From NCBI GenBank assembly GCA_030431255.1, contig JAUIJL010000006.1:155850-219849 (forward strand): a stretch of 64,000 nucleotides of DNA, read 5' to 3'. The position numbers and the translations under genes are program-made. The notes beneath the pieces are model-generated. The model searched no databases and had not been told where the DNA came from. It saw nothing but the letters and a program-made list of their open reading frames with translations. How positions within the stretch are numbered: position 1 is the stretch's first letter; each line of letters starts with the position of its first letter. Source of the DNA: Thermoanaerobaculia bacterium. Its GTDB lineage: Bacteria > Acidobacteriota > Thermoanaerobaculia > Multivoradales > J023. Shown in pieces: positions 1 to 64,000 of this stretch.

Positions 1-1
1 C

Positions 2-1192
2 GGCTGCCATTGGTGGGCTTGGTCGGCCCTTTCCGGCATGGAAATCCTATTGTTCTCGAATTTGGCGATTTGGGGTTTGATCCTTCACCAGCGGGAGGCC
101 GACGACGAGCACGCAGCCCCCATTTCCGTCGCCGTGCTGGCCGTCGCATGCTTGGCCCGGCCCGAGGGGCTGTTGCTGTGGGCTCTCGCCGTGGGTGAGC
201 GTATCTTGGACGAACGCGCCCGCTTGTCTCGAACGATGCCCGGACTAGCGGTGGGTCTGATGGTGCTGTCGTCGGTCTTGCTTTACAACATCTGGGTCGG
301 GGGCTCACCCCTGCCGACCACCTTCCATGCCAAGACCCACACCGACTGGGTGTTGGTGCCCAACGCCGGCTATCTGCGATCGGTGCTGAACGTGCTGTGG
401 GACGCCCAGCCGATCCTCAGTCTGTTGGCCCTAGCAGGCGGTATTCGCCTGGCGGCCCATGCCGATGTCCTACGCCCCCCGCGGCTGCTGCCGGTGCTGT
501 GGTTGATCGGCCAACCCCTGGCCTATTCGATCCTCACCTCTCCCCAAGGACCCCAGCCCCTGGGCAACTTCGGCCGCTACTATTTTCCCTTGGTGCCGGT
601 GGTGGTGGTGCTCGGGTTGGCGGCCCTGGAGCCGTTGCTCTCGGCCCCTGCCCTTGCGTTGCGCCGATGGCGATTAAGCTGGACGCCGTTGCTGACGATT
701 CTTCTTCTGACGCCCATGGCGTTTTCGGTCTGGAAAGGGCCTGGTCGATATCTGCAAACCGTGGCCAATGTGGAAGATTCGGACGTCCGGATGGCCCGAT
801 GGCTGCAACAACGGTTGCCCCCCGGCGCCCGCTTGGCGGCCCAAGATATCGGCGCGCTCAAATTCTTCCTACCCGACCATTACTTTGTCGATCTAGCGGG
901 CATCATCACCCCGGAAACCCGACGCATCCTTCACCGGTCCATGCAGGCGAGGTCGGGTGCAAACGGCGGCTCGGAACCTTATTGGGAGCTTCAGCTCGCC
1001 GACTACTTACAACGGTCTCAAGTGGACTACGTGGTGCTCTTCGAGGAGTCCTATCCCGCCTTGAGCCGGAGCCCCGATCTCGGCTTTGCCCGCATGCACC
1101 AGATAGCGATCGAGCGCAACGTCACCATGGCAGGAAAGACCTTGGTGGTGCTGAGGACCCCTTGGAGCCGCGGTCCTCTGCTTCAAGATTGA
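2..1192 (+). CDS. 3' part of a polytopic membrane protein gene (continues upstream of window); possibly the C-terminal/periplasmic part of a GT-C type glycosyltransferase
   Basis: Frame is open from pos 2 (first ATG at 38) to the stop at 1192. Several hydrophobic helices (LLWALAV.., VLWLIGQPLAYSIL.., LVPVVVVLGLAAL..) are followed by a charged soluble tail. No family-specific motif recognised. Confidence 0.45.
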   Translation, partial: GCHWWAWSALSGMEILLFSNLAIWGLILHQREADDEHAAPISVAVLAVACLARPEGLLLWALAVGERILDERARLSRTMPGLAVGLMVLSSVLLYNIWVGGSPLPTTFHAKTHTDWVLVPNAGYLRSVLNVLWDAQPILSLLALAGGIRLAAHADVLRPPRLLPVLWLIGQPLAYSILTSPQGPQPLGNFGRYYFPLVPVVVVLGLAALEPLLSAPALALRRWRLSWTPLLTILLLTPMAFSVWKGPGRYLQTVANVEDSDVRMARWLQQRLPPGARLAAQDIGALKFFLPDHYFVDLAGIITPETRRILHRSMQARSGANGGSEPYWELQLADYLQRSQVDYVVLFEESYPALSRSPDLGFARMHQIAIERNVTMAGKTLVVLRTPWSRGPLLQD

Positions 1193-1229
1193 ATCGACCC
1201 TCTTCGACCGCCGTCTTCAGCCCCTGTCT

Positions 1230-3131
1230 TCAACCCCCGTCTTTTCCGAGAATTTTCTCGTCGTTGGCCGCCCAGAAGAGATCCGTCGCCCGGAGATGCG
1301 CCAATAAGGTCTGCTCGAGGCGCCGGACCTCGGCTTCGGGAACGGACGAAGCAAGGTTGTCGAGCTCAAGGGGGTCTTGGGAAAGGTCGAAAAGCTGGGT
1401 CGGGCGCAATCCGAAATGATAGACCACCTTTAGATCCCCCTCGCGCAAGCCGGCACAGGTTCGGCTGCCCCAACAGCTGCTCCACACGCGCTCGTGAGGA
1501 ACCGAGTCGAACAGATCCCTTCCCGGCAACGCTCCCTGCCAAGACACGGAAAGCAGGCTCAGGAGGGTAGGCATCAGATCGACGTGATGGCTCAGGCCCT
1601 CCATTCGACGGGCGGGTCCGACCCCGGGACCACGCATCAATAAGGGCACTCTCACCACTTCTTCGTAGGGCACCCAATTGTGCTGCATGCCCACGTGCTC
1701 GCCAAAGGCCTCGCCGTGATCACCGACGACAATAAGAAGTGTGTCCTCCTTTAGCCCCGCGCTCTCCAACCCATGCACGAGCTCGCCCAGGAATCGATCC
1801 TGCTGCCTCAGGGTTTCGCGGTAATAAGCGGGGAATCGGCTGGGGTCCCGATTGATCGGCAGTCCGGGCACGTCGTACGGGTGGTGGGCGGAGGATGTCA
1901 GCAGCGTGAGGAAGAAGGGACCCTCGCCACCTTGCCGGGCCCACTGCAACGCCGGCTCGACCATCGCCCGATCTTCCATCGAGAAATATCCGAGCTTCTG
2001 GAACGGCTCCCGGAACAAGGTCTCCTGAAAGGCCGCGGTCGAGAACCCCATATTTCGCACCAAGACCATGCGGTTCTCAAAGACCTCTTCAGCGCTTTGC
2101 ATGAACGCGGTTCGGTAACCGGCCGCCTCCAACATGGACGGCAGACATTCCAAGGGCCAAGGCCAGCCCGCTACGGCTTCCCGAATATCCAAAACGGATC
2201 GGGGAAAGGTTCCGCAAAGCAGGCCCACCAAAGCTTTCGACGTGTGGGTCACCGACGAGTAGACGGGGTCGAAAACCACCGATTCCCGGGCCAGCTCGGC
2301 CATGGCCGGCAGCTGGCTCCAAACCTGCGGATCAGAGTAGGGCGGCACCACCGCCGCTCCCGTAGATTCGAGGATGACCAACACCACATTGGGGCGAGCC
2401 TCGGCCGAGACCTGCGACTGGGCAGCTACTACCGAAGGTTTTGAATAGCCAGGGACTTGCTCGAGGATCGGCTGGGGGATCGTGGCATAAAGCCGGTCGA
2501 GGTCCGGTGCGGGTTTCACCAGCTCCACGGCCATCGCCCCGGCCAACCCGGCATCCTGCAAGCTATCCGGCATGGGCACGATCGACAGCAAGACTCCCAC
2601 CGCGAGGCAGGCCACGAGACATTTCGGGCCGACCCCTTCGGCACGACGCCTGAGCAGCCAAAAGAGCACCCATGCCATGAGCAGCACCGCGAACGCGACG
2701 GCCATCCGCCAATAGAAAACCGGTCCGATCACCCGCTGAATAATTAACCGCAGCTCTTCGAAATTGAACACGCCGTATTTCACCGTCCGAAAATGCATCC
2801 GCATACCGGTGTGCTCCACATAGCAATGCTCGGCGACACTCAGCGCGTAATAGCCGGCGGAGACACCCACAAATAGAGGCCACCACAGCTTGCCGACCAA
2901 GCCAGGAACCGCCGCCAACAGCATGAGCAGCGCCGCCCCCAGACACCAAACCGCCAGCTCGGGCACAAATCCCATGAGGATTTCGAAGCCCCCGAAGGTC
3001 GGCATCATCAGGGTCTTTTCGAGGCGGAAAAGCAATCCGGGCAAAAGCCAAAAACCGCCGACGACACAAACCGCCATGGCACGGAGGCGCCATGCCGGAG
3101 TCTGGAACAGGAACATCGGGCTCGAGCTCAT
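1230..3131 (-). CDS. LtaS/phosphoglycerol-transferase-like membrane-anchored alkaline-phosphatase-superfamily ('sulfatase-like') enzyme
   Basis: N-terminal multi-TM region, then an extracytoplasmic domain with NVVLVILESTG...HTSKALVGLLCG and DHGEAFGEHVGMQHNW, typical of LtaS/MdoB/EptA-type metal-dependent transferases. ORF track starts at 3215; probable ATG start at 3131 (MSSSPMFLF...). Confidence 0.7.
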   Translation of the reverse strand: MSSSPMFLFQTPAWRLRAMAVCVVGGFWLLPGLLFRLEKTLMMPTFGGFEILMGFVPELAVWCLGAALLMLLAAVPGLVGKLWWPLFVGVSAGYYALSVAEHCYVEHTGMRMHFRTVKYGVFNFEELRLIIQRVIGPVFYWRMAVAFAVLLMAWVLFWLLRRRAEGVGPKCLVACLAVGVLLSIVPMPDSLQDAGLAGAMAVELVKPAPDLDRLYATIPQPILEQVPGYSKPSVVAAQSQVSAEARPNVVLVILESTGAAVVPPYSDPQVWSQLPAMAELARESVVFDPVYSSVTHTSKALVGLLCGTFPRSVLDIREAVAGWPWPLECLPSMLEAAGYRTAFMQSAEEVFENRMVLVRNMGFSTAAFQETLFREPFQKLGYFSMEDRAMVEPALQWARQGGEGPFFLTLLTSSAHHPYDVPGLPINRDPSRFPAYYRETLRQQDRFLGELVHGLESAGLKEDTLLIVVGDHGEAFGEHVGMQHNWVPYEEVVRVPLLMRGPGVGPARRMEGLSHHVDLMPTLLSLLSVSWQGALPGRDLFDSVPHERVWSSCWGSRTCAGLREGDLKVVYHFGLRPTQLFDLSQDPLELDNLASSVPEAEVRRLEQTLLAHLRATDLFWAANDEKILGKDGG

Positions 3132-3387
3132 GGCGGCAGTCTCGCAGAATCGGAAACTGCGGGAAACCCCTCCGATTCGACAGCCGACCGGCCACCGAGT
3201 CGGAGATTGCCTCACCGATGCGCCGGTGCTAAAGTGCCGCCGATTAGCCTGCTCTGCTGATTTCGTGTATTTGTCGATTCTAGTCTGGAACTCTTACCGA
3301 AGACCCATACATGCCCCATTGGCCCAGCTCCGCGGACGGTTGCCGACAGCGGCGTCATCCCGCTGAAGTCGGCCGACGAAGCCCGCA

Positions 3388-4605
3388 ATGAACGATCTGA
3401 GCGCCAATCCAGCACAGGGCGACGCCGTCGAGGCGTCCGTCGACACTGCCGCTTCGGCCCCTTCCCAAGAGCCGACTTCGCAAAGGCCGACTTCCCAAGA
3501 GCCGACTTCGCAAAGGCCGACCTGGCCGGAACGGATCAGCTCTTGGTTGAGCAAGCTCCATCCGGAAGAAAAATACGTCATCGCTTTGTCCCTCGTGGGC
3601 ATTCTGGTTTGCCACTTCTTTGGCAAGGGATTCAGCTTTTTCGTCGCCTACGAATATCTGATGATCTTTGCCCGGCACCTGGGGCTGTACTACATGGTCT
3701 CTCGGGTGTTCCTCTTCGTGGGAGAAAATTGGCGACCCACCGGGGCGGCCGGGATCTATTTCCGCCGTTTCTTCTTCGGCCCGATCCGCCCCCGCCACAG
3801 CTATTACGAGGCGGACATCGCGTTCCTCCGGGGTTTCTTCCTGATGTTCGGCGCACTGAGCGTTTACACGAACCTCAAAATTCGTATCCCGTTCATCAAC
3901 GCCTACACGGGCGACGAATTCTTCAAGCAGGTCGACTCCTGGCTCTTCGGCGATCAGCTCTGGCCTTGGCTGACCCAGGTGGTCCGATCTGACCCGGAAT
4001 GGACCAACTTCTTCCAGAATCTCTACTCCCACGACTATATGTACATGGTGATTCTGGTCATGCTGTTCCACATGCGGCGCGATATTTTCGCGATGCGCTG
4101 GTGTTTTGCCTCGGTCGGCGTGCTTTACATCGGCACAATTTTCGTCACCCTCGCCTATCCGTCCCTCGGCCCGTGCTTTTACGCCTGGGAGGAATGGCAA
4201 TGGCTGGCGGACTTGGATCCGCCTCAGATCCACCAAACTCAGTGGAGCCTGGCCCAAACCTTGATTAGCCTGGTGGGCATGGCCGATGTCCAGCCGCGTA
4301 TCGAGGCCCACGCTTTCTACGGCATCGCCGCCTTCCCGAGCCTGCACTGCGGCCACATGATGCTGCTCGTGGTTATCGCTTGGTATCGCTATCGTCTTTA
4401 CACCCTGGTGGCGGCCTCCATGACCTTCCTGACATTCATCGCCACCATGGCCTTCGGTTGGCATTGGGCCGTGGACGGCGTTGCCGGCGCCGCGATTGCG
4501 GTAGTGGTGCCGATCTTCTTGCTGAAGGTCATGCAGAAAGAAGAGGGCGAGGCGTCTTCTTCGCCGGTTTCGGACGCACCCACCGCCGTGGCCGATGCCC
4601 GATGA
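3388..4605 (+). CDS. PAP2_C-type (Aur1/sphingomyelin-synthase-like) lipid phosphotransferase/phosphatase family membrane protein
   Basis: Polytopic membrane protein. C-terminal motifs FPSLHCGH (PSxH-like) and HWAVDGVAGAAI (H-x3-D-V-x2-G) fit the PAP2/PAP2_C C2/C3 motifs. N-terminus carries a perfect 10-aa tandem repeat SQEPTSQRPT x2. Confidence 0.5.
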   Translation: MNDLSANPAQGDAVEASVDTAASAPSQEPTSQRPTSQEPTSQRPTWPERISSWLSKLHPEEKYVIALSLVGILVCHFFGKGFSFFVAYEYLMIFARHLGLYYMVSRVFLFVGENWRPTGAAGIYFRRFFFGPIRPRHSYYEADIAFLRGFFLMFGALSVYTNLKIRIPFINAYTGDEFFKQVDSWLFGDQLWPWLTQVVRSDPEWTNFFQNLYSHDYMYMVILVMLFHMRRDIFAMRWCFASVGVLYIGTIFVTLAYPSLGPCFYAWEEWQWLADLDPPQIHQTQWSLAQTLISLVGMADVQPRIEAHAFYGIAAFPSLHCGHMMLLVVIAWYRYRLYTLVAASMTFLTFIATMAFGWHWAVDGVAGAAIAVVVPIFLLKVMQKEEGEASSSPVSDAPTAVADAR

Positions 4606-6370
4606 TCAAAAGCCGGACGAGCTGGAGCCGGACAAGCTGACACAGGACGAGCTGGAGCCGCATCGTCCCAGGCTCGTCGGCCTCGTACGCGGGCCGCTCA
4701 TCCCCGGGCTGCTCGTTCTCGGGATCCTCGGCTTCGGCTTTGCCAACCTTCACCACTACAACATCACCTGGGACGATGCGCTGGGCGACCTCTTCTACGG
4801 CCAGCGCTATCTGAGCTTTTTCCTGAGCTGGGATCCTGTCTATCTGGACTTTGACGGCGACCCTTATCCGCCGGATCACACTCCCGACCTGAGCGCTTCA
4901 CCGTTTCGAGGACGCCCTTGGGAGTACTATCCGGTGGCCAATACCTTGGCGGCGGCCACCTCGGCCGTGCTCTCGGGCGCCTTGGGATGGATGGACCCAT
5001 TCGACGGATTTCACGCGCTCAATCTCTTCCTTGCCGCGAGCCTGGCGTGGGTTCTGTTCACATTTCTCGAGCGCCGATTCGACGGGGTTGTAGCCCTTGC
5101 GGCCGTGGTGTTTCTATTCGGCTCCCCGCGAATAGTGGCCCACATGATGGCCAACATCAAAGACTTTCCCCTGATGGTGCTGTTCAGCCTAGGAGCCCTG
5201 GCCTTCTATCGGGCCTTCGAGAGCGGATCGGCCCGTGGGCTGTGGCTTTTCGGCGGGCTGCTCGGCTTGGCCCTCGGCACCAAAGCAAATGCCCTCTTCT
5301 TGCCCTTAATCCCTGCCCTGACCCTCTTGCTCGGGGGGGTGCCCGAGGCTTGGCGGGGGAGAGAGGCGCGCCTTTTCTCCACCTTGATCGGCGCCGGCGC
5401 TCTCGGCGTGGTGGTGATGGTCGTCACGTGGCCCTATCTTTGGGGCGATCCTATCGGGGGCTTCTCAGAGCATCTGAAATTCGTGCTCTCCCGAAAGGAG
5501 TCCACCTCCCAGGGCAGTGTGGCGCCGGCTTACGAAGCGATCCTCTACACCACGCCGCCGTTGTTCCTCGTCGCTTTTGCATTGGGCGCCGTGCTTTCCG
5601 TCGGATCCTTGCGCCGAGGGCATCGCCCGCTGCTTTTCCTGTGGGTGTGGATCGCCGCGGTGCTCGGTCGGTACCTGCTGCCCCAGGCGATCAACTACGA
5701 TGGCGTCCGCCATTTCCTGGAGCTCTTTCCGCCCATGGCCGCGATTGGGGCCTACGGGCTCGCTACGGTCGCCGGCCGAGTGGCCACGCCACGGGACCCG
5801 CAGATTCGCTCCCAACATCATCGAGCTCTTTTCGTTAAGCTGGCCTTAGTGCTCCTATTCACCCTGCCCGGGGCCGTGCAAGTCTTCAAGACCCATCCCT
5901 TCCAATTGGCCTATTGGAGCTCATTGGCCGGGGGCTACCCGGGGGCCCGGGCATCGGACCAGCCCCAGGCTTCGGATTATTGGGGTTTGAGCTATCGGCT
6001 CGGCATGCGATGGCTGAACGAAAACGCGGAGCGCGACGCTCTCCTAGCCGTGCCGGTGGTCGAGCATGCCGTGCGACTGGTGGCACCGCAGCGCTTGCGG
6101 TCGGACATCCAGCTGCTGCCGATCACCACGCCGTTTTCGCCCCACATCCAACCGGAGCGGCTACGGCGCACCCTCGAGCTATCTCTGGAACGACCCCTCT
6201 ACGTGATGTTCGTAGAGCGCAGGGATTGGATGAACCCCCTGATGGTGGATTGCTTGCGGCGACTAAAACCCGTCAAGGAATGGCGGCTGGAAGGCGATCC
6301 GATCCTGCAGATCTACCGCTATCAGCCCCCTCGCCGGGGCGAGCGTCTCAGGCAAAGCGGTCAGCCGTAG
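4595..6370 (+). CDS. GT-C fold membrane glycosyltransferase (ArnT/PMT-like, GT39/GT83-type; polyprenyl-phosphate-sugar dependent)
   Basis: About 11 predicted TM helices with an N-terminal extracytoplasmic loop carrying acidic residues (ITWDDALGD). Overall ArnT/PMT_2-like architecture (…GTKANALFLPLIPALTLLLGG…). ATG at 4595 overlaps the upstream stop by 11 nt. Confidence 0.6.
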   Translation: MPDDQKPDELEPDKLTQDELEPHRPRLVGLVRGPLIPGLLVLGILGFGFANLHHYNITWDDALGDLFYGQRYLSFFLSWDPVYLDFDGDPYPPDHTPDLSASPFRGRPWEYYPVANTLAAATSAVLSGALGWMDPFDGFHALNLFLAASLAWVLFTFLERRFDGVVALAAVVFLFGSPRIVAHMMANIKDFPLMVLFSLGALAFYRAFESGSARGLWLFGGLLGLALGTKANALFLPLIPALTLLLGGVPEAWRGREARLFSTLIGAGALGVVVMVVTWPYLWGDPIGGFSEHLKFVLSRKESTSQGSVAPAYEAILYTTPPLFLVAFALGAVLSVGSLRRGHRPLLFLWVWIAAVLGRYLLPQAINYDGVRHFLELFPPMAAIGAYGLATVAGRVATPRDPQIRSQHHRALFVKLALVLLFTLPGAVQVFKTHPFQLAYWSSLAGGYPGARASDQPQASDYWGLSYRLGMRWLNENAERDALLAVPVVEHAVRLVAPQRLRSDIQLLPITTPFSPHIQPERLRRTLELSLERPLYVMFVERRDWMNPLMVDCLRRLKPVKEWRLEGDPILQIYRYQPPRRGERLRQSGQP

Positions 6371-7230
6371 ACGATCCACAGCACGAGCACTCCCCAAAGC
6401 ACGACGTTGACCACGAACGGCACGTCGCTGAGCAAGGCTTCCGTGGGATTGCGCTCTTCGGGTTGTTGGTAGATCAGGTAGAGATAGCGAAAGATGCCGA
6501 AGAGCACCAAGGGGATGGTGTAGATCAGGTTGTCGGTCCCGAAGCGCTCGATGGTGCCCTGGTCCACGCAGTAGAGGGCGTAAGACACCACGGTCGACGC
6601 GGTCACCACATTGATCATCTGATCGAGAAAGGCTGGGCTGTAGTGGCTCAACACCGAGCGATGGCTGGCGGCATCACCGGCCAACAGCACCAGCTCGTGG
6701 CGGCGTTTCGAAAAGATCAAGAAGAGGGCCAAGAAGATGCTGCACAGGAGGAGCCACTTGGACACTTCCACGTCGATCGCCGCGCCACCGGCCATCACCC
6801 GCAGAACATAACCGCTCGACACCGCCATCACGTCGAGGATGACCTTGCGCTTCAGCCAGCTCGAATAGAGCAAGTTGATGACGATATAGACCGCGAGAAT
6901 CGCCAAGAAGACCAGATTCAGGCTGAAGGAGATGGCCATGGCCAACAAGCCGAGCACCACCGCGGCCCCGGTCGCGACCGGCACCGGCAACGCTCCGGAA
7001 GCAATGGGGCGATTTTTTTTGAGGGGATGGAGGCGGTCGTCCTCCCGATCTCGCAGGTCATTGACCAAATAAATGCAGCTGGCAGCAAAGCAGAAGGCAA
7101 TGAAGGCCAAAGCCACCTTGATCAACAGGTCAGGGTCCGCCAATTGCTCGGCAAAAACAATCGGGGCCAACACAAAGACATTCTTGACCCATTGAATGGG
7201 CCGCATCGCTTTCATCAACGGCAAGATCAT
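6361..7230 (-). CDS. UbiA-family decaprenyl-phosphate phosphoribosyltransferase-like (DPPR synthase, Rv3806c-like)
   Basis: MILPLMKAMRPIQWVKNVFVLAPIVFA...CIYLVNDLRDREDDRLHPLKKNRPIASGAL is near-colinear with the mycobacterial Rv3806c Asp-rich NDxxDxxxD region. About 9 TM helices. ORF track starts at 7392; the likely start is ATG 7228-7230 (MILPLMK). Confidence 0.8.
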   Translation of the reverse strand: MILPLMKAMRPIQWVKNVFVLAPIVFAEQLADPDLLIKVALAFIAFCFAASCIYLVNDLRDREDDRLHPLKKNRPIASGALPVPVATGAAVVLGLLAMAISFSLNLVFLAILAVYIVINLLYSSWLKRKVILDVMAVSSGYVLRVMAGGAAIDVEVSKWLLLCSIFLALFLIFSKRRHELVLLAGDAASHRSVLSHYSPAFLDQMINVVTASTVVSYALYCVDQGTIERFGTDNLIYTIPLVLFGIFRYLYLIYQQPEERNPTEALLSDVPFVVNVVLWGVLVLWIVYG

Positions 7231-7241
7231 GGGCGTATTAT

Positions 7242-9818
7242 ATGGATCCGATGTCCGTTTCGCCCGACGATCACGCCCAAAAGTCAACCCGGGGCCAGAA
7301 TTTGCGAGCTCGAGCCGCGTCGATCTTGAAGAGCCGATTTGCCCGTTTCTACATGGCCCCGACCTTGTTGGTGATGGCCATGGCCGTTGCACCGCTGGTC
7401 AGCGGCTCGGGAACCCTCTACCACCGTGACGTCCTGGTGAGCCACTACCCGCTGAAAGCGGCGCACGCGCAGGTCATGGCCGACGGCCATTTCATGCCGT
7501 TGATCGACCCCTACCGATCCGGTGGCCAGCCTCTGATGGGCAATCCCAACGCTTTGCCCTTCTATCCCACCAACTTGCTCTATCGAATCGCCGAGCCCCT
7601 TTGGGCCCTCAACGCCCATTTTTGGCTGCATCTCTTGGCGGCGCCCCTGGCTTTGTTTTGGCTCGCCAGGGTTTGGGGGCTGTCTCGACCCGCCGCCTGG
7701 GCAGCGGCATCGACCTACGCCGTCAGTGGCTACGTCCTATCGCTGATGAATCTCTACAACCTGGTGGCGGCCGCGGTTTGGGTGCCCGCCTTTGCCGCGG
7801 CCTGCCTGCGTGCCGGACAAGATCGTCGGGCCGGGCCGTCCGTGGCTATCACCCTCACTTGGACCCTGCTGATCCTCGGGGGTGACCCCATGACCGCCTT
7901 GCTGGGAGGGGTCCTCGGGCTCAGCACCTGGCTTCTGCGCCGACCCGTCCAGGCGCGGGCGGCCACGGTTTCGCTGGTCGTCTCGGTGACCCTGGGCACC
8001 TTGATCGCGGCTCCCATGTGGATCGAGTTTCTCCGCATCTTGCCCTTGTCCTATCGGGGCTATTGGCGTTACTCCGTGGCCACCAGCTTGGCCCAAAGCT
8101 GGAATCCCTGGACCGTGCTCGATTGGATCGTGCCTTTCTTCTTCGGCAATTTGGATTACAACTTTTGGGGCTACTCCTTCTTCGGCGGCAACCCCCCGCT
8201 GCTTTACTCCCTCTTTCCCGGCGTATTGGCGATCGCCCTCGTGCTCGCCGCCGGCCTGCCGGGCCGGTCGAAGGTGATCGTCGAGAGCGCTGCCGATGGA
8301 TCGGGCCCGGGGGAGGCGGAGCAAGAAGAGGAAGCCCCGGGGAAGACCTCGGGGAAGGCCTCGGACGAATCTCCTTCCGAGACCCACTCCACAAAACGGC
8401 TCCAGATTTGGTGTTGGGCCTGGATCGGAGCCGGGGCCTTTGTGGCCGCGGGTTTCTACAACCCGGTGATGCACTGGCTCTACCAGCTACCGGGAGCTTC
8501 GGCCCTCCGCTATCCGGTGAAAGTTTGGATTCTGGTCGCGATCACGGCATCTTTGCTCGCCGGAGTCGGTTTCGAGCGATTTCTGGCCGGGGATCGACGC
8601 CTGAGCCGAATTTTGGGGTTTGCGACCTTGGGCTATGGCCTGCTTTGGGTAGCCCTGATCATTCTTCCGCCTCCCCTGGCCAAGGCCCTCCAAAGCCTCA
8701 ACCCCGAAGTGCTGGCCACCGGGCTCTTCGCGCATCAACGGCTGCAATGGGCGACCACTACGTTCTTTGTGCTCATCGGCTGTCTCGTCCTCTGGTTGAC
8801 GGCTCGCCAAGCCGATCGGCGATCCGCCTTTCACGTCGGCGCGGTGCTTTTGGTGTTACACACCGCCCTCCAGAGCTTCCTCCTCAATCCGCTGATCGCC
8901 ACCGACGAGTCGTCTCATTACACCGGGCTGCCCGAGGTCGCTCGCAGCCTACCGCCCGGATCACGGGTGGCCCACGGCACCTTCAGCGAGATCTTCGGCC
9001 CACGGGACAAGTCGATCTTCCCCAAGCTCCCCGGCACGGAATTTTTCTGGCTGACCCGTGAGGAATTCGCCTCTTTCGCCCATTTTTCGGCGGTTCCCCA
9101 CGGATACCGATTCGAGCTCAATCAAAGCCCGGAAGGTCTCGACTCGTTCTTCAGCCTCGCTCTGGGCAAAGCTTTCAAGAACCTGGACGATCTCTCGCGG
9201 GTTCGCCTGCTGGCCGCGGCGGGAACGGAGCATCTGCTGTTGCCGCGACCGCTGGACGCTTCGGCCGAAGCCCAAGCCACCCTCGTAACCCGGACCCCCG
9301 GCAGCGCATTCGACACCTGGCACTACGCCCTCGAGCGGGTCTTGCCGGAGCACCAGGTGGTGGGGAAGGTCCGCCGGGCGGACGACATGAATCAGGCCCT
9401 GAGCTTGCTGGCGGATCCCGACCTCGACCCCCGCGTCACCGCCGTGCTGCCCGCTCCGGGCCCAGAGCTCGACGGCCCGGGAGGGACCGCCGAGCTGGTC
9501 TCCGAGTCCCTGGAACGCATGGAAGTGACGGTCAGCTCGCCGAGCGGAGGGCTTTTGACCACCCGCCGCGCGTGGCTGCCTATCTACCGAGCCTGGGTCG
9601 ACGGCGAGCCGGCCACCGTGGAGAAGGTCAACATCTACAAGCTCGGTGTCCTCGTGCCGGCCGGAGAGCATTCCGTGGTGATCGCCACGGATCGCCGTCC
9701 CACCCTCGCGGCCGCCGCCACGTCGTTCACGGCACTGGCTTTCGTGCTCTTCTCGGCAGGCCACCGGCGACGCAAGACCCGCCCCGAGTTGGAAACCGAA
9801 GGGCCTGCTGCCCGATGA
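7242..9818 (+). CDS. YfhO-family GT-C membrane glycosyltransferase
   Basis: 858-aa polytopic membrane protein. N-terminal ...SGSGTLYHRDVLVSHYPLK...DPYRSGGQPLMGNPNALPFYPTNLLY matches the conserved YfhO N-terminal region (B. subtilis SHYYPFK...NPY...FYPLNLL); length also matches. Start uncertain (ATG 7242, or 7353 MAPTLLV). Confidence 0.7.
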   Translation: MDPMSVSPDDHAQKSTRGQNLRARAASILKSRFARFYMAPTLLVMAMAVAPLVSGSGTLYHRDVLVSHYPLKAAHAQVMADGHFMPLIDPYRSGGQPLMGNPNALPFYPTNLLYRIAEPLWALNAHFWLHLLAAPLALFWLARVWGLSRPAAWAAASTYAVSGYVLSLMNLYNLVAAAVWVPAFAAACLRAGQDRRAGPSVAITLTWTLLILGGDPMTALLGGVLGLSTWLLRRPVQARAATVSLVVSVTLGTLIAAPMWIEFLRILPLSYRGYWRYSVATSLAQSWNPWTVLDWIVPFFFGNLDYNFWGYSFFGGNPPLLYSLFPGVLAIALVLAAGLPGRSKVIVESAADGSGPGEAEQEEEAPGKTSGKASDESPSETHSTKRLQIWCWAWIGAGAFVAAGFYNPVMHWLYQLPGASALRYPVKVWILVAITASLLAGVGFERFLAGDRRLSRILGFATLGYGLLWVALIILPPPLAKALQSLNPEVLATGLFAHQRLQWATTTFFVLIGCLVLWLTARQADRRSAFHVGAVLLVLHTALQSFLLNPLIATDESSHYTGLPEVARSLPPGSRVAHGTFSEIFGPRDKSIFPKLPGTEFFWLTREEFASFAHFSAVPHGYRFELNQSPEGLDSFFSLALGKAFKNLDDLSRVRLLAAAGTEHLLLPRPLDASAEAQATLVTRTPGSAFDTWHYALERVLPEHQVVGKVRRADDMNQALSLLADPDLDPRVTAVLPAPGPELDGPGGTAELVSESLERMEVTVSSPSGGLLTTRRAWLPIYRAWVDGEPATVEKVNIYKLGVLVPAGEHSVVIATDRRPTLAAAATSFTALAFVLFSAGHRRRKTRPELETEGPAAR

Positions 9819-12118
9819 CCCCAACCCGGCTGCCCAGATCGGCCTACGCGTGGGCAGTGGGCTTTGTGTCTCTGGCGGTCCATGGGCTGTTGTCCCTGTG
9901 GTTCCCGGCCCCTCTTTTCGAAAAATACACGGTGGCAGCGGAGCTCTTTCTCGACGGCCGAATGGCGTCGGAGCGATGGCTGGATTTCAGCCCCCTCTAC
10001 CTCCATCTGGCCATGTTCCTGCGTCGACTCACGGAGGACGTGGAGTCGGTGCTGCTGATCCTGCAGCTGGGCTTGCTAGCAGCCACCTCGGCCCTGTTCT
10101 TTCTCTGGGCGGAGCGGCGGCTCGGTATTCGCTGGGCGCTGCTCGGGGCGGCGGTGATCACCCTCGATCGGCATGTGCTGATCTATTCCAGGATTCTCGA
10201 GCCGGAAGCGATCTTCCTCTTTCTGTTGATGCTCTTCCTCTATTGGGTGGACGGTCCAGAAGGGGAGCCGACGCGCCCTTTCGCCGCGGGTATCGTCGGG
10301 GCTTTGGGCATCGCCACCCGGCCGACCTTTCTACCGATTTGCTTGTGGGTGCTCGTGCTCTGGGGCTGGCATCGACGCGAGCAGCTGCGCCCGTGGGCGC
10401 GGCCGGCGGTCTATTTCTTGGCCGCCCCAGCCCTGATGCTGATGCTGCTCGCCGTTCGCGCGCAGGTCGTGGCCGGATCCTGGCGCGCGCCGACCATGAA
10501 TCCGGGCACCGTGCTCTACGAAGGCAATCAGCCCATGTCTCGGGGTACCAGCGCGGTCTACCCCCCTCTCGTGCATCAGCTTTCGAGCGGACAGGACTCC
10601 ACGCCGGATCCGGCCCACGTTTACTACCGAGAGATCGCCCGCCGGGAAGTCGGCTCCGGCGTGTCGGGAGACTTTGGAGACGGCGACCGAGGTGGCCGGC
10701 TTCTGGGGGTTCGCGACGTCAACCGGCTGTGGACACGGCGGGCCCTGGATTTCACCCTCGACCACCCGGGATTCGCCCTTCGCCGGCTCCAAACCAAGCT
10801 GCTCTACGCCTTCCACAATTTCCGCTGGCATGATCTTCCCGCGGCCTGGCTCTACGATCGAGCCTTGCCCCTTTCCGGGGTGCCGTTCGCCCTGCTCTCC
10901 GCCCTGGCGCTGCCCGGTCTGCTGCTGGAGATTCGCGGCCGACGGAACAGCCTCTTGCTCTACGGATTGTTGGGATCTCAGCTCTTGGTGATGCTGGTCT
11001 TCTACGTCTCACCACGCCAGCGCCTGATGTGGATCCCATTGCTGATCTACTTCAGCCTCGTCACCCTTCGCGATACGGTCCGTCAGCGCACCCTCTGGCC
11101 AGCCTTGCTGGCCCTGGTGCTGGTGCCCGCGTTCACCTTGCCGGACGACGCCATGCGGGACGAGATCTACCAGCGGAATCAGATGGAGCTGGCTCGGCCC
11201 ATCCTCCAGGAGATCTCAGGTCGAATCGCGGACGGTGAGCCCATAAGCGCCATGGCCGACGGCTTCGCCCAAGCTCTCGCCCACGCTCCTTGGTGGCTCG
11301 AGGGCCTTCAACCGGCTTTTCTCGATCGCTCGGGGCAAAGTCTAGAGCGGGCCATCGCGTCCAAGCTCGATCCCAGCCGGCTGTCGCTCTTCGATCAGGC
11401 CGAGATGTGGATGCGAGCGGGCGACGTAGAGCGGGCCCGAGCGCTCTTGCTCCAATGCCTAGAAACGGGAGAGCAGCTCTATCGAAAGGGTCGCCTCAAC
11501 ACCTCACCGGAGCTGCTCTTGGCGAGATTGGACCTGCTCGATGGGCGAAGGCAGGACGCCGAGGTCCGGCTCCGACGAGGGCTGAGAGCCCATCCCGGAG
11601 ATGCCTTTCTACTGGCAGAGCTGGTCGCCTTGGAATCGACCACCCACGCCGCAGGGGTTGGATCTCCCCTCTTCGACAGCCTGGAGACCTACTACGGCCG
11701 GCAAAGCGCACATTTTCTGGTGGGTCGAGCCTTGTTGGCCCAAGACGAGCCCGCCGCCGCCATCCGACATCTGGAGATCACCGTCCACGCTTTTCCTCAG
11801 CTGCGGGAGGCCCGGTTGGCCTTGGCGGCAGCGTTTTTTCGGACGAGCCGGCTCGATGACGCGCTGAAGCAGGTCCTGGTCGCGGATCGCATCCGGGCCG
11901 AGCCGGCGCTCTATGCGGACGATATGGCCGAGATCTACGGAGCTGCGGCCCAACAATCTTCTGCTCCCGATCAGGTGTTGCGGGCCGCCCAGGGTCTCTT
12001 CCACTACGGCCGGCCCCACCGCGCCTTGAGGGTGCTCGACCGACCTTGGCCCCCGGCCGAGCAGAAAAAAGTGGCCGCGCTTCAGCGGCGTCTACGTTCG
12101 GCGATCTCAAAACCCTAA
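9815..12118 (+). CDS. GT-C-like polytopic membrane protein with C-terminal TPR domain (PMT/DUF2723-like putative glycosyltransferase)
   Basis: ATG at 9815 overlaps the upstream stop (ATGA). N-terminal ~480 aa have about 11 TM helices. C-terminal ~250 aa carry TPR-like helical repeats (…AIRHLEITVHAFPQLREARLALAAAFFRTSRLDDALKQVL…). Confidence 0.55.
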   Translation: MTPTRLPRSAYAWAVGFVSLAVHGLLSLWFPAPLFEKYTVAAELFLDGRMASERWLDFSPLYLHLAMFLRRLTEDVESVLLILQLGLLAATSALFFLWAERRLGIRWALLGAAVITLDRHVLIYSRILEPEAIFLFLLMLFLYWVDGPEGEPTRPFAAGIVGALGIATRPTFLPICLWVLVLWGWHRREQLRPWARPAVYFLAAPALMLMLLAVRAQVVAGSWRAPTMNPGTVLYEGNQPMSRGTSAVYPPLVHQLSSGQDSTPDPAHVYYREIARREVGSGVSGDFGDGDRGGRLLGVRDVNRLWTRRALDFTLDHPGFALRRLQTKLLYAFHNFRWHDLPAAWLYDRALPLSGVPFALLSALALPGLLLEIRGRRNSLLLYGLLGSQLLVMLVFYVSPRQRLMWIPLLIYFSLVTLRDTVRQRTLWPALLALVLVPAFTLPDDAMRDEIYQRNQMELARPILQEISGRIADGEPISAMADGFAQALAHAPWWLEGLQPAFLDRSGQSLERAIASKLDPSRLSLFDQAEMWMRAGDVERARALLLQCLETGEQLYRKGRLNTSPELLLARLDLLDGRRQDAEVRLRRGLRAHPGDAFLLAELVALESTTHAAGVGSPLFDSLETYYGRQSAHFLVGRALLAQDEPAAAIRHLEITVHAFPQLREARLALAAAFFRTSRLDDALKQVLVADRIRAEPALYADDMAEIYGAAAQQSSAPDQVLRAAQGLFHYGRPHRALRVLDRPWPPAEQKKVAALQRRLRSAISKP

Positions 12119-12199
12119 ACACACCGTCACCACAGCGGCGCCTGAGACGGATGCCCAGGTGCCTGTGGTCAAGGCGACGGAATACGATAGGCTCGCGCC

Positions 12200-13978
12200 A
12201 TGATTGGCAACCTTTCGCAGACCGATCGAGCACTTCGATTCGTCGGCGCCTTTGTTTTAGCTCTCATGATCGGCCTTGGGATCTGGACTTTGTTCCAGAT
12301 TTCCGCCAACCGGGCCTATCAGGTCGATGAGGTGGAGCACCTGCACGCCGCCTACAATCTGCACATCGGCAAGCTGCCTTATTACGACTTCTATCAGGTC
12401 CATCCACCGCTCCTGCACTTCATGCTGTATCCGTTCACGGATCCGGACGACCCCGAAGCCAGCTATATTCGAGGCCGCCATCTTTCTTTGGTGGTGCTGT
12501 TGATCTCCCTGGCGCTTTGCGCGGGATGCGCAGCTCGCCTCTCCAATCCCCTCGGGGGTCTGATCGCCTTGGGTCTTGCGCTTTCCCATACGACTCTCAT
12601 GGAACGGGGAATGGAGATCCGACCCGACAACTCGGTGAATCTCCTGGCTTTTCTGGCCCTCTATCTGGAGCTGAGGGCCGACAAACCCTCGATCAAGCGT
12701 TATATGTTGCAGGGATTCCTGCTCGGCCTCGGTTTGCTGCTTGCCCAAAAGACCGCCTTTCCCAGCTTCGCCTTCGGTTGCTTGTGGCTGTTCACCGCGA
12801 TTCGGATTCGCAACCTTTGGTGGGCCATTCTGCCGGTTTGCGTGTGGGCCGTTCCCGCCTTGCTCGGAGCAGCGTGGCTGCTGTCGAACGGCATCCTTCA
12901 CGAAGCTTTCGTCTCCATTTTCGGCGGCGCCTACGACGCGGCTTCCGGGGCTGAGCACCGAGATACCTTCAGCCCTTGGGGTTACATCAAGAGCGAATCC
13001 GAGCGCAACGTGCCTTTTGTGATCTTCGGCGTCTTGGGCACCCTGCGGGGTTTGCTCGATCTCCTGGCACCCTCCAAATGGCTGAGCAAGCAACGTGCTC
13101 CTTTCCCCATTCAGGCCGGCCGACCGTTCGCCTTCCCAGCGTTCTTTACTTTGATCACGATCGCTTCTTTGTGGCTGAACCCGTTCCCGTGGCCGTACGT
13201 GCACCCGGCTCCGGCTCTGGCCCTGGCGATGATGGCCGGCGCCCTCATCGGGGGCATGTTGGTGCAGCGGCTCAAGTCTCCCTTTTCGTATACGGCCTTA
13301 TTCGGAGCCGCGCTAGTCATCGCCATGGCCGCCATGGTCAGCGCGCCGCGCCTGATCGAGAAATCCCAGCATCGGGGCGATCCCAACAGCACGGGATTCC
13401 AAATGTTCGTGCTCAAGGAGCTGACCCGCATTACCGAGCCCGACGACGCGGTCTTCGATTTGGTGGGCTTCTATTTCCGACCTGACGCCTATCCCGCCTA
13501 CAGCCTGAGCAAGGATTTGGTGGGTTGGTACAAAGACGGCGCCTATCCGCGCATGATCCCGACCCTGCGCCAAAACGAGACGGTGGCGTTCATCCACACC
13601 TATCGCAAGAAATGGCTGCCCGACGAAGAGCTCGACTTCCTGAAACACCGCTTCATTCGTTATTTCGGCAATATTTTCATTCTCGGCACCGACGTCTCCA
13701 ATTGCGAGCCGGACAAGGAGTATTTCTTCGAGGTGCTGAAAACCAAACCCTTCGTCTACGAGGGACCGGGCGAAATGACCGTCAACGGCCGGCCGTTCAC
13801 CCGCGGCGTCCTCGGCAAGGGGCATCACGTCATCACCGTCAAAGACAACCAGGGCCAGGGGCGGTTGATCATGGACACGCCTGCCCCCAAACCGCCTTTC
13901 CCGCAGGACAAGATTCCCGGGCCGGGCAATATGTTCCGAGCGCAGGTGGACGAAGAAAAATATTGGGTCTTCGACTGA
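12200..13978 (+). CDS. GT-C fold membrane glycosyltransferase, ArnT/PMT-like
   Basis: N-terminal TM then loop with YQVDEVEHLHAAYNL (acidic D/E motif of GT-C first loop). Multiple TM helices, C-terminal soluble domain. Confidence 0.6.
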   Translation: MIGNLSQTDRALRFVGAFVLALMIGLGIWTLFQISANRAYQVDEVEHLHAAYNLHIGKLPYYDFYQVHPPLLHFMLYPFTDPDDPEASYIRGRHLSLVVLLISLALCAGCAARLSNPLGGLIALGLALSHTTLMERGMEIRPDNSVNLLAFLALYLELRADKPSIKRYMLQGFLLGLGLLLAQKTAFPSFAFGCLWLFTAIRIRNLWWAILPVCVWAVPALLGAAWLLSNGILHEAFVSIFGGAYDAASGAEHRDTFSPWGYIKSESERNVPFVIFGVLGTLRGLLDLLAPSKWLSKQRAPFPIQAGRPFAFPAFFTLITIASLWLNPFPWPYVHPAPALALAMMAGALIGGMLVQRLKSPFSYTALFGAALVIAMAAMVSAPRLIEKSQHRGDPNSTGFQMFVLKELTRITEPDDAVFDLVGFYFRPDAYPAYSLSKDLVGWYKDGAYPRMIPTLRQNETVAFIHTYRKKWLPDEELDFLKHRFIRYFGNIFILGTDVSNCEPDKEYFFEVLKTKPFVYEGPGEMTVNGRPFTRGVLGKGHHVITVKDNQGQGRLIMDTPAPKPPFPQDKIPGPGNMFRAQVDEEKYWVFD

Positions 13979-14046
13979 GGTCCGTTCGATTGAGCCCTTT
14001 CGGTCGGGCCCGTTCTTTCAGCTTTTCTAGATTCCAAGGAGCACCT

Positions 14047-15216
14047 ATGGCCAGCTCACCTTCCGAGCCGACATCCGACGACAGCCCGATGATCTCCGTG
14101 GTCATCCCGTGTTTGAACGAGGTCCAAAGTGTCGGCAAATGCGTCCAAAAAGCCTTGGCGGGCATCGAGCGCTCCGGGCTCACCGGCGAGGTGGTGGTCA
14201 GCGACAACGACTCCGAGGACGGCTCGGCGGATGCGGCCCGGGCCGCCGGCGCGCGGGTGGTGCACGAGCCGCGACGGGGTTACGGCTCCGCCTATTTGCG
14301 CGGCTTCGAGGCGGCTCGCGGAAAATATTTCGTCATGGGCGATGCCGACGAGACCTACGATTTCGAAGATATCCCACGGTTTATCGAGCCCTTGCACGAA
14401 AAGGGCTTCGACATGGTCATGGGCACCCGGCTCAAGGGAGAGATCCTGCCCGGTGCCATGCCGTGGTCCCACCGTTGGATCGGCAACCCGATCCTCTCGG
14501 GCATGTTGAAGCTGCTCTTCCGCACTAAGATCTCCGACTCCCACTGCGGTATGCGCTCCTTCACCCGCGACGCCTACGAGCGCATGGGGCTGCGGACCAC
14601 GGGCATGGAATTCGCGTCGGAGATCGTGGTCAACGCCTTGCGCAACCAGCTCAAGATCGACGAGATCCCGATCACTTACTATCCGCGGGAAGGGGAGTCC
14701 AAGCTCCAAGGCTTCCGCGACGCTTGGCGCCACGTGCGTTTCATGTTGCTCTTTTCACCGTCCTACCTCTTCCAACTGCCGGGTTTCCTCTTGTCGCTTT
14801 TCGGCCTGCTGTCGATCGGCCTGCTGGCCGCCGGGCCCCGGGAGCTGCTGGGACGCACCTGGGATTTCCACGTGCTGCTCTTCGGCTGCTTGTCGTTGAT
14901 TCTCGGCTACAACCTGGTGATTTTCGACATCCTGGCCAAGCGCTTTTCCGTGGCCGCGGGTTTCGTCAAACCCAACGAATACCTTTCGGGGTTGGTGAGA
15001 TTCTTCACCTTGGAGAAGGGCCTCGTGCTCGGCGTGCTGGTCTTGATCGCCGGTCTCGGCCTGGAGCTCAAAATCGTCTACGACTGGGCCCAAGGTGGCT
15101 TCGGCCAGCTGATGGCGGTACGCGGGGTCGCCCTGGGCATGACCGCCATGGTGCTCGGCGCCCAAACCGTCTTCGCGTCGTTCCTATTCAGCTTGACGTT
15201 GATCCAGAGGCGCTGA
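14047..15216 (+). CDS. GT2 polyprenyl-phosphate sugar synthase (ArnC/CsbB/GtrB/DPM1-like) with C-terminal TM helices
   Basis: ISVVIPCLNE...VVVSDNDSEDGSA...GDADETYDF...MPWSHRWIGNPILS is the classic GT-A DxD fold of the Dpm1/ArnC family, followed by 2-4 C-terminal TM helices. The ORF-track long N-terminus is rejected; start at ATG 14047 (MASSPSEP). Confidence 0.8.
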   Translation: MASSPSEPTSDDSPMISVVIPCLNEVQSVGKCVQKALAGIERSGLTGEVVVSDNDSEDGSADAARAAGARVVHEPRRGYGSAYLRGFEAARGKYFVMGDADETYDFEDIPRFIEPLHEKGFDMVMGTRLKGEILPGAMPWSHRWIGNPILSGMLKLLFRTKISDSHCGMRSFTRDAYERMGLRTTGMEFASEIVVNALRNQLKIDEIPITYYPREGESKLQGFRDAWRHVRFMLLFSPSYLFQLPGFLLSLFGLLSIGLLAAGPRELLGRTWDFHVLLFGCLSLILGYNLVIFDILAKRFSVAAGFVKPNEYLSGLVRFFTLEKGLVLGVLVLIAGLGLELKIVYDWAQGGFGQLMAVRGVALGMTAMVLGAQTVFASFLFSLTLIQRR

Positions 15217-15930
15217 CTTCTTGACCGCCACGACCAGGAAACACTTGGCGATCCACCAGAAAATCGGCAGCCGTTCCAATAAGGCGACCCCCAGACGGTA
15301 GTGCCAGGGCCCGCCGGCCATGGTCAGCGAGATGTCCGCCGGGGGCACCAGGTGCATGTCGAGCTCGGGCCGACGTTTGAACATCCGCCTCAAGCCCCAA
15401 AGGGTCGGGGCGTAGCTGGCATCCTCGTAGTCTTCTCCGCGACCGGATAGGCGCAGGTAGGCGTTGGCCAAGGGCAGGGGTAAATATCCCAAGAAGGGCA
15501 GGAAATAGTGATGCTCAATGGGCCACAGCTTGTTGGGCACCACAATGTAGATCAACCCACCGGGTTTGAGGCTACGGCTGATGCGCTCCAGGGAGTCGTC
15601 GGCATTGGGCAGGTGCTCGAGCACGTTGTCGAGGATCACCAGGTCGAAGACCTCCTCCTCTTCCAGCTCCTCGACGGAGCGGTGGAGGATCTCCACATGG
15701 TCCAATCCCGAGCTCTCGGCCAACCGCGCGCCGAATTCCGCCAGCGGCAAGCTGGGCTCGATGCCCACCACCTTGCGGCAGGTACGGGCCAGCTCGATGG
15801 CGGTGTGACCATAGCCACAACCGACGTCCAACACCGCCAGCTCCTCTGCGGCTAGGGACCGAAAAGGCTCAGTGGTCGCCAAGGCCTGTCGGCAGAGCTG
15901 CTCCGCCAGAGGTCCGCGGCTTTCCAGCAT
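15184..15930 (-). CDS. Class I SAM-dependent methyltransferase
   Basis: VLDVGCGYGHTAIELA...VFDLVILDNVLEHLP...LKPGGLIYIVVPN are Rossmann MTase motifs I, post-I and II. ORF extends to 16170 but would overlap the upstream GT2 by 130 nt, so ATG 15930 (MLESRG) was chosen. Convergent 33-nt overlap with the GT2 gene ending at 15216. Confidence 0.65.
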   Translation of the reverse strand: MLESRGPLAEQLCRQALATTEPFRSLAAEELAVLDVGCGYGHTAIELARTCRKVVGIEPSLPLAEFGARLAESSGLDHVEILHRSVEELEEEEVFDLVILDNVLEHLPNADDSLERISRSLKPGGLIYIVVPNKLWPIEHHYFLPFLGYLPLPLANAYLRLSGRGEDYEDASYAPTLWGLRRMFKRRPELDMHLVPPADISLTMAGGPWHYRLGVALLERLPIFWWIAKCFLVVAVKKSAPLDQRQAE

Positions 15931-16040
15931 GGAGTCGCCGTGGGCATCGTATTGCGGCCGATGCTCCGTTTTCTGTTCTTGTGCCGATGTTTCCTGTGCG
16001 GTCACGCTGGATCCTTCCCATATCGCCCTGGACAACCGGA

Positions 16041-16868
16041 TCAGCCGTCGGCGACCTTTTGGTATCGCGCTTTGGTGCCGGCCCAGTACACCCATTTCGG
16101 CGGAAGCAGCCAAGCGATTCGTTCCATCCACATCTGAGCCCGATCCGACGCGGTCATATGCCCCATCCAATGGAGCCGTTTGGTCAGCAGCGTCGCCTCC
16201 AGGGTCCGACGGATTTTTTGGGCTTTGACCCCTTGCTCATGTAGACGATAGCGCACCTGGGCCGACTCCAGGTTGGCAAAGTGAGCATTGGCGTGGGCCA
16301 TGCGGCTCCAAAGCTCGTAGTCCTCCGCCGGCTCACCAGGATACCGATACCCACCCAGTTGCAGCGCTAGAGACTTGCGAAAGACCACGCTCGGATGGGA
16401 AATGGGATTGTGGCTGGCCAGAGCTCTGACGATATCCCGATGGGATTCCGGGAATTGACGGAAACCCAACAGCCGGCTGTGGTGGTCGATGACCTCGATT
16501 TGGGTGCCGAGCACATCGAGATCGGGATCTTGCTCAAGGCGCTTCTTTTGCTCCGCCAGACGCTCCGGCAGGGCGATGTCGTCCGCGTCCATGCGCGCAA
16601 TCCAGGGGGCACGGGCGATCCTCAGCCCGCGGTTGAGCTGTCCCACCAAAGACGACCGACTCTCCAGCCGCAGCCATCGGATGCGAGGGTCCTGAACACC
16701 CTCCATGAGATCTTCGGCCGACGACCCCGGGCTCGGATCCTCGACCACAAGGAGCTCAAAATCCCCGAATGTCTGACCCAAGATGCTGTCCAAGGCTTCC
16801 TTGAAAATCCTCGGATCCGGTCGATAGACCGGCATCAAAACGGAGAAATACGGGGTGGTTTCGTGCAT
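16041..16868 (-). CDS. Family 2 glycosyltransferase (soluble GT-A)
   Basis: FSVLMPVYRPDPRIFKEALDSILGQTFGDFELLVVEDPS...WIARMDADDIALPERL carries the GT2 DxD/DAD signature. Confidence 0.75.
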   Translation of the reverse strand: MHETTPYFSVLMPVYRPDPRIFKEALDSILGQTFGDFELLVVEDPSPGSSAEDLMEGVQDPRIRWLRLESRSSLVGQLNRGLRIARAPWIARMDADDIALPERLAEQKKRLEQDPDLDVLGTQIEVIDHHSRLLGFRQFPESHRDIVRALASHNPISHPSVVFRKSLALQLGGYRYPGEPAEDYELWSRMAHANAHFANLESAQVRYRLHEQGVKAQKIRRTLEATLLTKRLHWMGHMTASDRAQMWMERIAWLLPPKWVYWAGTKARYQKVADG

Positions 16869-17950
16869 CAGCTTTCCGTGGAGCCCGGCGACATGGAACC
16901 GTCGGTTTCAGCAGCCGTCCGTTCTACAGTGTCGGGCGGCGCGGTCCGGCTCAGGTCCGTGGGATCCGAACGTAACATGTGGACCGCGGCACCTACACAG
17001 GCGTAGAAAAGACTCAGGCTGAAAATGGTCAACGACAAGGCCACCGCCCGAGACGGGGAGATGCCTTGGGCCCCGAGAAGGGTGACGTAGACCCCCTCGC
17101 GCACCCCGAGACCGCTGACCGTGATCGGCAAGGCGATGGCCAAGTAGGTCGCGGGCATGAGATAGCAGAAGTGGATCCACTCCACCTGCAATCCGAGACT
17201 GCGGGAAACCCAGAAACAACCCACGATGTTGAGCCCCAAAGCCAACGCCTGGCAGACCACGAGGGCGATCAGCGGCCCGGCTCCCATCCGGCGCAAAGCT
17301 CCCACGGCCTCCTGGAGCTGGCGTCCCAGGGATTCTCGCCGGGTCGGGGTCAATAAGAAAGGCGACACGGCGACGACGATCATCACCGCGGCGGCGATCC
17401 ACGGCCACAGGCCGGCCAAACGCCCAAAAAGCCGGCCGAAATCCAGCTCCACCGCCGCCGGCAGGGTGACGGCCAAAGTACCGAGCACCATCATCAAAGC
17501 CACCGCCCGCTGGGCCGCCACCCCGAGGCCGACGTGGATCCAGCGTCGGGTACGGCGTCCGAGGTCGATCACCTTGAACACGTCGGCCCCCAGGCTGCTG
17601 GGCAGAAAACTGCCGACAAAGAGGGCTTCGAAGTGGGTGGCGGCGATTTGACCCCGCCGCACCTCGACCTTGAGGGCGGTCAAGCTGATGCGCAAACCCT
17701 CCGCCAGCGACAGATGCGCCAGGCCGAAAAGCGCGGCCGCGGGTAGAAACCACCGCCAAGAAATGCCGGTCCAGGCGGTCCAAATTTGCTTCGGATCCGC
17801 GTAGGTGAGAATCAGGGCCAAGAGCACCCATCCCACCACCCAGCGCCACCACCTGGCTATCCCCGAAGCCCGGGGGCTTTCTGAAGCCAGGGTGGTTTCT
17901 GAAGCCAGGGTGGTTCCCGAATCCGGCGGCCCAGCATGCTCGGATTTCAC
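16868..17950 (-). CDS. Flippase-like / lysylphosphatidylglycerol-synthase-TM-domain family membrane protein
   Basis: About 8 TM helices with an architecture like the flippase-like domain (TIGR00374 type) usually paired with GT2 polyprenyl-P glycosyltransferases. Start and stop overlap neighbours by 1-4 nt. N-terminus has an 18-bp tandem duplication (TTLASETTLASES). Confidence 0.5.
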   Translation of the reverse strand: MKSEHAGPPDSGTTLASETTLASESPRASGIARWWRWVVGWVLLALILTYADPKQIWTAWTGISWRWFLPAAALFGLAHLSLAEGLRISLTALKVEVRRGQIAATHFEALFVGSFLPSSLGADVFKVIDLGRRTRRWIHVGLGVAAQRAVALMMVLGTLAVTLPAAVELDFGRLFGRLAGLWPWIAAAVMIVVAVSPFLLTPTRRESLGRQLQEAVGALRRMGAGPLIALVVCQALALGLNIVGCFWVSRSLGLQVEWIHFCYLMPATYLAIALPITVSGLGVREGVYVTLLGAQGISPSRAVALSLTIFSLSLFYACVGAAVHMLRSDPTDLSRTAPPDTVERTAAETDGSMSPGSTES

Positions 17951-19656
17951 GGGAAGGGCCTCCGTCGCACCTTGCGCCTCACCATGCCGAACGACTCCAG
18001 CTCTTGGGGGGATACCCAGAGATAGTCCCTCCCTTTGATCAGCTGTCGGACTTGTTCTCGTTTCAGCTTATTGGCGGAAACGATGATCGGCCGATCGCGG
18101 AAGTAGGGATCGTTGCGCAGCAAATCCCAGCCGTACCACGAGCCTCCGCCGTCGATCAGCACCATGTCCGTATCCCGAGTCTCCAAGAAACGGGTGGCGT
18201 CCGCAAAGGGCTGAACGAAGGCGTGGACCTGAGCCAAGCGCACGGGTACCGCCAACATCACGGCTGCCAAAAGGCCCACGGTCACAAAGGCCGTCGCCCG
18301 ACTCTGCCCGAGCGTGCTTTTCAGCTCCTTCCAGCCGTACACCGCCAACAACACCCAATTACCGAGCACCGGCATGAAGTAGCGGTATCCCCAGCCATGG
18401 CCTTGATTGAGCTTGAAAAACCAGTAGAAGACGAAGGTGAAGGCGGCGCTCAAGGCCACATCCTGGAGAAATGGGCTCATGCGCCGAGCTTTGAATAGGC
18501 CGAGCAACACCAACACGGCCACCACCGGTGCCTGCCAGCCGACGATCATGCTCAGATTCATGCCCTGATCCGCCCATTGCTGAAAACGCGGAAAACCCCA
18601 ATCGTTGGCCATGGCGTTGACCGAGATGCTGCTCCGGGACCACCGCACCCAAGCCATCCAACCGTAGAGACCGGCGCCATAGGTGGCGGCCATCAACACC
18701 GACGGGATCCACCGACGTTTCAGGACCCACCGAAAAAGAAATGGGAAAGCGAAGAGCACATGCATCACGAATTGATGCAAGCCCATGGTCAGGAAGCCGA
18801 GAATCGCCAGGCACACCCAGCTCCATCGACGATCTTCTAGGTAGAGCCACATCCAAAGCAGGTTGAACACCAAGTGGGCGCTCATGGAGTAGAACGACAT
18901 GCCGTAGACCAAATGCACGCTGGATGTCGCCAACAGGAGGGCGGCCAGCCATCCCGCCTCCTCGAGATCCGGAAACACCCGGCGAGCCACCACGGCCATC
19001 CACCACACCGCCAACCCTGCCAGGATGGGATTGAGCAGCATTTGGGGGTGAATCGCCAGGGTCGCCGCACGCATCAGGGCGTAGATCGGCAAGTAGAAAG
19101 AGACCCAATGCTGCTGCTCGGTGACCGTAACGAAGATCGGCGTGATGCCTCTCTCGAGCGGTATCCACTCTTCGGGCAGGGGAGCGGTGAGCTCGCCGTT
19201 GAGAAAAATCTGAGCCTGAAACTCGGCGCCGTATTCGTCCATGCTGAAGGGATGGCTGTGGTAGACGGTCCGGCTGCCGACCCAGCACACCGCGCAGGTC
19301 AGCAGCGCCAGACCCACCACCCAACGGGTGCCGAGGTAGAGCCCAGGCTGGGGATCGGGCTCGGACTGCCTATCTCGGTCCAACTTTCCGCGCACGAAAG
19401 CCGCGGCCACGGCGAGCATCAACACCAAGAGCGACACGAGCAAACCCCAATGCTCGTTGGTTTCGAAGAGGGCGTAGAAGATATTCAGCTTGTTACGGCT
19501 CGAGCCGAGCTTTCCGAGGCCGTAGGACCGGCTGTAGCTCCACAACCACCATCCCAGGACGTGGATCAGGGCGACCAAGATCCACGCGCTCGGCCAGGGC
19601 TTCAACCGGCGGAGCAGCGCTTTGAGGTCGATGCGGATTTCCTGGTTCAGGTTCAT
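17947..19656 (-). CDS. Polytopic integral membrane protein of unknown family (possibly another GT-C-like enzyme)
   Basis: 569 aa with at least 12 hydrophobic helices; Trp/Tyr-rich. Lies in an operon with glycosylation genes. No diagnostic motif recognised. Confidence 0.45.
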   Translation of the reverse strand: MNLNQEIRIDLKALLRRLKPWPSAWILVALIHVLGWWLWSYSRSYGLGKLGSSRNKLNIFYALFETNEHWGLLVSLLVLMLAVAAAFVRGKLDRDRQSEPDPQPGLYLGTRWVVGLALLTCAVCWVGSRTVYHSHPFSMDEYGAEFQAQIFLNGELTAPLPEEWIPLERGITPIFVTVTEQQHWVSFYLPIYALMRAATLAIHPQMLLNPILAGLAVWWMAVVARRVFPDLEEAGWLAALLLATSSVHLVYGMSFYSMSAHLVFNLLWMWLYLEDRRWSWVCLAILGFLTMGLHQFVMHVLFAFPFLFRWVLKRRWIPSVLMAATYGAGLYGWMAWVRWSRSSISVNAMANDWGFPRFQQWADQGMNLSMIVGWQAPVVAVLVLLGLFKARRMSPFLQDVALSAAFTFVFYWFFKLNQGHGWGYRYFMPVLGNWVLLAVYGWKELKSTLGQSRATAFVTVGLLAAVMLAVPVRLAQVHAFVQPFADATRFLETRDTDMVLIDGGGSWYGWDLLRNDPYFRDRPIIVSANKLKREQVRQLIKGRDYLWVSPQELESFGMVRRKVRRRPFP

Positions 19657-19674
19657 GGGTCGCGAAGCATGGAT

Positions 19675-21534
19675 CTAGTCCAAATAGCCGAGACTCTTCA
19701 GCTGCTCCAACGTCTCCTCGTCCATTTCAGCTTCCGGCTCGACCTGCCCCGTCCGCTGCCAATCCAAGGCGCCGAAGACCACCTCGGTCTTGGGCTCAGC
19801 CCCCCCGCTCGGCTGGACCTGAACATCCACACGCCAATAGCCGTCTCGAACCTCAACCTCACCGAGATCCGCGTCCGTCTCACCCGAGACATCGGTGATC
19901 ACGGTTTGCCCTCGGCTGTGGCGAATATAGATCTTCGGCCCGGCCTGATGGATGTTGAGCCGCCAGCTCGCTTGGTAGATGCCGTCCGGCACGGCGATCC
20001 TCAGGGCCAGCGGCTTACAGCTCGCTTCAGCCTCGCCGGTGAACCTTATCTTGCGTTGCCAGTCGTCGCCGGCTCCGAAATCCCAACAGGGCGGCGAAGC
20101 TCCGAGCGGGGTTTCAATCTCCCGTGCGGGAATATGCATGGCACCCACTTGCCCGTCGACTTTGCGACCGCTTTGCCGTTCGAGATAAGTCTTGATGAAT
20201 CTCTTGAATTCCCGCGGCAGCTGGGCCCCGGAGGTCCGCACGAGGCCCAACGGCTCCTTCACAGGCCCGGCGTCCGACTCAGTGAGGCGGGAGATCTCTT
20301 GCCGCTCGTTGAGCATCCACGTCTGACCTGCGTCGCGATAGCCGAATCGTACGGCACGCCATCCCGCACGGAAGGTGTAGGCCACCCATTCGCGGGTGAC
20401 GGGCTCGGAGCCCGGGCCGCCCAACAGGTTCTGGCCGTCCAGAAGGGCGCCCTCCGGGGGCTTGATATCGGTCAAACCGAGCAGGGTGGGCATCACATCA
20501 ACGGTGCCGGTGAAGCCTCGGACCACCTTGCCCTCCGGCACTCCGTGGCCGAACAACAGCAGGGGTATGCGGTGCACCGCGTCCATGCCGAAGGTCGGAA
20601 AGGTGTGCTCGAAATGGCCGCCTTCCCCCATGGCATCGCCGTGATCGGCAGTGATCACCCCCACCACCTTGGTGCCGAGCCGGCTTTCGACCGATCTCAT
20701 CAGCGCACCCACCTGGGTATCCAACCGGCGCAACGACGAGCGAGCCGCGCCCTTGAACGTTTCCACCAGGAGCGGGTCCGGGTCGGCGATGAATTTGGTG
20801 TCCTTGCGAGCCGGCTGCTTTCGCGCCCATTCCGCACGATTCCAACCCAGGGCTTCGAGGGAGAAGAGCTCGTCTTCTTCGGGTGGATTGTGGGGCGTGT
20901 GTGTGTCGAGAAAGTGGACGTAGAGGAAGATGGGCTCGCCCTCGCGATCACGATGCTCCTTCAAGACTTCCTGGGCTTTCGCCACCAGAGCCTGGGCATC
21001 GGCATAGGGCCCGGATTTCGGTTTGACGAAATGGACCTCCTGAAACGACGCTCCGAGCCGTGAGTCGGCGGAGGTCCAAGGGTGGGCGGTCACCATCACC
21101 GTGCGATAACCCGCGTCGGCCAGAAGATCGGTCAGCAGCACCAAATCGTCCTGCGGCACCTCGTCCCGGCGCCACCAAGGCTCGTCCTGCCCCGGCGGAT
21201 AGTAGAGCAAGGACGGGGCATCGTAGCGGGAGGTGAAGAGCTGGGGCACCGATTGGCGGGTGGTGTGACCATGGCTGACGTGATGGTCGAAGCGTATGCC
21301 GCCGGCCGCGAGTCGATCCATTTCCGGCGTGGTGTCGTAGGGGTGCCCGTAGGATCCAAAGAAGTCGGCCCGCGCCGCGTCGAGCATCAACATCACCAAG
21401 TGGGGTCGTTCGGGATCCGGGGGTGGTCCACAGGCCGTCGCCAACACCACGACACAAAGAAAAGCCGACAGCCGAAGGCTCCTGCCGAGCCGGCAGAACG
21501 GGGTGTGGGGCAGCCATGGGCCTCTTCGTTTCAA
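19675..21534 (-). CDS. Alkaline-phosphatase-superfamily 'sulfatase-like' lipoprotein (paralog A)
   Basis: [29 protein letters not shown]...[16 protein letters not shown] has Thr/Ser in the nucleophile region, with no C/S-x-P-x-R. Lipobox-like VVLATAC. C-terminus ends ...EQLKSLGYLD. The first-ATG ORF would overlap the upstream gene by 180 nt; a TTG near 21534 with a GGAGA SD 6 nt upstream is the proposed start. Confidence 0.65.
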   Translation of the reverse strand: MKRRGPWLPHTPFCRLGRSLRLSAFLCVVVLATACGPPPDPERPHLVMLMLDAARADFFGSYGHPYDTTPEMDRLAAGGIRFDHHVSHGHTTRQSVPQLFTSRYDAPSLLYYPPGQDEPWWRRDEVPQDDLVLLTDLLADAGYRTVMVTAHPWTSADSRLGASFQEVHFVKPKSGPYADAQALVAKAQEVLKEHRDREGEPIFLYVHFLDTHTPHNPPEEDELFSLEALGWNRAEWARKQPARKDTKFIADPDPLLVETFKGAARSSLRRLDTQVGALMRSVESRLGTKVVGVITADHGDAMGEGGHFEHTFPTFGMDAVHRIPLLLFGHGVPEGKVVRGFTGTVDVMPTLLGLTDIKPPEGALLDGQNLLGGPGSEPVTREWVAYTFRAGWRAVRFGYRDAGQTWMLNERQEISRLTESDAGPVKEPLGLVRTSGAQLPREFKRFIKTYLERQSGRKVDGQVGAMHIPAREIETPLGASPPCWDFGAGDDWQRKIRFTGEAEASCKPLALRIAVPDGIYQASWRLNIHQAGPKIYIRHSRGQTVITDVSGETDADLGEVEVRDGYWRVDVQVQPSGGAEPKTEVVFGALDWQRTGQVEPEAEMDEETLEQLKSLGYLD

Positions 21535-21556
21535 GCGGGATCTCCGTCGTTTCGGC

Positions 21557-23431
21557 TCAGTCGAGATAACCCAAGCTTCTGAGCTGCTCGATGGTTTCCG
21601 GATCGAGCTCCTCGAGCTCCTCCGGTTGCAGGCTGCCCACCCTGAACAGCCGAAGGCTTTTGAGCTCCACAGGCCCCGATCCGGAGAGCGGCTCGACCCG
21701 AATCCGGGTCCGGCCCGTCGGCGCGGGAATGACCCCAAGCTTCAGCTCATCGTCACCGACGTGCTCGGACCCCACCTCCCAAGAGGCTCCGATCTCGGGC
21801 AAGCTCACCCGCAACCGGGTATCCGGATCAAATTCGCCCACCTTCCACCGTATCTCATATTCCTCCAACGGCACCTCGACCACCGCCTCGAACGGCCGGC
21901 AGCCGGCACCGTCCAGAGCCTTGAAGCGGATCTGCTTGCGCTCGCGACGCCATTCCGGGATTTGCCAACAACCCTCGGTAGACCCCAGCTCGCCCTGAAT
22001 CTCCAGCTCGGACAGGGGCACGTTCATCGACCGGGCCATGGGCTCGAACGGTCGACCTTTTAGCCGGGCTCGAATCCCCTCCACCAGCCGACGAAAGGGC
22101 TCCGGCGTTTGGTCGGCCACGTCTCGCCATGTGCCGAGCTCTTGGAAATCAAAGCCACTGTCGTTGCGAAAAAGACTCCCGTCCTCGGAAAGCACCATCG
22201 AGGTGTTTTCGTCGCGGAAGCCCATGCGCGCCCGCACCCAGCCCATTCGGTGGACATAGGGCACCAAGCGACCGGATCTCGCCCGGGGATCTGCCATCAG
22301 CCGGACGGTCGAGCGACCGTCCACGGCGATGCCACCGGGGATCTCGAGACCCAGCAGATCGAGCACGGTGGGCAGCACGTCCACGGTTCCGGTCAAGCTT
22401 TCGACCACCTTGCCGGACGGCACGCCGTGACCCGACAGGATCAGCGGGATGTGATGCACCGCATCGGTACCGAAGGTGGGCAGGATGTGCTCGAAATACC
22501 CTTGCTCGCCGATGGCGTCGCCGTGATCCGAGGTGATCACGTGCAAGGTCGGGGCGTCGAGGGTGTCTTCCAGCCAGCTCTTGAATCGTCCCAGCTCCCG
22601 GTCGGTATAGGCCAGCGACGAGCGAATGGCGCCGTGATACGCCTCTACCAGCTTCGGATCGGGATCTTTGAGGACCTTTCGATTGCGGATGCCCGGCTGC
22701 TTCTTGCGCCAATCCTCGAAGGTCCAACCGAGCTCGTCGAGGGAGAAGAATGTATCGTTCGGCGGCCGCGGCTCGTGGGGGGTGTGGGTGTCCAACAGGT
22801 GAATGTATAGGAAGAGCGGTCGGTCCAAGCCGTCGGCGATGTAGTCCCCCAGGGCCTTGCGGGCGTGTTTGAACACCTGCTCGGCCGAAGCGTAATAAGA
22901 CCGCCGCGGCACCTCGTAGTAGCTCTCGAATCCGCGGCTGAACCTGGACTCTTCGGTGGTCCAGGGGTGGGTGGTCACGATTTGGGTGGCATAACCCTGC
23001 TCACTCAGGAAAGGCGGCAGGAAGAGCATGTCTCGGGTCGCGACCTCATCCCGATCCCACCAGGGCATGTCCCACCCCGGCGGAAAAATCACCAACGGCG
23101 GAGCGTCGAGCCGTGAGGTGAAGAGCTGGGGCACCGAGCGCGCGGTAATGTGGGAATGGCTGTAGTGTCGCGCGAATCGTGTCCCTTGAGCGGCCATCCG
23201 GTCCATCTCGGGGGTGGTCTCGAAGGGGTGGCCGTAGCTGCTGAAAAAGTCGGCGCGGGCGGCATCGAGCAGATAGACGACCACCACCGGATGTGACGAC
23301 TTCTTCGGTCCGCCGAGCCCACAGCCCAGCAAGCTCAAGACACCGAAGCACACGAAATACACACGGCTTCGGCGGAGAGCGCGTCGAATCACCGGCCACC
23401 GGGAGCCCTTGAGCCGAGCCCCGTCGGTCAC
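21557..23431 (-). CDS. Alkaline-phosphatase-superfamily 'sulfatase-like' lipoprotein (paralog B)
   Basis: Signal peptide with lipobox LLGC; [29 protein letters not shown]...[17 protein letters not shown]-terminus ends ...[10 protein letters not shown]. About 45% identical to paralog A over its length by eye. Confidence 0.7.
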
Positions 23432-25005
23432 GCGCTCTTTTCCTCGTGGTATTCCTCTTCAGTATTGACGTCCCACAAATTGCTCTTGTCGGTTCGTCCC
23501 TCGAGAATATTCTCCACCGCCATCATGGCGGTGAGCATGGAGTGATCCTGATTGTTGTAGCGGTGCATGCCGTTTCGACCCACCAAGAAGAGATTCTCGA
23601 AGCCGTCGACGAAACCCCGCAGCTCGTCGAAGCGGTCGTAGCTGCCGAAGTAGGCGGGGTAGGTCTTGGGCATTTTGATCACCACCGCGTCGCTGACCCT
23701 ATCCGCCCGGATAATCTCGATCCGTTCCAGCTCGTCTTTCGCCAAAGCCACCAGGTCGTCGTCGCTTTTCTTCCACAGCTCGTCGGTGTCGTTGCAGAAG
23801 TACTCGAGGCCGATCCAGACCTTGGAGGAGTCGGCCACCATGTAGGGGCTCCAATTGTTGAAGATCTGCATCCGGCCCACCAACACGTCGGGTTCTTGGA
23901 TGTAGATCCAATTGTCTTGGATCAACTGGGTCCCGGCTTTGTCCTCGTGGATCTCCAGATCGTCCAGGAGCAGGCCGACGGTGAGGAAATCGCGGTAGAT
24001 CAGGCCATCGGAGATCTCCTGAAATTCGGCCGGTGCCGCCGGCTCCAAACCGCGAACGAGCTCTTTCATCGGCATGGTGGAGAAGAAATAGTCCCCTTCG
24101 AGCACCTGCCGCTCGCCGGTCTGGGTGTCGACCCACTTCACCGCCACCACCCGATCCCCTTCGGTCACGATGCCGTCCACCCGGGCGAAGGTGCGAATCT
24201 CGCCACCTTGCTCCACCACCCGCCGGGCCACTTCTTCCCACATCTGTCCAGGGCCGAGCTTGGGGTAGAGGAAGCGCTCGATCAGCGAGGTCTCCATGTC
24301 TTTTTGGGCGACGTCACTCCCGGATTTGGGCAACAGGGATTTGAAGAAATGCTTGAGCGCCGAGATGATCGACAGACCTTTGATCCGCTGGGCTCCCCAT
24401 TCGGCGCTGATCTGATCGCAGGCGGTGCCCCAGACTTTTTCGGTGTAGGACTTGAAGAACGTCAGATAGAGCTCTTTGCCGAAGCGGTTGATCAGGAATT
24501 GCTCCAGGCTCTTCTCGTTGCGGATCGGCAAGGCCAAGCTTTTCAGATAGCTCGCACCGATTTTGATCGAGCGCAAGAGACCGAGGTTTGCCAGCGTCTG
24601 CAAGCTCAAGCTGATGGGGTAGTCGAAGAATTTGCGCAAATAGTAGATCCGCGACCGCCGGTTGCGCACCAACATGACCAGATCTTCTTGCTCTGGATCC
24701 ACCACCTTGTCACCGGATACCTCGGTGGTCCGACGGTGATAGGTGATTTGCGCCTCCCCCTCGGACGAGGCTTCCAAGGGCATGATGTCCAGCCACCAAT
24801 TCATCACACGATCGGACTTCGAGAAGAAGCGGTGGCCACCGATGTCGATGCGGTTGCCGTTGTGCTCAACGGTGCGGGCGATGCCGCCCATGTAAGAGCT
24901 CATCTCCAGCACAATCGGCTGGATGTCCGACTGCTTCAATAGCTCGTAGGCAGCGGTCAGCCCCGCGGGGCCCGCGCCGATAATGATCGCCTTGCGGTCG
25001 GACAT
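23428..25005 (-). CDS. FAD-dependent oxidoreductase, long UDP-galactopyranose-mutase-like (Glf family) flavoenzyme
   Basis: N-terminal Rossmann [18 protein letters not shown]...GGHRFF. Central [24 protein letters not shown] matches the Glf motif FIGKELYEAFFKGYTxKQWG. 525 aa; stop overlaps the downstream start (ATGA). Confidence 0.65.
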
Positions 25006-25153
25006 GGGGTGAGGTCGACCTCCTTAAATAAAAACGGATGTGTTTCCGAGGCCGTCGGATCTTACCAGCCAAGTCGATGGTCGACAGCCCAGTGATCGTC
25101 GACAGCCCAGTGATCGTCGACACCGTTCGTGCGGAGCGGTTACCATCGATCCC

Positions 25154-27196
25154 ATGCTCGCTTTGCCGAACCAGCTCTCGCCCCCTGCTCGACTGGCGAT
25201 CCTGCTCTTATGCGCGGTGCTCGGCGGCGCCCTCGGCGGGCTCGCGGTCTTCGTAGCCGACCAGCTGCGTCTGTGGATTTTTGACGGCTATCTCGTCGCC
25301 GCCGGCTCGTACCTACCGCACTATTGGCGACCGGGCGCTACGTTGGGGCTGGTTTCCTTCCTGGTGACCGCCGGCTTCGACCGCTTCAAGCCGCCGGCTC
25401 ATGCAAGAACGATCCCCCGGATAGCCCTAGACGGAGCTTTGATCGCCTGCGCCGGCTTGTGGGTATTTGCATTCATCCGTCATCACCTGGAGGTCTTCGG
25501 CCCGGTCGCGGACGGCTATTCCCACGAGCCGGCTTGGAGGCCGGCCCTGCTGTGCCTGGCGTTCGCCCTTCCCGCCACGGCCCTAGCGATCGGCCTGCGC
25601 AAGCTTTCTCACCTTTCCTGGCCCCCGGCCCTTTGGCTGGCGTTTCTACCCTTCGCCATCAGCGTGACGTTTCGGGCCCATGGCCGACGTGATGCGGGGG
25701 CCGCGTGGTGGGCCCTGGTGGTCGCGGCAGTCGTGCTCTCAGTGATCGCTCGCCTCGGACGTGGGAATGCCCGTCGGCTTTTCGCGACCGTCACGGCGAC
25801 CCTGATGGCGGCATCCATCGCCGGTGCGTGGTCTCAACGTCCGACCTCGGCACTGGCACCGGCACCGACCTCGAATCCCCCCAACCTGCTGCTCTTGGTG
25901 GTCGACACCCTGAGGTTCGACATCTTCCAGCAGGTGGTGAACGAAACCCCGGAAGGACGCCGCTTTGCCGAGGCCATCAACGGCTCGGCTTGGTTCAGTC
26001 ACACCTTGGCGACGGGACCATGGACCGCGCCGTCCATGGGTTCTGTGCTCACAGGTCTCTATCCCGAAGAGCACGGCTTCATCTCAGCCTCTGACCAGAG
26101 CAGCCACGCGGTCCGTCCCCTGACCGACGCCGCGCCCACCCTGGCGGAAAGGCTCCAAGAGCAAGGCTTTTGGACCGAAGCCGTGATCAGCAATCCACTG
26201 TTGAAGGAATCCAGCGGCATCTCTAGGGGTTTTCACAGATATCGAATTTACGCCGGACCTACGGGTCGGCTCACGGTGTTGGGCACTTTGGAACGATTGG
26301 GTTGGATTGCCGCCGACTACTACCAAAACGCCGACGTCGTGGCCGGCGCCTTTGAAAAGCGGCTGCCGAAAGCCTTGAACAAAGGGCGGCCGTTCTTCTT
26401 CTGGGTGCACTTCATGGATCCCCATGCGCCCCTGAAGAGGCACAGCTTGCCGTGGTTGAAACCGGGGAAGCGCAAGCTGCCGAGCCCGACTGTTTTGCTC
26501 TATCGGGACGAGGTGCGCTTTGTGCTCCGGGAGATCGCCGTCCTGCTGGAGCGGCTCAAAAAACAGGGCCTGCTCGACAACACCACCCTCTTATTTGTGT
26601 CCGACCACGGCGAGATGCTCTCCATGGATCAACGGTCGTCACCACCCCTGGCCCGTACAAAAGGCCACGGTCACGCTTTGCATCAAGAGCTCATGCACGT
26701 GCCGCTGGTGATCCGTCCCGCCGGAGGTCTGCCACAGAATCGTCGGATCGAAGCCCAGGCCAGTCTGGTGGACCTCCACGACACGATTTTGGATCTAGCG
26801 GAGCTCGACAACCCGCGGATCGGATTTGATCGAAAAAGCCTGGCACCTTGGCTGAGCCCAACCGCTCCAGAGGGGCCCGACGTCGCTCGGACCTGGACCT
26901 ACGGCGGCTCGGTGCAAATCGGCGACCCCCAGCACGCCTTCGTCGTCGGCAGCTCAAAGCTCATTCTGCACGACGGACCCCGGCGGCCCGAGCTCTACGA
27001 CCTCGAAACCGACCGCCGGGAGCTTCGGAATCTGGCCCAGGAACAACCGGAGCAGCTCAACCAGCTGCGGCAAAAGCTGTCGTTGATCCGCTCCCAGCTG
27101 CGTCCCGTGGAAGAGAGCGGTCCCTTGGTTTTCGACGACGAAACCCGCCGCCAACTGGAGGCCCTGGGTTATCTAGGCGGCAGCGACGACAACTGA
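25154..27196 (+). CDS. Membrane-anchored alkaline-phosphatase-superfamily 'sulfatase-like' enzyme (paralog C; EptA/LtaS-like topology)
   Basis: N-terminal ~5 TM helices, then LLLVVDTLRFDIF...ATGPWTAPSMGSVLTG and DHGEMLS. C-terminus ...RRQLEALGYLGGSDDN shares its tail with paralogs A/B. Start ATG 25154 (MLALPNQ) was chosen over the ORF-track 25040. Confidence 0.7.
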   Translation: MLALPNQLSPPARLAILLLCAVLGGALGGLAVFVADQLRLWIFDGYLVAAGSYLPHYWRPGATLGLVSFLVTAGFDRFKPPAHARTIPRIALDGALIACAGLWVFAFIRHHLEVFGPVADGYSHEPAWRPALLCLAFALPATALAIGLRKLSHLSWPPALWLAFLPFAISVTFRAHGRRDAGAAWWALVVAAVVLSVIARLGRGNARRLFATVTATLMAASIAGAWSQRPTSALAPAPTSNPPNLLLLVVDTLRFDIFQQVVNETPEGRRFAEAINGSAWFSHTLATGPWTAPSMGSVLTGLYPEEHGFISASDQSSHAVRPLTDAAPTLAERLQEQGFWTEAVISNPLLKESSGISRGFHRYRIYAGPTGRLTVLGTLERLGWIAADYYQNADVVAGAFEKRLPKALNKGRPFFFWVHFMDPHAPLKRHSLPWLKPGKRKLPSPTVLLYRDEVRFVLREIAVLLERLKKQGLLDNTTLLFVSDHGEMLSMDQRSSPPLARTKGHGHALHQELMHVPLVIRPAGGLPQNRRIEAQASLVDLHDTILDLAELDNPRIGFDRKSLAPWLSPTAPEGPDVARTWTYGGSVQIGDPQHAFVVGSSKLILHDGPRRPELYDLETDRRELRNLAQEQPEQLNQLRQKLSLIRSQLRPVEESGPLVFDDETRRQLEALGYLGGSDDN

Positions 27197-27219
27197 TAGA
27201 TCGCCTCATCCACGAAACG

Positions 27220-27320
27220 CCTGGCACCTCTCACGAAACGCCTGGCACCGCGATGAAGCGCCTGGCACCGCGAAGTGCCCGGCACCGCAAAATCTGCACC
27301 GCAAAATCTGCAGCACCGAG
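27220..27320 (+). repeat. Cluster of 4-5 direct copies of a GAAA[CT]GCCTGGCACC-core repeat (REP-like) in a convergent intergenic gap
   Basis: cacgaaacgcctggcacc x2, then gaagcgcctggcacc, gtgcccggcacc, and a degenerate atctgcaccgcaaaatctgcagcacc. All in the same orientation. Confidence 0.7.
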
Positions 27321-27355
27321 CCGAACCCCTGATTCAGCGGTCCGTCAAACGGAAG

Positions 27356-29419
27356 TCACGGGGCGGAACAATATTGAGCGAGCTGGTAATACCCCTCTTG
27401 CCAGTTGATAGGAGTCTCGGCGCACGCCGGCTGCTGAAGGGAAGCACAGGCCTCAACCATGGGATAAGCGCAGACGTTGTCGACGGTCGTATCCCAAGCA
27501 GGACACGGACAGTCGAGTCGGCCGCCCATCGCCGTCAACTGAGACGAGTCGAGAACGCAGCTATCGGTCGCACACGCCTTGTATGCGTCCCACGCCAGAC
27601 GTCGCTCAAGGTCAACATCGATGAGCCCCATGCGCCCGCCACCGTTCACGGAATCCTGCACGTAGTCGCTCCAAGCGAACCAGAAGGCGTGGGCGACTTC
27701 GTCCTCGCTGTATTGGCCGAATAGCGTATAAGCAGCCGACAGGTAGTCGGCCTGCACCGCCGCCGGATCGCCGAAACTCTGCAGGTCGACGAGTGGCACA
27801 CCAAACTCAGTAATCCACAGCGGCACCGGCCGGGACATCAGATTGAGCACGTCGTCGATCGCGCTCTCCATGGTCTGCCCCTGGGGATACGCAGGCACCC
27901 CGGCGAGTCTTTTCCCGTAAGGGTGTACTGCAACGCCGTCGTAGGCCAAGGTTGCGTCGGTTTCGAGCTCGAAGAGGATCTCGTCGAAATAGTCCAACCA
28001 ATTCTGCCCCGCCGGCCCGCTGAGAATTACCGGTTTCGAGCTGACCGTACGCAAAGCCGCAGAGCCCTGGCGGATCAAATCCGGGAAAGCGTTCGACGGG
28101 ACGTCGGTGAGATCGGGTTCGTTCCAGAGCTCGTAAGCATCGACGTAGTCATCGTAGGAATTAGCAAATGACAGCAGATTGTCGGCGAATTGATCTTGGT
28201 ACGCGTACCAAAAGCAATTGCCGGGAATCTGAAAGCGATCCGTCTCACATAAGGTATCGACGAAGGATTGCGAATTGAAGACGACGATCAGATTGATGTT
28301 GGCTTGATTCAACGCTTCGCCGAGGTTGCGGACCATCTCCCAGTTGCCCGCATAAACGATCGTCCGCACCCAGCGCACACCGAGCGCCTGCAGCTGCGCT
28401 ACGGTCGGCGCCGAAACTGGCGGACCGTTAGCGTTGATGGCCAGCCCAAAGCAATTCAGGTTACGTGGACCACCATCGGCGCATGGCGAGCCGCCGATCG
28501 CCTGCCAACCATCGGGATCGCAGCGATACTGCTGGTTGTCGCCGCCGCACACCGTGTAGCCACAATAGGTCGAGTCGGGGTTGATCGCGTTACCCCAGTA
28601 GTCCGAGCCGTTGGTGCAGCGGCAACTCGGCGAAGGGGTCGCGCACGGCGAGCCGCCGCGCGACTGCCAGCCGGAGGTCGTGCACTCGTAGATCTGATTG
28701 TCGGCTCCGCAGACGTCGAGCCCGCAATAGGTCGACGCGGGATCGATTGCATGACCCCAATAGTCGGTTCCACCAGTGCATGTGCAGCTTGTCGGAGAGC
28801 CCGCGCAGGGGCTGCCGCCGCGCGACGCCCAACCTGTCGAAGTGCACTCATAGTTCTGGTTGTCGCCGCCACACACCGTGTAGCCGCAGTACGTTGAGGC
28901 TGGATTGATCGCGTTACCCCAATAATCCGAGCCGCCAGAGCATGAGCAGGACGGTGAAGGCGGCGGTGTGGAGCCGCAGCCACTCGGAAAGGAGTCTTGA
29001 TAGTCGTAGTAGCCGCGCACCCAATCCGCGTCGCTATAAGACGCGTCGCCGTTCGGATCGCAATAACCACCGGGCCAAGTCATGCCACAGCCGGGGGTCG
29101 ATGGCGCATGGTGGCAGAAATTGTCGAAACCGGCCGCCGAGCTGCACGGGCAGCTCTCTGATGCGTTGCAGCCATTCGGATACTGGCCCCGATATTCGTT
29201 GTAGCCACGCACCCAATCAGCGTCGGTGTAAGACGCGTCACCGTTCGGGTCACAATAGCCGCCGGGCCAGGTCATGCTGCAGCCGGCAGTCGAGGGCGCA
29301 TGATGGCAGAAATTGTCAAAACCGGCCGCTGAGCTACACGGACAAACTGCGCCGGCCGTCGCGGGCAGCAGGAGGCAGGTGAAGGCAAGCACGGCGAGAG
29401 CTAAGATAAATCGATGCAT
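27356..29419 (-). CDS. Secreted GH5-family glycoside hydrolase with N-terminal tandem Cys-rich modules
   Basis: Signal peptide. 2 x ~70-aa module (CPCSSAAGFDNFCHHAPST.GC.MTWPGGYCDPNGDASY.DADWVRGY). 3 x ~50-aa module (C.C.GG.DYWG.AI.P.STYCG..VCG.DNQ.Y.C...GW...GGSPCA). Catalytic domain has ELWNEPDL (acid/base NEP) and LWITEFGVP (nucleophile TEFG), the GH5 hallmarks. Cys-rich C-tail. Confidence 0.7.
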   Translation of the reverse strand: MHRFILALAVLAFTCLLLPATAGAVCPCSSAAGFDNFCHHAPSTAGCSMTWPGGYCDPNGDASYTDADWVRGYNEYRGQYPNGCNASESCPCSSAAGFDNFCHHAPSTPGCGMTWPGGYCDPNGDASYSDADWVRGYYDYQDSFPSGCGSTPPPSPSCSCSGGSDYWGNAINPASTYCGYTVCGGDNQNYECTSTGWASRGGSPCAGSPTSCTCTGGTDYWGHAIDPASTYCGLDVCGADNQIYECTTSGWQSRGGSPCATPSPSCRCTNGSDYWGNAINPDSTYCGYTVCGGDNQQYRCDPDGWQAIGGSPCADGGPRNLNCFGLAINANGPPVSAPTVAQLQALGVRWVRTIVYAGNWEMVRNLGEALNQANINLIVVFNSQSFVDTLCETDRFQIPGNCFWYAYQDQFADNLLSFANSYDDYVDAYELWNEPDLTDVPSNAFPDLIRQGSAALRTVSSKPVILSGPAGQNWLDYFDEILFELETDATLAYDGVAVHPYGKRLAGVPAYPQGQTMESAIDDVLNLMSRPVPLWITEFGVPLVDLQSFGDPAAVQADYLSAAYTLFGQYSEDEVAHAFWFAWSDYVQDSVNGGGRMGLIDVDLERRLAWDAYKACATDSCVLDSSQLTAMGGRLDCPCPAWDTTVDNVCAYPMVEACASLQQPACAETPINWQEGYYQLAQYCSAP
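28460..29350 (-). repeat. Intragenic tandem DNA repeats encoding the Cys-rich modules of the GH5 protein
   Basis: Repeated protein modules listed above. Spurious antisense ORFs in this region translate to repetitive peptides. Confidence 0.6.
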
Positions 29420-29682
29420 TGTATTTCCTTGAGAACAGAGTAGACAGGTTTTCGGTAAGCGTACGCGTAAAAAGCATGTTTATTGACCAGTAATATCATC
29501 AGATGACCGCGAATAGATCAGCGACCTAGCTCAATCTGCACATTGTACTTAAAGAGAGACATATTTACAATTTTCGAAATAACGCCCTCAGTGAGTCCAG
29601 CAGACACGCTATGGGAGGCTCCGTCCAGGAGCCCGCCCCGCCGGCCCATAACGGGAAACCTGCGCAATACCCGCCGTAACAA

Positions 29683-29752
29683 AGTACCCGGCACCCACGA
29701 TGAAGGGCACCACGATGAAGTGCCTGGCACCGCGAAATGCCCGGCACCGCGA
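29683..29752 (+). repeat. GCCTGGCACC-core repeat cluster (3-4 copies) upstream of the transposase-like gene
   Basis: gtacccggcacc, gaagtgcctggcaccgcga, aatgcccggcaccgcga; same orientation as the other clusters. Confidence 0.65.
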
Positions 29753-29896
29753 GGTCTCCCGCCAGACCCCAAAAGACGCTCAGCGTCAAGTTTTTTGCCT
29801 CCACTGCAGAATTGGCGCTCTTTTTTCCGTCCTAGCTTCTAAGAAGCCCCGAAGTATGTCTTCTTCGGCCGCCAAACACTCTTAGGAGGCAAAACC

Positions 29897-30877
29897 ATGG
29901 GACGCGAGCCAAGATACGTTCCCCCCAACAGTCTGCAACACGTTACCGACGTCACTTTTCAGAATCGTCCACTTTTACGCCCGTCGAAGGAGGTCAACGA
30001 ACGCATTCTCGGCGTGATTGGGCGAGCGCAAAAGAAATACGAGATGACCATTTGCGGGATAGTCGTTTTATCCACCCACTGGCATTTTCTCCTTCGGCCC
30101 AAGGACGCCTTCCACCTGTCGTCCTTCATGTGCTTCGTTAAAACCAATGTTTCCAAGGAGATCGGCATACATCTTCTCGGCTGGAGAGGTTCCCTCTTCG
30201 GTGGTCGATACCACTCGTCGACTGTCTCTGACGAGGAGATCGCTCAAGTTGGCGTGCTTCGCTATCTCCTCGCTCATGGCCCAAAGGAGCTCTTGGTGGA
30301 TTCCGTCGCGGAGTGGCCCGGAGCCCATAGCGCCGTCCCCACCGTCAAGGGCCAATGCATGGTCGGTGAGTGGATCGATCGCACCTCGTCCTACAGCGCC
30401 CGATCCCGACGGGGCGGATTGATCGACCTGAACGCTTTTACGATCGAGGAGAAGGTTGTGATCTCGCCTCTCCCTTGCTGGGAGCACCTACCCGAGTCCC
30501 AGTGGCGCGGGGCGGTTGGGGCTTTGGTCGACGACATCAACCGTGAGGCTGCTGTGATCCGACGGGATCTCAAGAAAACCAGCCTGGGTGTCACCCGAAT
30601 CTTGGCCAACGATCCGGAGAAACGTCCGAATCACGTGGAAAAGTCTCCGAAACCTAGATTCCATGCCCGAGATCCGGCCGTCTATCGAGCAATGCTCAGC
30701 ATTTGGCGTGAGGTGATCCAAAGCTTTCGAGAGGCCTCGGAGAAGCTTCGCTCCGGGATCCGAAGCGTGGCATTCCCAGAGGGGACTTTCCCGCCTGGGT
30801 TACCGTTCGTACCCTTCAGCGAAGAGACCCTCTTGGGAACTGGGTTGGTCCTGAACCGAGGTCAACCGACCTGCTGA
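29897..30877 (+). CDS. IS200-like HuH/Y1 tyrosine transposase-like protein with ~150-aa C-terminal extension (RAYT-like)
   Basis: MTICGIVVLSTHWHFLL (HuH motif H-x-H + hydrophobics), KTNVSKEI, and WRGSLFGGRYHSSTV (catalytic Tyr region) are colinear with IS200 TnpA (DHVHLL ... WSRGYFVSTVG). The gene and its flanks are visibly AT-richer than the surrounding genome. Confidence 0.55.
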   Translation: MGREPRYVPPNSLQHVTDVTFQNRPLLRPSKEVNERILGVIGRAQKKYEMTICGIVVLSTHWHFLLRPKDAFHLSSFMCFVKTNVSKEIGIHLLGWRGSLFGGRYHSSTVSDEEIAQVGVLRYLLAHGPKELLVDSVAEWPGAHSAVPTVKGQCMVGEWIDRTSSYSARSRRGGLIDLNAFTIEEKVVISPLPCWEHLPESQWRGAVGALVDDINREAAVIRRDLKKTSLGVTRILANDPEKRPNHVEKSPKPRFHARDPAVYRAMLSIWREVIQSFREASEKLRSGIRSVAFPEGTFPPGLPFVPFSEETLLGTGLVLNRGQPTC

Positions 30878-31159
30878 AGCCAGGGTGTCGTCAGCTCTGC
30901 CGGAAGAGCCTCGAACCGGCCCCATTCCTCTTTGATTTCCGGGATCTCGTCCGACGATCTGTCGGACTAGGGAGAGGTACGCCTTGGAGCAGCACTCGCG
31001 ACCCCGACTCGCAGGACGAACGAGCCATCAGCACAGATTGGGCCATTCACCCGTAGATATGCCTGGCACCCTTTCGAGGCTGAGCGCACTTGTAGTGCCG
31101 ACTTTTTTGCTAAGTCATTGAAAACATTAGACCGGGCATCGTGAGCTGCGGAAGTTGGG

Positions 31160-31200
31160 CTAGGCACCGCCGTCAGCGAAATGCCCGGCACCTCTACGAA
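31160..31200 (+). repeat. GCCTGGCACC-core repeat copies (2) downstream of the transposase-like gene; a further single copy lies at ~31055-31071
   Basis: ctaggcaccgcc...gaaatgcccggcacctctacgaa; gatatgcctggcaccc at 31055. Confidence 0.55.
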
Positions 31201-31203
31201 AAG

Positions 31204-32367
31204 CTAAGCCTCCCGCAGCAGACCCGTGATCTCGCGAGTCGACACCGCGATCGCCGGTGCCAGGCCTCCCAGCACACCGGTGAGCACCGCCAAACCCACT
31301 CCCAAAAGCAGGACCGGTGCCGTCAAAGTCAGCTCAAAGGTGATCTCACTAAAAGTGATGAAATTCGTCGTGCCGGCCGAAATCCCATTGAGCGGCAACG
31401 ACAACACCACCCCCAGCAAACCACCGAAGAAACCCAGAATGGCCGACTCCAGCAAAACCGCCGTGAACGTGTGGCTGCGACGAAAGCCGATCGCCCGCAA
31501 GGTCCCGAGCTCCCGGCTGCGGTTGGAGATTTGGGAATACATGGTGTTGGCGGCGGCAAAGCACGCGCCAAAGCCCATGAGCACCGCCATCAGGGTTCCC
31601 AATATCTCGAACATCGCGGTGTTGGCGCTGGTCTGCTCTTCGTAATACTGCACCTCGGGCAACACCTTCGTCCGCCATCGCTGATCCCCTTCGATGGTGG
31701 CCACCAGCTGATCGGCGCTTTCCTTCGACGAGGTGCGCAACCGGATGGAGGACACCGCGTTCGACCGATTGAACGCGTTGCCGATGTCTTCGATGGCCCC
31801 CAGCACCTCCGACTCAGCGCCCCCGCCCCCGGCGGTAAACACGCCGACGACCTGAAAATCGATTCGCCCAAAGCGGACACTCTGGCCGATGGACAGATCC
31901 GGGAATCGCCCGGCCAGGTTGTCGCCGACGATGATCTCCCCCTTGCCGGGCTCGAAATCACGCCCTTCGACGATCTCGAACCCGGGCCGCACGTCTCGGG
32001 TCGTCGGCATGATGCCGCGCACCGTGACGTTGGACTCACTGCCGTCGGTGCGAGAAAAGATTTGCAGCACCACCAGCTCACCGGAGGCCAGGGAGCCCGA
32101 CGGTCCCTGCTCGACCCCCGGCAACGCCGCGATATCGCGGAACACATCCATGGAGAAGCCGCTTTCGGTCTCGCTACGAGCACCGTCGCGCAGGACGATC
32201 AAATTGTCGGGGTCGCCGGTGGCGGAGAAGGCTTTTTCGAGACCCGCGGCCAGGGAGAACACCCCGATGAAAACGATCACCACAAAGGCGATCGACAACA
32301 TGGTCATGAAGGTCGTGGCCTTGCGCACGAAGAGGCTTCGCAGGTTGTATTTGAATGGAATCTTCAT
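31204..32367 (-). CDS. ABC transporter permease, FtsX/MacB-like (4 TM with large periplasmic domain)
   Basis: N-terminal TM (TFMTMLSIAFVVIVFIGVF), a ~220-aa periplasmic domain, and three C-terminal TM helices with the typical FtsX C-terminus ...GLAPAIAVSTREITGLLREA. Confidence 0.8.
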   Translation of the reverse strand: MKIPFKYNLRSLFVRKATTFMTMLSIAFVVIVFIGVFSLAAGLEKAFSATGDPDNLIVLRDGARSETESGFSMDVFRDIAALPGVEQGPSGSLASGELVVLQIFSRTDGSESNVTVRGIMPTTRDVRPGFEIVEGRDFEPGKGEIIVGDNLAGRFPDLSIGQSVRFGRIDFQVVGVFTAGGGGAESEVLGAIEDIGNAFNRSNAVSSIRLRTSSKESADQLVATIEGDQRWRTKVLPEVQYYEEQTSANTAMFEILGTLMAVLMGFGACFAAANTMYSQISNRSRELGTLRAIGFRRSHTFTAVLLESAILGFFGGLLGVVLSLPLNGISAGTTNFITFSEITFELTLTAPVLLLGVGLAVLTGVLGGLAPAIAVSTREITGLLREA

Positions 32368-32383
32368 CGTTTGCTCCTCGGCA

Positions 32384-33532
32384 TTACGCCACTTTGCGAA
32401 GACCTTCGACGATATCGATGCGGGCCGCCGACCATGCCGGAAAGACGCCGGAGACGAATCCGATGCTCAAACCGATGAATAGGGAGAGCCCGAGCATGCC
32501 CGGCGTGGGCTGCATGGCGCTCAAGGCGGGGAAGAAGCCCTCTGCGGCCTTGGCGGCGAAGCCGATCAATCCACTGGCACCGGCGGCCCCGATCACCGCT
32601 CCCAGCACGCCTACCAACAGGCTTTCAGCCAGCACCAGCGTGGTGACCTGACCGCGCTGGAAGCCGAGCGTTCTCAGCACAGCCACTTCCCGCACCCGGT
32701 CCCGGGCTGCCATCGCCATGGTGTTGGCGGTGATGAACAGAATCGAGATCACAATCGCCAAGCCGATCGAGGAGAAAAGCAGACGGATATTGCCCATCAT
32801 CTCCAAAAACGACAGGGCGAACGCCTCCTCGGTCTCCGCTCGAACCGGCGCCGCAGAGCTCTCGTACATGGCCTCGACGGTTTTCACCACCGCGGGCACA
32901 TGCTCCGGCGAGTCGAGCTTGAGCCAATAGGTGCCGACAATGCCCGGGTTGCTCATGGCTTCTTCCACGTACCGACGATGGAAGAAGATCTGCTTCTCTT
33001 GGGCCAAAGCGTCCGGTTGCTCGAAGATGCCCCGCAGGGTCAGCTCCAGGTCCAGCGGGTAGATATCACCCTTGATCGTGATCACATCCCCCAGCTCCCA
33101 ACCCTGTTTCTCCGCCAGGGACTTGCCGGCGATAAAACCAGAGCGGTCCGCCTCAAAAGCCCTTTGTTGCTCCTCACCCACCCTATACTCGGGAAAGACG
33201 TCGAAGAGGGTCTCCGGCTCGGCCCCGAAACGCGGGAAGAAATTCTCCGGCCGTTGATCTTTGTAGGTGCCGCCGAACCAATTCAGAATGGTCACTCCTT
33301 CCACGTGATCCACCGTTTTCAACCGCTTCTCGTAGGCTTCCGGCAGCTGGAAGGTCAGCGATACGGCGTGGCGGACCACCACCCGGCTATCCGACGAGCC
33401 TTGGGCGGACTCCATGGCGTCGAGCACCGCCCCGAGGAAGGTCAGAATGAAAAGGGCCAAACCGACACTGGCCAGGGTCAGGAATGTTCGGGTTTTGTTG
33501 CGCAGCAAATTGCGCCAGATGAGCTTGAGCAT
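32384..33532 (-). CDS. ABC transporter permease, FtsX/MacB-like (second paralog)
   Basis: [32 protein letters not shown]... has the same FtsX architecture. C-terminus ...[17 protein letters not shown]. Confidence 0.8.
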
Positions 33533-33542
33533 CTCGACCTCC

Positions 33543-34235
33543 TCACGCCGCCTCGGCGCCTACCAGCAGACCTTTTTCCAACCGAACCAAACGCTTGGCA
33601 CGACGGGCGGCCCCCGGATCGTGGGTCACCATCACGATGGTCTTGCCGAAATCTTCGTTGAGCTGCTGCAAGAGATCGAGGATCTCGCCGGCGCTCTCGC
33701 TGTCGAGGTCACCGGTCGGCTCGTCGGCGAGCAGCAAGGCGGGATCGGTCACGATCGAGCGGGCAATGGCCACCCGCTGCTCCTGGCCGCCCGAGAGCTG
33801 ACGGGGGTAGTGGTCCATGCGATCCGCCAGCCCCACCACCTGCAAGGCCGTCTCCACTTTCTGTCGCCGCTTGGCCTTGCTCAGCCGGGTCAGCGTCAGC
33901 GGCAGCTCGACATTCTCGAAGGCGGTCAGCACCGGCAACAAATTGTAGAACTGAAAGATGAAGCCGATGTGCCGGTGACGCCACCGGGCCAGCTTGCTGT
34001 CGCTGAGCTTCGACATATCGCTGCCACCGACCACGATCTTGCCGGCGGTGGGTTTATCGATCCCGGCCAGGAGATTGAGCAAGGTGCTCTTGCCGGACCC
34101 GGAGGGGCCCATCAGGGCCACGTACTCACCGGAGTGAATCTCCAAATCGATACCTTGAAGCACCTGAACCTCAAAGCTCTCCTTCTTATAAGTTTTCTCA
34201 AGGCCCGAAACCTCGACAATCACTTGCTGAGACAT
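33543..34235 (-). CDS. ABC transporter ATP-binding protein (MacB/LolD-type ATPase)
   Basis: Walker [10 protein letters not shown], signature [14 protein letters not shown], Walker [14 protein letters not shown]-loop VMVTHD. Start at ATG 34235 (MSQQVIVEV). Confidence 0.85.
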
Positions 34236-34303
34236 GCTCGTATCTCCCCTATCGCCTGATGATCGGCTTCCGCCGCTGATTGCTCTCTCCAATCCGTAAA
34301 TCT

Positions 34304-35530
34304 CTAGTCGCCGGCTTCCTTGACCTGCTGTCCGTCTTTGAGATCCGCGACCTCAGAGACCACCACTCGATCTCCGGCCTTCAAACCCGACAGCACGACC
34401 CGCTCGTTGCCTTCGCTTTGCCCGAGCTCCACGGCACGCAGCTCGAGGACGTTCTTGCCGAGCACGAACACCCGATTCTCCCCACCACGCTTGAAGACCG
34501 CGCCGGACGGCACGTAGAGCACCGGCTCGGCTTCCAAGGTTTCCGCCACGGTGCCCTCTTCGAGAAAGGTCACTGTACAGCTCATATCCGGCACCAGCCG
34601 CTCGTCGCGATCATCGATCGTGACCTTGACCTGAACCACCGCACGCTGCCGATCCGCGGTCGGAACGATTTGCCGCAGCCGCCCCCGATAGGCCTTGTCC
34701 GGCACCGCGTCGACCTTGATCGACACCGGTTGCTCGCGCCGCAAGCGGGCGATATAGCTCTCGTTGATGTCCGCTTCTATCTCCAGGGACGTCGGGTCCG
34801 CCATGCGCAGGATGGCGCCGGTGGACTGCTGGGAGGTGAAGCCGCCCGGGGCGACCATTTCGCCCACCTCGACGTTTTTCTCGATCACCACACCGTCGAT
34901 CGGCGCGTAGACCCTGGCGTATGCCAGCTGGGCCTCGGCCGATTCGAGCCGCGCCTTCGCCAGCTCTACTTGAGCAGCCACCACATCGGTTCGAGTGGAC
35001 GCGGCGTCCAGCTCCGCTTGCGCCGAAACCCCCGCCTCGACCAGGCGGGTCAACCGAGCTTGCTCGCGTTTCGCATCCGCCAGCTGAGCCTCAGCTTCCA
35101 AGATAGCGGCCTCGGCTTGTGCCCTCGATGCTTCCAAATCGTCACTGTCCAGAACGGCGATCAGGTCTCCCTCTTGGAGGGTATCCCCTTCATCAACGTC
35201 GATCTGCAGAATGCGACCGACGATCTTGGCCCCCACTGCCGCCCGCTTTCTGGCATAGGTATAGCCCGTGGCGGTGAGCACCGTGGACTTTTGGGTCGGG
35301 GTCTCCATGCGCACCGACGCCGTTTCCACCTTCGGCAGGAGAAAAGAAAGCGGCACGTAAGCCCAGGCCCCGTAGCCCGCGGCGACCAATAGGGCCAAGC
35401 CCAACAACCAACCCAACCAACCCGCGCTCCTGCGTTCTTCGAGCTCTTCCGGATCCATCCTCAAGACGGAGAGATCCGGCCTACCGGAACGATCGTCACT
35501 ATCTGCCATAGGAAGTGGTTCCTTATTCAA
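34304..35530 (-). CDS. Periplasmic adaptor / membrane fusion protein (HlyD/MacA/DevB family)
   Basis: N-terminal TM, then a coiled-coil (ASRAQAEAAILEAEAQLADAKREQARLTRL), lipoyl and beta-barrel segments typical of MFPs. First gene of an MFP-ATPase-permease-permease operon. Confidence 0.75.
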   Translation of the reverse strand: MNKEPLPMADSDDRSGRPDLSVLRMDPEELEERRSAGWLGWLLGLALLVAAGYGAWAYVPLSFLLPKVETASVRMETPTQKSTVLTATGYTYARKRAAVGAKIVGRILQIDVDEGDTLQEGDLIAVLDSDDLEASRAQAEAAILEAEAQLADAKREQARLTRLVEAGVSAQAELDAASTRTDVVAAQVELAKARLESAEAQLAYARVYAPIDGVVIEKNVEVGEMVAPGGFTSQQSTGAILRMADPTSLEIEADINESYIARLRREQPVSIKVDAVPDKAYRGRLRQIVPTADRQRAVVQVKVTIDDRDERLVPDMSCTVTFLEEGTVAETLEAEPVLYVPSGAVFKRGGENRVFVLGKNVLELRAVELGQSEGNERVVLSGLKAGDRVVVSEVADLKDGQQVKEAGD

Positions 35531-35755
35531 AAGCTCACATTCAACCCACGCCCAAAGAGGGGGCGCGTTGTATTCATGGGTCTTACGCTCAGCGGTGAGC
35601 CGTGTTCATGCCGTTCGGTGAACGGAGGTTGTGCCTCGGTGAACGACGCTGCTAGCCGGAAATCTCCGGGCAGGGACAGGTAGATACTGGTCTGGATGCT
35701 ATCCGATTCGCCAAGTCGACAGACGCGGAAGGAGGGCGGGCCCGACGATAAGGGC

Positions 35756-36466
35756 TCAGACGCCGCGGGTTTCCGGGCTCCAGATCAGCTTGTGCATCTG
35801 GAGCTGCAGCCGCATGGGAAACCGATCTCGCAGGATCCAGCCTGCCAAGGCTTCCAAGTCCACCGTGCCGTGGACCGGCGAAATATGAACCGGGCAGATC
35901 TCGCCCAGCTTGCGATCCCGAACCAGGCCGGCGGCCCATCGGTAGTCGTTCTCGTCAGCGATGACGAATTTAAGCTCGTCGGTGGCCCGCAAGACGTCCA
36001 GATTCGGCCAGTGGTTGGCCTCGGACTCGCCGCTGGCGGGGCATTTGACGTCGAGGATTCGGCGCACCCGCGGGTCGACGCGGGAGATGTCGACCCCGCC
36101 TCCGGTTTCCACCAACACCTCATAACCCGCGTCGCAGAGCTCGGTCAGCAGGGGAAAGGCTCCGGGTTGAAGCAACGGCTCGCCGCCGGTCAGCTCCACC
36201 AGCGGACAGCCGTGGTCGGCCACTTGCTCGAGGATTTGATCCCGGGTCATCCAAGAGCCTTCGTAGAAGGCGTATTCGGTATCGCACCAGGTGCAGCGCA
36301 TCTGGCAGCCGGTCAGCCGCACCAGCACGCACGGGCGACCGGCGAAAGTGCTCTCACCCTGGATGGAGTAGAAGATCTCGTGGACCTTGAGGCGATCCTC
36401 CACCGGCAAGGCGGCGACCGGGTCCACCGGCCGCTTGTCGGAAGAGCGTTCGTCGGAAGAGATCAT
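35756..36466 (-). CDS. queE: 7-carboxy-7-deazaguanine synthase QueE (radical SAM)
   Basis: LTGCQMRCTWCDTEYAF matches the QueE CxxxCxxC cluster motif (E. coli TGCNLRCTWCDTPY). About 236 aa. Confidence 0.85.
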   Translation of the reverse strand: MISSDERSSDKRPVDPVAALPVEDRLKVHEIFYSIQGESTFAGRPCVLVRLTGCQMRCTWCDTEYAFYEGSWMTRDQILEQVADHGCPLVELTGGEPLLQPGAFPLLTELCDAGYEVLVETGGGVDISRVDPRVRRILDVKCPASGESEANHWPNLDVLRATDELKFVIADENDYRWAAGLVRDRKLGEICPVHISPVHGTVDLEALAGWILRDRFPMRLQLQMHKLIWSPETRGV

Positions 36467-36503
36467 GTCCTGCTCCGCTGGGAGGCGCGGTCCGTGAGTG
36501 CGA

Positions 36504-36890
36504 TCAAGCTTCGTAGATCGCGCAACAGCTGTCGTTTTCCCACAGCTCCACTTTGGCGATTTCTACCCGACCGGCCGCGGTCTCGTCTTTTGCCAGCCGC
36601 TGGGCGACCTCGGTGAAGATGTACTCGGATAGGTTTTCCGCGGTGGGATTGCGCTCGTCGAAAGGTGGCAGGTCATTGATGACCCGGTGGTCGAACGGCC
36701 CGACCACCTCGTTCATCAGAACCTTCAAACGCGCGAAGTCAAAGACCATGCCGAGCTCATCGAGGGTCTCCGAGCGTAAAAACACCCTCGTCCGGTAGTT
36801 GTGACCGTGTAGATTGCGGCATTTTCCGGGATGGTCGGGAATGTGATGTCCCGCGGCGAATTCGAATTCTTTGAATATGGTGTAAGGCAC
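36504..36890 (-). CDS. queD: 6-carboxy-5,6,7,8-tetrahydropterin synthase QueD
   Basis: TIFKEFEFAAGHHIPDHPGKCRNLHGHNY matches the QueD/PTPS motif (C..HGH). ORF extends to a TTG at 36926. A GTG at 36888-36890 preceded by GGGGG gives a 128-aa product close to E. coli QueD length. Start uncertain. Confidence 0.8.
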   Translation of the reverse strand: MPYTIFKEFEFAAGHHIPDHPGKCRNLHGHNYRTRVFLRSETLDELGMVFDFARLKVLMNEVVGPFDHRVINDLPPFDERNPTAENLSEYIFTEVAQRLAKDETAAGRVEIAKVELWENDSCCAIYEA

Positions 36891-37024
36891 CCTAGGGCCC
36901 CCATGAGCTTTTTTCACTGGAAGCAATCCATTCGGACCTACCGCCCGAACAAATATCTGCGACGCCGGTGACCTCGCGGGTCACCGCACGAAGCGAACAC
37001 GAGACTCTTCAGGATTCTCTCCTC

Positions 37025-37062
37025 CCCCGCGCTTTACTCTCAAAGAGCGCGGGGTGTTTTTT
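37025..37062 (+). terminator. Intrinsic-terminator-like element: 9-bp GC-rich stem (CCCCGCGCT/AGCGCGGGG) + TGTTTTTT on the + strand, orphan (no + strand gene upstream)
   Basis: Sequence cccccgcgctttactctcaaagagcgcggggtgttttttg read directly. Lies in the queD(−)/acnA(−) intergenic region. Confidence 0.4.
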
Positions 37063-37153
37063 GTGCCCACCCAGCGAAACCGAAACATCTGCGGTGGCGA
37101 CCCGGGCCGCCCCTCAAAGGCCTGCGCCGAGCGGCCAACCGCGGAATTCACGA

Positions 37154-39865
37154 TCAGAGCAGCTGACGCAGCACGTACTGCAAAATGCCACCGTGGTGGT
37201 AATAAGCCACCTCTTGAGGGGTGTCCAACCGAACCACGACTTTAAACTCGGTCTTGGTTCCGTCGTCGGCGGTGGCAACCACGTCGAGCTTACGCCCCCC
37301 CTCGAACTCTCCTTCCACCAAGCCGGCGATACCTTCGATGTCGATCGTCTCCCGGCCGGTGAGCCCCAGGCCCTCCGCGGTGGTGCCGGGCTCGAGCTCC
37401 AGGGGCAGCACCCCCATGCCGATCAGATTCGACCGATGGATGCGCTCGTAGCTTTGGGTGATCACCGCCCGAATGCCCAGCAGCCGGGAGCCCTTGGCGG
37501 CCCAATCCCGCGACGAGCCGGTGCCGTATTCCTTGCCGGCGATCACCACCAGCGGCACGTTCTCTTCCTGGTATTTCATCGCCGCGTCGTAAATCGACAT
37601 CGACTCGCCGGAAGGAATGTGCTCCGTATAGCCGCCCTCGATCTCCGGCACCAATTTGTTGCGCAGTCGCACGTTGGCAAAGGTGCCGCGCATCATCACC
37701 TCGTGGTTGCCGCGCCGGGATCCATAGGAGTTGAAGTCCCGAACGTGGACCCCATGGCTGGTCAGATACTCGCCGGCGGGGCTCTTCAGCTTGATGGCAC
37801 CGGCCGGTGAGATGTGATCGGTGGTGACGGTATCGCCCAAATAGGCCAGCACCCGGGCGCCGTGGATGTCCGACGGAACGGAGGGCTCCCGATCCATGTC
37901 GGTGAAGAAGCTCGGCAGACGCACGTAGGTCGAATCCGCTTGCCAATCGAAAGTCGAGCCTTTGGGGGTCGGCAGCGCCTGCCACTGCTCCGGACCGGTG
38001 AAGACGTCACGATATTCCGTCTCGAACATTTCCGCTTTCAAACAAGCATTAACCGCCGCGGCGATCTCGTCATTCGAGGGCCAAACATCTTTCAGATACA
38101 CCGGGCCGTTTTTGCCCTCGCCCAGCGGCTCGTTGTAGATGTCGATATCCACCCGGCCGGCCAGGGCGTAGGCCACCACCAGGGGCGGCGAAGCCAGGTA
38201 GTTGGCGCGCACATCGGAGCTGATGCGCCCTTCGAAGTTGCGGTTGCCGGACAACACGGACGTCGCCACCAAGCCGTTGTCGTTGATCGCTTTGGAGATC
38301 TCGGGCCGAAGCGGTCCGCTATTGCCGATGCAAGTGGTGCACCCGTAACCCACCACGTGGAAGCGCAAGGCTTCCAGGTGGTCCATGAGATTCGCTTCCT
38401 CCAGGTAGCGGGTCACGACCTTGGAGCCGGGGGCCAGGCTGGACTTGACCCACGGACGGGTCTGCAGACCCAGCTCGTGGGCTTTCTTGGCCACCAAGCC
38501 GGCCGCCACCATGACCGACGGGTTGGAGGTATTGGTACAGCTGGTGATCGCCGCGATCACCACCGAGCCGTGGTCGATTTCGAAGGTCTCGCCGTCCATG
38601 GTGACCTGCACCGCGGTTTTCTCCGCCACCGCCGCGCCACCGCCCTCGTCCGCCGCGGACGACACTCCCTTGAGGCTGTCGAGCTGGGACTCGAAGGTGG
38701 TGTGCACCTTGGATAGGAGGATGCGATCTTGAGGCCGCTTCGGGCCCGCGAGACTCGGCTCGACCGTGGAGAGATCCAGCTCGAGCACATCGGTGTAGAT
38801 GGCTTCCGGAGTCGACGCGGTGTGGAAGAGACCTTGCTCTTTCATATACGCCTCAGCCAAGGCCACCTGCTCGGGAGAGCGGTTGGTGAAGCGCATGTAG
38901 TCGAGGCTCACCTCGTCGACGGGGAAGATGCCACAAGTGGCGCCATATTCCGGCGCCATATTGCTGATGGTGGCGCGATCGGCGAGCGGCAGATTCTCCA
39001 AACCGGGGCCGAAGAACTCGACGAATTTGCCCACCACACCGCGGGCGCGCAACATCTCGACCACCCGCAACACCAAGTCCGTGGCCGTGGCCCCTTCCGA
39101 CAGACGACCCTTGAGGCGGAAACCCACCACCTGCGGAATGAGCATCGAAATCGGTTGGCCGAGCATGGCCGCCTCGGCTTCAATGCCGCCGACGCCCCAG
39201 CCGAGCACACCGATGCCGTTGATCATGGTGGTGTGGGAGTCGGTGCCGACCAGGGTGTCGGGGTAGGCGAAGGGGTTGTCTCCTTCGCCGGCCATCACCA
39301 CCCGGGCGAGATACTCCAGGTTGACCTGGTGCACGATGCCGGTGGCCGGGGGCACGACTTTGAAATTCTTGAAGGCGTTTTGGCCCCAACGCAAGAAGGC
39401 GTAGCGCTCGTAGTTGCGCTCGAACTCGCGCTCGGCATTGATCAGCAGCGCCGCCTCTTTGCCGTATTCGTCGACCTGCACGGAATGGTCGATCACCAAC
39501 TCGGCCGGCTGGAGCGGGTTGATCTTCTCCGGATCGCCACCCATGGCGACCATGGCGTCGCGCATGGCGGCCAAATCCACCACCGCGGGCACGCCGGTGA
39601 AGTCTTGTAGCAGGACCCTTCCGGGCATGAAAGCAATCTCTACGCTCGGCTCGGCATCGGGATCCCAATTCGCAACCGCTTCAATATCACCGGCGTCGAC
39701 GGCACCACCGTCCTCGCGACGCAGCAGATTTTCGAGCAAGATGCGGGTTGCGAACGGCAACCGGGACAAATCGTAGCCTTGGTCGGCCAGGGCAGGCAGA
39801 CTCGCGATGCGGTAGCTACGGTCGCCGACCTTCAATTCCTTAAGCGTAGAGAAGCTATCCTTCAT
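37154..39865 (-). CDS. acnA: Aconitate hydratase A
   Basis: 903 aa. N-terminus [26 protein letters not shown]...[12 protein letters not shown] and C-terminal swivel domain are typical of AcnA/IRP-type aconitases. Confidence 0.9.
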
Positions 39866-40147
39866 TCTGGACCTCGTCTGGAGCTCACGTTGGGCGGCGA
39901 GGCCTGACTCGGCGCCGCACCGTGGCCGGGGATATTTGACGTAAATTGAGTCTTTGGACAGCCGTTGGGATCGACAATTCAGGGATGGCTAGAGTCCGAA
40001 TCGATGGCTCCAGAGACACGGACCCAAAGACTATCGAAAAACGGCCTTCCAAGGAAGACCGCTAGCCCATGGCGAGCCGATGTCGAGAGCACGACCGCTC
40101 AGAATTTAGCGACCGGCTCCAGCCAGGGCTGTTAAGATAAGAGGCCT

Positions 40148-40702
40148 ATGTCTGACACGAGCACCTTAGACACACCCCTCCTGCTCCTGGCCATGCCCCA
40201 GGTCCACGATCCCTGTTTCCATCGCAGTGTCGTCTTGCTGGTTCGACACGAGCAAGAAGGTAGCCTGGGATTTATCGTCAACCGACCGACCGAGCTCAAA
40301 ATCGGCGAGATTCTCGAAGATTTAGAGGTCGATTGGGTCGGTGACGAAAACTCGCCGGCCTACTTTGGAGGGCCCGTCAATCCTGAGCTCGGCACCCTCG
40401 TGTACCTCGAACGGGAGCTCGAAGACGACGAGCTACCGGTGAATCCTCAAACCATCGGTGATTTGGACGAGGTCTCCCAGCTGCCTCCCGGATCCTTCCG
40501 CCTATTTCTCGGTTATGCCGGTTGGGGCGAAGGTCAGCTCGAGCAGGAGCTGCTACGAAACGATTGGCTGATCGCGCCGGTTCAACGCCGGCTGATCTTT
40601 ACGGATTCGCCCGATTCCGTCTGGCGCAACGCTTTTGAATCGGTGGGGGTCAATCCCGACCTGCTGGCCTCTTATAACCACGACGGCTCGGACGTGAATT
40701 GA
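40148..40702 (+). CDS. yqgE: YqgE/AlgH family protein (UPF0301)
   Basis: 184 aa. LLLAMPQVHDPCFHRSVVLLVRHEQEGSLGFIVNRP...LFLGYAGWGEGQLEQE is the conserved YqgE/AlgH signature. Confidence 0.8.
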   Translation: MSDTSTLDTPLLLLAMPQVHDPCFHRSVVLLVRHEQEGSLGFIVNRPTELKIGEILEDLEVDWVGDENSPAYFGGPVNPELGTLVYLERELEDDELPVNPQTIGDLDEVSQLPPGSFRLFLGYAGWGEGQLEQELLRNDWLIAPVQRRLIFTDSPDSVWRNAFESVGVNPDLLASYNHDGSDVN

Positions 40703-40724
40703 CGCCCTGAGGAGGGCTTTCCCC

Positions 40725-41480
40725 ATGAAAACAGCCATTGTCACCGGCGGCAGCGCCGGTATTGGTGAAGCGACGGTACGCCGACTTCACCACGACGGGT
40801 TTCGCGTGATCACCGGCGCCCGCCGGCTCGACAAGCTCGAGCACATCACCGGGCCCCTCGACCACGCCACCGCGCTCTCCCTCGACGTCACCGACCCGGA
40901 TAGCATCGATCGTTTCGTCGCCGACGCCGTGGCTGCGGCCGGAGACGACGGCATCGCGGTGTTGGTCAACAATGCCGGGGCGGCCCTGGGGTTGGAATCC
41001 GTGGCCGAGGCGCGGGAGGATCTCTGGCAGCGCATGTTCGAGCTCAACGTCATGGGCGTGCTGCGCATGACCAAAGCTCTGCTTCCCCAGCTGATCGCCT
41101 CCGGAGACGGCCATATTTTGAACGTCGGCTCCATCGCGGGATTCGAGACCTATCCCGGCGGCGGCGGTTATACCGCGTCCAAGCACGCCTTGCGCGCGGT
41201 CACCCGGACCTTGCGGATCGAGCTGCTCGGCAAGCCCGTGCGGGTCACGGAGGTGGCCCCGGGGCTGGTGGAAACCGAGTTTTCCCTGGTGCGATTCGAG
41301 CAAGACGCTAAACGGGCCAAGGGCGTTTATTCGGGCATGCAGCCGCTCACCGGCGAGGACATCGCCGACTGCATTGCCTGGGCGGTCACCCGGCCGGCCC
41401 ACGTCAACATCGATGAAATCCTGGTCCGTCCACGGGCCCAAGCCACTGCCACCGCGGTTTACCGTGAGCCGACTAGCTGA
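40725..41480 (+). CDS. SDR family NAD(P)-dependent oxidoreductase (YdfG/serine-3-dehydrogenase-like)
   Basis: TGGSAGIG (TGxxxGxG), NNAG, and catalytic S...YxxxK (YTASKHA). Confidence 0.8.
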   Translation: MKTAIVTGGSAGIGEATVRRLHHDGFRVITGARRLDKLEHITGPLDHATALSLDVTDPDSIDRFVADAVAAAGDDGIAVLVNNAGAALGLESVAEAREDLWQRMFELNVMGVLRMTKALLPQLIASGDGHILNVGSIAGFETYPGGGGYTASKHALRAVTRTLRIELLGKPVRVTEVAPGLVETEFSLVRFEQDAKRAKGVYSGMQPLTGEDIADCIAWAVTRPAHVNIDEILVRPRAQATATAVYREPTS

Positions 41481-41498
41481 CCGAGGGTAGGAGAGAAC

Positions 41499-41705
41499 AT
41501 GGATCCCGAAAAGATGAAGGCGGCCTACCAGCGATTGGAAGCTCTTGACGAACGGCTGAGCTACAAGATTCGCCCAAAGAGCGGTTATACCCAGCCGAGC
41601 GCCGACCAAATCAACGCTCACCTCACCGATGTGGCCAACTACACCCTCGAGCTTAAAGACATCGTCCGCGACCTGATGCTCGCCTTCGCCAGCCGCAAGA
41701 CCTAA
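41499..41705 (+). CDS. Small hypothetical protein (68 aa)
   Basis: ORF preceded by a GGAGAG SD-like sequence. Coiled, charged sequence; no family recognised. Confidence 0.35.
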   Translation: MDPEKMKAAYQRLEALDERLSYKIRPKSGYTQPSADQINAHLTDVANYTLELKDIVRDLMLAFASRKT

Positions 41706-41717
41706 CGACGATCACGA

Positions 41718-42161
41718 TCAGCTCAGCCCGGAAGAGCCGAAGCCGCCGCTGCCGCGCTCGGTCTCGGGCAGAGCATCGACCACTTGCCATTCCACGGCCT
41801 CGACCCGGGCGAAGACGACCTGGGCGATGCGATGTCCCCGTTCGATGACGAAAGGCTCGGGGCCGTGGTTGATCAACAACACCTGGACCTCACCGCGATA
41901 GTCGCTGTCGATGGTGCCCGGGCTGTTGAGCACGGTGATGCCGTGGCGACGGGCCAGACCGCTGCGGGGCCTTACCTGAGCTTCCCAGCTCGCCGGCAAG
42001 GCCATGGCGAGGCCCGTGGGGATTGCGACGAAGGACCCGGGCACTAGGGTGACCGGCTCGTCGACCGCGGCACGCAGGTCGAAGCCGGCGCTGCCGCCCG
42101 ACGCACGTTCGGGCAGGGGTAGGCCCCGCCCGTGGTCCAGGATTGAAATCAGCACGCCCAT
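41718..42161 (-). CDS. dut: dUTP diphosphatase
   Basis: [36 protein letters not shown] are the dUTPase motifs 1-5. 147 aa. Confidence 0.9.
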
Positions 42162-42169
42162 ACCCTGAT

Positions 42170-43069
42170 CTATCCCTTGGATTGGATCGGCGGTGCGCCG
42201 TCACCCCGAATGTCCGGTCGGGTCGTGGGAGATGGGGGAGCGTTCAGATCGCCGCCGCCACCGCCCGGATTGTTGGGGTTCGGTTTCTGTTGCTTCGGCT
42301 CGCTCGATGGCTGGGGCGTTTGGGGGACCACCCCTTCGGGCCAATTACCCGTGATCTCCCAGGCCAAAAACGGCGTCAGCAACGACGGATTCGCGGGTCC
42401 ACCCTGCTTTTGGGTGGCGTAGAGCTCGACCGTGAACTGCCATTCGTTGAGATTTTCTTTTCCCAGAAATCGCAAGACCGACTCCTCGGACATCGCCGCG
42501 TAAACACCCCGGATCTGCATGTTTGAAGGGGGTGCGCCGAAGGTCTCCTCGGGGTCGGCCGAGAGAATGGTGCCGGGCGCCTCACCACCTCGCCCTTGGT
42601 CGAGCTCGTCATCCTCACCGAAACCATCGTCTTCGCCGAAGCCGCCACCCAGCTCCTGCGGCTGACCGGGCTGCCCCTGTTGACCTGGCTGACCTGGCTG
42701 ACCGGGCCGCAGCCCCGCCGGCACCAATCCCCAGCGGCCGTCCTCGCGCATGGGGTTTTCCCACAGCCGCCGGATACATCGAGGCTCGACCTCGATCAAC
42801 TCCTTGAGCTGGTTCGGATATCGGTTGTAGCGGGCCTGAAAAACCCGGATCGCCTCGGCGTATTGCATGCCGCGGAAGATCAGCTCCGCCTCTTTATCCC
42901 GTTGGATTTGATGGCTCCACACCGGCAAGCTGGACGCCACCCAGATGTTGAGCAGGGTCACCGCCACCGTCAGCACCACCAAGTTGTAGGCCCGCCGGCT
43001 CCCTGGTGCACGAAACGACAAGTCCGAGACGCGGCGTCTCAAACGCGTCAGGCGGCCCTGCGGCGTCAT
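42170..43069 (-). CDS. Putative type II secretion minor component (GspK-like?) with Gln/Pro/Gly-rich C-terminus
   Basis: Start ATG 43069 overlaps the upstream pseudopilin stop (ATGA). N-terminal single TM ([19 protein letters not shown]), then a periplasmic domain. Placement after pseudopilins suggests GspK/minor pseudopilin. Weak. Confidence 0.35.
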
Positions 43070-43085
43070 CCCGTCACCCACGACG

Positions 43086-43553
43086 TCACCACTCGGAGTA
43101 GGGCTCGCCTTCGAGGGAGCTTTGGGTCGACTTGGAGTAGACGTCGATGATGCCCGCGGCCGCGCCACCGTCGATGAAGTCCGATTCGACCGCCCCTTCT
43201 TCGGCGCCTTCCTGATCGTAGACCAAGCCCCAATCCTCCGATTCCATGATCGGATCGATGGGCACGTTGCGCAGATAACCCTCCTCGACCAGCGCGTCGA
43301 GGGACGGCGGATAGACCCCTTTGTCGCCATAGTGCTGATCGATCACCTCGCGCAGAGTGCGCAGATTCGTTTTCAGCACCGCTTCTTTGGCCCGGCGTGG
43401 GGTGTTGATCATGTTCGGCATGGCGATCGCCGCCAAAATGCCGATGATCGAGATGACGATGATCAGCTCCAAGAGGGTAAATCCTCGGCGACGCGATGCG
43501 ACGTTTTGGCTGGGCGCCGGCACCAAAGAGCTGGGGTGGGGATTGGGAATCAT
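43086..43553 (-). CDS. gspG: Type II secretion major pseudopilin (GspG-like) / type IV pilin-like protein
   Basis: Prepilin leader ending ...RRRG|FTLLELIIVISIIGILAAIA (class III signal, Glu+5), then NTPRRAKEAV. Start ATG 43553. The overlapping ORF 43066..43710 in another frame is rejected. Confidence 0.75.
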   Translation of the reverse strand: MIPNPHPSSLVPAPSQNVASRRRGFTLLELIIVISIIGILAAIAMPNMINTPRRAKEAVLKTNLRTLREVIDQHYGDKGVYPPSLDALVEEGYLRNVPIDPIMESEDWGLVYDQEGAEEGAVESDFIDGGAAAGIIDVYSKSTQSSLEGEPYSEW

Positions 43554-43576
43554 GGGAATACCTTTTCGCTCGCGGC

Positions 43577-44062
43577 TCACCACTCGGAGTAGGGGATGTC
43601 GTTGAGACCGATGCCGCTCGACAGGGAGTAGACGTCGTATACGTTCTCTCCTCCCCACGAGCTGGCGTCGAAATCGTCTTGATAGCTGCGCAAGCCCCAT
43701 TCCGCTTCACCGGTCATGGGATCGATCGGAATCCGACGCAAGAACCTTTGGTTTTTGTCGATCTGGCCTACCAGCTCGACCCCTTCGACCAAGATTTCGA
43801 GCTCGGCGGGATAACCCTCGGTGCCGAGCTCCACCGGTAGAAGCCCGGCGTCGCTGAAGCGCTTGTAGTCGTCGATAGCGTTGCGCATTTGGCGCAGAGC
43901 TTTTCGCAGCTCGATTTCCTTCTGGCGCCGGACGGTAAATCTAGCGACCGGGAAGACCGTCAAGGAAAGTATCGAGAGCAGGGTGCAGACCACCAACAGC
44001 TCCGTCATGCTATAACCCGCCATCGCGCGACGCTTGCGAGTCATTTGATTCAAGACGGTCAT
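43577..44062 (-). CDS. Pseudopilin / type IV pilin-like protein (second copy)
   Basis: ...AMAG|YSMTELLVVCTLLSILSLTV is a prepilin N-terminal methylation motif. Start uncertain (ATG 44062 or 44044). Confidence 0.65.
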   Translation of the reverse strand: MTVLNQMTRKRRAMAGYSMTELLVVCTLLSILSLTVFPVARFTVRRQKEIELRKALRQMRNAIDDYKRFSDAGLLPVELGTEGYPAELEILVEGVELVGQIDKNQRFLRRIPIDPMTGEAEWGLRSYQDDFDASSWGGENVYDVYSLSSGIGLNDIPYSEW

Positions 44063-44197
44063 AGCTTGGGTCCTAGGCTCATGGAACGGATGGTGAAGAA
44101 CAGATGCCGGCTGCCGGCGCACTGTATTTGCCGGAGCAAAGGGCGGCCGCGGCCGCCCTTTGCTTTCAGTCCTTTTACGTAATCGGGCCCCGGAGCG

Positions 44198-46126
44198 TTA
44201 GTTCTCTTCCTCGTCGTCACTCTTCTTGAACGGATCGTCGAAACCGGACGGCGCCAAGTCCACCCCTTGGGGGGCTTCCTCGACCGGCTCCTCAGAGCCC
44301 TCGTCACCGGCGTCTTGGAGACCTCGGGGAAGAGAGCGTAGGCGCTCACGCAAACGCTCGCGGACTCGGGTGCGGGCATCGGCATCGCCGTCGAACGGAC
44401 CTTCGACATCCGACTCGACCCGCGGGCTACCGCCCCGGAAGGTGATGTTGCTTTCGGTGCCGACCCAGATGGGCAGCAGGTCGTTGCGCTCGATGGACGC
44501 CCGACGGATCACGTGCGGGGTCAAGGTGAGCACGATGTCGGTCCGGCGACGCTCGTTGGAGACGTTGGTGAAAAGGCGGCCGAGCACCGGAATATCCGAA
44601 AGGCCCGGAATGCCCGACTCCGATTGGGATTCCTCGGCGCGGATCAAACCGGCGAGGAAATTGGTCTCGCCGTCGCGCAGGCGGATATTGGACTCGATGG
44701 TTCGGGTTCCGATCACCGGCTGCTGCTGACCGCCGGAGCCGGTGACGAACGAGGTGATGTCGGACACCTCGACCTTCACCTTGAGGGAGACCTCTTGGTT
44801 GTGGTGAACCCGCGGCTCGAGCTCAATCTTGATGCCGACCTCTTGGTATTGAAAGGAGGTCACCGGGACGATGTTGCCGCCCACCGTATTCGAGGTGTTG
44901 AAGGTGGTGGTAGGAATCGGCACCCGATCACCGATCACCAACGAAGCCTTCTCGCCCTCGGTGATGCGCAGCTTCGGCTGGGCCAACGCTTGGGCGTCGC
45001 CGGCGCTTTTCAGGAAATCGAAAAGGAAGCTAGGCACGGTGAGCACCCAGTTGTTCTGATTCAGATACTGCAGGTCGGAGATGCGCAGGGGCACATTCTC
45101 ACCACCGAGGTCGAGGCTCGAGCTGATGCTGTTCTCCGACAGGCTCAAACCCAGATCCTGCAATTTGTTGGTGTTGATCTGCAGCAGCTCGACGTCGACC
45201 ACCACCTCGGCCTTGGCCTTGTCGTTGGCCAGGATGATCTGCTCGGCGACCTTCACCTTGTCGGCGGTGTCGCGCAACACGATGGCGTTGAGCTGCTCGT
45301 TGGCGGCCACGTGCTTGGCACCGATCAAGCTGCGCACCATGGTCATCACGTCCTTCACCTCGGCGTTGTCGAGGAAGAAGGTCTGGATGACTTGGTCTTC
45401 GTAGTTGCGACGATTCTGCGGTGTGTCGTCGGCGATGATGATCGAGTGCTCGTCCAACACCTTGTAGAAGTGGCCGACGGTGCGCATCAGGATTTCCAGG
45501 CCACCTTGAGCGGTCACTTCCTTGAGCTCGATGGAGATCTCTTGGTCCTTCAGCTTGGGATCGAAGAGCACATTGACGCCGAACGCCTTGCCCAACGCCC
45601 GGTAGATATCCATCACCGACGCGGGCTTGGAGAAGATCAAATCGATGGGGTCGTCGGAGCGCGGGTTGAGGATCGGCGGCTGCGCCCGCGCGCCTTCCAC
45701 CCCCTCCTTCATCTCCGCGATGGTCTGGATGCCCTCTCCGCCTTCGGCCAGGGCTTTCATCTCGTCGACCACCCGGCCGAGCTCGGCCTCGGCAAATTGA
45801 TTCGTGGGGTCGAGCTCAATGGCTTGGCGATATTCCACCAAAGCCCGCTCCAGGACACCGGCGTTGTGGAATTTCTTGCCCCTCTGGACGTGCTTTTGCG
45901 AAGCCTGGATCTTGGCCCGCATCAACGCGGCGCGATAGGCGATGTTGTCCGGGTCCTGACGAACCGCCTCCAGGTATCTGAGGACCGCTTCGTCCCAATC
46001 TCCGGTCTGCTCCGCGGCTTGGGCCTGGCGGAAATGGCCTTGGGTGGCACAGCCCGAGATAAGGACCGCCATCAATAGTGCCGAAAGTGCGCCGATCCAC
46101 GGCCGCACCGGTCGTGCGTTTCGCAT
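44198..46126 (-). CDS. gspD: Secretin (GspD/PilQ family) with N-terminal lipoprotein signal and TPR module
   Basis: Signal LLMAVLISGC (lipobox). TPR-like AVLRYLEAVRQDPDNIAYRAALMRAKIQ...ERALVEYRQAIELDPTNQF. N-domains, then C-terminal secretin domain (...VLTLTPHVIR). Start ATG 46126. Confidence 0.8.
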   Translation of the reverse strand: MRNARPVRPWIGALSALLMAVLISGCATQGHFRQAQAAEQTGDWDEAVLRYLEAVRQDPDNIAYRAALMRAKIQASQKHVQRGKKFHNAGVLERALVEYRQAIELDPTNQFAEAELGRVVDEMKALAEGGEGIQTIAEMKEGVEGARAQPPILNPRSDDPIDLIFSKPASVMDIYRALGKAFGVNVLFDPKLKDQEISIELKEVTAQGGLEILMRTVGHFYKVLDEHSIIIADDTPQNRRNYEDQVIQTFFLDNAEVKDVMTMVRSLIGAKHVAANEQLNAIVLRDTADKVKVAEQIILANDKAKAEVVVDVELLQINTNKLQDLGLSLSENSISSSLDLGGENVPLRISDLQYLNQNNWVLTVPSFLFDFLKSAGDAQALAQPKLRITEGEKASLVIGDRVPIPTTTFNTSNTVGGNIVPVTSFQYQEVGIKIELEPRVHHNQEVSLKVKVEVSDITSFVTGSGGQQQPVIGTRTIESNIRLRDGETNFLAGLIRAEESQSESGIPGLSDIPVLGRLFTNVSNERRRTDIVLTLTPHVIRRASIERNDLLPIWVGTESNITFRGGSPRVESDVEGPFDGDADARTRVRERLRERLRSLPRGLQDAGDEGSEEPVEEAPQGVDLAPSGFDDPFKKSDDEEEN

Positions 46127-46173
46127 GCTTCTCAATCTCCTCGCTCCCTCGAGCGAATCCAAGGGACCCACGA

Positions 46174-46758
46174 TCAGCGCTCGCCGATCTCGATTCGGGT
46201 CGTTTCGTCTTCTGGAAAATCGACGAAACGAAATTCCACCCACTGAAGGCCTATTTCGTTGACGATGAATTGATCCTTGATCACGTCCTCGTGCAACGCA
46301 TTGATGATCTCTTTGCCGTCTATCAACACCGCGATTCGGCGATCCTCAGGGCCGAAAATGCCGAGCAGGTCCAGATCCACCGGCGGCGGTCGACGAACCG
46401 GCGGCCCCGGATCCACCACCGGCGGCGGAGGGGGAGGGGGCACATACGGCGGAGGAGGGGGCGGTGGGGGCGGTGCCACCCGACGTTGACCGTAGCGGAA
46501 AATATTCCGGTTCGGCTCGTAGGTGGCAGCCTCGGCGTTCAGGTCTTCCAGCTTGACCATCACCACGGGTCTTTTGGTGATTCGCTTGGTTTTGGCCACC
46601 CTCTTACTGGCTCTCGATTGCCCAGCCTTCTCACTGGTCCAACCCTTCATCGCCGGCAAGACGAACCGCCAACCGACCACCAGAAGCAAAGCGATCAGCA
46701 GAAGATTGAGCATCTTCTTTTGTTGCTCGGGGCTGCCCAGCCCGCCGCCTTGTCTCAT
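46174..46758 (-). CDS. PilP/GspC-like secretin-interacting protein (TM + poly-Pro linker + C-terminal beta domain)
   Basis: TM LLLIALLLVVGW, linker APPPPPPPPPYVPPPPPPP, C-terminal RIAVLIDGKEIINALHEDVIKDQFIVNEI (PilP/HR-domain-like). Sits immediately upstream of the secretin. Confidence 0.45.
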   Translation of the reverse strand: MRQGGGLGSPEQQKKMLNLLLIALLLVVGWRFVLPAMKGWTSEKAGQSRASKRVAKTKRITKRPVVMVKLEDLNAEAATYEPNRNIFRYGQRRVAPPPPPPPPPYVPPPPPPPVVDPGPPVRRPPPVDLDLLGIFGPEDRRIAVLIDGKEIINALHEDVIKDQFIVNEIGLQWVEFRFVDFPEDETTRIEIGER

Positions 46759-47558
46759 GTTTCTTCGTCCTCTTCAGGCGTCGACCCGTTGTCGCCTTCC
46801 GGCAAACCTTCTGTCGACAGCTCTTGGCTCGGCAAAGCTCGTGTCGATTCTTCTACGCTGCCCGGGCTCTCCGCATCTAGGCTTTCTTCGCCCTCGGGAT
46901 CTTCTTCGTCGTCGATGTCTACCGACAGCTCCATCGTCGGATCGAGGGCGGTGCCTTCGGTGAGCACCTCGTTGGCCAGCTCCAGGGATTCGGCATCGTT
47001 CTGGGCAAACATGGTGGAGGCACCGAAGCGCAATTGCAGGCGCGCGTCGCGATCCCCTTTGCCACCGGCCAGCTTCACCGATTCCAGGGTCAGAAATTGA
47101 TCGGTCAGCTCCAGAAAGTTGATGAACGTCCGGAGCTGGTCGTAGGTGCCGTCGACGGAAAAGCGAATTCCCAGTCGATTGAGCTCGTAGGCGTCGATCT
47201 CACTACCCGGGTAGGAAAAGCTCCGCGGATCCAAGCCGGCTCGCCGAGCGAGGGTTCGAATTTCCCGAAGCACCCGCGTGAATCGCTCACTTTCAGTGGC
47301 GAAGTGATCTCTGTACAAGGTGCCGACCTGGCGGTCCTGCTCGGCGACTCGTTGCAGGAATTCCTCTGCTCGCTCCACCTCCGAGCGGTGGCTTTCGAGC
47401 CTCGTCGCCCGATTGCCGTAGCGATCTTCCAACTTGTCCAGCTGGCCCGCATAGGTCGCCTGGTAGTAGAAGATCCCACCCAGGCAGAGTGAGACGAAGG
47501 CCGCGGGGAGCCACCAGACCCAGGAGCGCTGACGCCAAGCCGCGAATTTATCGTTCAT
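46755..47558 (-). CDS. PilO/GspM-like inner-membrane alignment protein
   Basis: Start ATG 47558 overlaps the upstream stop. N-terminal TM (WVWWLPAAFVSLCLGGIFYY), a coiled coil, then a domain. Acidic C-terminal tail. Confidence 0.5.
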   Translation of the reverse strand: MNDKFAAWRQRSWVWWLPAAFVSLCLGGIFYYQATYAGQLDKLEDRYGNRATRLESHRSEVERAEEFLQRVAEQDRQVGTLYRDHFATESERFTRVLREIRTLARRAGLDPRSFSYPGSEIDAYELNRLGIRFSVDGTYDQLRTFINFLELTDQFLTLESVKLAGGKGDRDARLQLRFGASTMFAQNDAESLELANEVLTEGTALDPTMELSVDIDDEEDPEGEESLDAESPGSVEESTRALPSQELSTEGLPEGDNGSTPEEDEET

Positions 47559-48985
47559 GACGTCACCTCCGTCCCGCGCTCGCTGGGCTCGGAATAGCTC
47601 GGCTCGGAAATATCCGGCGTCCAGAGCAAGAAGTCCGGTATCCAACGGTCGAAGAGACTGCCCTGCAACCTAGGAGACGAGGATGCCGCGGGCAAAGTGG
47701 GTGAAGGCGTAGTGGCACCCGAACGGGTGGTGGATGGCCGTGCCCCGGGTCGCGCGGGGCTCGGCGTGGTTTGCGGAACCACGTTTTGCTGTTGCAGCCT
47801 CCTTTGGGCCCGCTCACGTGCTCGGGCTTCTTTCTCAGCCTGCTCTCGCGCCCTGGCGTCTTCGATGCTCGACGTGCTCGAGCCGGCTCCGGGAGCCACG
47901 GACACCGTCGATCGTGGGCGAGTGACCGAGCGAGACCCCCTCGAGCGGCTATGTCGACGTCGGGTAGCTTCCTCGACCTCGGACTCGCCTTCTTCCGGTG
48001 GAAAGCCCGTGCTCGCCTGGGGCTCTGCCCGCCTCACGTCGCGAGAGCTCCGGCCGCGATCAGCCCTCGACGAGGTCCTTGACCGCGAGTCGGTTGTGAC
48101 CGGAGATCCCGTGGGTCGCAAGGTCGAGGGTTGCCCTTCGATCTCGGGTACGGGTTCTTCGATCACGGAGACCATCTCGGGACGAGCTCCCGCGTCGGTG
48201 CGATCGGAGGCGCTGCCGGACGCGAGGGCGAGCTGCTCGGCGCCGGGGTCACCTTCCTCCGGCGGCGGAGCGTTTCGTTTCGGCGTGAGATAAACCGTTT
48301 TGATGTTGAAGCTCAGCTTGCCCGTCTTGTCCTTGCTCTCGCGAGACAAGGTGGGATCCAAGAAAGACGGGCTTTGGTAGAGCAAATCGACAAACTCAAA
48401 GAGGGCTTCGTCGTTTTTGGCGTAACCGCGCAAGGTCAGAGTCACGCGATCTCCGGAGAAGTACGACTCTTCGTCCTGCTCGTCCTCGAGCTCATCACTG
48501 TCGTCGATGTCGTCGGCGTCGCTCTCACCCCGCGCCCGAGCTCGCGCCTCGCGGGCGGTGAGGGCTCGACTGGGCCTCGCCGACTCGGAAATCGCCGGCT
48601 GCTTGGCCAAACGCAGGGAGGGCTGCACCGACCCCAAATACACGTCGATCGGTAGCACTTTCTCAAGATCGTCGAAAAGCGCGCTCCAAGGAAAGGTGCG
48701 ATTGTGGATCAACGAGTTCAGATAGCGAGCTTTGCGGTTGCGGTCACCGAGATTCAGGCTCCTCAGCTCTTTCCACAGCTCCGCCAAGCGATCTTCTTCC
48801 TGCTGGATTTGGCGGTTGAGGGATTGCAAACGACCCTTGCCTTTCTCGGACCCGCTGAAGTGACTGGCATAGAGCCAGATATTCACCAACAACAGGAGCG
48901 CACCCAAGACCCACAAACAGGCCGCGACCCGCACCACCGGCCGACGATTGATAAACGGTCGGCGTGAAAGATTGACCACCTTCAC
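47555..48985 (-). CDS. PilN-like protein (GspL periplasmic-part homolog) with long disordered Ser/Arg/Glu-rich C-terminus
   Basis: N-terminus NLSRRPFINRRPVVRVAACLWVLGALLLL resembles the PilN INLLP...RR + TM. GTG start adjacent to the PilM-like stop. Confidence 0.5.
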   Translation of the reverse strand: MKVVNLSRRPFINRRPVVRVAACLWVLGALLLLVNIWLYASHFSGSEKGKGRLQSLNRQIQQEEDRLAELWKELRSLNLGDRNRKARYLNSLIHNRTFPWSALFDDLEKVLPIDVYLGSVQPSLRLAKQPAISESARPSRALTAREARARARGESDADDIDDSDELEDEQDEESYFSGDRVTLTLRGYAKNDEALFEFVDLLYQSPSFLDPTLSRESKDKTGKLSFNIKTVYLTPKRNAPPPEEGDPGAEQLALASGSASDRTDAGARPEMVSVIEEPVPEIEGQPSTLRPTGSPVTTDSRSRTSSRADRGRSSRDVRRAEPQASTGFPPEEGESEVEEATRRRHSRSRGSRSVTRPRSTVSVAPGAGSSTSSIEDARAREQAEKEARARERAQRRLQQQNVVPQTTPSPARPGARPSTTRSGATTPSPTLPAASSSPRLQGSLFDRWIPDFLLWTPDISEPSYSEPSERGTEVTS

Positions 48986-48986
48986 G

Positions 48987-49961
48987 TCAATACACCTCTA
49001 AGCTCGCTGCGCCGAGCAATGGCGCCGTTCTCACCCAAGAAACACCGGCTCGACCCCGGGTCAGCTCAAAATGCTCGAATCTCAGGGGCTCCGGAGTGAG
49101 ATCCAGCTCCCCTTGGAGCCATCCCAACCACTGCTCTTCAAGCTCTTCCGGAGCGGCCAAGAACGCCCGATGGAGGGGCGTGTCCGGGAAGTGACGCCCA
49201 AGAAAGCTGATCGTCATCCGCAGATCTCTGAGCACGGAGTCGCCGTAGGCGCCACCGTCGGCGAACGCTTTGTAGCGATAAAGCAACGGCTCGCCGGAGC
49301 GGAAGAAGCTGAGGGAGTAGGAGTCGTCGAAGACGCTGACCAGGGCCGCCAGCTCGTCCGGTGCCACCGTATGCTCCACGCTCGACAATAGGGCCAGGGT
49401 GGTGTTGGTGATGTTGCCCAATTGAACGCCGGCTTGCTCGAAAGCGTTTTCGAGCTGGGTCATCAACAGCTCGATGGCGAAGCCCAACAGCAGACGCATG
49501 GGCTCTTCTTGGTTGGGGAACGGGGTCACCTGCATGGCCGAGATGCGCAGATCGTCGACCGAGAAGGGCACCAAGCGCTTGAGCTTCCAGGCCAAGATTT
49601 CGTGACGATCCGCCGGATTGCGGGGCAAATCGGAGATCTCGGAGAACACCAGGCGCATCCAGGTGTCGGGCAGCACGAGGGACGCCACGGGCACGGGCGC
49701 CCCGACGTCGGCCACCAAGGCTTCGAGGCTTTTTTGGAAGCCCTTGATGTCGCGCATGGGGCCTCCGAGCACCCCGTTGACGAAGGTTTCCTCGGGCAGC
49801 TCGACGCTTTTCTCGACGTCGAAAGCATAGCCTTGCGGACCCAAGTGGAACGCGCCGTAACGCAGCTCGTTTTGGGACACGGAGAAAACGTGCGGGGGAG
49901 ACGCGATCGGGTCGAAACCCAGGGCTCGCTCAATCCACGAAGGTAACTTTATTGATTTCAC
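48987..49961 (-). CDS. PilM-like / GspL-cytoplasmic-domain-like actin-fold protein
   Basis: ELPEETFVNG...LVLPDTWMRLVFSEISDLPRNPADRHEILAWKLKRLVPFSVDDL is colinear with the PilM N-terminal region. GTG start; overlaps the GspE stop by ~32 nt. Confidence 0.5.
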   Translation of the reverse strand: MKSIKLPSWIERALGFDPIASPPHVFSVSQNELRYGAFHLGPQGYAFDVEKSVELPEETFVNGVLGGPMRDIKGFQKSLEALVADVGAPVPVASLVLPDTWMRLVFSEISDLPRNPADRHEILAWKLKRLVPFSVDDLRISAMQVTPFPNQEEPMRLLLGFAIELLMTQLENAFEQAGVQLGNITNTTLALLSSVEHTVAPDELAALVSVFDDSYSLSFFRSGEPLLYRYKAFADGGAYGDSVLRDLRMTISFLGRHFPDTPLHRAFLAAPEELEEQWLGWLQGELDLTPEPLRFEHFELTRGRAGVSWVRTAPLLGAASLEVY

Positions 49962-51654
49962 GAAGCGTCGTGACTCCCTGGAAAACTTTCTCGAGGGCGG
50001 ATTCCCGCAAGAAGCTCATGCCTTCTTCCTTGGCGGCTCGTCGAATTTCGGCGGCCGGGCGGCGCGACAAAATGAGCTCACGGATCGGATCGGAAAGATG
50101 CAAAAGCTCGGTGACGGCGAGTCGTCCGTGGTAACCCGCACCGTTGCATTCGATGCACCCCTTGCCTTCGTAGAACGTGGTGTCCTCATAGGCGTCGGGA
50201 TCCAAACCGCTGTAATCCAACAGCTCACGGGAAAGATGAACCGGAGCTTTGCAGTGCTCGCAGATCCGGCGAACGAGCCGTTGGGCCAAAACGCAGTTGA
50301 GCGCGGAGACGAAATTGTACAGATCCACGTTCATATTGAGAAATCGGCCCAGGACGTCGACCACGTTGTTGGCGTGAACGGTAGTAAAGACCAAGTGTCC
50401 GGTCAACGCGGATTGAATGGCGATCTGGGCGGTTTCCTCGTCTCGAATCTCACCGATCATCACCTTGTCCGGATCGTGGCGCAGGATCGAGCGCAGACCC
50501 CTGGCAAATGTCAGGCCCTTCTTTTCGTTCACCGGAATCTGGGTGATGCCTTTGAGCTGATACTCCACCGGATCCTCAATGGTGATGATCTTGTCTTCCG
50601 GGGAGTTGATCTCGTTCAAACAAGCGTAGAGGGTGGTGGTTTTACCGGAACCCGTGGGGCCCGTCACCAACACCATGCCGTAGGGCTCGCGAATCGATTT
50701 GTTCAGCTTGCGCTGGGTTTCTTCGTCGATGCCCAGAACGTTGAGGCTCAGGTTGCGAAACTCCTTGTTCATCGACTCTTTGTCGAGCACACGGATCACG
50801 CAGTCTTCGCCGTGGACCGTCGGCAGGATGGAGACACGGAAATCAATGGTTCGGCCCCGAAGACGCAGCTTGAAGCGCCCGTCCTGGGGCACGCGCTTTT
50901 CAGAGATGTCGAGCTCGGACATCACCTTGATGCGGGAGATGATGGTCTGGTGATGTTTTTTGTCGATCGCTTCCATGGCCTGGAAGAGGGCGCCGTCGAT
51001 GCGGTACTTGATGTTGACCTCGGTGTCGCCGGTTTCAACGTGGATGTCGCTGGCGCGGCGCTCGATGGCGTTGAAGAGGGTGGAATCCACCAAGCGGATG
51101 ATGGGATTCTGCTCTTCGGCGGTGATGCTTTTGATCGAGACTTCTTCGTCGTCGTCACCGTGGACCAAGGTGATCTTGAAGTCTTCCGTGGCCTCTTCAA
51201 GGGCCCGCTGCGCGCTGTCGGACTTTTCCAACAGCTCGCGGATCGCCGACACCGCGCCGACTTTGACCTCCACCGGCTGGGCGAGCAGCATTTCCAGCTC
51301 GTCGATCTTGCGCACATCCGTGGGATCCGCCATCACCACGGTCATCCGTCCGTTGCCCTGAGATTCCGGCACGAATTGATAACGCAACATGACGTCGAAG
51401 GGCACCCGGCGGAAGAGATCGCTTTGAATGCGGAAATCGAAGACGTCGACGTATTCGAGCCCGTAGGCCTCGGCGATTTCCTGCGCCTTTTCCTCTTCCT
51501 CCCGGCGCTGCTCGGCGGACAGGCGCCCGGAGCCGCCGCTATCCACGGCTGCCGCGGTCGCGGTGTCGTTTTCGACCACCGCTTCCAGCACGTTGGTCAA
51601 CGGCTCGTCGGCGCTCGGATCGATTTCGATCGGGTTTTCGCTCTGAAATTCCAT
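49930..51654 (-). CDS. gspE: Type II secretion / type IV pilus assembly ATPase (GspE/PilB family)
   Basis: Walker A VLVTGPTGSGKTTTLYACL, Asp box, Walker B VMIGEIRDEETAQIAIQSALTGHLVFTTVHAN, tetracysteine CEHCK...CIECNGAGYHGR. Confidence 0.9.
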   Translation of the reverse strand: MEFQSENPIEIDPSADEPLTNVLEAVVENDTATAAAVDSGGSGRLSAEQRREEEEKAQEIAEAYGLEYVDVFDFRIQSDLFRRVPFDVMLRYQFVPESQGNGRMTVVMADPTDVRKIDELEMLLAQPVEVKVGAVSAIRELLEKSDSAQRALEEATEDFKITLVHGDDDEEVSIKSITAEEQNPIIRLVDSTLFNAIERRASDIHVETGDTEVNIKYRIDGALFQAMEAIDKKHHQTIISRIKVMSELDISEKRVPQDGRFKLRLRGRTIDFRVSILPTVHGEDCVIRVLDKESMNKEFRNLSLNVLGIDEETQRKLNKSIREPYGMVLVTGPTGSGKTTTLYACLNEINSPEDKIITIEDPVEYQLKGITQIPVNEKKGLTFARGLRSILRHDPDKVMIGEIRDEETAQIAIQSALTGHLVFTTVHANNVVDVLGRFLNMNVDLYNFVSALNCVLAQRLVRRICEHCKAPVHLSRELLDYSGLDPDAYEDTTFYEGKGCIECNGAGYHGRLAVTELLHLSDPIRELILSRRPAAEIRRAAKEEGMSFLRESALEKVFQGVTTLREINKVTFVD

Positions 51655-51682
51655 GCCTAGAGATTCTCCTCGGACCCCGGGC

Positions 51683-52897
51683 TTAGGCCCTGACCTGGCT
51701 TAGGGCGCCGAACATGGGCATATAAATCGACACCAAGAGAATACCGATCAGCAGACCCATGATGATCAACATCACCGGCTCGATCAACGCCAATAGACGC
51801 TCAACCCGAGTCTCCACATGCTCGTCGAAATAGTCGGCTACGGACGACAACATTTCGTCTAATGAGCCCGTGGCCTCTCCGACTTTGATCATGTCGATCG
51901 ACATGTGTGGGAAGACCTCGGTCTGCTCCAGCGCTTCGTTGAAGCTGGTGCCTTGGCGGACCCTTTCGATCGCCGGACCGATCTGCCCGCTGATGTGCTT
52001 ATTACCGATCGCGGTATTGGCGGTTTCGAAGGCCGACACGAAGGGAATACCGCCGGCGATCAAGGTCGACAAGGAACGGCAAAACTCGGACAACGAAAAG
52101 TAGAGGAAGATCGTGCCCAGCAGGGGGATGTACAGCTTCCAGCGATCGGCGGTCGCGCGTCCCGAGGGGCTCCGGCTCCAAATTCGGAAGGCGATACCTC
52201 CGATCAACAAGGCCCCGAAGGTGATCGCATAATAATCTCTCAAGAAAGAAGAGACGCTCAGGGTCACCTTGGTAATGGTCGGCAGCTCGGCCTCCAAATC
52301 GCCGTAGAACTGCGCGAACATAGGCACCACGTAGATCGCCATCACGACCAACATGGCGATCGACAATAGGATCAGCACCGACGGATAAACCATGGCCGAC
52401 ACCACCCGCTTGCGGGCATCGATCACCAAGCGCAAATAGCGGATAAACCGACGGATCACCTGCTCGAGCTCGCCGGATCGCTCGCCGGCCTTGAGGGTCG
52501 AGGCGTAGAGCGGCGGAAACATATCTCCGAAGCTGGCAAAGGCGTCCGACAGCTCCTCACCGGACTTCACCTTGTCGCGAATCTCGGTCAGGACCTCCTT
52601 CAGACCGGGATCCTCCATACGTTCCAGCATCATTTCCAGGCCCTGAAGCAGCGGCAGACCCGCGCGCAGCAGGGCCGCCAGCTCTTGGTTGAACGCCAAG
52701 AAAGCCGGCATGCTCATCTTTTTGCGACGGTTCGCGAACGGCAGCTGGAGCTGCATCAGGGGCGACCGAGGCTTTACCTCGAAGATGTGGCAGCCTTGCC
52801 TCTCCAGCTCTCGGCGCACAGCGCCGACATCGGTACCTTGTTGAACCTCGGTAAGAACCCGGCCGTCCGGGGTTCCGTAGCGACAAACGAATTGCAT
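51683..52897 (-). CDS. gspF: Type II secretion / T4P inner-membrane platform protein (GspF/PilC family)
   Basis: 404 aa with two GspF repeats (…LLRAGLPLLQGLEMM… and …LSTLIAGGIPFVSAFETA…) and 3 TM. Confidence 0.85.
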   Translation of the reverse strand: MQFVCRYGTPDGRVLTEVQQGTDVGAVRRELERQGCHIFEVKPRSPLMQLQLPFANRRKKMSMPAFLAFNQELAALLRAGLPLLQGLEMMLERMEDPGLKEVLTEIRDKVKSGEELSDAFASFGDMFPPLYASTLKAGERSGELEQVIRRFIRYLRLVIDARKRVVSAMVYPSVLILLSIAMLVVMAIYVVPMFAQFYGDLEAELPTITKVTLSVSSFLRDYYAITFGALLIGGIAFRIWSRSPSGRATADRWKLYIPLLGTIFLYFSLSEFCRSLSTLIAGGIPFVSAFETANTAIGNKHISGQIGPAIERVRQGTSFNEALEQTEVFPHMSIDMIKVGEATGSLDEMLSSVADYFDEHVETRVERLLALIEPVMLIIMGLLIGILLVSIYMPMFGALSQVRA

Positions 52898-52980
52898 GGT
52901 CTTAGGGCTCGGTCGAAGTCATCACGTGGAGGTCATTACAAAAAAGGAATCAGGTCTCGGATTTCTGCGGATTCTCAACC

Positions 52981-53781
52981 CTAGCGAGCGGGCGCCGGAT
53001 CAGCGGGAACGGGCTCCCGATGACACGAGATGGCGATCATCAGCGCCTCTTGCTTGGAATCGTCTTGGGCCAATACCAGCGTGAACGGCTTCTCCAACCA
53101 TAGGTTGAGGGTGGCATGAAAAAGCTGACGCGGGGGCAATCGCCGTCCCTTGTTGGTGGCCGGAATCTTCTTGACGATTTTGAAGCCCTCGAGCTTCAAC
53201 CGACGCCCCGCCATCACCGAGCCGAGCTTGAAGCTGACGTCGTAGCGCTCTCCGAGGGAATAGGTGACCTCATCCCCCTCCTTAGAGCTGACGCCCGCCT
53301 TGGCCAGAACCTGATAGTCCTCATAGCGGAGAAGGTTTCGGAGCCGATTCTCCAAATCTTCCGGCAGCTCGGCCACCGCCTGCTCTGCGGAGACGCTCGG
53401 CGGAGAGATGATGCTGCGGGTTTTCGGCCCCGCCTTCACCACCTGAATGTCGAGTCTCAGGTTCTCGGGCGGACGATCGAATTCGGCCAAGGTCGCTTTG
53501 ACCCTGGAGAGAGCGGCGACCGTATCCCGAAATACCAGGGTGTTGCTACCCGGTTGCTCCTCAATGGTGCCCCGATTCGTCAATTGAGGACGAATCAGCG
53601 CCATCGCATCCTTGGCGGAGCGATGCTGGAGGGTGTGAGCATAGACCTTGAGCACCTCGTTCGGAGCTTCGGCCGATGCCGGCCCTGCGCTCAAAAGCGA
53701 CAAGATGCAGAGGAGCCAAAGGCCGAGCGCTGAAGTGGCTCGGCCTCGGGATGCCGTCGACTGGGCTCGCTGGACGTTCAT
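52981..53781 (-). CDS. Secreted protein with secretin-N/STN-like domain (possible GspC/GspN-type accessory)
   Basis: Signal peptide LGLWLLCILSLLSAGPASAEA. LKVYAHTLQHRSAKDAMALIRPQL...NTLVFRDTVAALSRVKATLAEFD resembles the small secretin-N/STN fold. ATG 53781 chosen; ORF extends to 53892. Confidence 0.35.
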   Translation of the reverse strand: MNVQRAQSTASRGRATSALGLWLLCILSLLSAGPASAEAPNEVLKVYAHTLQHRSAKDAMALIRPQLTNRGTIEEQPGSNTLVFRDTVAALSRVKATLAEFDRPPENLRLDIQVVKAGPKTRSIISPPSVSAEQAVAELPEDLENRLRNLLRYEDYQVLAKAGVSSKEGDEVTYSLGERYDVSFKLGSVMAGRRLKLEGFKIVKKIPATNKGRRLPPRQLFHATLNLWLEKPFTLVLAQDDSKQEALMIAISCHREPVPADPAPAR

Positions 53782-53878
53782 GGGCTCAGGGATTCTCTTC
53801 CTTCGTTCTTGGATAGCTCGGAGATCATTCGGATTCTCTTCCGGAAAGCGGGGCGCCAAGGCCCCGCGGGCTCGACGA

Positions 53879-54496
53879 TCAGGCATCCCCACTACTGGGT
53901 GAAAGGCTGCTTGGTGAAAGGCCGTCCGGCGAAGGGTTGCCCGTCGGAAGGAGGTCCGACGAAAGGTCGCTGTCGGCGGCCATCACCACGACCAGAGACA
54001 CTCCGTCGTCTTCGATTTGCATCAGCGGGCCCATCTCCGGGGAAACGTCCTCGACCAACGGCAGCTGGGCGATCTCACTCGGTACCGGGGCAGGTCGCTG
54101 GGAGGCTTGCTCCCAAGTCGGAACGTCCGCCGAGTCCATGGTGATTCCGGTCAAACCGGCGACGGATACCGCCAGGGCCAGTAGCGCGGCGATCGACCAA
54201 TTTCGTGCCCGATCCGCGCTGCCGTCCACTTGGTCCCGCAGCCCGTCGGCCCGGCGCATAGACGCTTGGGTCCGCCTCATGGAAGCCACCGCATCTTTCA
54301 TCGCCTCGATATCCGCGGGTCCGGTTTCCACTTCCGGCAAGCCGTGGAAGAGCATCAACGGATCCGCGTCCACGGCAGCGTCCCACGCTTCGGGATCGTC
54401 GTCCATGGAGGCCAGAGCGGCCAGCCATTCGTCGGCATCCCGCTCGGGGTGACGGTCGTGCTCCGCCGTCAGGCGTTGCCAATCGATTTCGCTCAT
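53879..54496 (-). CDS. Putative anti-sigma factor (single-pass membrane protein)
   Basis: Start overlaps the ECF sigma stop (ATGA). Acidic cytoplasmic N-domain, one TM (WSIAALLALAVSVAGL), then a Pro/Ser-rich periplasmic tail. The position after the ECF sigma gene is the main evidence. Confidence 0.45.
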   Translation of the reverse strand: MSEIDWQRLTAEHDRHPERDADEWLAALASMDDDPEAWDAAVDADPLMLFHGLPEVETGPADIEAMKDAVASMRRTQASMRRADGLRDQVDGSADRARNWSIAALLALAVSVAGLTGITMDSADVPTWEQASQRPAPVPSEIAQLPLVEDVSPEMGPLMQIEDDGVSLVVVMAADSDLSSDLLPTGNPSPDGLSPSSLSPSSGDA

Positions 54497-55275
54497 CGAG
54501 AGCCCTCCGCCCGGCGTCCGCGGGCATATTCCGGATATTTTTCGACCAGCTTTTGGCGCAGCTGCTTGCGCGCGTTGAAAAGATGATTGCGCACGGTGGA
54601 TTCTCGGCAGCCGACGATCTCCGACACCTCTTTCGAGGGCAGGCCCTCGACTTCGCGCAGCAAAAAGACCATGCGCTGTTTTTCGGTCAGGTCGGCGGAA
54701 AGCTCTTGGAAGATGTCCATGATCTCGCGCTCGTGCAGATTGGCGCGATCCCGGCGAGCGCGATCCTCAAAGCCGGTTTGGATGTGCAGGCGGACCGGAT
54801 CGGTGTTGCGTTGCTTGCTCTGGCGCGACCTCAGCTGGTCGATGGCCAGGTTGGTGGCGATCCGATAGATCCACGTGTTCGGGCTCCACCGATCGTCGAA
54901 TCGATCCCGGTGCTCCCACAGACGAAAAAAGGTGATCTGCACGATGTCGCGCGCCTCTTCGGCGTCGTGGAGGATTCGGTTCACCGTGTTGACGAGGGGT
55001 CCGGTCTTGCGCTCGATCAGCTCGTCAAGGGCCAGCTCGTCGTCGTTCTTCAGGGCCCAGAGCAGCTCCTTGTCGGTGGCCTCCCGCAGCTCGACCCGGT
55101 GTCGGTTGACGGAGAAGGCCAGCTTGGGGCCGGTCGGCGTCGAGCCTGTTGTCTGTGCTGCGGTTAAGGTGGACATGGTTTGCTCTCTGGGTGCGTCGAC
55201 CTCCGCCCTGGGCGGATCGTCGTGGGTCTCGGGCGGGTCTTTGGTCGAGACCCCGTCGTCTGTTGTGGATGCCAT
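54493..55275 (-). CDS. RNA polymerase sigma-70 factor, ECF subfamily
   Basis: Region 2 (ITFFRLWEHRDRFDDRWSPNTWIYRIATNLAIDQLR) and region 4 (LPSKEVSEIVGCRESTVRNHLFNARKQLR). Start either 55275 or ATG 55176. Confidence 0.8.
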   Translation of the reverse strand: MASTTDDGVSTKDPPETHDDPPRAEVDAPREQTMSTLTAAQTTGSTPTGPKLAFSVNRHRVELREATDKELLWALKNDDELALDELIERKTGPLVNTVNRILHDAEEARDIVQITFFRLWEHRDRFDDRWSPNTWIYRIATNLAIDQLRSRQSKQRNTDPVRLHIQTGFEDRARRDRANLHEREIMDIFQELSADLTEKQRMVFLLREVEGLPSKEVSEIVGCRESTVRNHLFNARKQLRQKLVEKYPEYARGRRAEGSR

Positions 55276-55392
55276 GGATCTTGGCCTGCTTTCGTGGGAT
55301 GTATACGGTCACACCGAGAGGAGCGTCTAAAGACAATCGATTTTTTCCGGAATCGATCGACGACGACCGGCAGGCATTATACTCCCGGCTTC

Positions 55393-56730
55393 ATGGGATT
55401 CCTTCGCGCATTCGCTTGGTGGCTCTACCAGGGCTTGCAGATCTTGTTTCTGGGCCTCAGCGGCCCCTTCTACGCCTTGCGCCGTGGCGGCAAGGGTTTG
55501 GGGCACTACCTGCCGACCCTACGCGGTCGAGCGACCCTGGACGCCCCACCCGCCGGACCGGAGCCCGCGGAGCCACCGGTTTGGATCCACGCGGTATCCG
55601 TCGGAGAGGTGGGGGTGGCAGCCACCTTCGCCTCCCGCCTACCGAGCTCCCTGCCGCTGGTGATCACCACCGTGACGCCGACCGGACAAGCCCAGGCTAG
55701 CCGTCTTTTCCAAGGCAAAGCTTTCCAGGGACGACACGTCCGCGTGGCTTACCTGCCCTTCGACCTCGGCCCGATCGTGCGCCGATTCCTGCGCCGATTC
55801 CGACCCCGAGCCTTGGTGCTGACCGAAGGTGACTATTGGCCGTTGACCCTCTCGATCTTGCGGCGAAGGGGTCTTCCCATCGCCGTGGTCAACGGTCGCA
55901 TCAGCGATCGAGCTTTTCGACGCCAACAGCGCATCGGGCGAATCAACGACCTCTTTTATGCACCGGTCCAACGTTTCGGCCTGCAAACCGAGCAGGACCG
56001 AAGCCGATTGGTGGATCTGGGGGCCGATCCCGCGCGGGTCCATGTGACCGGCAATCTGAAATTCGACAGCCGCCCGCCCGCCGAGGTGCTCGACGTCGAG
56101 AAGCTGATCGAGGAGCTGGCGGCCGGTCGCCCGATCCTGGTCGCCGGCTCGACCATGGACGGCGAGGACGAGCTGGTGCTCGACGCATTCAGCGGGTTGG
56201 GGGCAGGAGAACGCGCCCTCCTGGTGATCGCCCCGCGTCACCCAGAACGCTGGGATCGGGTCGCGGGCTTGATGCTCGACCGCGGATATACCGTGGCTCG
56301 GCGCAGCGCCTTCGGTCCGGAATCCACAGGTCTGCGGTCAGAGCAGCGGGTCGATCTCGTGCTTCTGGACAGCCTCGGGGAGCTGGCGTCGATCTATCGC
56401 GTCGCGGCCGCGGCCTTCATCGGCGGAACCCTGGTGCCCACGGGCGGACACAATCCCCTGGAGCCGGCGGTCTTCGGCACGCCGACCGTGGTCGGGCCCT
56501 CGATGTTCAATTTTCAGGAAATGGCCGACTCCTTTGACCAATTCAATGCTTGGGGTCGAGCCGCCGATAGCGACGAGCTGGGGCGCATCTGGGATTCTTG
56601 GCTGGAGCAGCCTGAGCTCGGCCAAGCCGTGGGCGGGCGGGCCCTGGAGCTCTTGGAAGCCAATCGAGGTGCATTGGATCGCACCCTGGAGCTGCTTCAA
56701 CCCTTGTTGGACCGGAGCCCGGAGCCGTGA
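55393..56730 (+). CDS. waaA: 3-deoxy-D-manno-octulosonic acid (Kdo) transferase
   Basis: IHAVSVGEVGVAATFASRLP...LVITTVTPTG, and a C-terminal GT-B half with ...GGHNPLEPAVFGTPTVVGP. ATG 55393 chosen (ORF track 55180). Confidence 0.85.
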   Translation: MGFLRAFAWWLYQGLQILFLGLSGPFYALRRGGKGLGHYLPTLRGRATLDAPPAGPEPAEPPVWIHAVSVGEVGVAATFASRLPSSLPLVITTVTPTGQAQASRLFQGKAFQGRHVRVAYLPFDLGPIVRRFLRRFRPRALVLTEGDYWPLTLSILRRRGLPIAVVNGRISDRAFRRQQRIGRINDLFYAPVQRFGLQTEQDRSRLVDLGADPARVHVTGNLKFDSRPPAEVLDVEKLIEELAAGRPILVAGSTMDGEDELVLDAFSGLGAGERALLVIAPRHPERWDRVAGLMLDRGYTVARRSAFGPESTGLRSEQRVDLVLLDSLGELASIYRVAAAAFIGGTLVPTGGHNPLEPAVFGTPTVVGPSMFNFQEMADSFDQFNAWGRAADSDELGRIWDSWLEQPELGQAVGGRALELLEANRGALDRTLELLQPLLDRSPEP

Positions 56731-57770
56731 CGTCCCAAAAGCTGATCGCTCCGCCGAAACCGGGCTCACCCTGGCAGCGCTTCTATGGCGGCGTCCACGG
56801 TCTGCGCGCTCGCTACTATCGAAGCCGCGCCCTCAGGCTTCCACGCCCCGTGGTCAGCATCGGCAACTTGCATTGGGGCGGCAGCGGCAAGACCCCCATG
56901 ACCGCGGCCGTGGCCACCCATCTCCGGGATCGAGGCTGGTCGCCCGCCATTTTGTCGCGGGGTTACGGCAGCAAAGGTAAAGGCGTGCGCATCGTCAGCA
57001 GGGGGCAAGGACCTCTGCTCGGCCCGCGGCTGGCCGGTGACGAGCCGGTTTTGCTCGCGGGCATGTTGCAAGGCGTCTCCGTAGTGGTGTGCCCCGATCG
57101 TCACCACGCCGGCGAGCATGCCTTGGAGCGGCTGGACCCGGCCCCCGACATCTTCTTGCTCGACGACGGTTTTTCCCACCTCCGCCTCTACCGCGATCTG
57201 GACATCCTGGTCTTTCCCGCCTCCGACCCCTTTGCCGGCGGTCGACTCCTGCCGTCGGGGCGACTGCGGGAACCGCTGGCCGCCAGCCGTCGTGCCCATG
57301 CCGCCGTCCTCTCCGGCTTTTCCGGCAGCCTCGCCCGGGGCGACGCCCTGGCCAAGGCCCTACGCCCCCACGGTTTTGCCGGACCGGGATTCGTGTCCAG
57401 CACGGTCAGCGAGCCGGCCAGACCCTTCGGTCCAGGACATATCGAGCCCGGGGCCTCGGTCTTCGCGGTCTCCGCTATAGCTCGACCCGAGCGTTTTCTA
57501 GACACCGTGCAAGAGCAGGGTTTCAGGATCGTCGACCACCTGTCTTTTCCGGACCATCATCGCTATTCCGACGCCGCTCTCCAGCAGATTCGGAAAGTCT
57601 TCGAAGGCAGCGGAGCGGAGTGGCTGATCACCACCGGCAAGGACAGGGTCAAGCTCCAGGGTCGTCTCGAGCTGCCGGCCGCTGAGATCCCGGTCCGCGC
57701 CCAACCGGACCCTGAGCTCTTCCACTGGCTGGACCTGCGCTTGGACGAAATCCGAGGCCGCAAACCATGA
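56727..57770 (+). CDS. lpxK: Tetraacyldisaccharide 4'-kinase
   Basis: VVSIGNLHWGGSGKTPMTAAVA...ILSRGYGSKGKG is the LpxK P-loop signature. GTG start overlaps the waaA stop (GTGA). Confidence 0.85.
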   Translation: MTSQKLIAPPKPGSPWQRFYGGVHGLRARYYRSRALRLPRPVVSIGNLHWGGSGKTPMTAAVATHLRDRGWSPAILSRGYGSKGKGVRIVSRGQGPLLGPRLAGDEPVLLAGMLQGVSVVVCPDRHHAGEHALERLDPAPDIFLLDDGFSHLRLYRDLDILVFPASDPFAGGRLLPSGRLREPLAASRRAHAAVLSGFSGSLARGDALAKALRPHGFAGPGFVSSTVSEPARPFGPGHIEPGASVFAVSAIARPERFLDTVQEQGFRIVDHLSFPDHHRYSDAALQQIRKVFEGSGAEWLITTGKDRVKLQGRLELPAAEIPVRAQPDPELFHWLDLRLDEIRGRKP

Positions 57771-58768
57771 CCGATGCTGAGACCGAGCCACGCCGTCGAT
57801 GTTTGGTGGTCTTGCCGGCCGATCTCGGCGCGGCCCTCTGGAGCTTGCCGGCCCTGGCGTCCTTGAGCCGATCCAGAAGGCTGTTGGTGGTGCTCGCCAC
57901 CGAGGATCAGATGGCGATCCTCGACCCGACCCTTCTGCGATGGCGGCTGCGGGACTACCCCAAGCACGTGGCCGTGCCGGTGACCCTGCTGCGGGACACT
58001 GTCACCGCGAAGAGCTTGGCAGCGCTCGCCTTCGACGAAGCCCTCTTCGTGTCGCCCGATTGGCGCGATGTCGGCTTGGCGCGCAAAGCCGACATCCGCC
58101 GCCTGTGGGGCTTCCGCGGAGGCGCGGCAGGATTTCGGCTGAGCCATCCGGTCCCTATGCCCGCAGACCCGCCGGAGCATCGGTCTGAGCGTCTGAAGCC
58201 CTTGGTACGAGCCATGGACGTCGCTTGGCGACCCGTCGAGCTCGACTCGGAGCTTCATATTCCCGAGACCTGGAATAGAGTGGGCAAAGAACGCCTGGAG
58301 AAAGCGCGGCTGAAGGTCGGCGAATCACCCATCGTCGGTGTCTTCATCGGTGGCGACGGGGGAGAAGCTTGGCCCGCCGAGTCGTTCGAAGCGCTCCTGC
58401 AAGGGCTTCGACGACATCATCCGGATTGGCAATTCGTGATCCTCTCCACCGATGCCGAGCTGTGGTCGTCAGTGCTCTTGCACGAGCGCACGGGCAAAAT
58501 CCACCCGGTGATCGGTCCGGAGCTGAGCCTCGACGGGCTGGCCGCGGTATTGCTCCATCTCGAGCTCCTCATCAGCAGCGGCTCCGAGCTGTTGCAGCTC
58601 AGCGCCCTCGTCGGCACTCCGACCCTGGGTCTCTTTCAAAGAAACGGTCGACGTCGGGCACCGCGAGGCAAAAAGCATCGCCACCTGGAGCGCAGCCCGC
58701 TCAAAAGCCTAACGGTCGAGGACGTGCTGGCGGTCTGCGAAGCCATGATGGCGCGTCGGCAAGGCTGA
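57767..58768 (+). CDS. Family 9 glycosyltransferase (LPS heptosyltransferase-like)
   Basis: ATG overlaps the lpxK stop. GT9 architecture (…VVLPADLGAALWSLPALASL…, C-terminal …LISSGSELLQLSALVGTPTLGLF). Sits in the LPS core operon. Confidence 0.65.
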   Translation: MTDAETEPRRRCLVVLPADLGAALWSLPALASLSRSRRLLVVLATEDQMAILDPTLLRWRLRDYPKHVAVPVTLLRDTVTAKSLAALAFDEALFVSPDWRDVGLARKADIRRLWGFRGGAAGFRLSHPVPMPADPPEHRSERLKPLVRAMDVAWRPVELDSELHIPETWNRVGKERLEKARLKVGESPIVGVFIGGDGGEAWPAESFEALLQGLRRHHPDWQFVILSTDAELWSSVLLHERTGKIHPVIGPELSLDGLAAVLLHLELLISSGSELLQLSALVGTPTLGLFQRNGRRRAPRGKKHRHLERSPLKSLTVEDVLAVCEAMMARRQG

Positions 58769-58857
58769 GTCTCCTCCGGGCCACCCATCGGACGGACGAT
58801 TTCTCGGGATCGGGAATTCTCGAAGACCGTTTTCTGTTATCTTCAACGAAGACTCAC

Positions 58858-59210
58858 GGGGGCGCACCGGTTTCGACGGGTAACAGGCAGCTCCGTAGTC
58901 GCGTGCCGGATCCATCCGTTAATTGGAACAAAAACACAAAAGCCAACGATAATTTGGCCCTCGCGGCAGCTTGACCGCGCGTCTTGATGACGAGCCCTGA
59001 TCTACGGCTCCCATCAAGGCGCTACTTAAAGTAGATCAATGGGACGCGGTTGGCTTCGGGCCACGTCCCGGATACTTACCGAAGCTGGCCGAGGGGCCGG
59101 GTTGCTTTCCGCCCAAACTCCTCGGCGAGACAAAAACCGGAAAGCTACGCACGTAGAAGCTGCGGATCTGAGTTGCTCGGACGTGGGTTCGATTCCCACC
59201 GCCTCCACCA
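58858..59210 (+). ncRNA. ssrA: tmRNA (ssrA), standard one-piece; tag reading frame GCC AAC GAT AAT TTG GCC CTC GCG GCA GCT TGA = (A)NDNLALAAA
   Basis: 5' GGGGGCGCACCGGUUUCGACGGG (canonical tmRNA 5' end) pairs with the 3' acceptor strand CGCCUCC + A + CCA, including a G3:U wobble. T-arm GGGUUCGAUUCCCAC. The tag ORF ends in ALAAA and is followed by a stop. Confidence 0.85.
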
Positions 59211-59254
59211 TCTTCCCTTTCCCTCCTTGCTTCACCTCCCCTTGTCGGGAACCC

Positions 59255-59445
59255 TTGCCCGGCACCATTTCGAGAAACGCCTGGCACCTCATACTCGGCC
59301 TCTCTGAAGCCATTTCGAGAAATGCCTGGCACCTCATATTCGGCCTCTCTGAAAGATGCCTGGCACCGCTGAGATGCCATTTCGAGAAATGCCTGGCACC
59401 TCATATTTTGCCTCTCTGAAAAATGCCTGGCACCGCTGAGAAGCT
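59255..59445 (+). repeat. Cluster of ~6 GCCTGGCACC-core repeats, including three ~45-bp units (catttcgagaaa[ct]gcctggcacctcata[ct]tcggcctctctgaa), immediately 3' of ssrA
   Basis: Read directly from sequence; same orientation and same core as the clusters at 27.2, 29.7 and 31.1-31.2 kb. Confidence 0.75.
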
Positions 59446-59495
59446 GAACACGAGCTTTCCGTGCTCAGGATTCCTGGACGTTGCCCGGCGTTGTC

Positions 59496-59840
59496 CTAAC
59501 AGTCGAAGCACACCGGGTTGAGCAGAAGGAAGACCCGGTCGGGCGCACTAGGATCCTGGCCCTGGATGGACAGGGGGTAACTCGCGGTCGACGCAAAACC
59601 TTCGAGCGTGCCCGTCCCCGCATACGTCCCTGGCGCGATGGACCGAAACCACGCCTTTCCCTCGGCGTCGGTGGCTTGTTGAGCACACCGCTCGGAGCTT
59701 GCGATGTAGGGACAGAGCGCCAATGTCACCCCGGCAAGGGCTGACCCCCCGCTTCCATGGCCACCACCTCGAGAGAGTCCTTGTGGCTGAAGATAAAGGC
59801 AGCCTCGCCTTGGAACGAGCGGGCCTGTGCTCGGTAGAGC
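59496..59840 (-). other. Out-of-frame C-terminal segment resembling a carboxypeptidase-regulatory-like/SdrD-B-like beta-sandwich domain; may be a frameshifted continuation of the upstream large gene or a separate short ORF
   Basis: Frame-B translation ...ALAGVTLALCPYIASSERCAQQATDAEGKAWFRSIAPGTYAGTGTLEGFAS... is protein-like (LAG.TV.L...TDA.G...F..L.PGTY pattern). Further upstream in the same frame it turns into an Arg-rich off-frame artefact. Confidence 0.25.
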
Positions 59841-59902
59841 TCCACCGGCTTCTCTGTGCTCGGCTCGAAGGGAATCAGCGGTGGCTTCCAATCCGGGGCC
59901 GG

Positions 59903-62900
59903 CTACGGGGACGACCAAGCCGAGGTGTCGCCGGACTCGAAGCCGTCGGCGAAGAGCTCCTCCAGGGCGCCGAAGAAGAGGACGTCGTAGTAGACGTCGA
60001 AGGCCGTCGTGTCGCCCGGGAGCGCGGCGAAGGTGACCAGGGCCGAGAGCGCCCCGCCCGGGGCCTGGCCGGCGATCTCCACCGCGATCCAGGTCGCACC
60101 GGTGTCGCCGGCAGCGGCGTCGCCGAAAGAGGCGATGGGGTCGCCCTCGCACCCGGCCGCGGAGAAGAGCTCGGCCAGCAGGCCGGCGCTCGCCGGCAGC
60201 GCCCCGGGGGCGTCGACGCGGGCGCGGGCCCGGAGGACCAGATGGGTGGCGTCGACGGGCACACACTGGCTGAGCCCTATCGGTCCCCCGCCGGTGCCGT
60301 CGCTGCGCGAAAGCCGAGCGGAGCCGGACGTGGGGAGCCCGTCGGCGTCGAGCGTGTCGTGGAGGATCGGGCTGCCGAGAGCCTCCACCGTCATCCAACC
60401 GCCCAGCCCCTCGTCGAGGTTCGGATTGCGCAGCAGGTTCGTCGTCGACACGACGAAGTCGAGGACGAAGTCGCCGCCCGGGGCGCCGTCGGCGTCGCCG
60501 TCCAGCGGATCGTCTGCTTCGTCGTGCAGTCCCGCGGCGCAGCCGAGGAGCCGATGGCGACCCTTACCGAGCGCCAGGTCGTCGGCGAGCCAGATCTGGG
60601 CTCGGCGCGGCGTGGCGAAGTACTCCACCCGCTCGATCTCGATCACGTCGTCGGAGGGGGCGACGCCGGCGCAGTCGGAGGTCTCCACCGTGCCGTCGCC
60701 GCCGTCGACGACGAGCCTCCAACTCGCCGGGTTGGTGACGTCAACCGGGTCGATGTCGCCCGCAGGATCGGTCAGTGCCCGGCTGAAATCGACCGCGAGC
60801 TGGGTGATCGGGATCCCCACCACTTCGCCGTCGTCGAGTCGGCCATCGCCCGTGTCGGCGACGGTCGCGACGGCGGTCACGCTCGCCGGAACAGTGGAGA
60901 TGGCGTAGGGACCGGCCGTCGCCACCTCAGTCCAGTTCCCTGCCGCGTCGACCCCGCAAACGTGGGCGTACCAGGTCCCGTCGGCGAGCGTCGGGCTCGA
61001 CGCCTCCGTCGTCGAGGGGTCGACGTCGGCTACCTCGTCACAGGTCCACTGCGGGTCGAGCTCGAAAGCGACGGCATAACCGGCGACGCCGCTCGAGGCG
61101 TCGCTTGAGGCGTCGCTTGAGGCGTCCCAGACGATGTCGATGACCTGCAGCGTCGAGGTGTCGTCGGTCGGGTGGCTGGTGCTGACGAGTCCGGTAACGG
61201 GCGACGGCGGCACCGTGTCGATCCAGAACGGTCCCGCCGTGGCGACCGGGCTCGCGTTGCCGACGGCGTCGGCGGCGCAGAGATGGAAGTACCAGGTGCC
61301 GTCCGCGAGCGGTGGGCTCGAGGTGCCGACGGCGTTCGCCGGCAGGCTCTGGGCGAAGTCGCAGCCCCAGGTCGTGGAGGCATTGAAGGCGTAGCCGTAG
61401 GCGGCGACGCCGGAGAGCGCGTCGATGGCCGCGGTCCACACCACGTCGATCACCGCCTCGTGGCTCGGGGCACCGCCCAGACCATGACTCGGGCTGTCGA
61501 GCGCGGTGGGCGGCGTGGGCGGCGTGGCGTCGACGCGGAAGGGTCCGGCGTGGCTCACGGTGCAGTTGTCGGCGTGGTCGCAGGTCAGGAGATGGGCGTA
61601 GCGGTCGCCGTCAGGCTGGGGATCGGTCGCGGCCCCATGCGGGTCGAGCCCGTGAGGAAAAAAGACGTCGCCGGCGTCGGGAACCGTGTCGGGCGCCGAA
61701 TCGAGGCGGAGGAAGTAGCCGCCGATGCCCGAGCCGGCGTCCTCGTCGAAGGCGCCGGACCACACGAGATCGATCACCGGCTCGACCGAGTAGGTGCCGG
61801 CCATGTGGCTGGTGCTGGTCAGCTCCTCGGGAGCGGTCGGAGCGACCCGGTCGCGCCGGAAGACGGCCAGGGCATCGTCGAGGGTGCCGGTGGCGTAGAC
61901 GCTGAGATCGTCCGGAGAAACGGCCACGGCGGTGGCGCCGTCGAGGCCGTCGATGCCGCCGATGTCGTCGCGCTCGGCCTCGACGGGCGAGAGCGTGCCG
62001 TCGGCCGCGCGCGCGAAGACGACCAGGGCGTCGCCGCCGAAGCCGGTGGCATAGACCAGGGCCCCGTCCGGGCTCACGGCGACGTCGGTGGCGATGCCGA
62101 GGCCCTGGACGCCGCCCGTGCCATCGAGGTGCGCCTCGAGGAAGATGAGCCGGCCGTCGGCCTGGCGCTCGAAGACGGCTAGGCCGTTGTCGTCCTGACC
62201 CGTCACGTAGACGGTGGCGCCGTCGGGCGACACGGCGACGGCGGAGGCACCGGCGAGCCCGTCGATGGCACCGCCATCGACGTGGACCTCGACGAAGCTC
62301 AGCTCACCGGTCAGGGGATCGCGGTCGAAGACCGCCACCGAGTCGCCGTCGAGGCCGGCGGCGTAGAGCTGCTCGCCGCCCGGGGCGAGGGCGAGGGCGA
62401 CGACGCGGCCGAGGCCGTCGACGCCGGGGTCGGAGTCGTTCAGGACGCCTTCGAAGCTCAGCCGACCGTCGATCGGATGGCGCGAGAAGACGGTCAAGGC
62501 GTCGGACTCGCTGCCGGCCACGTAGATGTGCTCCCCGCTCGGACCGATGGCGACGGCGAGCGCGATGGCCCCCTCGAGCCCCTCGACCGTCTCGCTGGTC
62601 TCGACGTCTCGCTGTCCATCGCGTTCGAGCTCGACGAGGGTCAGCGTGCCGTCGGCCGGATCGCGCTCGAAGACCGCCAGGGCGCCGTCGTCGAAGGCCG
62701 CGGCGTAGACGCGGTCGCCGGCGGGCGAGACGGCGACGGCTTCGATGCCGGAGAGCCCCGCCAGGCCTTCGGAGCCGTCACGGTAGGCGGCGACGAAGGC
62801 GAGGCGCCCAGTGCCGTCCTCGCGCTCGAAGACCGTGAGGGCGTCGTCGCCCCGGCCCGCGACGTAGACGTGCCGTCCGTCGGGAGCGACGTCGACGTCG

Positions 62901-63991
62901 ATGGCGCCGAAGAGGCCGTCGACGCCGGCCTCGCCGTCGCGCTGACGCTCGATGAAGGTGAGGAGACGCGGCGCGGCGAGGATGGTGCCGAGGCCGCCGC
63001 CGGGCCGAATGCCCGCACCGATCGGATCTGCGAGGACCAACGTGAAGGTCTCGTCCGCCTCGCTCTCGGCGTCGGCCGGCACCCGGACCGGGATCTCGGC
63101 CTCGAGCTCGCCGGCGGGGATGACCGCGCTCCCCGGTTCGAGCTCGTAGTCTTCGGGTCCCGCGGTGCCGGGGACGGCGGACCAGGAGAACGAGACGTCC
63201 TCGTCCCAGACATGGCTGAGGCGTACCGTGAACGAGGCTTCGACGGCCTCGTTCGGGGGCTCGACCACGGAGAGATTGGTGACGGAGAGTGCCGGCGGAG
63301 TGTCGTCGTCGAGGATCGTCACCTTGGCGACGGGGTCGAGCAGGACGGCCTCCGTGGGGTTCGAGAGCTCGACGAAGAACGCCTCGCCGAGGATCCGGCG
63401 CATCGGGTCCGCCTCCGGCAGGGCGTCGTCGAAGACGGTGACGACGGCGGTCGCGACCGTCTCGCCGGGAGCAAAGGTCGCGACGCCCGAGGCCGCGGCG
63501 TAGTCGTCGCCCGAGACGGCGTCGCCGTCCATCGTCGACCACTCGACGGTGACCGGCTCGTCGGCGGCGAAGGAGAGCCGGAGGGTGACCGGCACCTCGA
63601 GCCCGAAGGGGCCCGCCACGCGCTCGGCCCCGGCCGTGTCGACCACCACCAACCCCGGAAAGCGGGGAACGAAGTTGGTGTCGAGGTCGAGGGCCTGGAC
63701 CTCGCCGGGATCGCCGATCACCGCTTCGCCGGCGAGCGCACCGTCGAGGAAGAGGGTGGCGTCGTCGCCGGGCCGGGCGCGGCCCGGAAGCGCGGGGTCG
63801 GCGAAGTCCATCGGCACCCGCAGCGCGAAGTAGCATGCTCCGACACCGTCGCACGGTCCGAGGAGCGGGTCGCTGCCGAGCTCATAGCTCGCCAGCACCT
63901 CACCGCCCACCGCCAGGGTGACGGTGCCCAGGGTGGCCATGGCGTCGTCGACCGTCGCCGCGCCGTAGATCGTGTGGTCGGGGTCCGGCAA
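59903..63991 (-). CDS. Large secreted/surface multidomain protein: Calx-beta domains + ~7-8 bladed YVTN/lactonase-type beta-propeller + Ig/FN3-like modules (N-terminus probably beyond window end)
   Basis: Calx-beta signatures (VTVFDDALPEADP..., VTILDDDTP). Propeller blades DGRHVYVAGRGDDALTVFER, DGATVYVTGQDDNGLAVFERQ and similar, x7-8. Repeated ...ADGTWY.H.C..DA.GN modules. Ends ...FADGFESGDTSAWSSP. Confidence 0.65.
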   Translation of the reverse strand: MPDPDHTIYGAATVDDAMATLGTVTLAVGGEVLASYELGSDPLLGPCDGVGACYFALRVPMDFADPALPGRARPGDDATLFLDGALAGEAVIGDPGEVQALDLDTNFVPRFPGLVVVDTAGAERVAGPFGLEVPVTLRLSFAADEPVTVEWSTMDGDAVSGDDYAAASGVATFAPGETVATAVVTVFDDALPEADPMRRILGEAFFVELSNPTEAVLLDPVAKVTILDDDTPPALSVTNLSVVEPPNEAVEASFTVRLSHVWDEDVSFSWSAVPGTAGPEDYELEPGSAVIPAGELEAEIPVRVPADAESEADETFTLVLADPIGAGIRPGGGLGTILAAPRLLTFIERQRDGEAGVDGLFGAIDVDVAPDGRHVYVAGRGDDALTVFEREDGTGRLAFVAAYRDGSEGLAGLSGIEAVAVSPAGDRVYAAAFDDGALAVFERDPADGTLTLVELERDGQRDVETSETVEGLEGAIALAVAIGPSGEHIYVAGSESDALTVFSRHPIDGRLSFEGVLNDSDPGVDGLGRVVALALAPGGEQLYAAGLDGDSVAVFDRDPLTGELSFVEVHVDGGAIDGLAGASAVAVSPDGATVYVTGQDDNGLAVFERQADGRLIFLEAHLDGTGGVQGLGIATDVAVSPDGALVYATGFGGDALVVFARAADGTLSPVEAERDDIGGIDGLDGATAVAVSPDDLSVYATGTLDDALAVFRRDRVAPTAPEELTSTSHMAGTYSVEPVIDLVWSGAFDEDAGSGIGGYFLRLDSAPDTVPDAGDVFFPHGLDPHGAATDPQPDGDRYAHLLTCDHADNCTVSHAGPFRVDATPPTPPTALDSPSHGLGGAPSHEAVIDVVWTAAIDALSGVAAYGYAFNASTTWGCDFAQSLPANAVGTSSPPLADGTWYFHLCAADAVGNASPVATAGPFWIDTVPPSPVTGLVSTSHPTDDTSTLQVIDIVWDASSDASSDASSGVAGYAVAFELDPQWTCDEVADVDPSTTEASSPTLADGTWYAHVCGVDAAGNWTEVATAGPYAISTVPASVTAVATVADTGDGRLDDGEVVGIPITQLAVDFSRALTDPAGDIDPVDVTNPASWRLVVDGGDGTVETSDCAGVAPSDDVIEIERVEYFATPRRAQIWLADDLALGKGRHRLLGCAAGLHDEADDPLDGDADGAPGGDFVLDFVVSTTNLLRNPNLDEGLGGWMTVEALGSPILHDTLDADGLPTSGSARLSRSDGTGGGPIGLSQCVPVDATHLVLRARARVDAPGALPASAGLLAELFSAAGCEGDPIASFGDAAAGDTGATWIAVEIAGQAPGGALSALVTFAALPGDTTAFDVYYDVLFFGALEELFADGFESGDTSAWSSP

Positions 63992-64000
63992 GGCGGCGGC

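Follow-up and report, generated by a model that had tools for sequence, protein, structure and literature searches.

Gene organization of the locus

The window analyzed here is a 64-kb stretch of DNA from a Thermoanaerobaculia bacterium, a diderm acidobacterium whose LPS genes KdtA, LpxK and GT9 lie at 55–59 kb. Within the window, a locus of ~29 kb encodes a polyprenyl-phosphate 5-phosphoribosyltransferase of the Rv3806c/DPPRS family (hereinafter designated PPPRS; 6361–7230, minus strand; 289 aa, UbiA fold) together with several putative GT-C glycosyltransferases, a PAP2_3 membrane enzyme, four sulfatase-family enzymes and one methyltransferase. Divergent from the PPPRS gene lies the gene of an unannotated 855-aa protein with a predicted GT-C fold (hereinafter designated M858; 7251–9818, plus strand). 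On the other side, the gene of a 591-aa PMT_2/ArnT-like GT-C (4595–6370, plus strand; PF13231 at 2e-07, 31.8 bits against a cut-off of 26.1) is convergent with the PPPRS gene, sharing 10 nt with its 3′ end and 11 nt with the PAP2_3 gene, in agreement with a preliminary description that had placed a GT-C gene between and overlapping both. Homologues of this GT-C gene adjoin the PPPRS gene in the related loci L001, L004, L006, L007 and L008 and lie ~6 kb from it in L005.

The M858 operon also encodes a candidate GT-C, a 767-aa polytopic membrane protein with a C-terminal TPR domain (9815–12118, plus strand). About eight hydrophobic segments occupy its N-terminal side, the longer version of the ORF matches TPR_14, TPR_16 and TPR_19 at residues ~600–790, and PMT_2 weakly matches the homologue in L006; the gene is syntenic in 6 distinct related loci, with tblastn matches in L001–L008. 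A 592-aa polytopic protein (12200–13978, plus strand) is possibly a further GT-C, judging from its TM segments and a PF13231 match under the cut-off (4.4e-4), and has a homologue in L001 only among the fetched loci. At the window edge, the C-terminal 396 aa of a membrane protein of ~520 aa (2–1192, plus strand; the full-length L001 homologue has 520 aa) weakly resemble LA_3751-type putative glycosyltransferases (NF047440 at 4e-4, far under the cut-off); 12 loci have a homologue in the vicinity of PPPRS.

The same operon may provide a second lipid-linked donor route through a 389-aa GT2 enzyme resembling polyprenyl-phosphate hexose synthases (14047–15216, plus strand; PF00535 at 1.4e-26, C-terminal TM segments). 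This protein matches the AglJ, Dol-P-hexose transferase, PpgS and ArnC NCBIfam models, all under cut-off, and the public gene call carries PF26629 (GT2_TM_C). Its presence means that any of the GT-Cs of the locus could take that donor instead. The only flippase candidate within the locus appears to be an LPG_synthase_TM or 'flippase-like domain' protein (16868–17950, minus strand; PF03706 at 1e-24), which falls just short of the TIGR00374 cut-off (43.0 against 43.2 bits); flippases of the MATE or GtrA type were not recognized in the locus.

PPPRS has the conserved active site of its family

The PPPRS gene occupies an ORF at 6361–7392 (minus strand), in which the start is the ATG at 7230, giving a 289-aa protein in agreement with homologues and public gene calls. 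The protein matches Pfam UbiA (2.6e-24), the Rv3806c structure (PDB 8j8j, E=2.4e-42) and two phosphoribosyltransferase models above their curated cut-offs, namely NCBIfam NF008977 'decaprenyl-phosphate phosphoribosyltransferase' (314.5 bits, cut-off 234) and NF008978 (262.7 bits, cut-off 207). No gap is needed to align the stretch YLVNDLRDREDDRLHPLKKNRPIASGAL with YLVNDVRDVEADREHPTKRFRPIAAGVV of Rv3806c (PDB 8j8j), which upholds the resemblance to Rv3806c noted in the preliminary description. Among the residues of Rv3806c that contact PRPP and decaprenyl phosphate (Gao et al. 2024), 11 of 13 are kept (R22, K28, Y70, N73, D77, K87, R90, Y138, K143, Y157 and K191), while Q135 is replaced by Asn and K208 by Ser. 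All 85 family members compared have K28, Y70, K87 and K191, whereas E. coli UbiA has other residues at these positions. By sequence, the protein is thus a polyprenyl-phosphate 5-phosphoribosyltransferase family member with a conserved active site. In Rv3806c, Q135 contacts the ribose O3.

It is highly improbable that this gene encodes a conventional prenyltransferase of the aromatic or polyprenyl kind (quinone, haem O, chlorophyll or ether-lipid) and is in a glycan locus by chance. The Pfam label says no more than 'UbiA prenyltransferase family', and some JGI records call close homologues 4-hydroxybenzoate polyprenyltransferase. However, every prenyltransferase NCBIfam model scores at most 46 bits (the best 45.7 bits), far under cut-off, and E. 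coli UbiA in turn reaches only 42.5 bits on NF008977. The residues binding phosphoribose and the 5′-phosphate, which are missing from true UbiA enzymes (Gao et al. 2024), are invariant in PPPRS; together with the NCBIfam scores, these PRPP-contact residues rule out a quinone or chlorophyll prenyltransferase. The preliminary description had proposed a phylogeny, with clustering among prenyltransferases as the outcome speaking against its assignment; in a neighbor-joining tree PPPRS groups with Rv3806c, distant from E. coli UbiA.

M858 is the conserved partner of PPPRS

PPPRS and M858 genes stand head-to-head in ~22 distinct Thermoanaerobaculia/Holophagae-type loci, a synteny that persists down to 58% PPPRS identity, and the PPPRS proteins of M858-linked loci form one clade in the neighbor-joining tree. 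The conserved partner of PPPRS in this lineage is M858, rather than the PAP2 protein. The predicted structure of M858 (pLDDT 91.7) has a GT-C fold and is nearest to ArnT and AftD, with AftD and AftA among its best structural matches. R59 and D60, located in the first extracytoplasmic loop, are invariant. M858, the most conserved partner, was absent from the preliminary description.

The PAP2_3 protein and its sulfatase-family neighbor

The 405-aa membrane protein two genes from PPPRS (3388–4605, plus strand) had been described as PAP2_C-type; its superfamily and position stand, and PF14378 (1.1e-19; PF01569 at 5.6e-08) assigns it to the Aur1/IPC-synthase-like PAP2_3 family instead. Just 12 homologues were found, with K164, D176, D183, PSLH320 and GWH359xxxD363 invariant. 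In a Foldseek search, the AF2 model (pLDDT 86) retrieved IPC synthase (9vj4), Aur1 (9ivc) and then A. aeolicus LpxE (6ebu), the last with the highest target-normalized TM-score (0.70). Divergent from the PAP2_3 gene is that of a membrane-anchored sulfatase-family enzyme of LtaS/EptA/OpgB-like architecture (1230–3215, minus strand), with PF00884 (3.9e-42) at residues 275–556, downstream of N-terminal TM segments, and weak NCBIfam matches to LtaS, YejM and EptA (62 bits for LtaS and 17 bits for EptA, far under cut-offs). Its homologues adjoin PAP2_3 homologues in L093 (36% identity, 4e-89), L092 and L010.

It is doubtful that the PAP2_3 protein is, as previously proposed, a functional counterpart of Rv3807c that removes the 5-phosphate in a mycobacterium-like DPR/DPA pathway. 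The pathway requires a phosphatase and no other candidate was seen: no HAD PRP domain or Rv3807c-type PAP2 was recognized in the locus. The catalytic His/His/Asp of the superfamily is present and invariant (H320, H359 and D363), the PAP2_3 and PPPRS genes are two genes apart in both the window and a 94%-identical relative (L001), and in an independent Thermoanaerobaculia MAG (L010) a PAP2_3 gene is found directly downstream of PPPRS on the same strand. An Rv3807c homologue is likewise clustered in P. aeruginosa, though dispensable there. Yet only 2 lineages among ~24 M858-type loci have the PAP2_3 gene near PPPRS, even when searched with a family HMM, and unrelated 620–644-aa membrane proteins fill its position in L004–L008. 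Of three PAP2_3 homologues viewed from their own side, two have a sulfatase-family gene alongside, one has neither neighbor, and PPPRS is absent within 8 kb of all three; over all contexts, an LtaS/EptA-like sulfatase-family neighbor is present in 4 of 5 and PPPRS in 2 of 5. The nearest structures are IPC synthases, which are phosphotransferases, and the protein lacks both the RP of KX6RP and the SR of motif C3 (SRX5HX3D). Positive-inside reasoning applied to the model would also place the active site in the periplasm, whereas the PPPRS product would be made on the cytoplasmic face.

The probable partner of the PAP2_3 protein is thus the sulfatase-family enzyme and not PPPRS, for which it is probably no dedicated phosphatase; for a pentose pathway it would be an opportunistic 5-phosphatase at best. 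By analogy, the two neighbors most likely perform phosphate or phospho-headgroup chemistry on an envelope lipid or glycan. In Helicobacter pylori, the PAP2 lipid A 1-phosphatase LpxE adjoins the sulfatase-family phosphoethanolamine transferase EptA. The window shows, at the level of genes, the same juxtaposition of a PAP2-superfamily membrane enzyme and a membrane-anchored sulfatase-family protein, and A. aeolicus LpxE is the third-best structural match; unlike that pair, the PAP2_3 protein is nearer to IPC synthases and its neighbor scores higher on LtaS than on EptA.

Identity of the transferred sugar

The window contains no recognizable DprE1 or DprE2, as first described: tblastn over all 64 kb with M. 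tuberculosis queries (verified against PDB chains) gave nothing below E=0.08, and PF01565 has no match among ~45 scanned ORFs, those whose third-position GC content supports real genes. None of ~24 M858-type loci has DprE1/E2 within ±10 kb of PPPRS, and among all 86 loci a single one does. With no epimerase nearby in the window or in related Thermoanaerobaculia-type loci, the transferred sugar would most simply be ribofuranose, and probably is, barring epimerase genes in other parts of the genome.

A complete DPA-type route to arabinofuranose, in which such distant DprE1/DprE2 homologues epimerize the product and the GT-Cs are arabinofuranosyltransferases, is rather unlikely. It draws on the M. 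tuberculosis arrangement, where dprE1/E2 are likewise located away from Rv3806c, and on the TPR-bearing GT-C, whose domain layout is that of the arabinosyltransferase TfpW. In the locus L084, from Terriglobia, a PPPRS of NF008977 is directly followed by DprE1 (40% identity, 6e-98) and DprE2 homologues, an order indicating that this subfamily does operate in lipid-linked pentose pathways. Against arabinofuranose stand the epimerase-free 64 kb and M858-type loci, fold matches that are generic to GT-C enzymes, and the epimerase genes of Gram-negative systems, which lie within the modification cluster in the survey of Kelly et al. (PNAS 2024, PMC11127046).

Proposed pathway and comparison with known systems

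We consider it fairly likely that these genes form a periplasmic pentofuranosylation module, comprising donor synthesis by PPPRS, flipping and GT-C transfer, inside the large ~29-kb locus, which would assemble and decorate envelope glycans outside the cytoplasm. PPPRS would transfer ribofuranose-5-phosphate from PRPP to polyprenyl phosphate, presumably undecaprenyl phosphate, at the cytoplasmic face of the inner membrane, and a phosphatase would then take off the 5-phosphate. The lipid-linked pentofuranose could reach the periplasm through the flippase-like protein and there serve as donor for GT-Cs, M858 being the first candidate and the TPR-bearing and PMT_2 GT-Cs probably further users, with some periplasmic or envelope molecule as acceptor. 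The lipid-linked pentose donor pathway suggested in the preliminary description is retained in its PPPRS family and GT-C neighbors, but not in its Rv3807c counterpart or its supposed rarity outside Corynebacterineae. The latter is outdated: >7,400 PPPRS homologues were found, relatives occur in many phyla (one species-level scan), and polyprenyl-phosphoribose synthase, flippase and GT-C systems are widespread (Kelly et al., PNAS 2024, PMC11127046).

The M. tuberculosis DPA system comprises Rv3806c (DPPRS), the PAP2 phosphatase Rv3807c, DprE1/DprE2, Rv3789 and the Emb/Aft GT-C enzymes. It shares with the window a homologous first enzyme (E=2e-42) with conserved PRPP and polyprenyl-phosphate contacts, several GT-C enzymes clustered with it, a PAP2-superfamily gene nearby, and AftD and AftA as structural relatives of M858. 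However, Rv3806c belongs to the actinobacterial NF008976 and the window PPPRS to NF008977; the window lacks DprE1/E2 and a GtrA-like Rv3789 counterpart; its PAP2 is Aur1-like and inconsistently linked; its GT-Cs do not resemble Emb or Aft enzymes in sequence; and its host is a diderm with LPS genes.

In the Pseudomonas (para)aeruginosa PA7/Pa5196 pilin D-Araf system (PsPA7_6245–6249 and TfpW), a PPPRS homologue also accompanies a TPR GT-C. TfpW, a pilin arabinosyltransferase of 646 aa with a C-terminal periplasmic TPR domain (bioRxiv 10.1101/2020.04.19.049825), resembles the 767-aa protein in architecture, and synteny with L001 and L004 places pilin and prepilin peptidase genes ~8–9 kb from PPPRS. 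Unlike in PA7, where DprE1/E2 and a GtrA-like gene adjoin PPPRS, these are absent from the window, and the pilin gene of this lineage is several genes away, the linkage being gone in L005 and L006.

Citrobacter youngae O1/O2 employs ORF15 (PPPRS-PRP), ORF14 (MATE flippase) and ORF12 (GT136 GT-C) (Kelly et al., PNAS 2024, PMC11127046). The window PPPRS differs in having no fused HAD phosphoribose-phosphatase domain, its NF006088 match being restricted to the UbiA part, and its locus differs in lacking a MATE gene, in having 3–5 GT-C-like genes rather than one, and in lacking an O-antigen ABC or Wzy context. In both, an Rv3806c-family PPPRS would supply a polyprenyl-P-Ribf donor to a periplasmic GT-C, and the C. 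youngae GT-C, like M858, has a β-rich periplasmic domain at its C-terminus. In such systems, PPPRS, flippase and GT-C add Ribf in the periplasm and epimerases are optional add-ons (Kelly et al. 2024, PMC11127046), so that their absence implies Ribf. The Acidobacteria module would be an instance of this kind of system, now known as widespread.

Sequence-based identification of the phosphoribosyltransferase

The 289-aa UbiA-fold protein encoded at 6361-7230(-), here called PPPRS, can be solidly assigned from its sequence to the Rv3806c (DPPRS) family. It scores 314.5 bits against NF008977 (decaprenyl-phosphate phosphoribosyltransferase; curated cut-off 234) and 262.7 bits against NF008978 (cut-off 207), and the top genuine prenyltransferase model reaches 45.7 bits. 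NF008977 is likewise the best model for a Terriglobia homologue (locus L084) and for a DUF362-linked member of the family, and NF008976 is the best for Rv3806c itself. Residues 3-244 align to the Rv3806c cryo-EM structure 8j8j (E=2.4e-42), and the stretch that the preliminary description had matched almost position for position to the mycobacterial enzyme falls within this alignment. A descriptive neighbour-joining (NJ) tree without bootstrap support sets PPPRS far from E. coli UbiA.

The residues binding PRPP and decaprenyl phosphate have been defined, and true UbiA enzymes do not conserve those that bind phosphoribose (Gao et al. 2024, PMC10994848). We read their conservation from an 87-sequence alignment, with counts taken over 85 relatives and an E. 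coli UbiA reference sequence confirmed by its 372 bits on TIGR01474. Rv3806c residues R22, K28, Y70, N73, D77, K87, R90, Y138, K143, Y157 and K191 are all retained in the window protein. The Mg2+/PRPP-binding N73 and D77 of the NDxxD motif (window N57 and D61) do not vary among the 85 relatives, nor do K28, Y70, K87 and K191, at which the E. coli UbiA sequence reads Gly, Cys, Thr and a gap, respectively. The 5'-phosphate/ribose contacts K28, Y70 and Y157 correspond to the conserved K16, Y54 and Y141, while Q135 is conservatively replaced by N119 (Asn in 52/85 and Gln in 22/85 relatives); in the K28, Y70, Y157 and Q135 columns, E. coli UbiA carries G, C, W and A. The pyrophosphate-binding K/R cluster R22, K87, R90, K143 and Y138 is present as R10, K71, R74, K127 and Y122, and the polyprenyl-phosphate contact K191 as K175. 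K208, replaced by S192, is a family-variable position.

Organization of the envelope-glycan locus

A gene map based on ORF lists and on the GC content of third codon positions shows envelope-glycan genes tightly packed from position 1 to ~29.4 kb. On the left are genes for a truncated ~520-aa membrane protein (2-1192, +), a membrane-anchored sulfatase-family enzyme (1230-3215, -), a 405-aa PAP2_3 protein (3388-4605, +) and a PMT_2 GT-C (4595-6370, +). The PPPRS gene is followed by those for M858, an 855-aa membrane protein without a family match (7251-9818, +), a 767-aa membrane protein with C-terminal TPRs (9815-12118, +), a 592-aa polytopic protein with weak PMT_2 similarity (12200-13978, +) and an AglJ/DPM/ArnC-like GT2 with a C-terminal TM domain (14047-15216, +). 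A methyltransferase gene (about 15184-16005, -) runs into the 3' end of this GT2 gene, and further to the right lie a second GT2 (16041-16868, -), an LPG_synthase_TM 'flippase-like' protein (16868-17950, -) and a 569-aa protein (17947-19656, -). The remainder, to 29.4 kb on mixed strands, encodes three more sulfatase-family proteins, a PRK07208-type FAD protein and a GH39-like protein (27356-29419), after which an IS200/Y1-transposase-like gene (29897-30877, +) bounds the locus on the right. The gene geometry of the preliminary description is exact, with the correction that the PAP2 protein is of the PAP2_3 and not the PAP2_C type.

Four sulfatase-family (PF00884) genes in 27 kb (1230-3215, 19675-21738, 21557-23431 and 25040-27196), at least two of them encoding the long N-terminal membrane regions of the LtaS/EptA/OpgB architecture, suggest extensive transfer of phospho-substituents onto an extracytoplasmic glycan. 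The ATG codons of PPPRS (7230, minus) and M858 (7242 or 7251, plus) are separated by only 11-20 bp (within 7228-7253), so that each of the divergent promoters must fall within the coding region of the other gene, unless the two transcripts overlap.

Elsewhere the window carries housekeeping genes and diderm markers, including a MacB-type ABC transporter, QueD/E, aconitase, T2SS/T4P genes, KdtA, LpxK and a GT9. The nearest relatives of several window genes are found in MAGs labelled Acidobacteriota, Thermoanaerobaculia or Holophagales. At the right edge, an ORF of >1362 aa (59903-63991, -) with Calx-beta and lactonase/beta-propeller repeats runs off the window; its composition (72-73% GC, GC3 0.91, where other parts of the window have ~61% GC) points to either foreign DNA or a surface protein rich in repeats.

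M858 is a predicted GT-C of an unannotated family

On either side of the PPPRS gene lie the genes for the PMT_2 GT-C and for M858, which has no Pfam family. PDB sequence searches with the PAP2_3, PMT_2, M858 and TPR proteins returned no match at E<=1, and we therefore used structure prediction and fold searches. In the AlphaFold2 model of M858, built from a 42-sequence alignment (pLDDT 91.7, pTM 0.91), the N-terminal part is a polytopic helical domain, the C-terminal part is a beta-rich extracytoplasmic domain (about 550-815), and the chain ends in a TM helix. Foldseek retrieved AftD first (E=6.7e-7) and ArnT next (1.3e-6). The invariant R59 and D60 lie in the first extracytoplasmic loop, where GT-C enzymes usually have their catalytic acid. 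With a polytopic N-terminal domain of GT-C fold and a conserved acidic loop residue, the model shows M858 as a putative polyprenyl-phosphate-sugar-dependent GT-C glycosyltransferase, the fold alone being silent on which sugar it would transfer. Membership in the YfhO family, suggested by eye, found sub-threshold matches in two remote relatives only and is not proposed here. BLASTP detects no paralogy among the GT-C-like proteins of the window.

A word-indexed search recovered 406 M858 homologues, all named 'hypothetical' and none with a Pfam domain; those with a label are assigned to Acidobacteriota, Thermoanaerobaculia, Holophagales or just 'bacterium'. By profile search, the superfamily extends to 47,304 representatives at E<=1e-3, of which 4,132 are at E<=1e-30. 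M858 represents a large GT-C family without a Pfam model and, if verified, a candidate new CAZy family.

Partners of the transferase gene differ by lineage

One scan of genomes at species level yielded 80 loci spread over many phyla, and partner genes were counted over 86 fetched loci. Gene order in a 94%-identical relative (L001) is the same as in the window. Remoter Acidobacteriota loci (68-74% identity) retain the M858 homologue, the TPR protein and the PMT_2 GT-C, and have unrelated 620-644-aa membrane proteins in place of the PAP2_3 gene. M858 homologues occur at 24 of the 86 loci (about 22 distinct), and in almost every case the M858 and transferase genes stand head-to-head, 12-180 bp apart; the TPR protein is found at nine and PMT_2 homologues at eight. 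In the NJ tree, the M858-linked transferases form one clade, its sister clade spans multiple phyla, and Rv3806c lies outside both. The M858 family is the likely pentofuranosyltransferase.

Loci of the sister clade (L026-L085) come from Bacteroidota, Ignavibacteria, Chlorobi, Aminicenantes, Desulfobacterota, Planctomycetota, WOR-3 and others. At 24 of the clade's ~60 loci the PPPRS gene has a DUF362 (PF04015) gene for neighbour, mostly 11-106 bp downstream on the same strand; in one example, L061:10930-12225(+) directly follows the PPPRS gene at L061:10001-10855. DUF362 has no PDB relative by sequence search. It shares a Pfam clan with the N-domain of the LarA racemase/epimerase (PMC11770544), a kinship that makes it a candidate for the missing epimerase or processing enzyme of polyprenyl-P-ribose. 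No other gene neighbours PPPRS more often in other phyla, but the window lacks DUF362.

The sister clade also includes the one locus among the 86 that encodes both DprE1 and DprE2. In this Terriglobia MAG (JBEKMN010000026; L084:10001-13272), the two genes directly follow a PPPRS gene whose product is 50% identical to the window protein and scores 298 bits on NF008977; the DprE1 homologue is 40% identical to the Mtb protein (E=6e-98) and the DprE2 homologue 35% identical. The locus apparently gives an acidobacterium the full DPA-type pathway to an arabinofuranose donor. The partners of the transferase differ by lineage (M858, DUF362 or DprE1/E2), and the pattern can guide the search for missing pathway steps.

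The PAP2_3 protein probably works with an LtaS/EptA-like enzyme

The preliminary description had taken the PAP2 protein as the counterpart of Rv3807c, which would make it the phosphatase of polyprenyl-P-ribose-5-P. Its fold is of the PAP2 type: the protein matches PF14378 and PF01569, and all structural matches of its model (pLDDT 86) are PAP2 enzymes. The closest are the IPC synthase 9vj4 and Aur1 9ivc, followed by A. aeolicus LpxE, SMSr and PgpB. Its invariant residues are K164, D176, D183, S259/G261/P262, PSLH320 and GWH359xxxD363, so that the catalytic His of C2 (PSLH320) and the His...Asp of C3 (H359xxxD363) are kept, and basic residues in the predicted loops suggest that these catalytic residues would be periplasmic. 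A complete PAP2 phosphatase signature reads KX6RP / PSGH / SRX5HX3D. Of C1, only K164 is left (KIRIPFIN), with no RP at +7/+8, and C3 lacks the SR (ATMAFGWH). Among the only 12 homologues recovered, one is named inositolphosphotransferase.

Gene linkage points away from the transferase. Among the 86 loci, the PAP2_3 gene is found in the window lineage and at L010 only, so that its linkage to PPPRS is not conserved across roughly 24 related loci (window/L001 lineage and L010). L010, the sole locus beyond the window's own lineage where it abuts the PPPRS gene, belongs to a Thermoanaerobaculia MAG (CAWAET010000003; L010:10001-14978) with same-strand genes for, in this order, PPPRS, PAP2_3 (about 10960-11958), a Dpm-like GT2 and a TM-sulfatase. 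In the window, the PAP2_3 and sulfatase-family genes are divergent neighbours separated by 173 bp, and at L010 a sulfatase-family gene lies two genes from PAP2_3 (2e-21). Three further PAP2_3 homologues have no transferase gene within 8 kb: P0248 comes directly after a sulfatase-family gene whose product is 36% identical (4e-89) to that of 1230-3215, P0249 adjoins another such gene (1e-24), and P0250 has neither neighbour. PAP2_3 is thus paired with an LtaS/EptA-like enzyme in four of five independent contexts versus two of five with the transferase, so that the former rather than the latter is its recurrent neighbour. With an incomplete C1/C3 signature and IPC synthases as nearest structures, a role as polyprenyl-P-ribose-5-P phosphatase is unlikely, and the tempting but weak transfer of the Rv3807c annotation is corrected accordingly. 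Together with the LtaS/EptA-like enzyme the protein probably serves the chemistry of phosphates or phospho-headgroups, for which the LpxE-EptA pair of H. pylori offers an analogy.

The probable sugar and a possible envelope polymer

Mtb DprE1 and DprE2 queries, first verified against the PDB, gave no tblastn match below E=0.08 in the 64-kb window, and PF01565 had no match among the scanned window ORFs; both searches bear out the earlier remark that neither gene is evident here. Two window proteins were considered as stand-ins. The SDR at 40725-41480 is rejected as DprE2: it has no tblastn match, is YdfG-like and lies 33 kb away beside unrelated genes. The 525-aa FAD/NAD-binding protein at 23428-25005(-), considered for DprE1, belongs to the PRK07208 'hypothetical' family (NF005546, 851 bits), lies amid sulfatase-family genes and is linked to the PPPRS gene at no other locus; its faint similarity to UDP-galactopyranose mutase makes a furanose-related role conceivable. 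The transferred sugar is most simply Ribf, with Araf, via genes beyond the 64-kb window, a less likely alternative. MATE and GtrA flippases had no match among the scanned window ORFs, and the largest intergenic gap in the gene map from 1 to 29.4 kb is 173 bp, leaving no room for a hidden small gene. The LPG_synthase_TM protein is the only flippase-type protein present.

Conserved synteny and fold give good support to the use of a lipid-linked pentofuranose by the GT-Cs nearby. Which donor serves each GT-C we can only infer, because the locus also encodes a GT2 polyprenyl-P-hexose synthase. The locus predicts that bacteria of the Thermoanaerobaculia/Holophagae lineage, though not necessarily all, make a lipid-linked pentofuranose and attach it outside the cytoplasm. 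A bolder proposal, to which we give rather little credence, is that PPPRS and M858 are a two-gene core specific to this type of lineage and, with three or four further GT-C-like enzymes, build an envelope polymer or lipoglycan based on Ribf (or another pentofuranose), via non-canonical 5-dephosphorylation and flipping or even by Ribf-5-P transfer without dephosphorylation. If true, this would make the product a Gram-negative counterpart of mycobacterial arabinan and not a single side-chain decoration. Acidobacteriota are environmentally abundant and their envelope glycans almost uncharacterised; the interest of the locus lies in the M858 GT-C family and in this scarcely explored glycobiology.

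Comparison with known pentofuranose systems

In P. aeruginosa, the D-Araf genes include homologues of Rv3806c, Rv3807c, DprE1 and DprE2, and TfpW, the transferase, is a GT-C that ends in a TPR domain (bioRxiv 10.1101/2020.04.19.049825), a domain plan matched by the 767-aa window protein (9815-12118). In two relatives with the window's gene order, genes for a type IV pilin-like protein of 174-182 aa with an N_methyl motif and for a prepilin peptidase (A24) lie ~8-9 kb from the PPPRS gene (L001:19256-20699 and L004:17881-19348), in a stretch syntenic with the region just left of window position 1. This linkage, which recalls Pseudomonas pilin arabinosylation, is lost in L005 and L006 and would extend to the window by its synteny with L001 and L004; Logan contigs carrying the identical genes end within the PAP2_3 gene.

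In the systems of Kelly et al. 2024 (PMC11127046), a HAD-phosphatase-fused PPPRS, a MATE flippase and a GT-C (GT136) add periplasmic alpha-Ribf to O antigens, and DprE1/E2 or another epimerase, where encoded, turns the donor into Araf or Xylf. The NCBI pipeline already calls homologues decaprenyl-phosphate phosphoribosyltransferase; given this naming and the 2024 work, which anticipates systems of this sort, the locus is of the known PPPRS-plus-GT-C kind and not a new kind of system. As in those systems, the PPPRS gene is clustered with a GT-C. Unlike them, the window has no recognisable phosphatase domain and no MATE or GtrA flippase, and it carries several GT-C-like genes, with the conserved GT-C coming from an unannotated family.

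Follow-up and report, generated by a model that had tools for sequence, protein, structure and literature searches.

A divergent phosphoribosyltransferase/GT-C gene pair in Thermoanaerobaculia as a possible extracytoplasmic pentofuranose system

The window, i.e., the complete 64-kb stretch of Thermoanaerobaculia DNA that was analyzed, carries the following genes (coordinates, strand, and assignment).

3388-4605, plus strand, PAP2_3 membrane phosphatase or phosphotransferase (PAP2_3, 71.4 bits; PAP2, 33 bits)
4595-6370, plus strand, PMT_2-type (GT39/ArnT-like) GT-C glycosyltransferase, 591 aa (PMT_2, 31.8 bits; cutoff, 26.1)
6361-7230, minus strand, polyprenyl-phosphate 5-phosphoribosyltransferase (PPPRS/DPPRS) of the UbiA superfamily (NCBIfam NF008977, Pfam UbiA)
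7242-9818, plus strand, predicted YfhO-like GT-C glycosyltransferase F858 (858-aa ORF)
9815-12118, plus strand, PMT_2/GT39-like GT-C, 767 aa, carrying a TPR domain at the C terminus (TPR matches)
12200-13978, plus strand, polytopic membrane protein, 592 aa, putative GT-C (PMT_2, E = 4.4e-4, 20.9 bits, below the cutoff; TM segments)
14047-15216, plus strand, putative membrane-anchored GT2 polyprenyl-phosphate glycosyltransferase (DPMS/AglJ/ArnC-like), 389 aa (Glycos_transf_2; four C-terminal TM segments)
15184-16005, minus strand, class I SAM-dependent methyltransferase, called as 273 aa (Methyltransf_11/25/31/23/12, E of about 1e-17)
16041-16868, minus strand, soluble GT2 glycosyltransferase (EpsE/TuaG-like; Glycos_transf_2, 74.8 bits; EpsE, 94.8 bits, below the cutoff; zero TM segments)
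16868-17950, minus strand, LPG_synthase_TM "flippase-like" polytopic protein of the MprF flippase domain family (PF03706)
17947-19656, minus strand, polytopic membrane protein, 569 aa, possible GT-C (DUF2079, E = 0.43; NF047440 [LA_3751 type], E = 1.1e-3; TM segments)
55180-56730, waaA
56727-57770, lpxK

The original prediction had read the region 7242-17950 as a YfhO/GT2/flippase triad next to waaA and lpxK, but these two genes are located about 37 kb beyond its end. The PPPRS, the further GT-C-like proteins, the PAP2 protein, the soluble GT2, and the methyltransferase had been overlooked.

The start codon of F858 is uncertain (ATG 7242 or 7251, TTG 7302 or 7326, or ATG 7353), and independent gene calls give a protein of 855 aa starting at 7251; with 410 homologues at E ≤ 1e-3, F858 is a real gene. 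About 13 TM helices precede a periplasmic domain of alpha/beta plus beta-sandwich structure (residues ~555-818), and one more TM helix (819-845) ends the chain. This topology corresponds to the GT-C fold, in which an N-terminal multi-TM part is followed by an extracytoplasmic domain and a last TM helix, and F858 is a membrane glycosyltransferase of the GT-C type. Structurally, it is most similar to active transferases; the most extensive match is to the arabinofuranosyltransferase AftD, and AftA scores highly too. This likeness to AftD is at the level of the fold only; a profile search against all PDB sequences gave no GT-C match. Residues R62-D63 directly after TM1, H68, K72, H126, H130, R143, R272, R423, and K427 are at least 95% conserved across the F858 family and its paralogue family. 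R62-D63 and the conserved histidine and basic residues are candidates for the catalytic core; D63, which is located in the first periplasmic loop, is the probable catalytic base.

The relationship of F858 to YfhO proved to be more distant than proposed. The N-terminal motifs on which the assignment had been based are present (SHYPLK, residues 67-72; DPY, 89-91; FYPTNLL, 107-113), and H68, K72, D89, P109, and N111 occupy invariant or near-invariant columns of the F858 family, but the match to YfhO itself is insignificant. In the YfhO profile search, which had been named beforehand as the refuting check, F858 reached 6.8 bits (E = 2.4) on PF09586 compared with a gathering score of 28.5 bits, covering only a 33-residue C-terminal stretch (residues 782-814), and NCBIfam gave zero matches. 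Membership of the YfhO family by direct match was therefore rejected. The family profile A1 of F858 retrieved the sister paralogue P0265 at 3.1e-94, and PF09586 scores of 24 to 35 bits were obtained for ten relatives of P0265 with precomputed YfhO annotation. Five of these exceed the cutoff, and the matches span model positions ~3 to 161 only; more distant members have colinear sub-threshold matches at the N and C termini. Judged from these comparisons, the homology between F858 and YfhO is real but remote and runs via a sister paralogue family whose members score on both sides of the Pfam cutoff.

The gene on the other side of the short intergenic region is assigned with high scores, i.e., 314.5 bits on the NCBIfam equivalog NF008977 (cutoff, 234), 86 bits on Pfam UbiA, and E = 2.4e-42 with the structure of Mycobacterium tuberculosis Rv3806c (8j8j). 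In the alignment with 8j8j, the N-D-x2-D-x3-D motif, which is required in C. youngae ORF15 (PMC11127046), is intact as YLVNDLRDREDDRLHPLKKNRPIASG (NDLRDREDD). PPPRS and F858 are divergently oriented; their annotated starts are 11 to 20 bp apart, or about 100 bp with TTG 7326 as the start of F858. The same divergent arrangement of PPPRS and GT-C was found in all 72 related loci holding both genes; the gap measures 24 to 294 bp in 58 of them and 2.2 to 3.1 kb in the remaining 14, a size consistent with the location of a second YfhO-like paralogue. Among the 42 related loci of at least 20 kb (±10 kb each), 40 contain a UbiA-type phosphoribosyltransferase, and the divergent pair is kept while the surrounding genes vary. 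The family and fold of PPPRS and F858 and their near-invariant divergent pairing are directly supported, and by these counts PPPRS is the most conserved partner of the F858 family. The pairing may partly reflect inherited synteny rather than independent evidence, because all related loci come from one phylum. A biotin carboxylase neighbor is also often conserved (31 of 46 loci).

The origin of every locus from a single phylum and the frequent conservation of other neighbors, such as the biotin carboxylase, would also suit a GT-C-fold protein without transferase activity, e.g., a scaffold, a polymerase-like protein, or an acceptor-binding subunit, whose adjacency to UbiA is functionally meaningless inherited synteny. 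We regard this explanation as very improbable, given that the aspartate after TM1 and several basic and histidine residues are conserved across two paralogue families, that the pair persists while its flanking genes change, and that the top structural matches are active transferases.

The GT2 with C-terminal TM helices predicted downstream of F858 was confirmed at a distance of 4.2 kb. It has a PF00535 Glycos_transf_2 match of 93.9 bits, a precomputed GT2_TM_C match, and four hydrophobic C-terminal segments. Scores for AglJ (145.8 bits), the halophile Dol-P-hexose transferase (93.4 bits), PpgS (83.6 bits), and ArnC (46.4 bits) are all below the equivalog cutoffs, and comparison with structures gave PfDPMS (5mlz, 7e-17) and ArnC (1e-11), which identifies the protein at the profile level as a membrane-anchored polyprenyl-phosphate glycosyltransferase. 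The polytopic flippase-like protein is present as well (PF03706, 88 bits; cutoff, 33.4; TIGR00374 borderline, 43.0 versus 43.2) and is a candidate for flipping the GT2 product. It belongs, however, to LPG_synthase_TM and not to the GtrA/GtcA type expected of a teichoic acid system; with queries from annotated plasmid systems, no GtrA-, DprE1-, DprE2-, or HAD phosphatase-like ORF was detected either in the 64-kb window or in 80 related loci (±10 kb each). An orthologue of the GT2 occurs in about 12 to 13 of the 42 loci, a scoring-unrelated GT2 paralogue in about 12 more, and any GT2-like match within 10 kb in 24. In 18 related loci, the GT2 orthologue is directly followed by an LPG_synthase_TM homologue, and across the 42 loci the flippase-like gene was detected beside the GT2 orthologue, not beside the GT-C gene. 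In view of these counts and the 40 loci with PPPRS, the conserved triad could not be upheld, and the GT2 and LPG_synthase_TM genes rather form a second, separately conserved putative pair of a polyprenyl-P-hexose synthase and a putative flippase.

The GT2 could be the donor synthase of F858 instead, because two membrane protein genes and then the GT2 follow F858 on its strand, with overlaps or short gaps in between. In such a CsbB-like scheme, the GT2 would make polyprenyl-P-hexose or -HexNAc, LPG_synthase_TM would flip it, the YfhO-like F858 would transfer the sugar to a periplasmic acceptor, and PPPRS would serve another GT-C. Consistent with this are the remote homology to YfhO, the DPMS/ArnC class of the GT2 with its C-terminal TM helices, the flippase-like gene in the cluster, and the occurrence of some GT2-like gene in 24 of 42 loci. 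We nevertheless consider it unlikely: the GT2 orthologue is confined to about 12 to 13 loci (plus the dozen with the unrelated-scoring paralogue), compared with 40 for the always divergently adjacent PPPRS, the LPG_synthase_TM gene follows the GT2 and not F858, a terminator-like hairpin (13984-14009) separates the third GT-C-like gene from the GT2, and the search for a GtrA-type flippase was negative. Because of this difference in conservation, the donor of F858 is most likely a polyprenyl-phospho-pentofuranose and not a CsbB-type polyprenyl-P-hexose.

The GT2/LPG_synthase_TM pair most likely feeds at least one of the other GT-C-like proteins (9815-12118, 12200-13978, 4595-6370, or 17947-19656), for which the GT-C support is uneven. 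The gene 4595-6370, convergent with PPPRS, accompanies F858 in 10 of the 42 loci, which represent the closest clade. The start of 9815-12118 overlaps the stop codon of F858, and many of its homologues have precomputed PMT_2/PMT matches, one of them being named "glycosyltransferase family 39 protein"; the AF2 model (pLDDT 90) retrieved TPR proteins and STT3 with Foldseek (2.6e-3 to 6.8e-3, probability 1.00), and hhalign detected no relationship to F858. An orthologue of 12200-13978 was found only in the closest relative among the related loci (L003), and 17947-19656 opens the minus-strand operon to which the flippase-like gene belongs.

With somewhat more confidence than doubt, we interpret PPPRS and the GT-C protein as an extracytoplasmic pentofuranose system, an uncharacterized acidobacterial version of known surface glycan systems. 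The general logic of the original prediction, i.e., a cytoplasmic lipid-linked donor that is flipped and used by a periplasm-facing GT-C, is thereby retained, with F858 as the GT-C and with a membrane GT2 and a flippase-like protein present in the cluster. PPPRS would move ribose-5-phosphate from PRPP to polyprenyl phosphate at the cytoplasmic membrane face, a phosphatase would strip the 5'-phosphate, the resulting polyprenyl-P-ribofuranose would be flipped to the periplasmic side, and F858, with D63 as the likely catalytic base, would attach the pentofuranose to an acceptor glycan in the periplasm or the outer leaflet. The donor, the identity of the sugar, the phosphatase, the flippase, and the acceptor are what we infer here. 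The local candidate for the phosphatase is, by analogy to mycobacterial Rv3807c, the PAP2_3 protein 3388-4605, whose gene is 2.6 kb away; in one related locus (L017), a PAP2_3 ORF adjoins the UbiA gene. Among the points against the pentofuranose reading, a PAP2 homologue was detected in only 4 of the 42 loci, PAP2_3 proteins may be phosphotransferases and not phosphatases, and a recognized polyprenyl-P-pentose flippase (MATE, SMR, or GtrA) is absent, the LPG_synthase_TM protein linked to the GT2 being the only flippase-like protein present. LPS is a possible acceptor, to which only loose synteny points.

The sugar is probably ribofuranose, because no epimerase was found. Alternatively, the pair might make and use polyprenyl-P-arabinofuranose or -xylofuranose, as in mycobacterial arabinan synthesis or Pseudomonas pilin arabinosylation, with epimerases encoded elsewhere. 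The structural matches to AftD and AftA point in this direction, as does the frequent association of known PPPRS systems with DprE1/E2 or an ORF13-type epimerase (PMC11127046; Flammeovirgaceae plasmid). Epimerase genes could reside in the genome outside the 64 kb studied here and the ±10 kb per locus, but characterized systems cluster them with PPPRS, and the negative DprE1/DprE2 search in the window and the 80 loci makes this alternative improbable.

The locus would therefore be a cluster for multi-GT-C periplasmic glycan assembly or decoration that draws on two lipid-monophosphate sugar donors, because the PPPRS/F858 pair is accompanied by the separate GT2/LPG_synthase_TM pair. More speculatively, and with considerable doubt, the conserved PPPRS/GT-C pair, enlarged in this genome to a cluster of as many as six GT-C-like proteins together with two lipid-monophosphate sugar synthases, the PAP2 protein, and LtaS/sulfatase-type enzymes, might produce a pentofuranose-containing polymer assembled in the periplasm or a ribofuranosyl modification of LPS or the lipid A core in Thermoanaerobaculia. 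Previously unrecognized YfhO-related pentofuranosyltransferases would then perform, in a diderm, the equivalent of arabinan assembly in mycobacteria.

If the pentofuranose reading is true, a testable function, pentofuranosyl transfer from polyprenyl-P-ribose, can be assigned to a large family of "hypothetical" membrane proteins of about 780 residues without Pfam or NCBIfam annotation, which is widespread in Thermoanaerobaculia and Holophagales. Both groups occur commonly in soil and sediment, and hardly any of their members have been cultured. The recently defined three-component pentofuranose systems would gain a new phylum as well as a GT-C lineage related to YfhO, one mechanistic scheme would join Gram-positive YfhO, mycobacterial Aft, and enterobacterial GT136 enzymes, and the PPPRS/GT-C pairing would be a simple genomic marker predicting ribo- or arabinofuranose in uncharted envelope glycans.

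Among known systems, the ArnC/ArnT-dependent aminoarabinose modification of lipid A differs in that ArnA/B/D/E/F genes are absent here and the ArnC match reaches 46 bits compared with an equivalog cutoff of 529. YfhO/CsbB/GtcA systems glycosylate teichoic acids in Bacillus, Staphylococcus, and Listeria (PMC8035078, PMC5836110). They share with the present locus the GT-C architecture, in which an extracytoplasmic domain stands between a TM domain and a last TM helix, as well as a membrane-anchored GT2 and a flippase-like gene in the cluster. In contrast, F858 fails the Pfam YfhO model, a GtrA/GtcA flippase is absent, the GT2 has four C-terminal TM helices instead of two and most closely resembles archaeal DPMS/AglJ, PPPRS rather than a CsbB-type GT2 seems to be the conserved partner, and the host is a diderm without a teichoic acid acceptor. 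From the mycobacterial decaprenyl-P-arabinose pathway (Rv3806c, Rv3807c, DprE1/E2, AftA-D, EmbA-C), the locus is distinguished by the lack of nearby DprE1/E2 genes and of sequence-level similarity between F858 and any Aft or Emb protein in the PDB-sequence profile search, and by an acidobacterial diderm host with LPS genes. The hypothetical, possibly GT-C, membrane proteins beside DPPRS on Lactococcus and Flammeovirgaceae plasmids showed zero phmmer similarity to F858. Three-component pentofuranose systems of PPPRS, flippase, and GT-C, in which auxiliary epimerases set Ribf, Xylf, or Araf, are biochemically established, e.g., for C. youngae O1/O2 with the PPPRS ORF15, the MATE protein ORF14, and the GT-C/GT136 enzyme ORF12 (Kelly et al. 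2024, PMC11127046). Unlike in C. youngae, PPPRS lacks a fused HAD phosphatase domain, the separate PAP2 protein being the only candidate, a MATE flippase (none among the cluster genes in Pfam scans) and an epimerase are absent, several further GT-C-like genes are present, and F858 is larger than ORF12, with ~13+1 TM helices compared with 11 as described in PMC11127046, and of a YfhO-like lineage. Common to both systems is a UbiA-type PPPRS with the same catalytic motif, encoded in a diderm host beside a GT-C with a periplasmic, beta-rich C-terminal domain.

The interval 7242-17950 and its flanks, in a window of 62% G+C whose closest counterparts are loci of uncultured Acidobacteriota/Thermoanaerobaculia metagenome-assembled genomes, were mapped by combining ORFs, independent gene calls on identical contigs, and Pfam and NCBIfam matches.

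Genes of the glycan cluster and the waaA region
38-1192 (+), membrane protein of about 530 aa, of which only the C-terminal 384 aa are present (cut by the window edge)
1230-3215 (-), sulfatase/LtaS-type enzyme with N-terminal TM helices
3388-4605 (+), PAP2_3 protein
4595-6370 (+), PMT_2-type GT-C
6361-7230 (-), UbiA-family enzyme, the polyprenyl-phosphate phosphoribosyltransferase (PPPRS)
7242/7251-9818 (+), F858, YfhO-like GT-C of 858/855 aa
9815-12118 (+), 767-aa membrane and TPR protein, start overlapping the F858 stop
12200-13978 (+), 592-aa polytopic protein, weakly PMT_2-like
14047-15216 (+), GT2 with C-terminal TM helices
15184-16005 (-), methyltransferase
16041-16868 (-), soluble GT2
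16868-17950 (-), LPG_synthase_TM protein
17947-19656 (-), 569-aa polytopic protein
55180-56730, waaA, about 37 kb downstream of the glycan cluster
56727-57770, lpxK, about 37 kb downstream of the glycan cluster
57767-58768, GT9 gene, about 37 kb downstream of the glycan cluster

Beyond the 569-aa gene, a flavoprotein and three more sulfatase-family genes follow up to 27196. These sulfatases (19675-21738 [-], 21557-23431 [-], and 25040-27196 [+]) have a common C-terminal motif (ends ...EQLKSLGYLD, a ten-residue stretch not reproduced here, and ...QLEALGYLGGSDDN), possibly a tag for sorting or anchoring. The first two are paralogues arranged in tandem, and their longest ORFs overlap. Beyond the glycan cluster and ahead of a MacB-type ABC efflux operon (31204-35530) sits an ORF with an IS200-like Y1 transposase domain (29897-30877 [+]; Y1_Tnp E=1.1e-7). 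The G+C content rises sharply from about 62% elsewhere to 72-73% over 60001-64000, where an ORF of 1362 aa (59903-63991 [-]) encodes Calx-beta domains and beta-propeller domains of the lactonase type.

The most constant partner of F858 is the divergently transcribed PPPRS gene, whose product matches decaprenyl-phosphate phosphoribosyltransferase at the equivalog level (DPPRS; NCBIfam, 314.5 bits versus a cutoff of 234), matches the structure of Mycobacterium tuberculosis Rv3806c at 2.4e-42, and has an intact NDxxDxxxD motif, the residues of which are needed for activity of the Citrobacter youngae enzyme (PMC11127046). The proteins of the window were mapped onto 80 loci with F858 relatives, taken from one-genome-per-species contigs, and presence was counted over the 42 loci of at least 20 kb. 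A UbiA homologue was found in 40/42 of these, a GT2-like gene of any kind in 24/42 (true orthologues, with a score of >440, in about 12-13), the 767-aa TPR GT-C and the PMT_2 GT-C in 10/42 each, and PAP2 in 4/42. Both the UbiA and the F858 gene were present in 72 of the 80 loci, in divergent orientation without exception (72/72), with start-to-start distances of 24-294 bp for 58 of them. The other 14 are spaced by 2.2-3.1 kb, and there the extra space matches the position of a paralogue of the P0265 type (P0265 heads a sister family of F858). This second YfhO-like GT-C, near the Pfam YfhO cutoff, stands in tandem in the PPPRS-to-F858 interval of about 13-14 loci, including L034, L049, L050, L052, L062, L063, L067, and L071, at about 6-10 kb in each. 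The near-invariant pairing with PPPRS would give a function to the large unannotated F858 family.

This family comprises 410 homologues of about 770-860 aa at E<=1e-3 that lack a Pfam domain. Almost none has a name beyond "hypothetical," and those that are named belong to Acidobacteriota, Thermoanaerobaculia, and Holophagales. An AlphaFold model built from an alignment of 32 F858-family sequences (A1) had a pLDDT of 88.3 and a pTM of 0.90. In this model, about 13 N-terminal TM helices are followed by a periplasmic domain that combines an alpha/beta part with a beta-sandwich (about 555-818), and one further TM helix (819-845) comes last. A comparison with the ArnT and YfhO folds had been suggested by the original prediction; in Foldseek searches against the PDB, the model matched AftD (1.4e-7), ArnT (1.3e-6), Emb proteins, and STT3. 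When the family alignment was run as a profile against PDB sequences, only a spurious match (E=1.5) came up, and F858 is not related to AftD at the sequence level. The residues R62-D63, H68, K72, H126, H130, R143, R272, R423, and K427 are at least 95% conserved across F858 and the paralogue family. R62-D63 directly follows TM1, and a catalytic Asp just after the first TM helix has been proposed for C. youngae ORF12 and solved GT-C enzymes (PMC11127046); by analogy, D63 may play this role in F858. The start codon is uncertain, since the ATGs at 7242/7251 leave only 11-20 bp to the PPPRS start at 7230, and the family consensus N terminus at about residue 29-31 (TTG 7326) would widen the gap to about 100 bp, in line with related loci.

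The original prediction assigned the protein to the YfhO family on the basis of N-terminal motifs, which are present and sit at invariant or near-invariant columns of the F858 family. Direct HMM searches gave no usable match (Pfam YfhO, E=2.4; NCBIfam, none), and membership in the curated family is thus not upheld. The resemblance itself was borne out by more distant relatives. The A1 profile matches 46,785 cluster representatives at E<=1e-3, which places F858 in a very large superfamily, and of ten scanned among the weakest of the 150 matches listed, seven had colinear sub-threshold YfhO matches at model positions of about 16-161 and 767-823 of 835. One of the scanned matches was P0265 (A1 E=3e-94), in whose family 15 of the 120 members listed carry a precomputed YfhO annotation. 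Ten annotated members scored 24-35 bits on PF09586, five of them above the cutoff of 28.5, with matches limited to the N-terminal ~160 model positions. Because the P0265 family links F858 to PF09586, the YfhO-like N-terminal pattern has a real basis. Judged by these profiles, F858 is a remote YfhO relative that falls outside the family by the curated criterion; by descent, this GT-C is closest to YfhO.

Up to six GT-C-like proteins, including the 592-aa and 569-aa proteins and the truncated first ORF, may be encoded in the region; only three are well supported, namely, F858 and the products of 4595-6370 and 9815-12118. The last of these, the 767-aa TPR protein, was rejected as an F858 paralogue (hhalign E=0.29); many of its homologues have PMT_2/PMT matches, one is named GT39, and its model (pLDDT 90) matches TPR proteins and STT3, and it is a separate PMT_2-like GT-C. 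The 569-aa protein has weak DUF2079/LA_3751 matches. Homologues of the first ORF (38-1192 [+]) have no Pfam match; in 14/42 related loci, one lies no more than 10 kb from the GT-C. A Rosetta-stone fusion was sought, but the relative P0230 (1640 aa) merely joins two F858-like GT-Cs in one chain. Two conserved "families" obtained by clustering unassigned neighboring ORFs were discarded as Arg/Pro-rich wrong-frame artifacts.

The other two members of the proposed triad belong together. The membrane GT2 was correctly described as having C-terminal TM helices (four hydrophobic segments and a precomputed GT2_TM_C match), and its best solved relatives are the Pyrococcus dolichyl-phosphate mannose synthase (7e-17) and ArnC (1e-11). 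The protein termed flippase-like is a clear LPG_synthase_TM member (88 bits). Tblastn/phmmer counting placed its gene in only 1/42 loci, a figure that is too low and an artifact of sequence divergence, as pairwise searches miss divergent copies. A Pfam scan of locus L028 and a small HMM located it directly 3' of the GT2 orthologue in 18 loci; only the first HMM iteration was used, since the iterated HMM drifted into the neighboring GT2 because stop-to-stop ORFs cross gene borders in high-GC DNA. The flippase-like gene is a partner of the GT2 and not of F858, and the two together most plausibly provide a second donor, of the hexose type. In those 18 loci (among them L028, L040, L041, L047, L058, and L068), the LPG_synthase_TM gene always follows the GT2 orthologue, with GT4 glycosyltransferases on the flanks; in the window, the two genes lie on opposite strands with the methyltransferase and the soluble GT2 in between. 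Between the genes for the 592-aa protein and the GT2 lies a terminator-like hairpin (13984-14009 [+]; 11 pairs, weak T tail), a pattern match only, which sets the GT2 apart from the three genes before it.

The module was also said to lie next to waaA/lpxK, which is false for the window, where waaA, lpxK, and the GT9 gene neighbor genes of type II secretion or type IV pili and one for an ECF sigma factor. Of 46 related loci, some have lpxL (11), lpxK (15), or waaA (14) about 4-8 kb downstream of F858; together with a T2SS-F gene and an ECF sigma factor, these genes fall within about 4-11 kb. This arrangement offers a weak hint of an LPS-related acceptor, weak because an unrelated biotin carboxylase gene adjoins F858 even more constantly (3' in 31/46 loci); synteny within one phylum is a poor guide when clearly unrelated genes are kept as well or better. 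The lpxL/lpxK/waaA, ECF sigma factor, and T2SS-F block is located at 51-58 kb in the window and is inverted. Comparison of 44198-58768 with L013, L072, and L082 thus indicates a large insertion or rearrangement, and the DNA in between now carries glycan, sulfatase, efflux, and aconitase genes.

In the literature searched, nothing was found that links YfhO-like proteins with DPPRS or describes such systems in Thermoanaerobaculia. The mechanism class is already established; absent from this literature are the lineage of the GT-C, the phylum, and the near-invariant PPPRS pairing. In pentofuranose three-component systems, PPPRS uses PRPP to form polyprenyl-P-ribose-5-P, which then loses its 5'-phosphate to a phosphatase; where epimerases are present, Ribf is turned into Xylf or Araf. 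Once a flippase has exported the donor, a GT-C adds the pentofuranose to a periplasmic glycan (Kelly et al., PMC11127046). The PPPRS described here lacks a fused HAD domain, and the PAP2_3 protein would be the sole local candidate for removal of the 5'-phosphate. Its mycobacterial counterpart Rv3807c, a member of the PAP2 family, is a separate enzyme too. DprE1-like, DprE2-like, HAD, and GtrA proteins from annotated DPPRS clusters on Flammeovirgaceae and Lactococcus plasmids were used as queries, and no homologues were found in the window or the 80 loci (+/-10 kb per locus) save two weak generic SDR matches. Since DprE1/DprE2-like homologues are missing from this range, ribofuranose would be the most economical prediction for the sugar. 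The plasmid clusters (Lactococcus pLLF27D, hypothetical 533 aa - DPPRS - HAD-IB phosphatase - GtrA; Flammeovirgaceae, DPPRS - FAD oxidoreductase - SDR - hypothetical 406 aa) look like mobile pentofuranose glycosylation modules of the Ribf and Araf type. Because the hypothetical membrane proteins beside DPPRS on both plasmids show no similarity to F858, the latter probably represents a separate lineage. Overall, the pairing of PPPRS with a GT-C matches the systems of Kelly et al. (PMC11127046), whose logic is that of mycobacterial arabinan synthesis, and in its mode of action PPPRS plus F858 is closest to these PPPRS-plus-GT-C systems for pentofuranose and, in mycobacteria, to the DPA pathway.

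Follow-up and report, generated by a model that had tools for sequence, protein, structure and literature searches.

The window, meaning the whole 64-kb stretch of DNA analysed here, contains a gene for a Y1 HUH-type protein, a conserved block ahead of it, and a structured element behind it:

29897..30877, + strand: Y1 gene, encoding a 326-aa two-domain protein with an N-terminal Y1 HUH nuclease domain (~aa 1-145) and a family-specific C-terminal domain (aa 146-326)
29806..29835, + strand: conserved upstream block GCAGAATTGGCGC...TTCCGTCCTAGC, also found in L002, L003, L124, L206, and L207
30875..30995, + strand: conserved, structured 3′ element directly past the stop, made up of the CTGCCGGAAGAGC hairpin, the stretch CTTTGAT..CCGGG, a hairpin of 7 bp (30949-30967), and, at 30970-30979, the box GGGAGAGGTA

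The active-site residues of the protein are H61-W-H63 and Y123. None of the three catalytic positions (H61, H63, and Y123) varies among 24 homologues, and the HUH motif and tyrosine align to those of ISDra2 TnpA. Y1_Tnp was the only Pfam match (E 1e-7), with no DnaA-C-like HTH tail, and the closest fold is that of the REP-associated transposase of E. coli (TnpA-REP). A search with the C-terminal domain gave 1305 representative matches, always at ~residues 150-305 in proteins of ~305-326 aa. The tyrosine motif of the family reads Y-x3-[HNQ]-[GS]-VKE (also given as RY[LVC]L[AS]x[GS][VP]KE) and the HUH motif is preceded by S or T, while the Y---NP signature of RAYT and TIRYT proteins is absent, no NP following the tyrosine in the homologue alignment. 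The protein scored 41.6 bits against the NCBIfam RAYT model NF047646, for which the cut-off is 80, and no tnpB partner is present with the gene. It appears to belong to a large and apparently undescribed family of Y1 HUH/tyrosine single-stranded DNA nucleases of the Acidobacteriota, related to the REP-associated transposases.

Homologues were collected from 80 independent metagenomic loci, with 37-63% identity to the 326-aa protein. The top upstream k-mer across these loci was TCCGTCTTAT, and the block at 29806..29835 is probably the Y1 gene's own promoter. The 3′ element was found 13 times by nhmmer, every match lying within 40 nt past the stop of a homologue and none as a solo copy, and its hairpin shows compensatory changes at 4 pairs in the alignment. 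The upstream end of the gene unit showed no hairpin, the only one being 3′ of the gene.

Repeat copies in the window

Clusters of a short repeat around this gene had been described in the initial annotation, and their abundance proved real: GCCYGGCACC has 19 matches in the window compared to 0.74 ± 0.76 expected from shuffles, a 25-fold over-representation that was reached in 0/100 shuffles. A 5′ arm, (C)GAARY, that is, (C)GAA[AG][CT], is present on 16 copies, which make up five intergenic clusters and one intra-ORF copy:

26838..26847, + strand: copy in the sulfatase ORF, CGAAAAA-GCCTGGCACC-T
27205..27317, + strand: solo upstream cluster, with sites at 27219, 27240, 27260, and 27277 and then GCACC+9 nt sub-repeats to ~27312
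29686..29748, + strand: cluster 5′ of the Y1 gene, with arm-bearing copies at 29686 (degenerate), 29722, and 29739 and a degenerate GGGCACC
31061..31070, + strand: first downstream copy, 184 nt past the stop, at the conserved "right-end" position of the family
31183..31192, + strand: second downstream copy, GCGAAAT-GCC-C-GGCACC-T, with a degenerate AGGCACC before it at ~31162
59257..59434, + strand: solo cluster after ssrA, with six copies at 59257, 59279, 59324, 59358, 59391, and 59425

All copies had been placed on one strand, which is true of those bearing the arm (16/16 on the + strand) and has to be limited to them because the bare 10-mer also occurs on the − strand, at 31256 (inside the FtsX/MacB ORF), 37382, and 42569, as well as on the + strand at 3670. 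These four armless copies are more than the shuffle expectation of 0.74, yet within reach of background. The conserved 5′ flank that had been noted was likewise found, but the unit is longer than first given, with the window consensus CTTC-N-CGAA-N-YGCC-T-GGCACC-T. The shortest period, 17 nt, corresponds to complete sites abutting head to tail, and units range from 17 to 45 bp around the core TGGCACC. This core holds a 9-11 bp palindrome, (G)TGCC-N-GGCA(C), and the earlier word non-palindromic is apt only insofar as the repeat does not fold into a hairpin.

Of the five clusters, three occupy convergent 3′-3′ gaps. The upstream solo cluster is located between a sulfatase gene (+) and a glycoside hydrolase gene (−), 2.6 kb upstream of the Y1 gene, its four complete sites being spaced 21, 20, and 17 nt apart (TRF periods 20/21/17/14). 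The second downstream copy is in the gap shared with the FtsX/MacB gene (31204-32367, − strand), and the ssrA cluster, which takes the dispersal away from the Y1 gene to 28 kb downstream, starts 47 nt past the tmRNA gene (58858-59210) and faces a large Calx-beta/propeller ORF (− strand). Its units of 34, 45, and 67 nt carry two parts of the family consensus, its CT-rich tract and its GAAATG arm. The cluster 5′ of the Y1 gene is in direct orientation, 150-210 nt ahead of the ATG. The copy at 26838 may match by chance or may be a genuine intragenic one; comparable intragenic copies with the full arm are present in L206. Ordinary replication slippage can generate the tandem sub-repeats, which counts against a reading in which an enzyme copied them.

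Folding of the repeat units, raised in the initial annotation, was not borne out. As single-stranded DNA, the repeats folded no better than shuffled sequences, with z scores of −0.53, −1.19 (27205..27317 cluster), +0.29, −0.43 (29686..29748 cluster), +0.26, and +0.15, and the ssrA cluster alone showed a modest excess (z −2.7/−2.4). No GTAG tag was present in the repeat sequences.

The same core accompanies homologues elsewhere

The proposed tie between the repeats and the IS200-like (Y1 HUH) gene was upheld, as homologues from independent metagenomic loci have this core beside them as well. Downstream of the gene, the k-mer shared most widely was GGCACC/TGGCACCT, present in 42/71 and 24/71 loci, respectively. 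TGGCACC reached 1.38/kb on the + strand downstream of the homologues compared to 0.01/kb inside the gene; more than 800 bp away it fell to 0.14-0.18/kb against ~0.10/kb expected, a slight enrichment that counts against wide dispersal. The first + strand GGCAC[CT]T was found in 40/66 loci at a median of 231 nt (interquartile range 203-259) past the stop, versus 8/66 loci in the − strand control. Loci without the downstream core have variant cores, for example, GGCACT, GTCACC, or GGAACC, which counts against the association.

A consensus built from one copy per locus matches that of the window. The arms vary within the family (GCC, GGG, CCC, GAA, and others), and arm likeness was 0.64 between the two flanks of one locus versus 0.44 between loci (p = 0.009). 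The TGGCACC core is family-wide, and the arms are specific to the locus or paralogue: the window's gene has GCC-TGGCACC, while GGG-TGGCACC is found downstream of P0013, its paralogue listed on the same contig, and of L206, a sister-sample homologue. GCC-type copies also adjoin L206 (upstream) and, as a GGCACA variant, P0013.

These results make it unlikely that the repeats are operator sites for a regulator, as had also been suggested, because three of the five clusters are in convergent gaps and the motif follows the gene family across metagenomes rather than promoters. The broader proposal, in which the repeats serve as operators or promoters (transcription-factor sites or sigma-54 −24 boxes), draws on the location of one cluster in the divergent promoter region ahead of the Y1 gene and on the identity of TGGCAC with the sigma-54 −24 hexamer. 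A search for the sigma-54 promoter (GG-N10-GC, TGGCAC-N5-TTGC) found TGC at the required spacing in only 4/214 TGGCACY sites, and tandem sites at periods of 17-45 nt also speak against promoter elements, which we regard as largely excluded.

The source contig has two listed paralogues, 62% identical to each other, and another genome, of 12 Mb, has at least six (78-85% identity) in differing gene neighbourhoods. P0006 (L003), at 73% identity the closest homologue with flanking DNA, is in an unrelated neighbourhood. These differing locations, together with the inverted flanks usual in the family (24 inverted versus 14 direct copies upstream, 47 direct versus 8 inverted downstream), would fit a ~1.5-kb insertion sequence, running from an inverted site through promoter, gene, and 3′ element to the second site, that mobilises its own gene and leaves solo clusters as leftover or duplicated ends. 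Several observations make this improbable. No near-identical copies were seen, paralogues being at most 85% identical, and the single 90%-identity cluster is one member on 3 contigs, apparently one locus in different assemblies. Short sites are found apart from the gene, but the 3′ element never is. Both flanks in the window are direct, unlike the usual family layout, and the solo clusters are tandem and one-stranded, unlike the inverted pairs of miniature transposons. Counting instead against dispersal of the short sites, no solo repeat copies were found within ±10 kb of either of two paralogues in the 12-Mb genome, the dispersal being seen only in the window's genome lineage.

Arrays with the core and a similar 5′ arm were also found in other phyla (Geobacterales, Planctomycetota, Actinomycetota, Bacillota) with no Y1 homologue within 8 kb, while the named members of the protein family are all from Acidobacteriota, none being named outside it. 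This would be expected if the arrays were an independent host repeat, such as the binding sites of another protein, beside which Y1 units insert, as some insertion sequences target REPs. The palindrome would suit a dimeric double-strand DNA binder, and L206 has GCC-type copies upstream and the GGG type downstream. Nevertheless, the site is at a fixed distance from the stop, and between two diverged paralogues of one genome it is kept while the adjoining 75-nt spacer has diverged. Both flanks share locus-specific arms in inverted orientation, which is not what insertion into a single pre-existing site would give, and the palindromic GCC variant is just one of several arms. A host repeat is a still weaker prospect than the insertion sequence.

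Comparison with known systems

The initial annotation had suggested a REP/RAYT-like system, which is supported by the nearest fold and by a gene flanked by repeats. It is not REP/RAYT in the strict sense, since there is no stem-loop, no GTAG, and no Y---NP, and the RAYT model score is below the cut-off. The REPtrons (E. coli YafM, PDB 4ER8; Pseudomonas REPIN-RAYT) share with the window short repeats on either side of the gene with further copies in other intergenic gaps, a Y1 HUH fold with HUH motif and catalytic tyrosine, and paralogue-own repeat variants at low copy number with diverged paralogues. However, the window repeats are not the 20-40 nt imperfect palindromes with a 5′ GTAG/GTGG tag by which REPs are recognised; they form no stem-loops, lack a GTAG/CGTC tag, and are arranged in tandem on one strand, not as inverted pairs. 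The protein has double the length and includes a new C-terminal domain, its tyrosine motif takes the place of Y---NP, and S/T rather than the D/N of RAYT precedes HUH (Table 1, PMC6006769). The gene has several paralogues (2 on the source contig, at least 6 in the 12-Mb genome) and is not a single-copy, vertically inherited gene.

TIRtrons, whose TIRYT proteins are TnpAY1 subclass 2.1 (Di Nocera et al. 2013, PMC3733652; Quentin et al. 2018, PMC6006769), resemble this system in having, on both sides of a Y1 gene and at a more or less constant distance from it, inverted repeats of a non-REP type that share a short conserved core, and their repeats sometimes form small families, occurring singly, in dimers, or in clusters. 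They differ in the core (GGGGWSAS rather than TGGCACC) and in their inverted flanks, which are direct in the window though mostly inverted across the family of the 326-aa protein, and that protein is without the DnaA-C-like HTH tail and Y---NP. Published Acidobacteria TIRYT proteins are shorter, the aligned sequences shown being ~130-200 aa with HVH and Y---NP (PMC3733652), and no signature peptide of the 326-aa family was found in that TIRYT alignment file. A subclass-2.1-like gene, L018, was met by chance and has six tandem GACCCCGGTG repeats after it in the same layout.

The IS200/IS605 TnpA proteins (IS608, ISDra2) share the catalytic core, an asymmetric gene unit with a conserved hairpin near one end, and the one-strand behaviour expected of single-strand DNA enzymes. 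The gene studied here differs in having no tnpB and no upstream-end hairpin, in its length (326 versus ~150 aa), and in short sites that spread without it; the several near-identical copies with subterminal hairpins at both ends that characterise IS200/IS605 were not found. TnpAY1 class 3 is distributed in Planctomycetes, Acidobacteria, and Proteobacteria, with ~600 copies of atypical structures in Solibacter usitatus. As in the present system, its hosts include Acidobacteria, genomes hold several related copies of the gene, and its character falls between insertion sequence and REPtron, but its proteins are ~178 aa with NHVH and Y----Q motifs and its repeats are secondary structures with a CnGA foot (PMC6006769).

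A candidate linear site for the Y1 protein

Taken from sequence comparison, the reading we lean towards, with some reserve, is that the repeats serve the 326-aa protein as its cognate DNA sites, copied to other intergenic gaps in a REP/RAYT- or TIR/TIRYT-like relation that would operate on a non-hairpin site. To our knowledge, the Y1 enzymes with solved DNA complexes all recognise hairpins, which counts against such a site. The gene unit would consist, in order, of its own promoter, the gene, the ~120-nt structured element, a variable spacer, and the site CTTC-N-CGAARY-N3-4-T-GGCACC-T, most relatives having this site also ahead of the gene, in inverted orientation. The enzyme would bind these sites and nick them by means of Y123; its additional C-terminal domain may help in reading a linear, non-hairpin site. 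The variant belonging to the window's gene (arm GAAAY-GCC) would have been copied into other intergenic gaps and then multiplied head to tail, which would explain why the clusters are on one strand.

A fuller and more tentative proposal, to which we give somewhat less than even weight, is that the system is an unclassified Y1 HUH branch (~1,300 clusters at 50% identity, essentially Acidobacteriota) in which the linear site CGAARY-N3-4-TGGCACC would be read with the dedicated C-terminal domain and possibly the 3′ element, and paralogue-specific sites would be propagated as one-strand tandem arrays.

If true, this would be a third kind of partnership between a domesticated transposase and a repeat, beside REP-RAYT and TIR-TIRYT, and the presence of this core in arrays from Geobacterales, Planctomycetota, Actinomycetota, and Bacillota would suggest either a far broader distribution or a shared host factor. 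The short linear site with its invariant 7-mer and variable arms, the clear paralogue variants, and the 17-nt head-to-tail units together allow recognition, cleavage position, and copying to be tested on a simple substrate. For Acidobacteriota, whose genes of this type carry no annotation beyond "transposase" or "RayT", the family adds a group that the TnpA-Y1 classification lacked, and the system bears on how tyrosine nucleases make and maintain REP-type repeats.

A one-strand repeat family

In the 64-kb window, the 10-mer GCCYGGCACC was matched 19 times against 0.74 ± 0.76 matches expected from dinucleotide-preserving shuffles (n = 100), none of which reached 19, confirming that the repeat family reported by the initial annotation around the HUH transposase-like gene is real. 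A 5′ arm, (C)GAA[AG][CT], is common to 16 copies, all 16 of them on the + strand. The statement that every copy lies on one strand therefore holds for the arm-bearing copies and not for the bare 10-mer, found three times on the − strand; the four armless matches look like background.

Copies of the repeat in the window and the genes around them
26838-26847, +, arm-bearing copy in the sulfatase ORF
27219-27286, +, cluster of four arm-bearing copies, then sub-repeats of GCACC plus 9 nt (TRF); convergent gap between sulfatase (+) and glycoside hydrolase (−)
29686-29748, +, cluster of three arm-bearing copies; divergent gap upstream of the Y1 gene
31061 and 31183, +, single arm-bearing copies; gap on which the Y1 gene and an FtsX/MacB permease gene converge
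59257-59434, +, cluster of six arm-bearing copies beginning 47 nt past the tmRNA gene (58858-59210); between ssrA (+) and a large Calx-beta/propeller ORF (−)
3670 (+) and 31256, 37382 and 42569 (−), bare 10-mer without the arm

The shortest repeat period is 17 nt, with complete sites G-CGAAGT-GCC-C-GGCACC head to tail at that spacing, and the consensus of the window's own copies is cgaGAAaTGCCtGGCACC. An Rfam search of window 26.5-32 kb gave no match, and a literature search with the motif string matched only eukaryotic primer sequences.

Several readings of the repeats were rejected or judged unlikely. The repeats are not stem-loops: folding as single-stranded DNA gave z values of −0.5, −1.2, +0.3, −0.4, +0.26 and +0.15 for clusters and single copies, no better than shuffled sequence; the ssrA array alone folds beyond its shuffles (z −2.7/−2.4), and short palindromes, among them CATTTCGAGAAATG, lie within it. 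For sigma-54 promoters, the required spacing was present at only 4 of 214 sites. The suggestion that the repeats are operator sites for a regulator is unlikely, as three of the five clusters occupy 3′-3′ gaps.

Two arm-bearing copies in L206, a homologue locus from a sister sample (1861, −; 7378, +), lie, like the sulfatase copy, within ORFs supported by Pfam (sulfatase; BNR/sortilin; radical SAM/SPASM). The two in L206 are both translated as N-A-W-H-R, and the intragenic copies may be either insertions or coincidences with coding motifs. The glycoside hydrolase (27356-29419, −; 687 aa) has several cysteine-rich repeats in its N-terminal half, visible as repeated DNA blocks at ~28450-29330, and its Pfam match covers the catalytic core only. 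No integrase or island was found in 4.5 kb of sequence past ssrA. Over 56000-64000, G+C content climbs to 68% and the sign of the GC skew flips after ssrA; the large Calx-beta/lactonase-propeller ORF (−) fills this region and reaches the window's end.

The site flanks the Y1 gene in homologue loci

In 80 metagenomic loci encoding homologues (37-63% identity), k-mers were ranked by the number of loci containing them, without the window's motif as input. The top downstream 6-, 7- and 8-mers on the gene's strand were GGCACC (42/71 loci), GGCACCT (33/71) and TGGCACCT (24/71). Upstream, the inverted motif AGGTGCCA was among the commonest 8-mers (11/70 loci), and only a promoter-like block (CGTCTTAT and its overlaps) occurred in more loci.

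Density of TGGCACC around and within the homologous genes
Downstream, + strand: 1.38/kb
Downstream, − strand: 0.23/kb
Upstream, − strand: 0.87/kb
Upstream, + strand: 0.35/kb
Inside genes: 0.01/kb
More than 800 bp away: 0.14-0.18/kb

Among the 66 loci with enough sequence to measure distance to the stop codon, the first + strand GGCAC[CT]T stood a median of 231 nt past the stop (interquartile range 203-259) in 40, compared with 8 in the reverse-strand control. Taking one copy per locus, the family consensus is CTTC-N-CGAA-N-c-G-cc-T-GGCACC-T, and its comparison with cgaGAAaTGCCtGGCACC identifies the window repeats as the flanking site of the Y1 family, bearing out the proposal that the repeats belong with the transposase-like gene. 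Breakage of short-read contigs at the repeats was not convincing (15/108 against 9% in controls).

Anatomy of the gene unit and specificity of the arms

A conserved upstream block, GCAGAATTGGCGC ... TTCCGTCTTAT, looks like the promoter of the Y1 gene. Directly 3′ of the stop is a ~120-nt element made up of a CTGCCGGAAGAGC hairpin, CTTTGAYNTCCGGG, a 6-7 bp hairpin, in which four pairs are changed on both sides with pairing kept in a within-subfamily alignment, and a box, GGGAGAGGTGTG. All 13 matches to a profile of this element stand directly past the stop of homologues, no more than 40 nt from it, and none of them stands apart from the gene. A variable spacer and then the site follow. Two paralogues in a 12-Mb genome (proteins 82% identical) are similar from about −105 to +105, differ over a ~75-nt spacer, and are similar again for ~45 nt around GAAATGAGT-GGCACC-TCA, where the similarity stops. 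Since the site is kept while the spacer diverges, it is constrained as part of the gene unit.

The box GGGAGAGGTGTG (window 30970-30979; homologous boxes in loci L003 and L124-L180) contains GAGGTG, which is complementary to CACCTC, the last part of the repeat core followed by TC. Lying ~100 nt upstream of the site, the box may be a degenerate copy of it in inverted orientation. Long-range pairing of box and site was rejected: they share the 6-nt complement GAGGTG/CACCTC, but their arms do not co-vary.

The whole family has the core in common, but not the arms. The 10-nt 5′ arms are more alike between the flanks of one locus (0.64) than between loci (0.44; Mann-Whitney p = 0.009), and the same comparison of 3′ arms gave no significant difference. 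Some loci have GGCACT, GTCACC or GGAACC in place of GGCACC, then on both flanks. The downstream site of the window gene is GCC-TGGCACC, and that of both L206 and P0013, a paralogue listed for the 553-kb source contig, is GGG-TGGCACC; upstream are GCC-type copies in L206 and an inverted GGCACA variant in P0013. GCC is thus the variant that has spread in this lineage.

The protein and its family

Pfam Y1_Tnp matches residues 30-118 of the 326-aa protein. Across 24 aligned homologues, H61, H63 and Y123 never vary, and they match in position the HUH motif and the catalytic tyrosine of ISDra2 TnpA. The nearest structure to its AlphaFold model (pLDDT 80), and the top Foldseek match, is E. coli TnpA-REP (4ER8), and the protein scores 41.6 bits against the cut-off of 80 of the NCBIfam RAYT model. 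Residues 146-326 had no match among solved structures. Searched alone with HMMER against 1.84 billion representatives, they retrieved 1305 proteins (484 at E < 1e-10), always matching at ~150-305 in proteins of ~305-326 aa, which indicates one architecture and a large family. Its named members are all Thermoanaerobaculia, Holophagales or 'Acidobacteria', and its motifs are [ST]H[WY]H and Y-x3-[HNQ]-[GS]-VKE. A tblastn search of plasmids gave no match. The very large genome OZ375331.1 (12.18 Mb; L204, L205) carries at least six Y1 paralogues, 78-85% identical and each set in an unrelated gene neighbourhood; this expansion is specific to the lineage and includes no near-identical copies. We found no published description of the family, within incomplete literature coverage.

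Dispersal and similar arrays

Two of the window's clusters lie away from the Y1 gene, by 2.6 kb and 28 kb. In another genome, the 20-kb surroundings of two paralogues each had no solo copies. A scan of genome-collection contigs for two adjacent motif copies listed matches that were mostly due to chance, in genomes of high GC content. Among the matches listed, arrays sharing the core came from Thermoanaerobaculia, other Acidobacteriota, Geomesophilobacter (G. sediminis Red875), Solirubrobacteraceae and Gemmatimonadaceae. Also among the matches listed, a Planctomycetota MAG array places the core at the tip of a long hairpin, and Lederbergia graminis (KACC 13779) has a 13-bp palindrome, GGTGCCWGGCACC, in three successive intergenic gaps with ordinary genes between them. 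In most of all these arrays the 5′ flank is rich in purines and ends in GT (e.g., AAGT, AGGT) or GC. No Y1 homologue was found in the 8-kb loci around the genome-collection arrays.

Tandem or clustered arrays with the core (G)GTGCCWGGCAC(C), from Bacillota, Geobacterales, Planctomycetota, Actinomycetota and Gemmatimonadota
L094, 4290-6195
L105, 4209-4251
L006, 5860-7767
L096, 5690-5767
L031, 1127-1174

Comparison with known systems

The closest systems in behaviour are REP/RAYT and TIRtron/TIRYT. In the latter, inverted repeats of a non-REP kind, sharing a short conserved core, stand on both sides of Y1 genes and at times form small families in dimers or clusters (PMC3733652). The REP/RAYT-like system first suggested was right in kind, as a partnership of tyrosine transposase and repeat, but this is not a classical REP/RAYT: the family has no hairpin, GTAG tag or Y---NP, and the gene is not single copy. 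Unlike TIRYTs and subclass 2.1, it has a different core and lacks the HTH tail and Y---NP. The published Acidobacteria TIRYTs are shorter proteins of another type (~130-200 aa in the alignment; motifs HVH and Y---NP), and the TIRYT alignment file contains none of the family's signature peptides (PMC3733652). In the table of Quentin et al., D/N precedes HUH in each of the 12 subclasses, and the tyrosine motif is either Y---Q or Y---NP (PMC6006769), in contrast to the family's own two motifs. Compared with IS200/IS605, it lacks identical copies and tnpB and has one hairpin only.

A subclass-2.1/TIRYT-like Y1 gene (NHYH, YIVLNP, HTH tail), met by chance in a Pseudomonadota MAG (L018, 1-1250), is directly followed by six tandem GACCCCGGTG repeats; the arrangement of a gene with short tandem repeats behind it is therefore shared by a described subclass.

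Proposed mechanism

The Y1 nuclease is catalytically intact, and its site is conserved and fixed in position, with paralogue-specific arms, further copies elsewhere and head-to-tail arrays on one strand. We propose that the enzyme uses Y123 to nick single-stranded DNA at TGGCACC or next to it, with the C-terminal domain providing recognition of the linear site. New copies may be placed beside existing ones, or arrays may grow by slippage, and both routes would yield one-strand tandem clusters. Enzymes of the IS608 type insert just 3′ of a short target; by analogy, a unit ending in its own target would produce exactly such arrays. The + strand is C-rich over window 1-56 kb and is therefore probably the lagging strand; GC skew gives too little ground to say which strand is active. 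If confirmed, the inferences of a cognate site and of its dispersal would raise the importance of the finding.
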